A stretch of 20,000 bases of DNA from Candidatus Eiseniibacteriota bacterium (GCA_043809585.1 JBDROZ010000084.1:60743-80742); one strand, 5' to 3'. Counted from the stretch's first letter, positions 1 to 20,000 are shown. Made by a program: numbers and translations. The notes: generated by a model not told the origin, from the letters alone.

Positions 1-1
1 T

Positions 2-133
2 CACCTCCACGGGAAGGAAACGGCGGAGGCGAAGAAGACCTTCGAGCTGCTCCTCGGGAAGGACGAGAACTTCTCGTGGGACCGGGCATACCTCGTCCGC
101 CGGGAGGCGGAGGAGGCGTTGGAGGCATTCTGA
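2..133 (+). CDS. 3' end of a gene entering from the left edge (helical, possibly TPR-like C-terminus)
   Basis: Frame 2 is open from the window edge to TGA at 131-133: HLHGKETAEAKKTFELLLGKDENFSWDRAYLVRREAEEALEAF*. Codon usage is GC3-rich like neighbouring genes. Too short to assign function. Confidence 0.6.
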   Translation, partial: HLHGKETAEAKKTFELLLGKDENFSWDRAYLVRREAEEALEAF

Positions 134-241
134 GAGCGACCCCGCATTCAACGGGATTGTGTGTCTTTGCCGGACGGCCAAGGTCGGGTACCCCAAAGGA
201 GAGATCAGCCGACCCGTTTGCCGGCCCCCAAAAAACCCGGG

Positions 242-270
242 TTCCAATTCGCTCTATTCTGTGGTATAGT
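242..270 (+). promoter_or_regulatory. Putative sigma70 promoter of the C25 gene (extended -10)
   Basis: TG-g-TATAGT at 262-270, with a weak -35 TTCCAA (242-247) at 17-bp spacing, in an AT-richer intergenic patch. RBS GGAGGT precedes ATG 400. Confidence 0.55.
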
Positions 271-399
271 AATGCGTTAGAAAGAGCCCACCGCTCCTTT
301 CGTTTCCCGCCGCTCCCCCCGCGCGCGGGCCGACGTCCGGCCCTGGCGCGCTAAGCCGATCGTGCTCGTAATCGTCCTGCTCTCGCTGGGAGGTCATCG

Positions 400-3300
400 A
401 TGCGCAACGTCGTCCCCTTCGCGGTCGTCGCCGTTTTCGGCCTGGCGGCTCCCCTTCTTGCCGCCGGTCTCGTTCCCCTCGCCGACCGCGCCGGCGAGCC
501 GCCCGTCATCGAAGTGGTCGAGCCCGGCGATCACGGGCTCCGCTTGATCTTCGAGATGAAGGATCTGGTCGAGGGGTCGATCACCACCGAGGACGGCTCC
601 TTCCAGACCGCCGCCCTACCGGGGGGCCAAATCGCGGGCCGCCCCGGCGAACCGGGCGTCCCCGTCTTCTCACGGTTCGTGGCGGTGCCCGAGGGGGCCG
701 TGATCCGCGTCAGTGCGGCGCGGGGGGACGAGGAGATCCGCGCCGGCGTCCGTCTCGCACCGGCGCCGGACGAGGAGGACAGGATCCTCTTCCGGGAGGC
801 GATCTACTTCCAGGCGCGGCTCGAGGATGAGCCCGCCGTGACGATCGGGGGGCCGGCCCGCATCCGGGATGTCACGGTCGTCCCGATCACGTTCCGGCCG
901 GTCCGGTACGACGCCGCCGGGGGCGTGATGAAGATCGCCCGGCGGCTCGACGTGGAGATCGCCTTCGAGGGGGGCGCGCCGCGGAAGAGCGCCGCCTCCA
1001 TGAAGCCCGTGCCGACGAGTTTCGCCGAGCTTTACCGGAGCATCGTCCTGAACGCCGACGACCTCCTCGCCGGACGGGAAGTCCGGCCGGGGGGGATCGC
1101 CGTGATCTACCCGGACAGCGCCGGCATTCTCGACAGCCTGCAGCGCTATGTCGAATGGCGGACCCGGAAGGGTGCGGAGGTGATCATCGCCTCCCGCGCC
1201 GAGGCGGGCGGGGGCAAGGCGAACATCAAGAGCTGGATCCAGTCGGTCTACGACGACCCGGACGTCGCCCTCGAGTATCTCGTGATCGTCGGGGACGCCG
1301 GCGACGTCGATACTCCCTTCCCCATTCCTTGCTGGCACGATCTCCGCAGCGGGTACTTCGGCGAGGGGGATCTCCCGTACGGGCTGCTCGAGGGGGACGA
1401 CGACCTCGCCGACGTCCATTACGGGCGACTCTCCTTCAGCACCCGAGACCAGCTGTCCATCATCCTCTCCAAGACCATCGGATACGAAACGGACCCGTAC
1501 ACGGACGATCCGGACTGGTTCACCCGGGCCGTGGTCGTCGGGGATCCGCGGCAATCGGGGATCAGCACCGTCGACGCCGGTCGCTGGCTGGAGCACAGAC
1601 TCGAGGGCATCGGGTACGACGACATCCACACGGTCTATGGCGGCGCCTTCACCTCTCTCATGCGGACCGGACTCGACCGGGGGAACACGGTCTTCGCCTA
1701 CCGGGGCTTCGCAGGCATGAGCGGATGGAGCAACGCCTTGACCAGCATCCTGACCAACGGGCGGATGCTCCCCTTCGTAGCCACCCTCACCTGCCTGACC
1801 GGCTCCTTCGAGGGGGGGACCTCCATCTCCGAAGGGTTCCTTCGGGCCGGCACCATCGGTCCTTTCGTCTCGAAGGGGGCCGTCGGCGCCGTAGGCACCG
1901 CGACGGGCGGGACCCACACCCGGTACAACAACTGCATGCACTACGGGATCTGGCGGGGCTTCACCCTCGAGGGACTGCAGACCATGGGCGCCGCCCTGAA
2001 CCGGGGCCGCCTCGAGATGTTCCTGAACTACGAGGCCATGGAGCCCTTCATCCCGGTCATCTGGTCGTATTGGAACAACCTGATGGGCGACCCGGCCCTC
2101 GACGTCTTCACCTCCTTCCCCGAACCGTTGACCGTCACCCACCCGTCGGTGATCCCGATCGGCGCGAGCGGCTTGAACGTCCTGGTCGAGGAACCGGGAG
2201 GGCCGTGCGAGGGGGCCCTCGTCTGCCTCTGGAAGGAGGGAGAAACTCACGTGACGGCGCTGACGGGACCGGACGGGTGGGCCGACCTCGGCATCGGCGT
2301 CGCCACGGCCGGGGAGATGAAGGTGACGGTCACCAAGCACGACCGCCGCGCCTATCTGGCTTCGGTTCCCGTGACGGACACCCTCCACGTGGGGGTGTCC
2401 ATGGGCGTGATCAGCGACGACGATCCCGCCGCCGGCGCGGCCGACGGCCGGATCAACCCGGGCGAGTCGATCGGATACACGGTGCAGCTCACGAACCACG
2501 GCGGCCAGACAGTCGCGGCCGTCACCGGCACGTTGACCACGGGGGATCCGTTCATCACCATCGTCGACGGCGCGGAGGAGTTCGGCGACATTCCGGCGGG
2601 CGGGTTCGCATGGTGCGCCGACGATTTCGATTTCACGGTGAACCCCGGATGTCCCGATGGGCACGAGGCGCGGTTGATCTTGACGGCGAGTTCCGCCGAC
2701 GGCTCCTGGGAGTCCTTCGTCGATCTTCCGGTCGTCTCCGCATGTCTGTCCGCCGACTCGGCGGCCGTGCACGACCCCGACGGGCGGCTCGATCCGGGCG
2801 AGACGGCGGAGCTCTCGGTCCGACTTTCGAACGGGGGGGGCGCCGACGCGACGGACGCCGCGGTGACGCTGAAGTCGCTTTCCGATTTCGTGATCGTCAC
2901 CGAGGGGTCCGCGGGCTACGGGACGATTCTCTCGGGCGGATCGGCGATGAACGGCGGCGACCGGTTCACGATCGTCGCGGCGGCGGACGCCTACGAGGGG
3001 ATGACGGCCTTCCTCATCTTGACGGCCGAGTTCAGCGGCGGGGCCCGGGACACGGCGTTTCTCGCCCTGCCGATCGGCGACCGGACCGAAGACGATCCGG
3101 CCGGGCCCAGCGGCTACGGCTACTGGGCTTTCGACGACGCCGACACCGCCTACCCGGAGGCGCCCGTTTTCGACTGGGTGGAGCTGGACCCCCTTTACGG
3201 AGGGAACGGCACGGAGATCGTCACGTCCGACTTCGGCGAGTTCGAGGACGAGACGGTCCTCTACGAGCTCCCCTTCCCCTTCCGGTACTACGGCGTGGAG

Positions 3301-4098
3301 TTCGACACGATCTCGATCTGCACGAACGGCTGGATTTCCATGGGTTCGACCGAGCTGATCTCTTACCGGAACTGGACCATCCCCGGCGGGGGCGGGCCGG
3401 ACGGGATCCTCGCGGTCTTCTGGGACAACTTGTACCAGGCCGGGGGCGCGAAGATCTACGTCAGGCACGACGAAGGGAACCACCGGTTCATCGTTCAGTG
3501 GAGCCGTCTCCTGAACGACTACTGCGGCGCCGTCGAGAACTTCGAAGTGATTCTCTTCGACCCGGCCTTCCACCCGACGGATACGGGGGACGGGATCATC
3601 CTCTACCAGTACGACGACATCACCAGCTGCGACGCCGTGAACGGCGGGTGCACGATCGGCATGGGGAGCCCGGACCAACGGGACGGACTTCTGGTGACGT
3701 ACTACGGACAGTACTCGGCGGGATCCATGGGGCTGGCCGACGTGAAGTCGATCAAGTTCGTGCCGGTCGGGCTCGGCGACATCTCGACGTTTGTCGCGAC
3801 CGGCGGCGGGCCGCCGATCGTGGTGACTGGTCTCGGCGCGGCGCGGCCGAATCCGTTCAACCCGAACACGACCCTCTCGTTCTCCTTGGAGAGCCCGGGC
3901 CCGGTCCGGATCGGCGTCTACGATGTCACGGGACGGCTCGTGCGGCGGCTCGTCGTGGGCGATCTTCCCGCGGGCACGCACGAGACGTCGTGGGACGGGC
4001 GAAGCGATCGGGGCGAGGGGGCGGCGTCGGGGGCGTATTTCGCGAGGATGGAGGCGGGCGGCGACGTGCGGGTGCGGAGGCTGATGCTGGTGAGGTAG
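400..4098 (+). CDS. Secreted C25 (gingipain-like) family protein: signal peptide, propeptide, C25 domain, tandem Ig-like repeats, C-terminal FlgD-Ig/T9SS-like domain (1232 aa)
   Basis: Hydrophobic N-terminus. Propeptide-like GxPxVPVFSRFVAVP. C25 motifs YLVIVGD, D-x-x-YG-x-L-x-GDD-x-x-D-x-x-x-GR, TC-x-TG-x-F, E-x-F-L-R, GAVGAVG, NLMGDP. Two repeats DGRINPGE/DGRLDPGE 112 aa apart. C-terminus PNPFNP...VYDVTGRLVR...WDGR...ASGAYF. Confidence 0.88.
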   Translation: MRNVVPFAVVAVFGLAAPLLAAGLVPLADRAGEPPVIEVVEPGDHGLRLIFEMKDLVEGSITTEDGSFQTAALPGGQIAGRPGEPGVPVFSRFVAVPEGAVIRVSAARGDEEIRAGVRLAPAPDEEDRILFREAIYFQARLEDEPAVTIGGPARIRDVTVVPITFRPVRYDAAGGVMKIARRLDVEIAFEGGAPRKSAASMKPVPTSFAELYRSIVLNADDLLAGREVRPGGIAVIYPDSAGILDSLQRYVEWRTRKGAEVIIASRAEAGGGKANIKSWIQSVYDDPDVALEYLVIVGDAGDVDTPFPIPCWHDLRSGYFGEGDLPYGLLEGDDDLADVHYGRLSFSTRDQLSIILSKTIGYETDPYTDDPDWFTRAVVVGDPRQSGISTVDAGRWLEHRLEGIGYDDIHTVYGGAFTSLMRTGLDRGNTVFAYRGFAGMSGWSNALTSILTNGRMLPFVATLTCLTGSFEGGTSISEGFLRAGTIGPFVSKGAVGAVGTATGGTHTRYNNCMHYGIWRGFTLEGLQTMGAALNRGRLEMFLNYEAMEPFIPVIWSYWNNLMGDPALDVFTSFPEPLTVTHPSVIPIGASGLNVLVEEPGGPCEGALVCLWKEGETHVTALTGPDGWADLGIGVATAGEMKVTVTKHDRRAYLASVPVTDTLHVGVSMGVISDDDPAAGAADGRINPGESIGYTVQLTNHGGQTVAAVTGTLTTGDPFITIVDGAEEFGDIPAGGFAWCADDFDFTVNPGCPDGHEARLILTASSADGSWESFVDLPVVSACLSADSAAVHDPDGRLDPGETAELSVRLSNGGGADATDAAVTLKSLSDFVIVTEGSAGYGTILSGGSAMNGGDRFTIVAAADAYEGMTAFLILTAEFSGGARDTAFLALPIGDRTEDDPAGPSGYGYWAFDDADTAYPEAPVFDWVELDPLYGGNGTEIVTSDFGEFEDETVLYELPFPFRYYGVEFDTISICTNGWISMGSTELISYRNWTIPGGGGPDGILAVFWDNLYQAGGAKIYVRHDEGNHRFIVQWSRLLNDYCGAVENFEVILFDPAFHPTDTGDGIILYQYDDITSCDAVNGGCTIGMGSPDQRDGLLVTYYGQYSAGSMGLADVKSIKFVPVGLGDISTFVATGGGPPIVVTGLGAARPNPFNPNTTLSFSLESPGPVRIGVYDVTGRLVRRLVVGDLPAGTHETSWDGRSDRGEGAASGAYFARMEAGGDVRVRRLMLVR

Positions 4099-4155
4099 GG
4101 GCATATGTCCTCCCACTTGGCTTGCCGGGGGGTACGGCGGGAGGACGAGGAGTCC

Positions 4156-6954
4156 CTATCGATCGACCCGGGGGGACGTCCCGAGGGCCGGCCCGAGAAG
4201 AACCGCGTTCGTGAAGAGCCGTCCCGTTCCGTGAAAGTACGCGCGGTACGCCGGGTTTCCGAGGAAGGAGATCACCTGGCCGTCCCCGACTTTTTCGCGG
4301 ACGAGATAGGAGGTGTGGGCCCGGCGCTCCCGGGCCTCCGGCCAGAGAAGGCCGGAGAGGCGGAGTCGGTCCGCGCCGGCGAAACGACCCACGGCGCGGG
4401 CGGGCTGCCGGGAGACGAGGGCGAGATCGGTGCGGAGGAGCACCGGAACTCGATCGCCGACTCCTCCGGTCAGCCAATGGCTCCCGTCGAGATCGGCCCG
4501 GAGGATCACTCCCTCCGGAGAGAACCGCCGGAGCCACTCGTCCTCCATCTCGGTCACCGCCGCCCATTCCACGGAATCCGAACCGGCGCCCCGAACGACC
4601 GCGCCCTCCCGGCCCGACCGGAGGGCGTCCCCGTCGACGCGAAGGTCGCCGAGGTGCGCCTCCCTCTCCGCGGCGCCGAGCCACGGTCCCGAATCGGCGA
4701 GGACCTGGCGCCGCGCACGGATGGAAACGAGCGGTTCGGGCGGGCCGAAGAGCGCCCAATTCCCCTCGCCCAGGGTGATGAGCGTTCCCCCCCCCGCGGT
4801 CCAGGAGGCGAGGGCCTTCATCCCTTCTTCACCGAGGGCGGCCAGGATTTCCGTTCCCCGGCCGGGGGCGGCATCGGGGACGACGATGACGTCGTACGCC
4901 TCCAGATCGGAGCCGGCGACCGCGCCCGCCCGGAGAAGGGCGCACGGAAGCCCGAGCTCCACGTCGAACCAGTGCCAGAGAGCGCCGAAGGTGCCCTCGT
5001 AAAAGGGGGGTCCCGCGAGGAGCGCGGTCCGGGGGCGGAAGAGGGGTCTCACGCCCCGGCTCCCGAGGTCCGGCCCGTCGTCGCTCAAGGGGTGATCGAC
5101 GCCGCGGAAGATCGCGCCCGTCCTCCGGGCGATCTCCTCCAAAGCCTCCGGCACCCGCTCGTCGGAGGGTCCGATCCAGGTCGTTCCGGCGCCGTACGCC
5201 CGGCCGTCGATCATGAAGGGCTCGGAAACCGCCGCGCACGGAATCCCCTCGAGAAGAAGGGACACGAGGGCGCCGGCCGTCCCCGGGCCGGCCGCGTCGA
5301 GAAGGAAACCGAACACCCCGTCCGGATTCTCCACGGCCCCCTCGAACCCGCCTTCCCCCTCGAAGGGTCTCCCCGAGTCGCCGTACCCTTCGCCCGACTC
5401 GTAGACGTCGACGCCGAAAGCCATCGCGAGGGACCACGCGGGCGACTCGTAAAAGAGGCTTGCCTCCCCCAGCTCGAGAAGCCGCCGTTCCTCGGTCAGA
5501 AAGCGGTCGTCGAGCACCGGGTCGAAATCGAGCACGGCCCGGGCGAGCCGTCCCCCCGGACGATCGAGGGGAACCACGTACGTTCCCGCGGGGAAGGCCC
5601 TCCCTCCTCGGGGCCCCTCCCCCCAGTAGCCGGTCGATCGGGGATCGGTGAACTCCTTGTCCGCGACGCGCACCGGCACGCCCTGGGCCGCGAGGGTCGC
5701 GGCCAGCCGTCGCGCGCGATCCCGATCGGGCTCGGGGGGAATCAGGAAGCTCCGAGTGCCCGACCCGTCCCCCTTCGCTTCTTCACGCCTCGCCCGGGCG
5801 AAGTCGCGGAGGAGCTCCTCACGCCCCTCGGCCGCGACGCGAAGGACCTCTCGGGCGACGACGAATTGCCGGGCCACCGCGTCCCGGTAATCCATGGTCC
5901 CCCCTTCGGGACGGCGGATCGAGACACCGTCGGTCGTCGACTGCTCGCCGAGAAACGCCACGGCCCCCGTGAAGAGGGGCCACGAACCTCCCCGGTTCGG
6001 GTTGAACTCCTCGTTCCAGTCTCCGGTGGCGCACGGCCAGCCCCGCCCGCCGAAGGCCCGCGCGACGGCGCCGGCGAACCGGTCCCACCACGCGCCGGTG
6101 GTCGAGGGGAGGTGCGGGTTGTACGGCTCCCGGGGAGGCGAGAGCAAATAGTGGCCGGAGGCGCGCATCTCGTGGAGGTCGATCGTCACCTGGGGCCGCC
6201 ATCCGATGAGGAGCTTCACCCGCGCCGCCGTCTCCGGCTGGGAGAGGGCGAACCAGTCACGGTTCAGATTGAGAAAGTAGTGGTTGCCGCGGGGGGACGG
6301 CCACGGGCTCCGATGGGGGATGCTCTGAGGGTCCGTGTCGGGGAACCGGCCGTTCCACATGGCGACGTCGGTCAGGAAGCGGTTCCGGCCGTCCGGGTTC
6401 TGCACGGGATCGAGGAGGACGATTGTCCTCTCCAATAGGGCCCGGGTCTCCTCCGAGCGGTCCGCCGCGAGGTGATGGAGCAGGGCGAGAACGGCGTCGG
6501 TCCCGGACGCCTCGTCTCCGTGAACGGAGGCGCCGATCCAGACGACGGCGGGAAGATCACGGAATGACTCCGCGCCCCCCCCGTCGAACGAGGCGAGACG
6601 CCCCCGGATCTCTTCCCGCCGTTCCAGGTTCGTAGGGGAGGAGACGATCGCGACGAGGAGCGGCCGCCCCTCGTGGGACCGCCCGTAGGTCTGGAGCAGC
6701 ACCCGGGGGGACGCGGCGGCGATCGCCTCGAAGGCGCGGGCGATTTCCGCTCCCGACGCGGGCCGCGTCCCGACCGTGGCGCCGAGAGCGGCCGCCGGAT
6801 CGGGGACGGAGGGATCGAGATCGGCGCCCGGCTCGAACGAAGGGCCGGGCGGAACCGCGGGGTCCGCCGCTCCGGCGGGAAGGGCGCCAAAGAATGTGAT
6901 CCCGATCACGGCGGCGAAGACCACCGCCCGAACCCCGAGACGCCGGGCCCTCAT
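4156..6954 (-). CDS. Secreted M14-family zinc carboxypeptidase with long C-terminal extension (932 aa; start re-called at 6954, not 7665)
   Basis: ATG at 6954 preceded by GGGGGAGG RBS and followed by a signal peptide (MRARRLGVRAVVFAAVIGITFFGALPAGAA). Zinc/M14 motifs YGRSHEGRPL, SVHGDE (HxxE), QNPDG, NLNRDW, DLHEM. C-terminal part has a class I glutamine-amidotransferase-like pattern (YDVIVVPD...GGGTLITLG). Confidence 0.9.
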   Translation of the reverse strand: MRARRLGVRAVVFAAVIGITFFGALPAGAADPAVPPGPSFEPGADLDPSVPDPAAALGATVGTRPASGAEIARAFEAIAAASPRVLLQTYGRSHEGRPLLVAIVSSPTNLERREEIRGRLASFDGGGAESFRDLPAVVWIGASVHGDEASGTDAVLALLHHLAADRSEETRALLERTIVLLDPVQNPDGRNRFLTDVAMWNGRFPDTDPQSIPHRSPWPSPRGNHYFLNLNRDWFALSQPETAARVKLLIGWRPQVTIDLHEMRASGHYLLSPPREPYNPHLPSTTGAWWDRFAGAVARAFGGRGWPCATGDWNEEFNPNRGGSWPLFTGAVAFLGEQSTTDGVSIRRPEGGTMDYRDAVARQFVVAREVLRVAAEGREELLRDFARARREEAKGDGSGTRSFLIPPEPDRDRARRLAATLAAQGVPVRVADKEFTDPRSTGYWGEGPRGGRAFPAGTYVVPLDRPGGRLARAVLDFDPVLDDRFLTEERRLLELGEASLFYESPAWSLAMAFGVDVYESGEGYGDSGRPFEGEGGFEGAVENPDGVFGFLLDAAGPGTAGALVSLLLEGIPCAAVSEPFMIDGRAYGAGTTWIGPSDERVPEALEEIARRTGAIFRGVDHPLSDDGPDLGSRGVRPLFRPRTALLAGPPFYEGTFGALWHWFDVELGLPCALLRAGAVAGSDLEAYDVIVVPDAAPGRGTEILAALGEEGMKALASWTAGGGTLITLGEGNWALFGPPEPLVSIRARRQVLADSGPWLGAAEREAHLGDLRVDGDALRSGREGAVVRGAGSDSVEWAAVTEMEDEWLRRFSPEGVILRADLDGSHWLTGGVGDRVPVLLRTDLALVSRQPARAVGRFAGADRLRLSGLLWPEARERRAHTSYLVREKVGDGQVISFLGNPAYRAYFHGTGRLFTNAVLLGPALGTSPRVDR

Positions 6955-6974
6955 CGTTCCTCCCCCGTCCTTGC

Positions 6975-8495
6975 TTACGCCGCCGCCGTCCTCTTCCGGG
7001 TGGCGAAGTAGAAGATGATCATGCCGATCGTGCCGGCGAGGCCGAAAGCGCCGAGATACCACCAGACCCGCCACGGGTCGTAGGTCTCCCAGAGCACCCG
7101 GGTCGCCTGGTCCACGGACGCGCCGCCCAGTGCCGCCGCGAGCGATTCCATCACCTGCTCGTCGCCGAGTTTCTCCACGCCCTCCGCCGCCATCCCGAGA
7201 TTGTGGACCATGTACTCCCGGGCGAGGTTGAACTTGCTCGACATGGTCTCGTACATCCGCCCGCCGATCCCGTTCCCCGCCGCCCAACCGATGGCGAAGG
7301 GGATGTTCGAATAGCCCATGTAGAGCGCCTTCTTGTCCTTCGGGGCGATGAGGCCGACGTAGGCGCTGAACGTGGGGCTGCAGGTCATCTCGCCGATCGA
7401 AAAGACGAGGATCATGAGGACGCAGAAGGAGCCGAGCATGGTCGATCCGGTGGCGACGAAACCGACGAGGGAGATCAGCATCCCCACCACCATGGCCGCG
7501 ACCTTGCTCACCCGCCCGATCAGCGCGGATATGAAGATCACGAGAAGGATGATCGACCACGGGTTGATGTTGATGATCATCTCCGGCTTCACCTGCCCGC
7601 TCTCCAGGAGCCAGCTCTTGCTGAAGAAGCCGAAGTAGGGAGCCACGTCGGCGGTGTTCACCCACTCGTCGATGAAGTTCGGCAGGAGATCCCAGAGCTG
7701 CATGAACATGAGCCAGAAGCAGGAGAAGATGAGGAGGAAGATGACGAGCCTAAGGTCCTTGAAGACCGTCGATATGGACGAGACGAAAACCTCCACCGGC
7801 CCCTGCTCCCTCTCCCCTTCCTTCACCGGTTCTTTTTCCGGTTCCCTGTAGAGGGTGAACGCCGGAATGAAGTTCAGGGAGGTCACGATGGCGGCGCCGT
7901 AGAAGACGTAGTGCCAGTTGATCTCGCCCCGGAGCGGCGCGGCGAGCATCGGGGCGAGGGCGCCGCCGATATTCACGACCCAGTAGAAGACGCCCCATCC
8001 CATGGAGGACGTGCTCTCGTCGGTCGACTTGGCTATGGTGCCGTGAACCGCCGGCTTGAAGATCGCCGTTCCCAGGGCGACGAAGCAGGCGGAAAGAAGG
8101 AAGACCCAGTAGGGGGCCCCGCTCCACCCTTGAGCCACGAAGGCATCGGCGATCGGCTTCGATTGGGCCATCCCTATGTAGCCGATGATGTTGAGCGTGA
8201 ACGCGACGGCGAGACTCTTCCGGTAGCCGTACCGTTCCGTGTACCCGCCCGAGACCATCGGCACCAGGCATTGGATCAGGGCCCAATACATGTAGATGTC
8301 GCCCTTCTGCTGGAACCCGAGGCCGAGCCCGTTCCTCTCGGCGGAGGCCACGAGGTAGAGGGGCGCGATCGCCCGCACTCCGAAGAAGGCGAGACGCTCG
8401 ATGATCTCCATGAAGTTGGCGAACCAGAAATTCGCCGGAAGGCCGCGAACCTGCTCGTAGAAGGACTGTTTCCTGACGGACGGGGTTGCTTCCAT
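6975..8495 (-). CDS. MFS transporter, POT/PTR-like proton-coupled oligopeptide transporter (506 aa; start re-called at 8495)
   Basis: ATG 8495 with CAGGAG RBS. N-terminal EIIERLAFFG matches the POT ExxER motif. Also G-x-x-x-ERYGYRK loop, GTAIFKP, FYWVVNIGG, SIGEM-x-x-SP, APKDKKALYMG, and many hydrophobic helices. Ends 20 bp before the M14 start, so probably one operon. Confidence 0.88.
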   Translation of the reverse strand: MEATPSVRKQSFYEQVRGLPANFWFANFMEIIERLAFFGVRAIAPLYLVASAERNGLGLGFQQKGDIYMYWALIQCLVPMVSGGYTERYGYRKSLAVAFTLNIIGYIGMAQSKPIADAFVAQGWSGAPYWVFLLSACFVALGTAIFKPAVHGTIAKSTDESTSSMGWGVFYWVVNIGGALAPMLAAPLRGEINWHYVFYGAAIVTSLNFIPAFTLYREPEKEPVKEGEREQGPVEVFVSSISTVFKDLRLVIFLLIFSCFWLMFMQLWDLLPNFIDEWVNTADVAPYFGFFSKSWLLESGQVKPEMIININPWSIILLVIFISALIGRVSKVAAMVVGMLISLVGFVATGSTMLGSFCVLMILVFSIGEMTCSPTFSAYVGLIAPKDKKALYMGYSNIPFAIGWAAGNGIGGRMYETMSSKFNLAREYMVHNLGMAAEGVEKLGDEQVMESLAAALGGASVDQATRVLWETYDPWRVWWYLGAFGLAGTIGMIIFYFATRKRTAAA

Positions 8496-8561
8496 GAACC
8501 GCTCCTGGTCTTGAGGGTGTCGAAGCGCGGCCGCCGGGCCCCGGGCCCGGGCGCTCCCGGC

Positions 8562-8650
8562 ATTGTACCAACTCGGCGGGCCCCTGTCCCCTTCTGCCCG
8601 TGGGGGCCGGACCGGATTCCCGTTTCCGGGAACGGGGCGTATGCTAAGAT
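8562..8650. promoter_or_regulatory. Divergent extended -10 promoters
   Basis: Minus strand TG-g-TACAAT (8570-8562) faces the POT/M14 operon. Plus strand TG-c-TAAGAT (8642-8650) faces the phosphodiesterase-like gene. Confidence 0.5.
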
Positions 8651-8763
8651 CGAAAAGCGGCCTCCGGAGGTTCGCGGGCGGAGACCTCCGGTCCTCCGGA
8701 TTTCCGCCGGGGAGCGCGCCTCCCCGAGGCCCTTCCCGGACGACCATGTATCCGAGGTATCCC

Positions 8764-10023
8764 ATGAGTCCACCCGGTCCCGCGCGTCCCCTCCTCTTCT
8801 GCAATATTCTCGCCCTCGACCGGCGCTGGATCTCGGCGGAGACGACCCCCTACCTCGGTTCCCTGCTCGGGTCGGAGCCCGTAGCCGATCTTCGGGGTTT
8901 TCCGAGCTCCGATACGATCACATCTCTCCTTCTCGGCTGCTGGCCGACGGAGCATGGATACTGGCACGTCCAGCTCAACCTCGACGCCGAGACGACCCGG
9001 GCCCGGCGAATCTTCGACGCCCTCCCCGACGGCTTGAACCGCACCCTCGGCTGCCTCGCCTTCCTCATCGACGATTCCCGGGACCTGGCGGCCGTCCCGA
9101 GCGGCCGGCGGCGGCGGTTCCATCTGAAACGATACAAGCAGAACTTCCGGGGCCGGCGCGTGGAAAACGCCTACCGGATCGGAGAGATGAGTTCCTTTCT
9201 CGCCGCGGCGGAGCATTGCGGACGATCCACGTCGTATTCGATCCCCCGGTACCTCCGCGAAGCCCGGGACTACCTCGGCGAGGCCTGCACGGGCGGGTTC
9301 GACATCGAATGCGTCGAGGTCCGGTTCCTGGACAACGGAACACACTGGTCCCTCGACCGGGAGGACCGGGTGCGGGAACTCTACGGCGAGGCGGACCGCC
9401 TCGTGAAGGACCTGCACGGGCGGTGCCGGGACGAGGGCTACTCCCTACTCCTCATGTCCGGCCATGGCCAGGAGCGGGTGCGCCACCGGATCGACCTCGC
9501 GGCCGCGCTCCGGGGCCTCGGCCTGGGGAAGAACGAGTACACCCACTTCATGGAGCTGCCCATGGCCCGCTTCTGGTTCCATTCGGACCGGGCCCGGGCC
9601 GCCGTGGAGGAGCTTCTCGGGGGGATGGAGCACGTCGAGACGCTGCGCCGGCGCGAGATGGAGAAATACGGATTCACCTTCTCCGACGATCGGCTCGGGG
9701 AACTCTTCGCCTTCGCCGACCCGGGCTACGTCTTCTTCCCCCACGATTTCTACCACCCCCTCGCGAATCTGTTCATGGCCGCCATGAACCCCCTCCACCG
9801 CCGCCGCCTTCTCAGCCCGGTCCTCCGGGGCGTCCACGGCTACCTCCCCGGACACCCGTCGGAGCGGGCGTTTCTCACGCTTCTCGATCACCCCCGGAAG
9901 CTCGATCGGCTCGAGGGGAAAACGACCGACGTCGCCCCCACCATTCTCCGGCTCTCCGAATGCCCCGTGCCCTCCTCCATGACGGGGACCTCCCTCGTCT
10001 CCGAACGGGAGCGGACGGGTTGA
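8764..10023 (+). CDS. Alkaline phosphatase / nucleotide pyrophosphatase-phosphodiesterase superfamily protein (419 aa; start re-called at 8764)
   Basis: GAGGT RBS before ATG 8764. Superfamily-like motifs: SS-x-TITSLLLG-x-x-P-x-EHG, LD-x-x-x-H, D-x-x-V-x-x-L, LLMSGHG, GELF-x-x-ADPG, GVHGY, DVAPTIL. No signal peptide. Confidence 0.75.
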   Translation: MSPPGPARPLLFCNILALDRRWISAETTPYLGSLLGSEPVADLRGFPSSDTITSLLLGCWPTEHGYWHVQLNLDAETTRARRIFDALPDGLNRTLGCLAFLIDDSRDLAAVPSGRRRRFHLKRYKQNFRGRRVENAYRIGEMSSFLAAAEHCGRSTSYSIPRYLREARDYLGEACTGGFDIECVEVRFLDNGTHWSLDREDRVRELYGEADRLVKDLHGRCRDEGYSLLLMSGHGQERVRHRIDLAAALRGLGLGKNEYTHFMELPMARFWFHSDRARAAVEELLGGMEHVETLRRREMEKYGFTFSDDRLGELFAFADPGYVFFPHDFYHPLANLFMAAMNPLHRRRLLSPVLRGVHGYLPGHPSERAFLTLLDHPRKLDRLEGKTTDVAPTILRLSECPVPSSMTGTSLVSERERTG

Positions 10024-11063
10024 ACGGCGGGGCCCTCCCGGCCTCGGGGAGCGGCGAGGTCCGAGAAGGGGGCCGGCGGCGCTCTCTCTCCCGCGCCCTC
10101 AAAGTCCTCGTCTCGGTCGGGATCGTCTGCATCCTCTTCCGCCGCGTGCCCGCCGGCGAAGTGATGGGCGCCCTCCGGCTCGCGAAGGGCGCGCCCATCA
10201 TTCTCGCCTGCGCCGTCTCCCTCTTCACCCAGGTCTTTCTCGCGTGGCGGCTCCGGATGTTGACGACGAAACAGGGGATCCGGCTCGGATTCGGGCGGAT
10301 TCTCGAGGTGAACCTCTCGAGCATGTTCTATGTGCTTTTCGTTCCCGGGGGAACCGTCGGATCCCTGATGGTTCGGGTCTACAAGCTGACCCGGGCGGAG
10401 AAGAAGCTCCCCGAGGCGGTGGCGGCGGTGGTCTTCGACCGCGTGGCGGCGACCGCCGCTCTCTGTCTCGTGGGGGGCGGGTTCTGGCTCATCGACCGTC
10501 CCTCGACGGGCGCCGCGGTGCGGCTCGCCATGACGGGCGTCCTCGCCGTCACGGCGATCCTGATCGCACTCCTCCTCTCCCGGAGAACGGCGAATCTTCT
10601 TCTCGCCCTCGCCCGTCGCGTACCCTTCGCCCCGGTGGCGTCCAGGATGGAGAAGCAGATCCGGGCGGTGGAGCGCTTTCATGACATGGGGCCCCCCGTT
10701 CTCGCCCTGGTGCTCGGGATCTCCGTCCTCACCCAGCTCTTGGGGCTCCTGACGTTCGGGATTCTCGGCCAGTCCCTGGGTCTGACGGTTTCGTGGACGA
10801 CCTTGGGGTGGATCCGGGGCGCGGCGATCGTGGTCGCCATGCTCCCCGTCGGCGTCGCGGGCATCGGCGTCCGGGAGGGCACCATTCTCTTCCTCTTGCA
10901 GGATCAGGGCGTGTCGCCCGAGAGCGCCCTGGCCGTCTCGATTCTCGTCACCTTCGCGACCGTTCTCCTCGTCTCCTTCGTCGGCGGCCTCGTCGAGGGG
11001 GCCCGCTTCTTCTTCGGGGAACAAAAAAAGCGGCCTCGGAACAAGTCCGAGGCCGCTGAGTAG
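10020..11063 (+). CDS. Lysylphosphatidylglycerol synthase TM-domain / UPF0104 flippase-like membrane protein (about 347 aa)
   Basis: TTG start overlaps the upstream TGA (TTGA, translational coupling; start not certain). Motifs LK-x-x-VS, AWRL-x-x-L, F-x-PGG-x-VG, VVFDR, LPVGVAGIGVREG and multiple TM helices are typical of this family. Confidence 0.8.
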   Translation: MNGGALPASGSGEVREGGRRRSLSRALKVLVSVGIVCILFRRVPAGEVMGALRLAKGAPIILACAVSLFTQVFLAWRLRMLTTKQGIRLGFGRILEVNLSSMFYVLFVPGGTVGSLMVRVYKLTRAEKKLPEAVAAVVFDRVAATAALCLVGGGFWLIDRPSTGAAVRLAMTGVLAVTAILIALLLSRRTANLLLALARRVPFAPVASRMEKQIRAVERFHDMGPPVLALVLGISVLTQLLGLLTFGILGQSLGLTVSWTTLGWIRGAAIVVAMLPVGVAGIGVREGTILFLLQDQGVSPESALAVSILVTFATVLLVSFVGGLVEGARFFFGEQKKRPRNKSEAAE

Positions 11064-11081
11064 GCAGGAAGGAAAGGACGC

Positions 11082-11780
11082 CTACCGGAACATACCCTTG
11101 ATCGAGCCCCAGTTGGAACTCTCGGTGCTCGTGGGCCGGCAATCATCGACGGTCAGGTGGCCGTCGACGACGAAGTCGTAACCCAATGGAACGAGCGCCG
11201 TGTTGTCGGTCCAGCCGCCGCCGGTGGTGCCGTAGCAACCCTCGACGCGACCGTAGAGCTCCCCGCCCACCGGGCCGGTGAACTCGAAGTCGGCGCTGTA
11301 GGTGGCGGAGAAGCCGCCCGGGCCGACGAACCCGAGGAGCTCGAAGCCGGCCAGGAAGCCCTCCATGACGAGCGTACCGTCCGTGAACGTCGAGGGCGAC
11401 GTCGCGTTCGGCGGGTTCTCGCCGAAGTCGGCGTTATTCGAAGGATCTTCCCAGATCTCGAACAGCCCGCCGGCGTAGCTCGTCAGGATGATCCCGCCCA
11501 GATCCATGGAGCCGAGAGAGATCAGATCTTTGAAGATGAACGTGTACTCGGTCGTGTTGGGATCCAGATCGAGGAACGGGTCGTAGAAGACGTCGATCTT
11601 GCCGACGACGGTCAACTGCGATCCGGCGGCGCTCATGTGCGTCACCGAATTGTAGTCGGTCTCCCATCCGTAGCTGTCGGGCGCCCAGTCCATGATCAGA
11701 CCTTGGACGGCGAACGCCGGGACAGCGACAAGACTGCAGAGAACCGCCCCCAGGAAGAACGGCCGTAACAAACCTCTCAT
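11082..11780 (-). CDS. Secreted acidic protein with C-terminal WGxIK tail; paralog of 11872..12546 (232 aa)
   Basis: AAAGGAG RBS, Sec signal peptide ending AFA, ends PTSTESSNWGSIKGMFR*. Shares EYTF, G-x-F-x-I(W/Y)EDP, D(F/Y)G-x-x-PPN, P-x-TF-x-DGTL and P-x-GY-x-x-x-VDG with the adjacent gene. Confidence 0.88.
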   Translation of the reverse strand: MRGLLRPFFLGAVLCSLVAVPAFAVQGLIMDWAPDSYGWETDYNSVTHMSAAGSQLTVVGKIDVFYDPFLDLDPNTTEYTFIFKDLISLGSMDLGGIILTSYAGGLFEIWEDPSNNADFGENPPNATSPSTFTDGTLVMEGFLAGFELLGFVGPGGFSATYSADFEFTGPVGGELYGRVEGCYGTTGGGWTDNTALVPLGYDFVVDGHLTVDDCRPTSTESSNWGSIKGMFR

Positions 11781-11871
11781 AGAATAGTCTCCTTTTTTTA
11801 CCCCAAGACGCTATCGAAATCCGCGCCCGTCGGGCCGAGCCCGGGAAGTGCCCCGCCAGACGGACCTTCCG

Positions 11872-12546
11872 TTACTGGAAGAGACTCTTGATGCTGCCCC
11901 AACTGGTGTTCTCCGTCGAAACCGTCTCTTCGACGTAGACGAGACCGTCCACCGCCCAAATGTAACCGCCGGGAATGCCCGCTTCCTGGGTCTCGCCGGC
12001 GAACGTCCAACCCTCGTAGCAGGGGAGATCTCCCCAACCATCACCGCAGTAGAAGGTGATGGTGCCGTTGAGGGAGGCGGTGCTGTTCGAGAGGTTCACG
12101 ATAATGGATAAGGCAGTAAAAGTACCACCCAAGATCAAGGTGCCGTCTTCGAAAGTGGCCGGCGCCTCGAGGTTCGGCGGGTCGACGCCGTAATCCCGGT
12201 GCGTTCCCGCCGCGATCGGATCTTCGTAGATGTGGAACGTGCCATCGCCCGCGTTGTAGTCGTAACGGGCGAAGATGCCGGCGATCGTGTCGGCCGCGGT
12301 GAGCGTTCCGCTGTTCATCACGAACGTGTATTCGTTGTTCAGCGGATCGGTGATGAGCGCATCGGGATTAACGTTGTCCACATCCCCGAGAGCCGTGTAG
12401 ATCTGTCCGGGCGCCGTGAAGTCTCGGGGGATCGGCGCGGTGTAGTCGTAGCCGAAGTAGTCGCACAGAAGCATATCCGGATTCGGAAGCGCCTGCGCGA
12501 ACGACGCAGCCAGGACCAGAATCAGGCAGGACAGTAGCAATTTCAT
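11872..12546 (-). CDS. Secreted acidic protein with C-terminal WGxIK tail (224 aa)
   Basis: AAGGAGG upstream, signal peptide MKLLLSCLILVLAASFAQA, ends TVSTENTSWGSIKSLFQ*. Paralogous motifs as above. Confidence 0.88.
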   Translation of the reverse strand: MKLLLSCLILVLAASFAQALPNPDMLLCDYFGYDYTAPIPRDFTAPGQIYTALGDVDNVNPDALITDPLNNEYTFVMNSGTLTAADTIAGIFARYDYNAGDGTFHIYEDPIAAGTHRDYGVDPPNLEAPATFEDGTLILGGTFTALSIIVNLSNSTASLNGTITFYCGDGWGDLPCYEGWTFAGETQEAGIPGGYIWAVDGLVYVEETVSTENTSWGSIKSLFQ

Positions 12547-12672
12547 CGATTCCCTTCCTCCTTACTCGAACCGCGCCTCCGACCAGGCCCTCCTGATCTT
12601 TACCGCGCCTCGTAACTATCGTAGAATGGGCATCCGAGGATAGGCCCCACAGAGGCTCCTATCCGAGGCTGA

Positions 12673-12701
12673 ATATTAGCACAGACGCCATCGCGTTTCA
12701 A
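12673..12701 (-). promoter_or_regulatory. Sigma70-type promoter of the tandem WGxIK-tail genes
   Basis: Minus strand TTGAAA (12701-12696), 17 bp, TAATAT (12678-12673) with extended TG-n. Confidence 0.7.
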
Positions 12702-12777
12702 GAAACATCTTTCGATCAATCCGATTTCCCGGAAAGAAGACGAAAAAGTGAAGATCGGGCACATCGGCCATTCACCA

Positions 12778-12790
12778 TAAACCATTGATT
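12778..12790 (-). promoter_or_regulatory. IHF-consensus binding site
   Basis: Minus strand AATCAA-TGGT-TTA is an exact match to WATCAANNNNTTR, in an AT-rich intergenic region about 77 bp upstream of the -35 above. Confidence 0.5.
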
Positions 12791-13223
12791 TCATATACGA
12801 TACAGAGGACCCTCCGACTTAGCGACGCTCATCTCGGTTGATTCCCTTGCAACATGTCCGCGGTGTTGATGAATGCCGGCCGGAAACCGTCGGGCACCCA
12901 CCCGGATACTTTCCTTTTATTAACGAGATAACATCTTGTCATATTGTCGGTTATGGGATCGCTACAAATCAACTTTCCGAGATGGCGTCATTCTCTTGAC
13001 ACGTCCCGGCGGGGACCGAGGAAAAGCCCTACAGAATGGTCACTTCCGAAACCGTGCCGATTCTTCCCCCCGGCGAGGCGGGACGGGGGCGGCCGCCCTG
13101 CGATGACCGGCGGGAGGAGGGCCGGATGAACGGTGCCGCGCGGGCATCACGCTCCGAGGAGGGGGGGGACCGGCATTCTCCTCCTCCTTCTCCGCCTTAG
13201 GGATAAGGTCGCTCTTCCCTATT

Positions 13224-13233
13224 TGTATATAAT
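13224..13233 (+). promoter_or_regulatory. Putative -10 element of the S9 peptidase gene
   Basis: Perfect TATAAT at 13228-13233, about 60 bp upstream of AGGAGG RBS and ATG 13295. No clear -35. Confidence 0.5.
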
Positions 13234-13294
13234 GGGTGCGATCCTCGGATTCTCGTGAAACCGGACGACTTTCACTTCCACCAGGAGGGAGCCG

Positions 13295-15430
13295 ATGCGC
13301 CGCTCCGTTTTTCCCCTCTTCGTGACCCTGTCGATTCTCTTCTTCGCCGGATGCGGGGGAAAGGGGGGGGCGCCGAAGGCCCCGGTCCGCACGGTTACCG
13401 ACACGTACTGGGGGGTGGGGGTGAAGGACGACTACCGCTACATGGAGAATCAGGAGGACCCGGCCGTCCGGAAATGGGCCGAAGGACAAGACGAGTACAC
13501 CGCGCGCCGGCTCGAGGAATTTGCCGCGCGGGAGGCCCTCGGAAACCGTGTGCGCGCGCTGCTCGGCGCCGATTCGGAGGACTACCAGAAAGTCGTCACG
13601 GCGGAGGACCGCACCTTCGCCCTAAAGTACCAACCGCCCAAGCAGCAAGCCTCTCTCGTGACGCTCTCCTCCTTCGCCGAGGACCGGGAGGAGAACATCT
13701 TGATCGATCCGAACGAGATCGACCCGACCGGCGGAACGAGAATCGACTTCTTCGAGCCCTCCCCCGACGGCCGGTTCGTGGCGGTCTCCCTTTCCGCGAA
13801 CGGCACGGAGGACGGCACCCTTCACGTGTGGGACGCGGTGACGGGCGAGAAGCTCGCCGAGGAGATCCCCCGCGTGAGCGGCGGCACCGCGGGCGGAAGC
13901 GTGGCGTGGACCGCGGGCGGCGGCGGGCTCTACTACACGCGCTATCCCCATCCGGGCGAGCGCCCCGACGAGGAGCTCCCCTTCTACCAGCAGATCTGGC
14001 ACCACCGAATCGGCGATCCGATCGATAACGACAGGTACGCGCTCGGCGAGACCTTCCCGAAGATCGCGGAAATCGAACTGGTCGCGAACGACGGGGGGAC
14101 GGCGTTCATCGCCAAGGTCAGTCTCGGCGACGGAGGGGAATACGAGTTCTGGCTTCTCGAGGGGGACGGGGCGTGGACGAAGTTCGCCCGCTTCGAGGAC
14201 GGTTGCCAGCGGGCCTCGTTCGGCAAGGACGGTTCGATCTATCTTCTCTGCCGGAAAGACGCGCCGCACAAGAAGCTCCTGGTTATCCCCCCCGGCGGGC
14301 GAAGCGTCGCCCTGGCGCGCACGGCGATCGCCGAGACGGGCGCGGTGCTCACCGGCTTCCGGGTCACGGAGAACCGGATCTACGCCATCGAGATGGTGGG
14401 CGGGCCGTCCCAGGTCCACATCTACGATCTCCGGGGGAACTCGCTCGGTTACGTCGCCCTCGGCGAGATCAGCACGATCTCGTCCGTGACCGGCCTCGTC
14501 GGGGACGATGTGCTCGTCCGGAGCGAGAGCTACACCCGGCCTCCCGGTTGGTACCGGTACGGGCCGGGCATGGACATCCCCGAGCGCACGGACCTCGTCA
14601 CGACCTCGGCGGCCGATTTTTCGGGGTGCGACGTGGTCCGGCGGTTCGCCGTCGCCGACGACGGCGTGAATGTCCCGGTGGACCTCATCAAGAGGAAGGA
14701 GACGCCTCTCGACGGGACCGCGCCGGCGATCCTCTACGGGTACGGGTCGTACGGGATCAGCCAGCGTCCCCGCTTCCGAGATTCGCGCCTCCTCTGGCTC
14801 GAACAGGGGGGCATCCTCGCCGTCGCGAGCATCCGGGGGGGCGGAGAGTACGGTGACGAGTGGCACCGGGCGGCCAACCTCGAAAAGAAGAAGCGGAGCA
14901 TCGACGATTTCGCGGCGTGCGCCCGGTTCCTCGTGGAGTCGGGGATCACGTCGAGGGAGAAGCTCGTCCTCGAAGGGGGGAGCGCGGGGGGAATGCTCGT
15001 CTACGGAACGACGGTCCTCTACCCGGAGGTCGCGGGGGCGGCGGTCTCCTACGTGGGGTTCGGAGACGTCTTGCGTTCCGAGTTCGCGCCGAACGGGGAA
15101 TTCAACATCACCGAGTTCGGGACGGTGAAGGACAGCGTGCAGTTTGCGGGAATGTACGGGTACTCGCCCTACCATCACGTGAGGAAGGGCGTGGAATATC
15201 CGGCGGTGATGAGTCTCACGGGATTGAACGATCCGCGGGTGGAGTCGTGGCATCCGTTCAAGATGACCGCCGCCCTCCAGGCGTCGGGGACGAAGAACCC
15301 GGTGCTTCTCCGGATCGACGAGAAGTCGGGTCACGGAGGCGGCTCACTCGAGCAGCAGGTCGCCCGGACGACGGACGTCTACTCGTTCATCTTCATGATG
15401 ACGGGGACGGAATACCGGGAGGTGGAATAG
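13295..15430 (+). CDS. S9A prolyl oligopeptidase-family serine peptidase, predicted lipoprotein (711 aa)
   Basis: AGGAGG RBS. Lipobox FAGC (Cys20). N-terminal D-x-Y-x-G-x-x-V-x-D-x-YR-x-ME. Beta-propeller SPDG-x-x-VA. Catalytic domain LYGYGSYG, IRGGGEYG-x-x-WH, GGSAGG (Ser), NDPRV (Asp), SGHGG (His). Confidence 0.93.
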   Translation: MRRSVFPLFVTLSILFFAGCGGKGGAPKAPVRTVTDTYWGVGVKDDYRYMENQEDPAVRKWAEGQDEYTARRLEEFAAREALGNRVRALLGADSEDYQKVVTAEDRTFALKYQPPKQQASLVTLSSFAEDREENILIDPNEIDPTGGTRIDFFEPSPDGRFVAVSLSANGTEDGTLHVWDAVTGEKLAEEIPRVSGGTAGGSVAWTAGGGGLYYTRYPHPGERPDEELPFYQQIWHHRIGDPIDNDRYALGETFPKIAEIELVANDGGTAFIAKVSLGDGGEYEFWLLEGDGAWTKFARFEDGCQRASFGKDGSIYLLCRKDAPHKKLLVIPPGGRSVALARTAIAETGAVLTGFRVTENRIYAIEMVGGPSQVHIYDLRGNSLGYVALGEISTISSVTGLVGDDVLVRSESYTRPPGWYRYGPGMDIPERTDLVTTSAADFSGCDVVRRFAVADDGVNVPVDLIKRKETPLDGTAPAILYGYGSYGISQRPRFRDSRLLWLEQGGILAVASIRGGGEYGDEWHRAANLEKKKRSIDDFAACARFLVESGITSREKLVLEGGSAGGMLVYGTTVLYPEVAGAAVSYVGFGDVLRSEFAPNGEFNITEFGTVKDSVQFAGMYGYSPYHHVRKGVEYPAVMSLTGLNDPRVESWHPFKMTAALQASGTKNPVLLRIDEKSGHGGGSLEQQVARTTDVYSFIFMMTGTEYREVE

Positions 15431-15442
15431 CGAGCGGCAGCC

Positions 15443-15609
15443 CTAGTGTTCCGAATTAGAAGTTCGTTGTCGATTTCAGCAGATCATCGCGATTCCTGGC
15501 GAGGTGCGATGACGACGGCGTACCAATAGGTACATCGAGGAAGAGCAACGAAGCCAGGGACCGTGAGGGGCGGCGAAACTGGTGACGAACTTCTAATTCG
15601 GGACACTAG
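15443..15609. mobile_element. MITE-like non-autonomous element, 167 bp, 25-bp terminal inverted repeats bounded by CTAG
   Basis: Left CTAGTGTTCCGAATTAGAAGTTCGT (15443-15467) versus right ACGAACTTCTAATTCGGGACACTAG (15585-15609): 24/25 complementary. Internal nested stems, lower GC than flanks, no transposase. Confidence 0.8.
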
Positions 15610-16622
15610 TTCCTCCACAGCTTCGGCGCGTGGTCCCAGCCGACGGCGTGGGCGGAAACCCTCCAATACCCGAAATCCCCCTTCTCGTTTTTCGGCCGCA
15701 CGTTTTCGATGACGATGCGCACCGTGTGGCGGCCGGGCGTCAAGTGGTCGGTCAGGTCGATCTCGACGGGAAGGACCTCCACTCCCGGGCACCATCCGCT
15801 CCGGCTGTAGTCGGACGACCAGTAGCCGTCGGACCAGCGGGCGGTGTACGGGTTCCGGTCCCGGTACTCCCGGCAGTCGTCCCGCCATGGGTGGAAGCGG
15901 TGGACGACGGCGCCGTCCACGGAGATCACGTTCGCCTTCGACACGAACTCGTCTTCGTCGGTTCCGTCGGTGCAGTGGCCCGTGCTGGTGTACATCAGGA
16001 CCACCCGCTTCATTCCTTCCGGGACGTCGATTTCCGTCTCCACTCCTTCCGGCATTCCTTCGCGATGGAACGAATCGGTGTAGTAGAGGGGCGCCGCCCA
16101 CGCCGCGTTGTCGGAGGCCGTGTCCGGTTCGAACCGGAGGGTGAAGTCGATCCGCCACGCCGGCGACACCCAGGTATCGACGAAGGCGGCGAACTCGCAC
16201 GCCCCCCGGAGAAGGGGGGCGAGACGGGTCACGTCCGCTTCGTGCTCGGTCCGGCCGCCGTAGGATGTCATGAAGCGGAGCACCTCGAGATCGGGACGGC
16301 CGGGGAGGCGAAGGCGGATGTTGCCCGCCCGGTCCCACCGGTCGTGGACCTCCCGCGCCTCCTTCGGGATCGGCTTCACGGTGAGGAGTGCCGTGATCCG
16401 GACCGGCCCTTCCGGCTCGGGGAGGCCGACCGCTCGGATGATGACCCTTCCGTTGTCCCGGGCCCGAAGCGAATCGCCCACGTACTTTTCCGGCGATTCC
16501 GCGCTGAAGTGAATGTTCGCGTCCCGAAAGACCGGAATCTCCCTCCGGCCCGGTTCCTCGGCGAACGCGAACCCGATCGGCAGGGTGAGGCAAAGGACCC
16601 GCAAGACGAAACCGACTCTCAT
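15606..16622 (-). CDS. Secreted peptide-N-glycosidase F-related protein (338 aa)
   Basis: AAGGAG RBS, signal peptide ending AFA. Motifs D-x-WDR-x-G, E-x-x-RF-x-T-x-YGG, DVT-x-x-x-PLL-x-G, TGH...DEF, SRSGWCPG resemble the PNGase F two-domain family. Activity not demonstrable from sequence. Confidence 0.78.
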   Translation of the reverse strand: MRVGFVLRVLCLTLPIGFAFAEEPGRREIPVFRDANIHFSAESPEKYVGDSLRARDNGRVIIRAVGLPEPEGPVRITALLTVKPIPKEAREVHDRWDRAGNIRLRLPGRPDLEVLRFMTSYGGRTEHEADVTRLAPLLRGACEFAAFVDTWVSPAWRIDFTLRFEPDTASDNAAWAAPLYYTDSFHREGMPEGVETEIDVPEGMKRVVLMYTSTGHCTDGTDEDEFVSKANVISVDGAVVHRFHPWRDDCREYRDRNPYTARWSDGYWSSDYSRSGWCPGVEVLPVEIDLTDHLTPGRHTVRIVIENVRPKNEKGDFGYWRVSAHAVGWDHAPKLWRN

Positions 16623-16761
16623 CCCGCTCTCCTTCCACCCGGAGGATCGTGGACGATCCCCTCATTCCCGGAGTAGATCCTGCGGGAAGAGAGTACCCTC
16701 GCGGGAAGGGGACGACCAGAGAATCCTCGAAGGGAGGGAGGGCGCGGGGAGCGCCGGCCCG

Positions 16762-16953
16762 TCACTCCGGCGGGAAGCCCTCCTCCTCGTCCCCGACGCC
16801 CGAAAACCCCCGGACCGCGCTCATCCCCTCGAAGAAGGTGAGCAACTCCGCGACGGAGGTGAACAGGACCTCCTCGCCCGTGCCGACGTGCCGCACCTTC
16901 CCGTGAAACCGCTCGGATGGGTCGGCGAAGAAGCGGATGACAAAGGTGCTCAT
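16762..16953 (-). CDS. Small hypothetical protein (63 aa)
   Basis: GGGGAGG RBS 4 nt before ATG, GC3-rich codons, compact pattern FVIRFF...FHGKVRHVGTGEEVLFTSVAELLTFF (beta strands plus amphipathic helix). Confidence 0.72.
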   Translation of the reverse strand: MSTFVIRFFADPSERFHGKVRHVGTGEEVLFTSVAELLTFFEGMSAVRGFSGVGDEEEGFPPE

Positions 16954-17015
16954 GAGGCCTCCCCTCTCGTCGGGCCGATTCCGTCAACCCGCGTCCATGA
17001 CGATAAAGGGAGGGC

Positions 17016-17035
17016 GTTACGCGGAAGTTACGCGG
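17016..17035. promoter_or_regulatory. Tandem 9-bp direct repeat with 11-bp period (candidate winged-helix regulator site)
   Basis: GTTACGCGG-AA-GTTACGCGG, about 60-80 bp upstream of the 63-aa gene start. Confidence 0.45.
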
Positions 17036-17529
17036 GGGGATCCGGGGACGCCATGCCGATTTCCCGAAGCGCCCGCTTTCTCGGACTCCTCCTCCGCACA
17101 GGGGGATGTTCGTGGTGCCCGTCCGTAGGGCTACGGACGATTCCGAAGCTCTCCCATGACGTCCTCCTTCCCGCTGCGGCGGGAGTTGGGGCTTCTACGA
17201 CAGCCCCATCATTAGGAGGGTCCCGATCCTTGGGGGAAGGGGACGTGTCCCGAGATCGCGGAGGCGGAGCAATCGCTAAACATTGTTCTAGAAGCGGTTT
17301 CGTTCAACGAACCCTCCCGCAAAAGGTCGAAAGGACGACGACGGGAGCGTGTGAGCGGCGGAACACACAGCGTGCCTTCCAGCCGTGGCAAGAGCAACGA
17401 GCGGTCACCGGCGAGAAGCGGCCCGTCTCGCGGGTGTCTCGAATCTCCGGCGAGACGGAGAGATGGGTAATGTCTGGCAGGACAATGCAGAAGGGGTTTT
17501 TGGAAGGGACTGAGGCCGCCCTTTCTTTC

Positions 17530-17558
17530 TTGAAAATCTCCGCCGAGTATGATAGGCT
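17530..17558 (+). promoter_or_regulatory. Sigma70-type promoter of the third WGxIK-tail gene
   Basis: TTGAAA (17530-17535), 17 bp, TAGGCT (17553-17558) with extended TG-n. Confidence 0.6.
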
Positions 17559-17689
17559 ATCTCACGCGTAGAGATATCGATCATCCAGTGGTCGGTTCGA
17601 GCCGATTCCGATCCGGCGGGATCCGGATCGGCCCGTACTCCATCGATAGGTGTCCACAAGCCTCTCAGAATGATTAGAAGGAGGTGGCT

Positions 17690-18190
17690 ATGACAAGATT
17701 GCTCATGACTCTGGCCGTGTTGGCGTTGGTCGCCATGCCGGTCTTCGCCCAGAACCCGGATCCGGGTGTCCAGGTCGTCGATTGCTTCGAGGACCCGGTC
17801 GGCTCGGGCAACTGGACGTACTGGTTTTACACTTGCAGCGGTGACTTCTCGGCGAACGACCTGCATCTGGAACTCACCCAGGCGGAGATCGACGAGGGAA
17901 CCGTGATCATCGGCTGCAGCGTTCCCGACCTTCCTGGTTTTGTGTGCGATTTCAACGCGACGTCGGCATCGTGGGACTTCCCACTCGTCGGCCCGTTCGG
18001 GTGCGTTCCCGGAGTGTCCGGCCAGTATCTCGACATCGTGATCTCCACCGGCGACGGCAGCACGATCGTAACGGAGACGTGGACGTTGGACGGTGCGCCG
18101 GTCGGGTCGTTCACGACCCTTGTCGCCTGCCCCCCGCCGACTTCTACCGAGACCGAGGCTTGGGGTACGATCAAGGCTCTGTTCCGCTAG
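17690..18190 (+). CDS. Secreted Cys-containing acidic protein with C-terminal WGxIK tail (166 aa; start re-called at ATG 17690)
   Basis: AAGGAGGT RBS 4 nt before ATG. Signal peptide MTRLLMTLAVLALVAMPVFA. Six Cys in the mature part. Ends PPPTSTETEAWGTIKALFR*. Confidence 0.88.
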   Translation: MTRLLMTLAVLALVAMPVFAQNPDPGVQVVDCFEDPVGSGNWTYWFYTCSGDFSANDLHLELTQAEIDEGTVIIGCSVPDLPGFVCDFNATSASWDFPLVGPFGCVPGVSGQYLDIVISTGDGSTIVTETWTLDGAPVGSFTTLVACPPPTSTETEAWGTIKALFR

Positions 18191-18195
18191 ACCGA

Positions 18196-18263
18196 AACCG
18201 GCCGGCGCTTCCGGCCCGGTTCGACAGAACGATGAAGCCCCGTTCCTGAGGGAGCGGGGCTTC
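18196..18263 (+). terminator. Two GC-rich hairpins after the 17690 gene (terminator or 3'-stabilising stems)
   Basis: AACCGGCCGG/CCGGCCCGGTT (18196-18221, one bulge) and GAAGCCCCGTTCC-TGAG-GGAGCGGGGCTTC (18234-18263, 13 bp with one G-U). No long U tract. Confidence 0.5.
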
Positions 18264-18529
18264 CCCTTGTCCAGCACGAATCACCATCCCCGTCGTCATC
18301 GGATGTCCGGCTGAAGATCGCCAATCCGTGCCCCTCCCAGCCCCCCCATCCACCACCCGGCCCGGCCTCCGCCCTCCCCCCGCCCGCCTCGGGGCCGAGT
18401 TGACCTTCCGCGAAAACGCCGGGCGACCATTACCATGGAGAAAGGCGGCGAATGCAGGGCGGTTTTCGGCATCTCCTGCATCCGGGGCTCCACAGCTTGG
18501 GTCCGTCTTGAACCCTGCACCTGTGATTG

Positions 18530-18558
18530 TTGTCTCACGGGTTCGGAAGACGTACACT
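18530..18558 (+). promoter_or_regulatory. Sigma70-type promoter of the small basic ORF
   Basis: TTGTCT (18530-18535), 17 bp, TACACT (18553-18558). Confidence 0.55.
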
Positions 18559-18618
18559 GCTGGCGTGGCGGCGCCATTCCGCCGGGAAGACCAAGGATAA
18601 CGGCCAAGGAGGCGTGCT

Positions 18619-18741
18619 GTGGGAGACAAGGGCAAGAGGGACAAGGAAAAGGGTCAGAAGCAGAAGGTGAACAAACAGGCGAAGGAAACGAAAAGAAAGC
18701 TGGAGAAACGGCCGACAAGGACCGCGTTACAGAAGGGATGA
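18619..18741 (+). CDS. Small Lys-rich basic protein, 40 aa (not in ORF track)
   Basis: AAGGAGG RBS, 6 nt, GTG. Translation MGDKGKRDKEKGQKQKVNKQAKETKRKLEKRPTRTALQKG*. Has its own promoter. The stretch is strikingly purine-rich and confined to the ORF. Confidence 0.72.
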   Translation: MGDKGKRDKEKGQKQKVNKQAKETKRKLEKRPTRTALQKG

Positions 18742-18840
18742 CGAGGGGTCCCTTGTCCTTTCCATGAGAATGCCGAATCTATCACGACCGACGTGGTGGC
18801 CCTTCCTCCGCCCCTCCCCCCCTGAGGCAGGACTGGAGTC

Positions 18841-18897
18841 TTCCGAGCCGGAGGCCTGCCTGAGTAGGACCGAAGGTCCGTATCGAAGGGCTCGGGA
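18841..18897. repeat. REP-like extragenic palindrome (CCTGAG...TCGAAGG type)
   Basis: Outer arms TTCCGAGCC/GGCTCGGGA enclose CCTGAGTA-GGACC-GAA-GGTCC-GTATCGAAGG, between convergent gene ends. Single copy in the window, so repeat status is inferred. Confidence 0.45.
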
Positions 18898-18948
18898 GGC
18901 GTCCGTAACCCTCTCATTCCAAAGTCACCGACAAGTCAAGGGGACGAT

Positions 18949-20000
18949 CTACATCGCATCTCCCGTCACGCTCTGCACCTCCGCCTCGGGAAGGTCGAGG
19001 TCCCGAAGCTGTTCGAGGACGACGTCCTTGTCGCCGACGAGAACGAGAAGGCCCCGATCGAGGGCCACGGTCTTCGCCGCGAGGGCGTTCAGATCCGCTT
19101 CGGTCATGCGGGCCATGGCGCCGAGGTCCTCGCCGATGGCGGCGAAGGGGCGGCCGAGGAACTCGAACTGCATCGCCGTCCCGACGAGGCCGCCGAGCCC
19201 CTGGAACGCCTGGACGGTGTCCATCCGGTTCGTCTCCCGGGTCTTTCGCGCTTCCTCGGGCGTGATGTCGCCGCTCCGGATCTTCCCGAACTCCTTCAGG
19301 AACTCGCCGAGGGCCGCGCCGGTCACCTCGGCCTGCACGTCGGAGAAGGCGAGCTGGTAACCGGTGGACGGGTTCATCATGCACCGCGATCCCGCGCCGT
19401 AGGTGAACCCGTTCTTCTCGCGCAGGTTCGCGTTCAGCCGGCTCGTGAAGGAACCGCCGAGAACGGTGTTCACCAGTTCGTAGCCGACCCGGTCCGGGTC
19501 GTTGCCGAGAGGCCCGGGCATGAAGAAGCGGATCACCGTCTGCACCGCGTCTTCCTTGTCGACCACCACCACCCGGAGATGATCGGTGGCGGGCGCCTTC
19601 ACGCCGACCGGCGGGGCGGGCGTGAAACCGGCCGGGTTCTTCCATCCGCCGAGCGCGTTCTCGAGGATTCCCTTCGCCTCCGCCGCGGTCAGGTTGCCGG
19701 CGATGAAGATCGTCGCGTTCCCCGGCGCGAAATGGCGGGCCCACGCGTTTTTCAAGTTTTCGAGTGTGAGGGCCTCCACGGATGCGGTCGTCCCCTCCCC
19801 CGGCGAACCGTACGGATGATCGTCGCCGAAGAAGGCGCGCATGCCGACGCGCATGGCCACCGAGCGGGGCCGGTCCTCCATCTGCCGGAGACCCTCGAGG
19901 TGAAGCGCCTTCACCCGCTCCCACTCCGCCGGGTCGAACCGGGGGCGGAGAAGGGCGTCGGCGCAGAGCCCGAGAGAGGCACCGAAATTCCGGCCGAGCG
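18949..20000 (-). CDS. C-terminal part of an M16 (pitrilysin/insulinase, PqqL-like) family protein; 5' end outside the window
   Basis: Frame is open to the window edge (…LGLCADALLRPRFDPAEWERV…). Motifs FGDDHPYG, F-x-P-x-NA-x-I-x-x-AGN, VVVDK-x-x-x-x-QT, LGGSFTSRLN-x-NLREK-x-GFTYG. No HxxEH visible in the part present. Confidence 0.88.
   Translation of the reverse strand, partial: LGRNFGASLGLCADALLRPRFDPAEWERVKALHLEGLRQMEDRPRSVAMRVGMRAFFGDDHPYGSPGEGTTASVEALTLENLKNAWARHFAPGNATIFIAGNLTAAEAKGILENALGGWKNPAGFTPAPPVGVKAPATDHLRVVVVDKEDAVQTVIRFFMPGPLGNDPDRVGYELVNTVLGGSFTSRLNANLREKNGFTYGAGSRCMMNPSTGYQLAFSDVQAEVTGAALGEFLKEFGKIRSGDITPEEARKTRETNRMDTVQAFQGLGGLVGTAMQFEFLGRPFAAIGEDLGAMARMTEADLNALAAKTVALDRGLLVLVGDKDVVLEQLRDLDLPEAEVQSVTGDAM

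Follow-up and report, generated by a model that had tools for sequence, protein, structure and literature searches.

A recurrent C-terminal tail that looks like an undescribed address label for exported proteins in Eisenbacteria

Results and Discussion

In the genome of an Eisenbacteria bacterium (G000), 61 genes encode proteins that end in the same short C-terminal tail, ...(P)TSTExx[ST]-W-G-x-[VI]-K-x-[LM]-[FY]-R-stop. The tail is 10-17 residues long and has the core [ST]-W-G-x-[IVL]-K-x-[LM]-[FY]-x-COOH, with a (P)TSTE linker upstream in the tail genes of G000, and it looks like an undescribed address label for exported proteins. The reading that we favor, at slightly less than an even chance, is that it acts as a portable tag for sorting or recognition, running in parallel to the T9SS C-terminal domain (CTD), carried by Sec-exported, mostly small adhesin-like proteins and recognized by a putative T9SS-linked receptor.

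A conserved tail at the extreme C-terminus

The initial annotation described the tail on three secreted proteins of the window (the whole 20,000-nucleotide stretch of DNA analyzed here), and a scan of the proteome revealed that the motif is real and extends far beyond these three genes. When the whole genome was searched in six frames for WG.[ILVM]K..[FYWLM], counting frames of at least 50 aa, 56 of the 60 matches lay no more than 5 residues from a stop codon, and in 51 of these 56 exactly one residue stood between motif and stop, in line with the fixed spacing initially proposed. Control searches returned 7 matches in backward-read segments and 1-5 in residue-shuffled segments over five rounds, none of them near the end. 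The tail is thus confined to the extreme C-terminus and is not an internal motif.

The codons used at conserved positions vary synonymously (four codons for Gly, both codon families for Ser at -10, five for Arg). On the basis of this variation and of the empty control ends, a DNA repeat or chance was rejected as the origin of the tail. The tail is under protein-level selection, since its codons vary synonymously and its W, G and K are invariant among 31 homologues of one window protein (gene A, below) diverged to 31% identity. The final residue was R in 47 of 51 tails in G000, with an aromatic residue at -2, and is E, D or N in some other lineages. The Ser/Thr/Pro linker claimed to precede the tail is present in G000 as T-S-T-E, but this part of the description does not carry over to other lineages, where P-V-E and other sequences are found instead.

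No existing model in NCBIfam or Pfam covers the tail, as 25 isolated tails searched against both databases at E<=10 gave 0 matches; the NCBIfam sorting-signal models likewise matched neither the window proteins nor the isolated tails. No PDB entry describes the tail, and no description was found in the main text of openly accessible, searchable papers; the one paper that matched the motif as text was unrelated.

Tail proteins encoded in the window

Gene A (11082..11780, minus strand) encodes a 232-aa protein with a Sec signal and an all-beta passenger of unassigned fold, ending in ...CRPTSTESSNWGSIKGMFR; translation of the ORF places its tail, PTSTESSNWGSIKGMFR, at 11085-11135, with the stop codon at 11082-11084. 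Gene B (11872..12546, minus strand) encodes a 224-aa Sec-signal paralogue of A that ends in ...TVSTENTSWGSIKSLFQ, with the tail at 11875-11925 and the stop codon at 11872-11874. Gene C (17684..18190, plus strand) encodes a 168-aa protein with a Sec signal, a passenger that has no relation to those of A and B, and the ending ...PPTSTETEAWGTIKALFR; its tail, PTSTETEAWGTIKALFR, occupies 18137-18187 and is followed by the stop codon at 18188-18190. All three ORFs and tails therefore exist as initially described, and Sec-type signal peptides were predicted on each of the three proteins. The tail ranges first given (11082-11132, 11872-11922 and 18140-18190) point to the right place, but they span the stop codon and 16 of the 17 quoted residues, so that 18140 begins at T, not P; moreover, the tails of A and B lie on the minus strand, and a plus-strand reading of those ranges is not the tail.

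Genes A and B fell into one blastp cluster (B being 31% identical to A in the alignment), and gene C formed a singleton passenger cluster with similarity to A and B confined to the tail, which agrees with the proposal of two paralogues and one unrelated protein. Searches of A, B and C against Pfam and NCBIfam (E<=1) gave 0 matches. The tail of gene A was kept in 30 of 30 database homologues, down to ~31% identity, with W224, G225 and K228 invariant; in the alignment of 31 homologues, W, G and K are among just 7 invariant columns. The AF2 model of A contains a confident beta-sandwich at residues 28-213 and an unpacked tail helix at 221-230 (pLDDT ~51-63), and a Foldseek search of the passenger against the PDB gave no match at E<=0.001. 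Other peptidases are also encoded in the window, along with a secreted M14 carboxypeptidase.

Passengers and export signals

By blastp, the 61 tail genes of G000 resolve into 28 unrelated passenger clusters. Because of this diversity, together with the unpacked, low-confidence tail in the AF2 model of A, the tail is considered a portable module independent of passenger fold and not part of a domain, which bears out the suggestion that it is mobile and not the property of one homologous family. Signal-peptide-like proteins lacking a later transmembrane helix accounted for 46 of the 61 tail genes and for 94 of 145 CTD genes, compared with 363 of the 2680 other genes (Fisher p ~9e-27), and the tail is accordingly not distributed equally over cytoplasmic proteins. 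The passenger domains recognized among the tail genes of G000 were Beta_helix/NosD/PMP, LTD, VWA, pAdhesive_15, Lcl_C and PD40, with no cytoplasmic enzyme domain among them, and the carriers look like small adhesin-type proteins.

Short, multi-copy, lineage-restricted tags on unrelated secreted proteins are also the hallmark of LPXTG/sortase, PEP-CTERM/exosortase, GlyGly-CTERM/rhombosortase and MYXO-CTERM. In the LPXTG, PEP-CTERM and GlyGly-CTERM signals, however, the motif is followed by a transmembrane helix and a basic tail, whereas the tail described here has neither a transmembrane helix nor a basic cluster; with a single residue separating motif and stop in 51 of 56 matches and a mean hydrophobicity of ~0 over the last 10 residues, the initial view that it lacks a membrane helix holds. 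The beta-signal of outer-membrane proteins differs as well, being the aromatic last residue of a beta-barrel, whereas the tail is aromatic at -2 and is carried by soluble passengers with domains such as beta-sandwich, beta-helix, VWA and LTD. A free C-terminal peptide serves as a signal in PTS1 (SKL-COOH), which is read by the TPR domain of PEX5. PTS1 is, like the tail, very short, portable and defined by its distance to the free carboxyl end, but it belongs to another compartment and another domain of life, and the proximity of TPR genes to tail genes was at chance.

Relationship to the T9SS C-terminal domain

The T9SS CTD was found on 146 proteins of G000, and 0 proteins carried both CTD and tail. 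One of the 146 is a C25 peptidase encoded in the window (400..4098, plus strand; 1232 aa), which matches Pfam Peptidase_C25, Propeptide_C25 and FlgD_ig as well as NCBIfam TIGR04183 (26.3 bits, cut-off 23), carries a CTD of the FlgD-Ig / Por_Secre_tail type at residues ~1150-1229 and ends in ...RRLMLVR. The initial annotation had suggested that the tail runs parallel to this type of domain, and the comparison of paralogues is consistent with that suggestion. A paralogue ending in a CTD was found for 22 of the 61 tail proteins, and in the best pairs a shared passenger end continues into either a tail of 13-19 aa or ~100 aa of linker plus CTD, so that the two are positionally interchangeable. The tail thus holds the same paralogue junction as the T9SS CTD and is never combined with it. 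There was also a mild excess of CTD genes no more than 3 genes away from a tail gene (22 observed vs 14.3 expected, p=0.024).

The tail shares further features with the type A CTD (TIGR04183 / PF18962; FlgD_ig-like PF13860), a signal for T9SS-dependent secretion that PorU removes. Both stand at the very C-terminal end of proteins that are exported by Sec and are often adhesin-like, a position and signal-peptide association observed for the tail in G000, where it also occurs alongside SprA, PorV-like barrels and PorU. Tails and CTDs of G000 alike end in hydrophobic-hydrophobic-Arg, with a terminal R in 121 of 146 CTDs and 47 of 51 tails. The two nevertheless differ in size and structure: the CTD consists of 40-100 residues that form an Ig-like beta-sandwich with motifs B, D and E, whereas the tail comprises 10-17 residues, is predicted to be helical, lacks motifs B, D and E and has no HMM match. 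CTD cargo is also much larger (median length 752 aa vs 259 aa for tail proteins), and the last residues of tail and CTD do not co-vary: E, D or K is frequent as the last residue of tails in genomes G146 and G056, yet 17 of 20 and 17 of 19 of the CTDs sampled there terminate in R (best-scoring 20 of 45 and 20 of 89, respectively).

Variation in T9SS signals has been described previously. One report describes natural short CTDs of 40-55 aa in Prevotella intermedia and an absolute requirement for just the last 22 residues of Hbp35 (PMC11969387), and the extreme C-terminus of the CTD is presented as a functional motif in another (PMC11285876). T9SS signal types also differ in the shuttle proteins that they use (PMC12618676), and the type B CTD with its cognate PorP/SprF shuttles (TIGR04131 / TIGR03519) provides a precedent for a second signal class within one secretion system, whose final destination is set by specialized shuttle barrels. 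In G000, TIGR04131 and TIGR03519 gave 0 matches, with the control genomes silent for both models, and no shuttle gene was paired with tail genes.

Distribution of the tail and search for its reader

Tails were found in Eisenbacteria, Krumholzibacteriia, Latescibacterota and Zixibacteria, and in MAGs labelled Gemmatimonadota and Fibrobacteraceae. Genomes contain roughly 10-70 tails each, with 2101 pattern matches in the 151 genomes of one phylum-level group. In the Zixibacteria-labelled group, one conserved 139-aa protein carries the tail in 32 of 81 genomes, with no expansion of cargo; its neighbors are glmS and rex, which are not secretion genes, and it was rejected as a founder of the tail given that its passenger has no homologue in G000.

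Across four phylum-level groups, SprA was present in 198 of 199 tail-bearing genomes, and the single exception is a fragmented assembly with 46 CTD matches. This association does not discriminate, because tail-less genomes carry SprA too: it was found in 253 of 254 genomes tested, including the 4 genomes in one group, and the 49 of 81 in another, that have no tail. The T9SS set of G000 comprises SprA and two PorU sortases, all above cut-off, and 9 PorV-family barrels. GldM gave no match in G000, as in the control genomes, which were silent for this model too, and GldK matches fell below the cut-off of a model that matched control genomes as well.

Several T9SS components were considered as partners of the tail. 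A PorV-like barrel paired with tail genes was rejected, as a tail gene was near just 1 of the 9 PorV-like genes of G000, and PorV-family copy number does not track tails either (3, 5, 4, 3 and 5 copies in tail-poor vs 5, 4, 3, 4 and 5 in tail-rich genomes). In a preliminary tree, one barrel clade appeared specific to tail-rich genomes. A search of 151 genomes gave a median of 19.5 tails in the 56 with a close orthologue and 9 in the 87 without (Mann-Whitney p ~4e-8, calculated over relatives that are not independent); a tail-specific clade was nonetheless rejected, given that 12 of the 87 genomes without the orthologue have at least 20 tails and 7 of the 56 with it have 5 or fewer. The tail-less genome G123 holds a diverged copy of this clade, seen as a two-piece match in one frame. 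A second PorU acting as a tail sortase was also rejected, since G144 (68 tails) and G080 (42 tails) have one copy, as do tail-poor genomes.

That no T9SS part tracks the tail, and that its last residue does not follow that of the CTD, could point to a dedicated reader outside the T9SS, with the tail serving as a peptide for docking or sorting. Such a reader could be, for example, a scaffold at the cell surface, an S-layer or outer-membrane receptor, or a periplasmic domain of the TPR or PDZ type that binds free C-termini; tail and CTD would then mark different destinations and would not feed into one route. W, G and K are invariant and keep a constant spacing to the free C-terminus, which would suit a specific peptide-binding pocket, and the 139-aa protein tagged without cargo expansion fits this explanation as well. 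We regard it as credible but improbable, as no candidate receptor emerged and the T9SS is present in every tail-bearing lineage seen. A PMT_2/TPR homology cluster with 55 homologues in the genome had 8 members within 3 genes of tail genes, which is at chance (5.3 expected).

It is less probable still, and in our view distinctly unlikely, that the tail needs no reader and forms a short amphipathic helix by which the exported protein adheres to a membrane, in the manner of the C-terminal helices of MinD or PBP5. The initial annotation had proposed a short amphipathic helix, and the AF2 helix in gene A agrees with it at low confidence; read from the sequence, W, V/I, L/M and F/Y would share one face flanked by K and R. 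The hydrophobic moment, however, was 0.52 at 100 degrees (peak 0.58 at 110 degrees), no higher than in shuffles of the tail's own residues, with 2 of 51 tails reaching the 5% level, and the near-zero mean hydrophobicity also argues against this reading. Nine residues would make a very short anchor, and it would be unusual for a purely physico-chemical one to keep these three residues, W, G and K, nearly invariant in unrelated proteins from different phyla.

A processing or turnover tag, recognized by a C-terminal peptidase such as a PDZ-bearing tail-specific protease or a carboxypeptidase trimming the basic last residue, would act on maturation or half-life instead of location. The constant spacing between motif and free C-terminus, the mostly basic last residue and the peptidases of the window, with M14 among them, fit this idea, but we consider it very improbable: no recurrent peptidase was found among the neighbors of the 61 tail genes, the peptidase neighborhood being a feature of this window alone, the last residue is acidic or N in some lineages, and exchange with a secretion domain is not expected of a degradation tag. 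Recruitment of a GT-C/TPR (PMT_2, TMTC-like) membrane glycosyltransferase for O-glycosylation of the adjacent T-S-T linker is scarcely plausible even though C-terminal peptides are known ligands of TPR domains, T-S-T-E precedes the tail in G000 and PMT_2/TPR members occur nearby, as that proximity is at chance and T-S-T is replaced outside the G000 tail genes.

Proposed role and implications

According to the favored reading of a tag parallel to the T9SS CTD, the passenger would first be exported by Sec, after which its free C-terminal peptide could be recognized by a protein receptor of an outer-membrane sorting apparatus, most likely the T9SS with its SprA translocon and a PorV-type shuttle. 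The tail would then be a second, minimal mark on cargo destined for surface display or release. A bolder reading, which we entertain only doubtfully, is that a sorting route with a separate reader uses the decapeptide [ST]WGx[IV]Kx[LM][FY]x-COOH as its address label; a free C-terminal peptide that includes neither a domain nor a membrane helix would then suffice to send periplasmic proteins to the surface in several uncultured phyla.

C-terminal sorting signals decide which proteins reach the bacterial surface, and those known are whole domains, like the T9SS CTD, or a motif plus a membrane helix; a tag of 10-17 residues with neither would constitute a new class. If the T9SS itself reads the tail, the tail would be a natural signal of that system and several-fold shorter than those described to date. 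The tail also raises the question of what kind of reader could recognize a free decapeptide in the periplasm. It could also serve as a very small portable tag for export or display. Most of the tail-marked proteins have no known function, and the tail would supply a model that is missing from annotation pipelines and allow the surface proteome to be predicted from sequence in several uncultured soil and sediment phyla.

Window proteins with the C-terminal tail

Translation of the window recovered the three open reading frames whose tail endings had been described in the initial annotation. Protein A (11082-11780, minus strand, 232 aa) ends in ...CRPTSTESSNWGSIKGMFR, its paralogue B (11872-12546, minus strand, 224 aa) in ...TVSTENTSWGSIKSLFQ, and C (17684-18190, plus strand, 168 aa), with an unrelated passenger, in ...PPTSTETEAWGTIKALFR. 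The tails had been placed at the right position, but the ranges quoted for them span the stop codon and only 16 of the 17 residues given. A textbook Sec signal peptide was found at the N-terminus of each protein, as annotated, and searches of A, B and C against Pfam and NCBIfam models returned zero matches at E<=1.

The stretches at 400-10023 and 13295-19998 form a neighbourhood of secreted peptidases and peptide uptake. These include a C25 peptidase carrying a type IX secretion (T9SS) C-terminal domain, or CTD (400-4098), an M14 carboxypeptidase (4156 to about 6960, minus), a POT/MFS transporter (6975 to about 8500, minus), a 486-aa open reading frame without Pfam match (8563-10023), an S9 prolyl oligopeptidase (13295-15430), a PNGase F-like protein (15606-16622, minus) and an M16 peptidase (18949-19998, minus). 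An LPG_synthase_TM protein lies at about 10002-11063.

Census of the tail in the genome

The whole-proteome motif scan proposed in the initial annotation was carried out on the source assembly, G000 (4.24 Mb, 123 contigs, 66% G+C; window on contig C84), in all six reading frames (frames of at least 50 aa) with the pattern WG.[ILVM]K..[FYWLM]. Sixty matches were found, of which 56 lay at most five residues from the stop, and exactly one residue separated motif and stop in 51. Segments read backwards gave seven matches and five rounds of residue shuffling gave 1-5, none of them near the end. Searching with a profile of the tails brought in a further five variants at C-termini, with W-[ST]-G or W-[ST]-[ST], and besides these a single internal copy, described below. 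By rough gene calls, 61 genes were tagged in all. The consensus of the 51 exact-register tails, with counts in brackets, was P(20) T(38) S(31) T(44) E(38) x x [ST](47) W(51) G(51) x [VI](49) K(51) x [LM](44) [FY](51) R(47), followed by the stop.

A DNA repeat as the origin of this similarity was excluded by synonymous codon variation, which points to selection on the peptide: Gly was encoded by GGC, GGG, GGT and GGA, Ser by both AGY and TCN codons, and Arg by five codons.

Several other features were observed in these genes. One internal copy of the tail (C115:42812-43489, minus) reads ...TGTEKESWGSVKRRFR, with 83 further residues up to the stop; the original stop codon may have been lost, or the protein extended. 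Cysteine was common at the positions 19 and 20 residues from the C-terminus (9 and 12 of 51 tails), just ahead of the linker, where it may close the passenger domain by a disulfide. TGA stops were depleted in secreted cargo genes of G000 (15/61 tagged and 51/145 CTD genes, against 1183/2680 others).

Carriers of the tail

After removal of tail and signal peptide, the 61 passengers were grouped by blastp into 28 clusters, including 22 singletons (30 clusters for the first 56 alone), which bears out the earlier view of the tail as a module shared by unrelated passengers. The expected enrichment for signal peptides was also seen: a crude export test (signal peptide, and no membrane helix after it), run in the same way on all G000 genes, was passed by 46/61 tagged, 94/145 CTD and 363/2680 other genes (Fisher p about 9e-27). 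Of the 15 tagged genes that failed, most show a recognisable signal peptide, and a few encode lipoproteins. At a median length of 259 aa the tagged proteins were small; the medians for CTD cargo and other genes were 752 and 326 aa.

Pfam searches with one representative per cluster, at the curated cut-off, matched Beta_helix/NosD/Chlamydia-PMP repeats, a lamin-tail domain, VWA, PD40, an ice-binding-like adhesive domain and Lcl_C. No Pfam match was obtained for 11 of 26 representatives, nor for A and C, and no representative contained a cytoplasmic or housekeeping enzyme domain. By their domain content, the tagged proteins look like surface or adhesin modules.

The tail was kept in 30 of 30 database homologues of A, down to about 30% identity, and only seven alignment columns were invariant, W224, G225 and K228 among them. 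An AF2 model of A built on this alignment (mean pLDDT 83.9) placed residues 28-213 in a confident beta-sandwich. Beyond it the model shows a linker of low confidence and then, at 221-230, a short helix (pLDDT about 51-63) left unpacked against the domain. As modelled, the tail is an appendage to the passenger domain. No PDB relative of the fold was found at E<=0.001. The amphipathic helix previously suggested for the tail has a low-confidence counterpart in the model. The tail's helical hydrophobic moment is moderate, at 0.52, and in 49 of 51 tails it does not stand out from shuffles of the same residues.

Relation to the T9SS C-terminal domain

An HMM iterated inside G000 identified a CTD of the FlgD-Ig type at the end of 146 proteins, the C25 peptidase of the window included, and none of the 146 also carried the tail. 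Among the tagged proteins, 22 of 61 have a CTD-ending paralogue (E<=1e-6). The best such pairs align up to a common passenger end (e.g., ...IEGY versus ...IDGY); beyond it one partner has a tail of 13-19 residues and the other a linker plus CTD of about 100 residues. This exchange at the same passenger end, along with the lack of proteins bearing both, supports the earlier proposal that the tail runs parallel to the FlgD-Ig/T9SS-like CTD. A mild excess of CTD genes was seen at a distance of up to three genes from tail genes (22 versus 14.3 expected, p=0.024).

Components of T9SS were also present in G000, namely the translocon SprA over cut-off, nine barrels of the family of the shuttle PorV, and two full-length PorU-type sortases over the curated cut-off (C39:1357-4836 and C39:109688-113119, both minus), one of which directly adjoins the best PorV-like barrel (C39:282-1253). 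GldK gave partial matches only. Models for GldM, PorP/SprF and the type B CTD had no match in G000, and control genomes were equally silent for them.

Distribution across lineages

In the phylum of G000 the tail was found in 10/10 genomes, with 11-49 matches each (reversed control 0), and SprA in 10/10. The group centred on a Gemmatimonadota-labelled MAG, G010, had the tail in 10/10 genomes searched and SprA in 12/12. The group centred on G011, which includes a Latescibacteria MAG, had the tail in 147/151 (0-68 each, 2101 in total, control 2) and SprA in 150/151. The sole genome without a SprA match, G156, has 46 CTD matches and at least 469 contigs, so this is probably an assembly gap. Tail-less sister genomes include G123, G030, G032 and G058. 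A stricter pattern run over all species genomes gave at least 133 loci, with a real tail at 133 of the 133 listed. These were labelled Eisenbacteria, Krumholzibacteriia, Latescibacterota, Zixibacteria, Gemmatimonadota, and Fibrobacteraceae or Fibrobacter sp., along with many other MAGs. Beyond the G000 family the linker in the matches listed was mostly P-V-E or T-A-T-E and the tail end L-Y-R, so conservation does not extend to T-S-T. Stop codons of tails from other phyla, among the 133 listed matches, were TAG (73), TGA (32) and TAA (28).

The Zixibacteria-labelled group, centred on G013, had SprA in 81/81 genomes and the tail in 32/81, with one match in nearly every positive genome and the common ending WGKIKALF[KR]. 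Its carrier is a conserved 139-aa exported protein with a weak DUF6795 match, encoded downstream of rex and divergent from glmS (loci L271:8724-9140, minus, and L272:8306-8725, plus; genomes G183 and G192). No homologue of its passenger was found in G000.

T9SS was found in every tail-bearing lineage examined. Since it is universal in this background, the co-occurrence is compatible with dependence of the tail on T9SS and is no demonstration of it.

Within the G011 group, SprA appeared as one long, Bacteroidota-like match (E below 1e-120) in G026, G029, G030, G034, G040, G058, G075, G101 and G164, which have only 0-3 tails; G036, with the long match yet 20 tails, is the exception. The long form probably marks a lineage boundary of the tag expansion.

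Candidate recognition partners

None of the candidates compared here emerged as the reader of the tail. PMT_2/TPR genes occurred beside tail genes of G000 at chance level; with about 55 homologues, this PMT_2 (GT-C)/TPR cluster is an unusually large putative periplasmic glycosyltransferase family. PorV-like genes were not adjacent to tail genes in G000, and their copy number did not differ between genomes poor and rich in tails. One barrel clade showed apparent specificity for tail-rich genomes in a quick tree and was associated with higher tail counts over 151 genomes, but the association follows lineage, and a close orthologue was neither necessary nor sufficient; this clade was rejected as the reader of the tail. 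In 10 other genomes the number of PorU copies did not follow the abundance of tails. The terminal Arg common to tails and CTDs in G000 showed no co-variation, as CTDs still ended in R where tails ended in E, D or K.

Interpretation

The tail matched no entry in Pfam, NCBIfam or PDB even at E<=10, and literature searches returned no description of it. It is a real, widespread C-terminal tag, and apparently an undescribed one. The nearest precedents come from the T9SS field. Natural CTDs of 40-55 aa with three strands are reported in passages of PMC11969387, as is the absolute requirement in Hbp35 for only the last 22 residues. Other sources describe a functional C-terminal motif in the CTD (PMC11285876), binding of CTD motifs by PorM and PorN (bioRxiv 10.1101/483123), and a second class of T9SS signal served by specialised shuttles (PMC12618676). 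The tail differs from type A CTDs, type B CTDs and tripartite sortase-type signals in the features that define each, and it should not be classed with any of them. It may nonetheless work like a CTD. Most likely the tail serves in sorting or recognition, as a signal running parallel to the CTD of T9SS; that this signal is itself linked to T9SS is a tentative reading, to which we give slightly less than an even chance.
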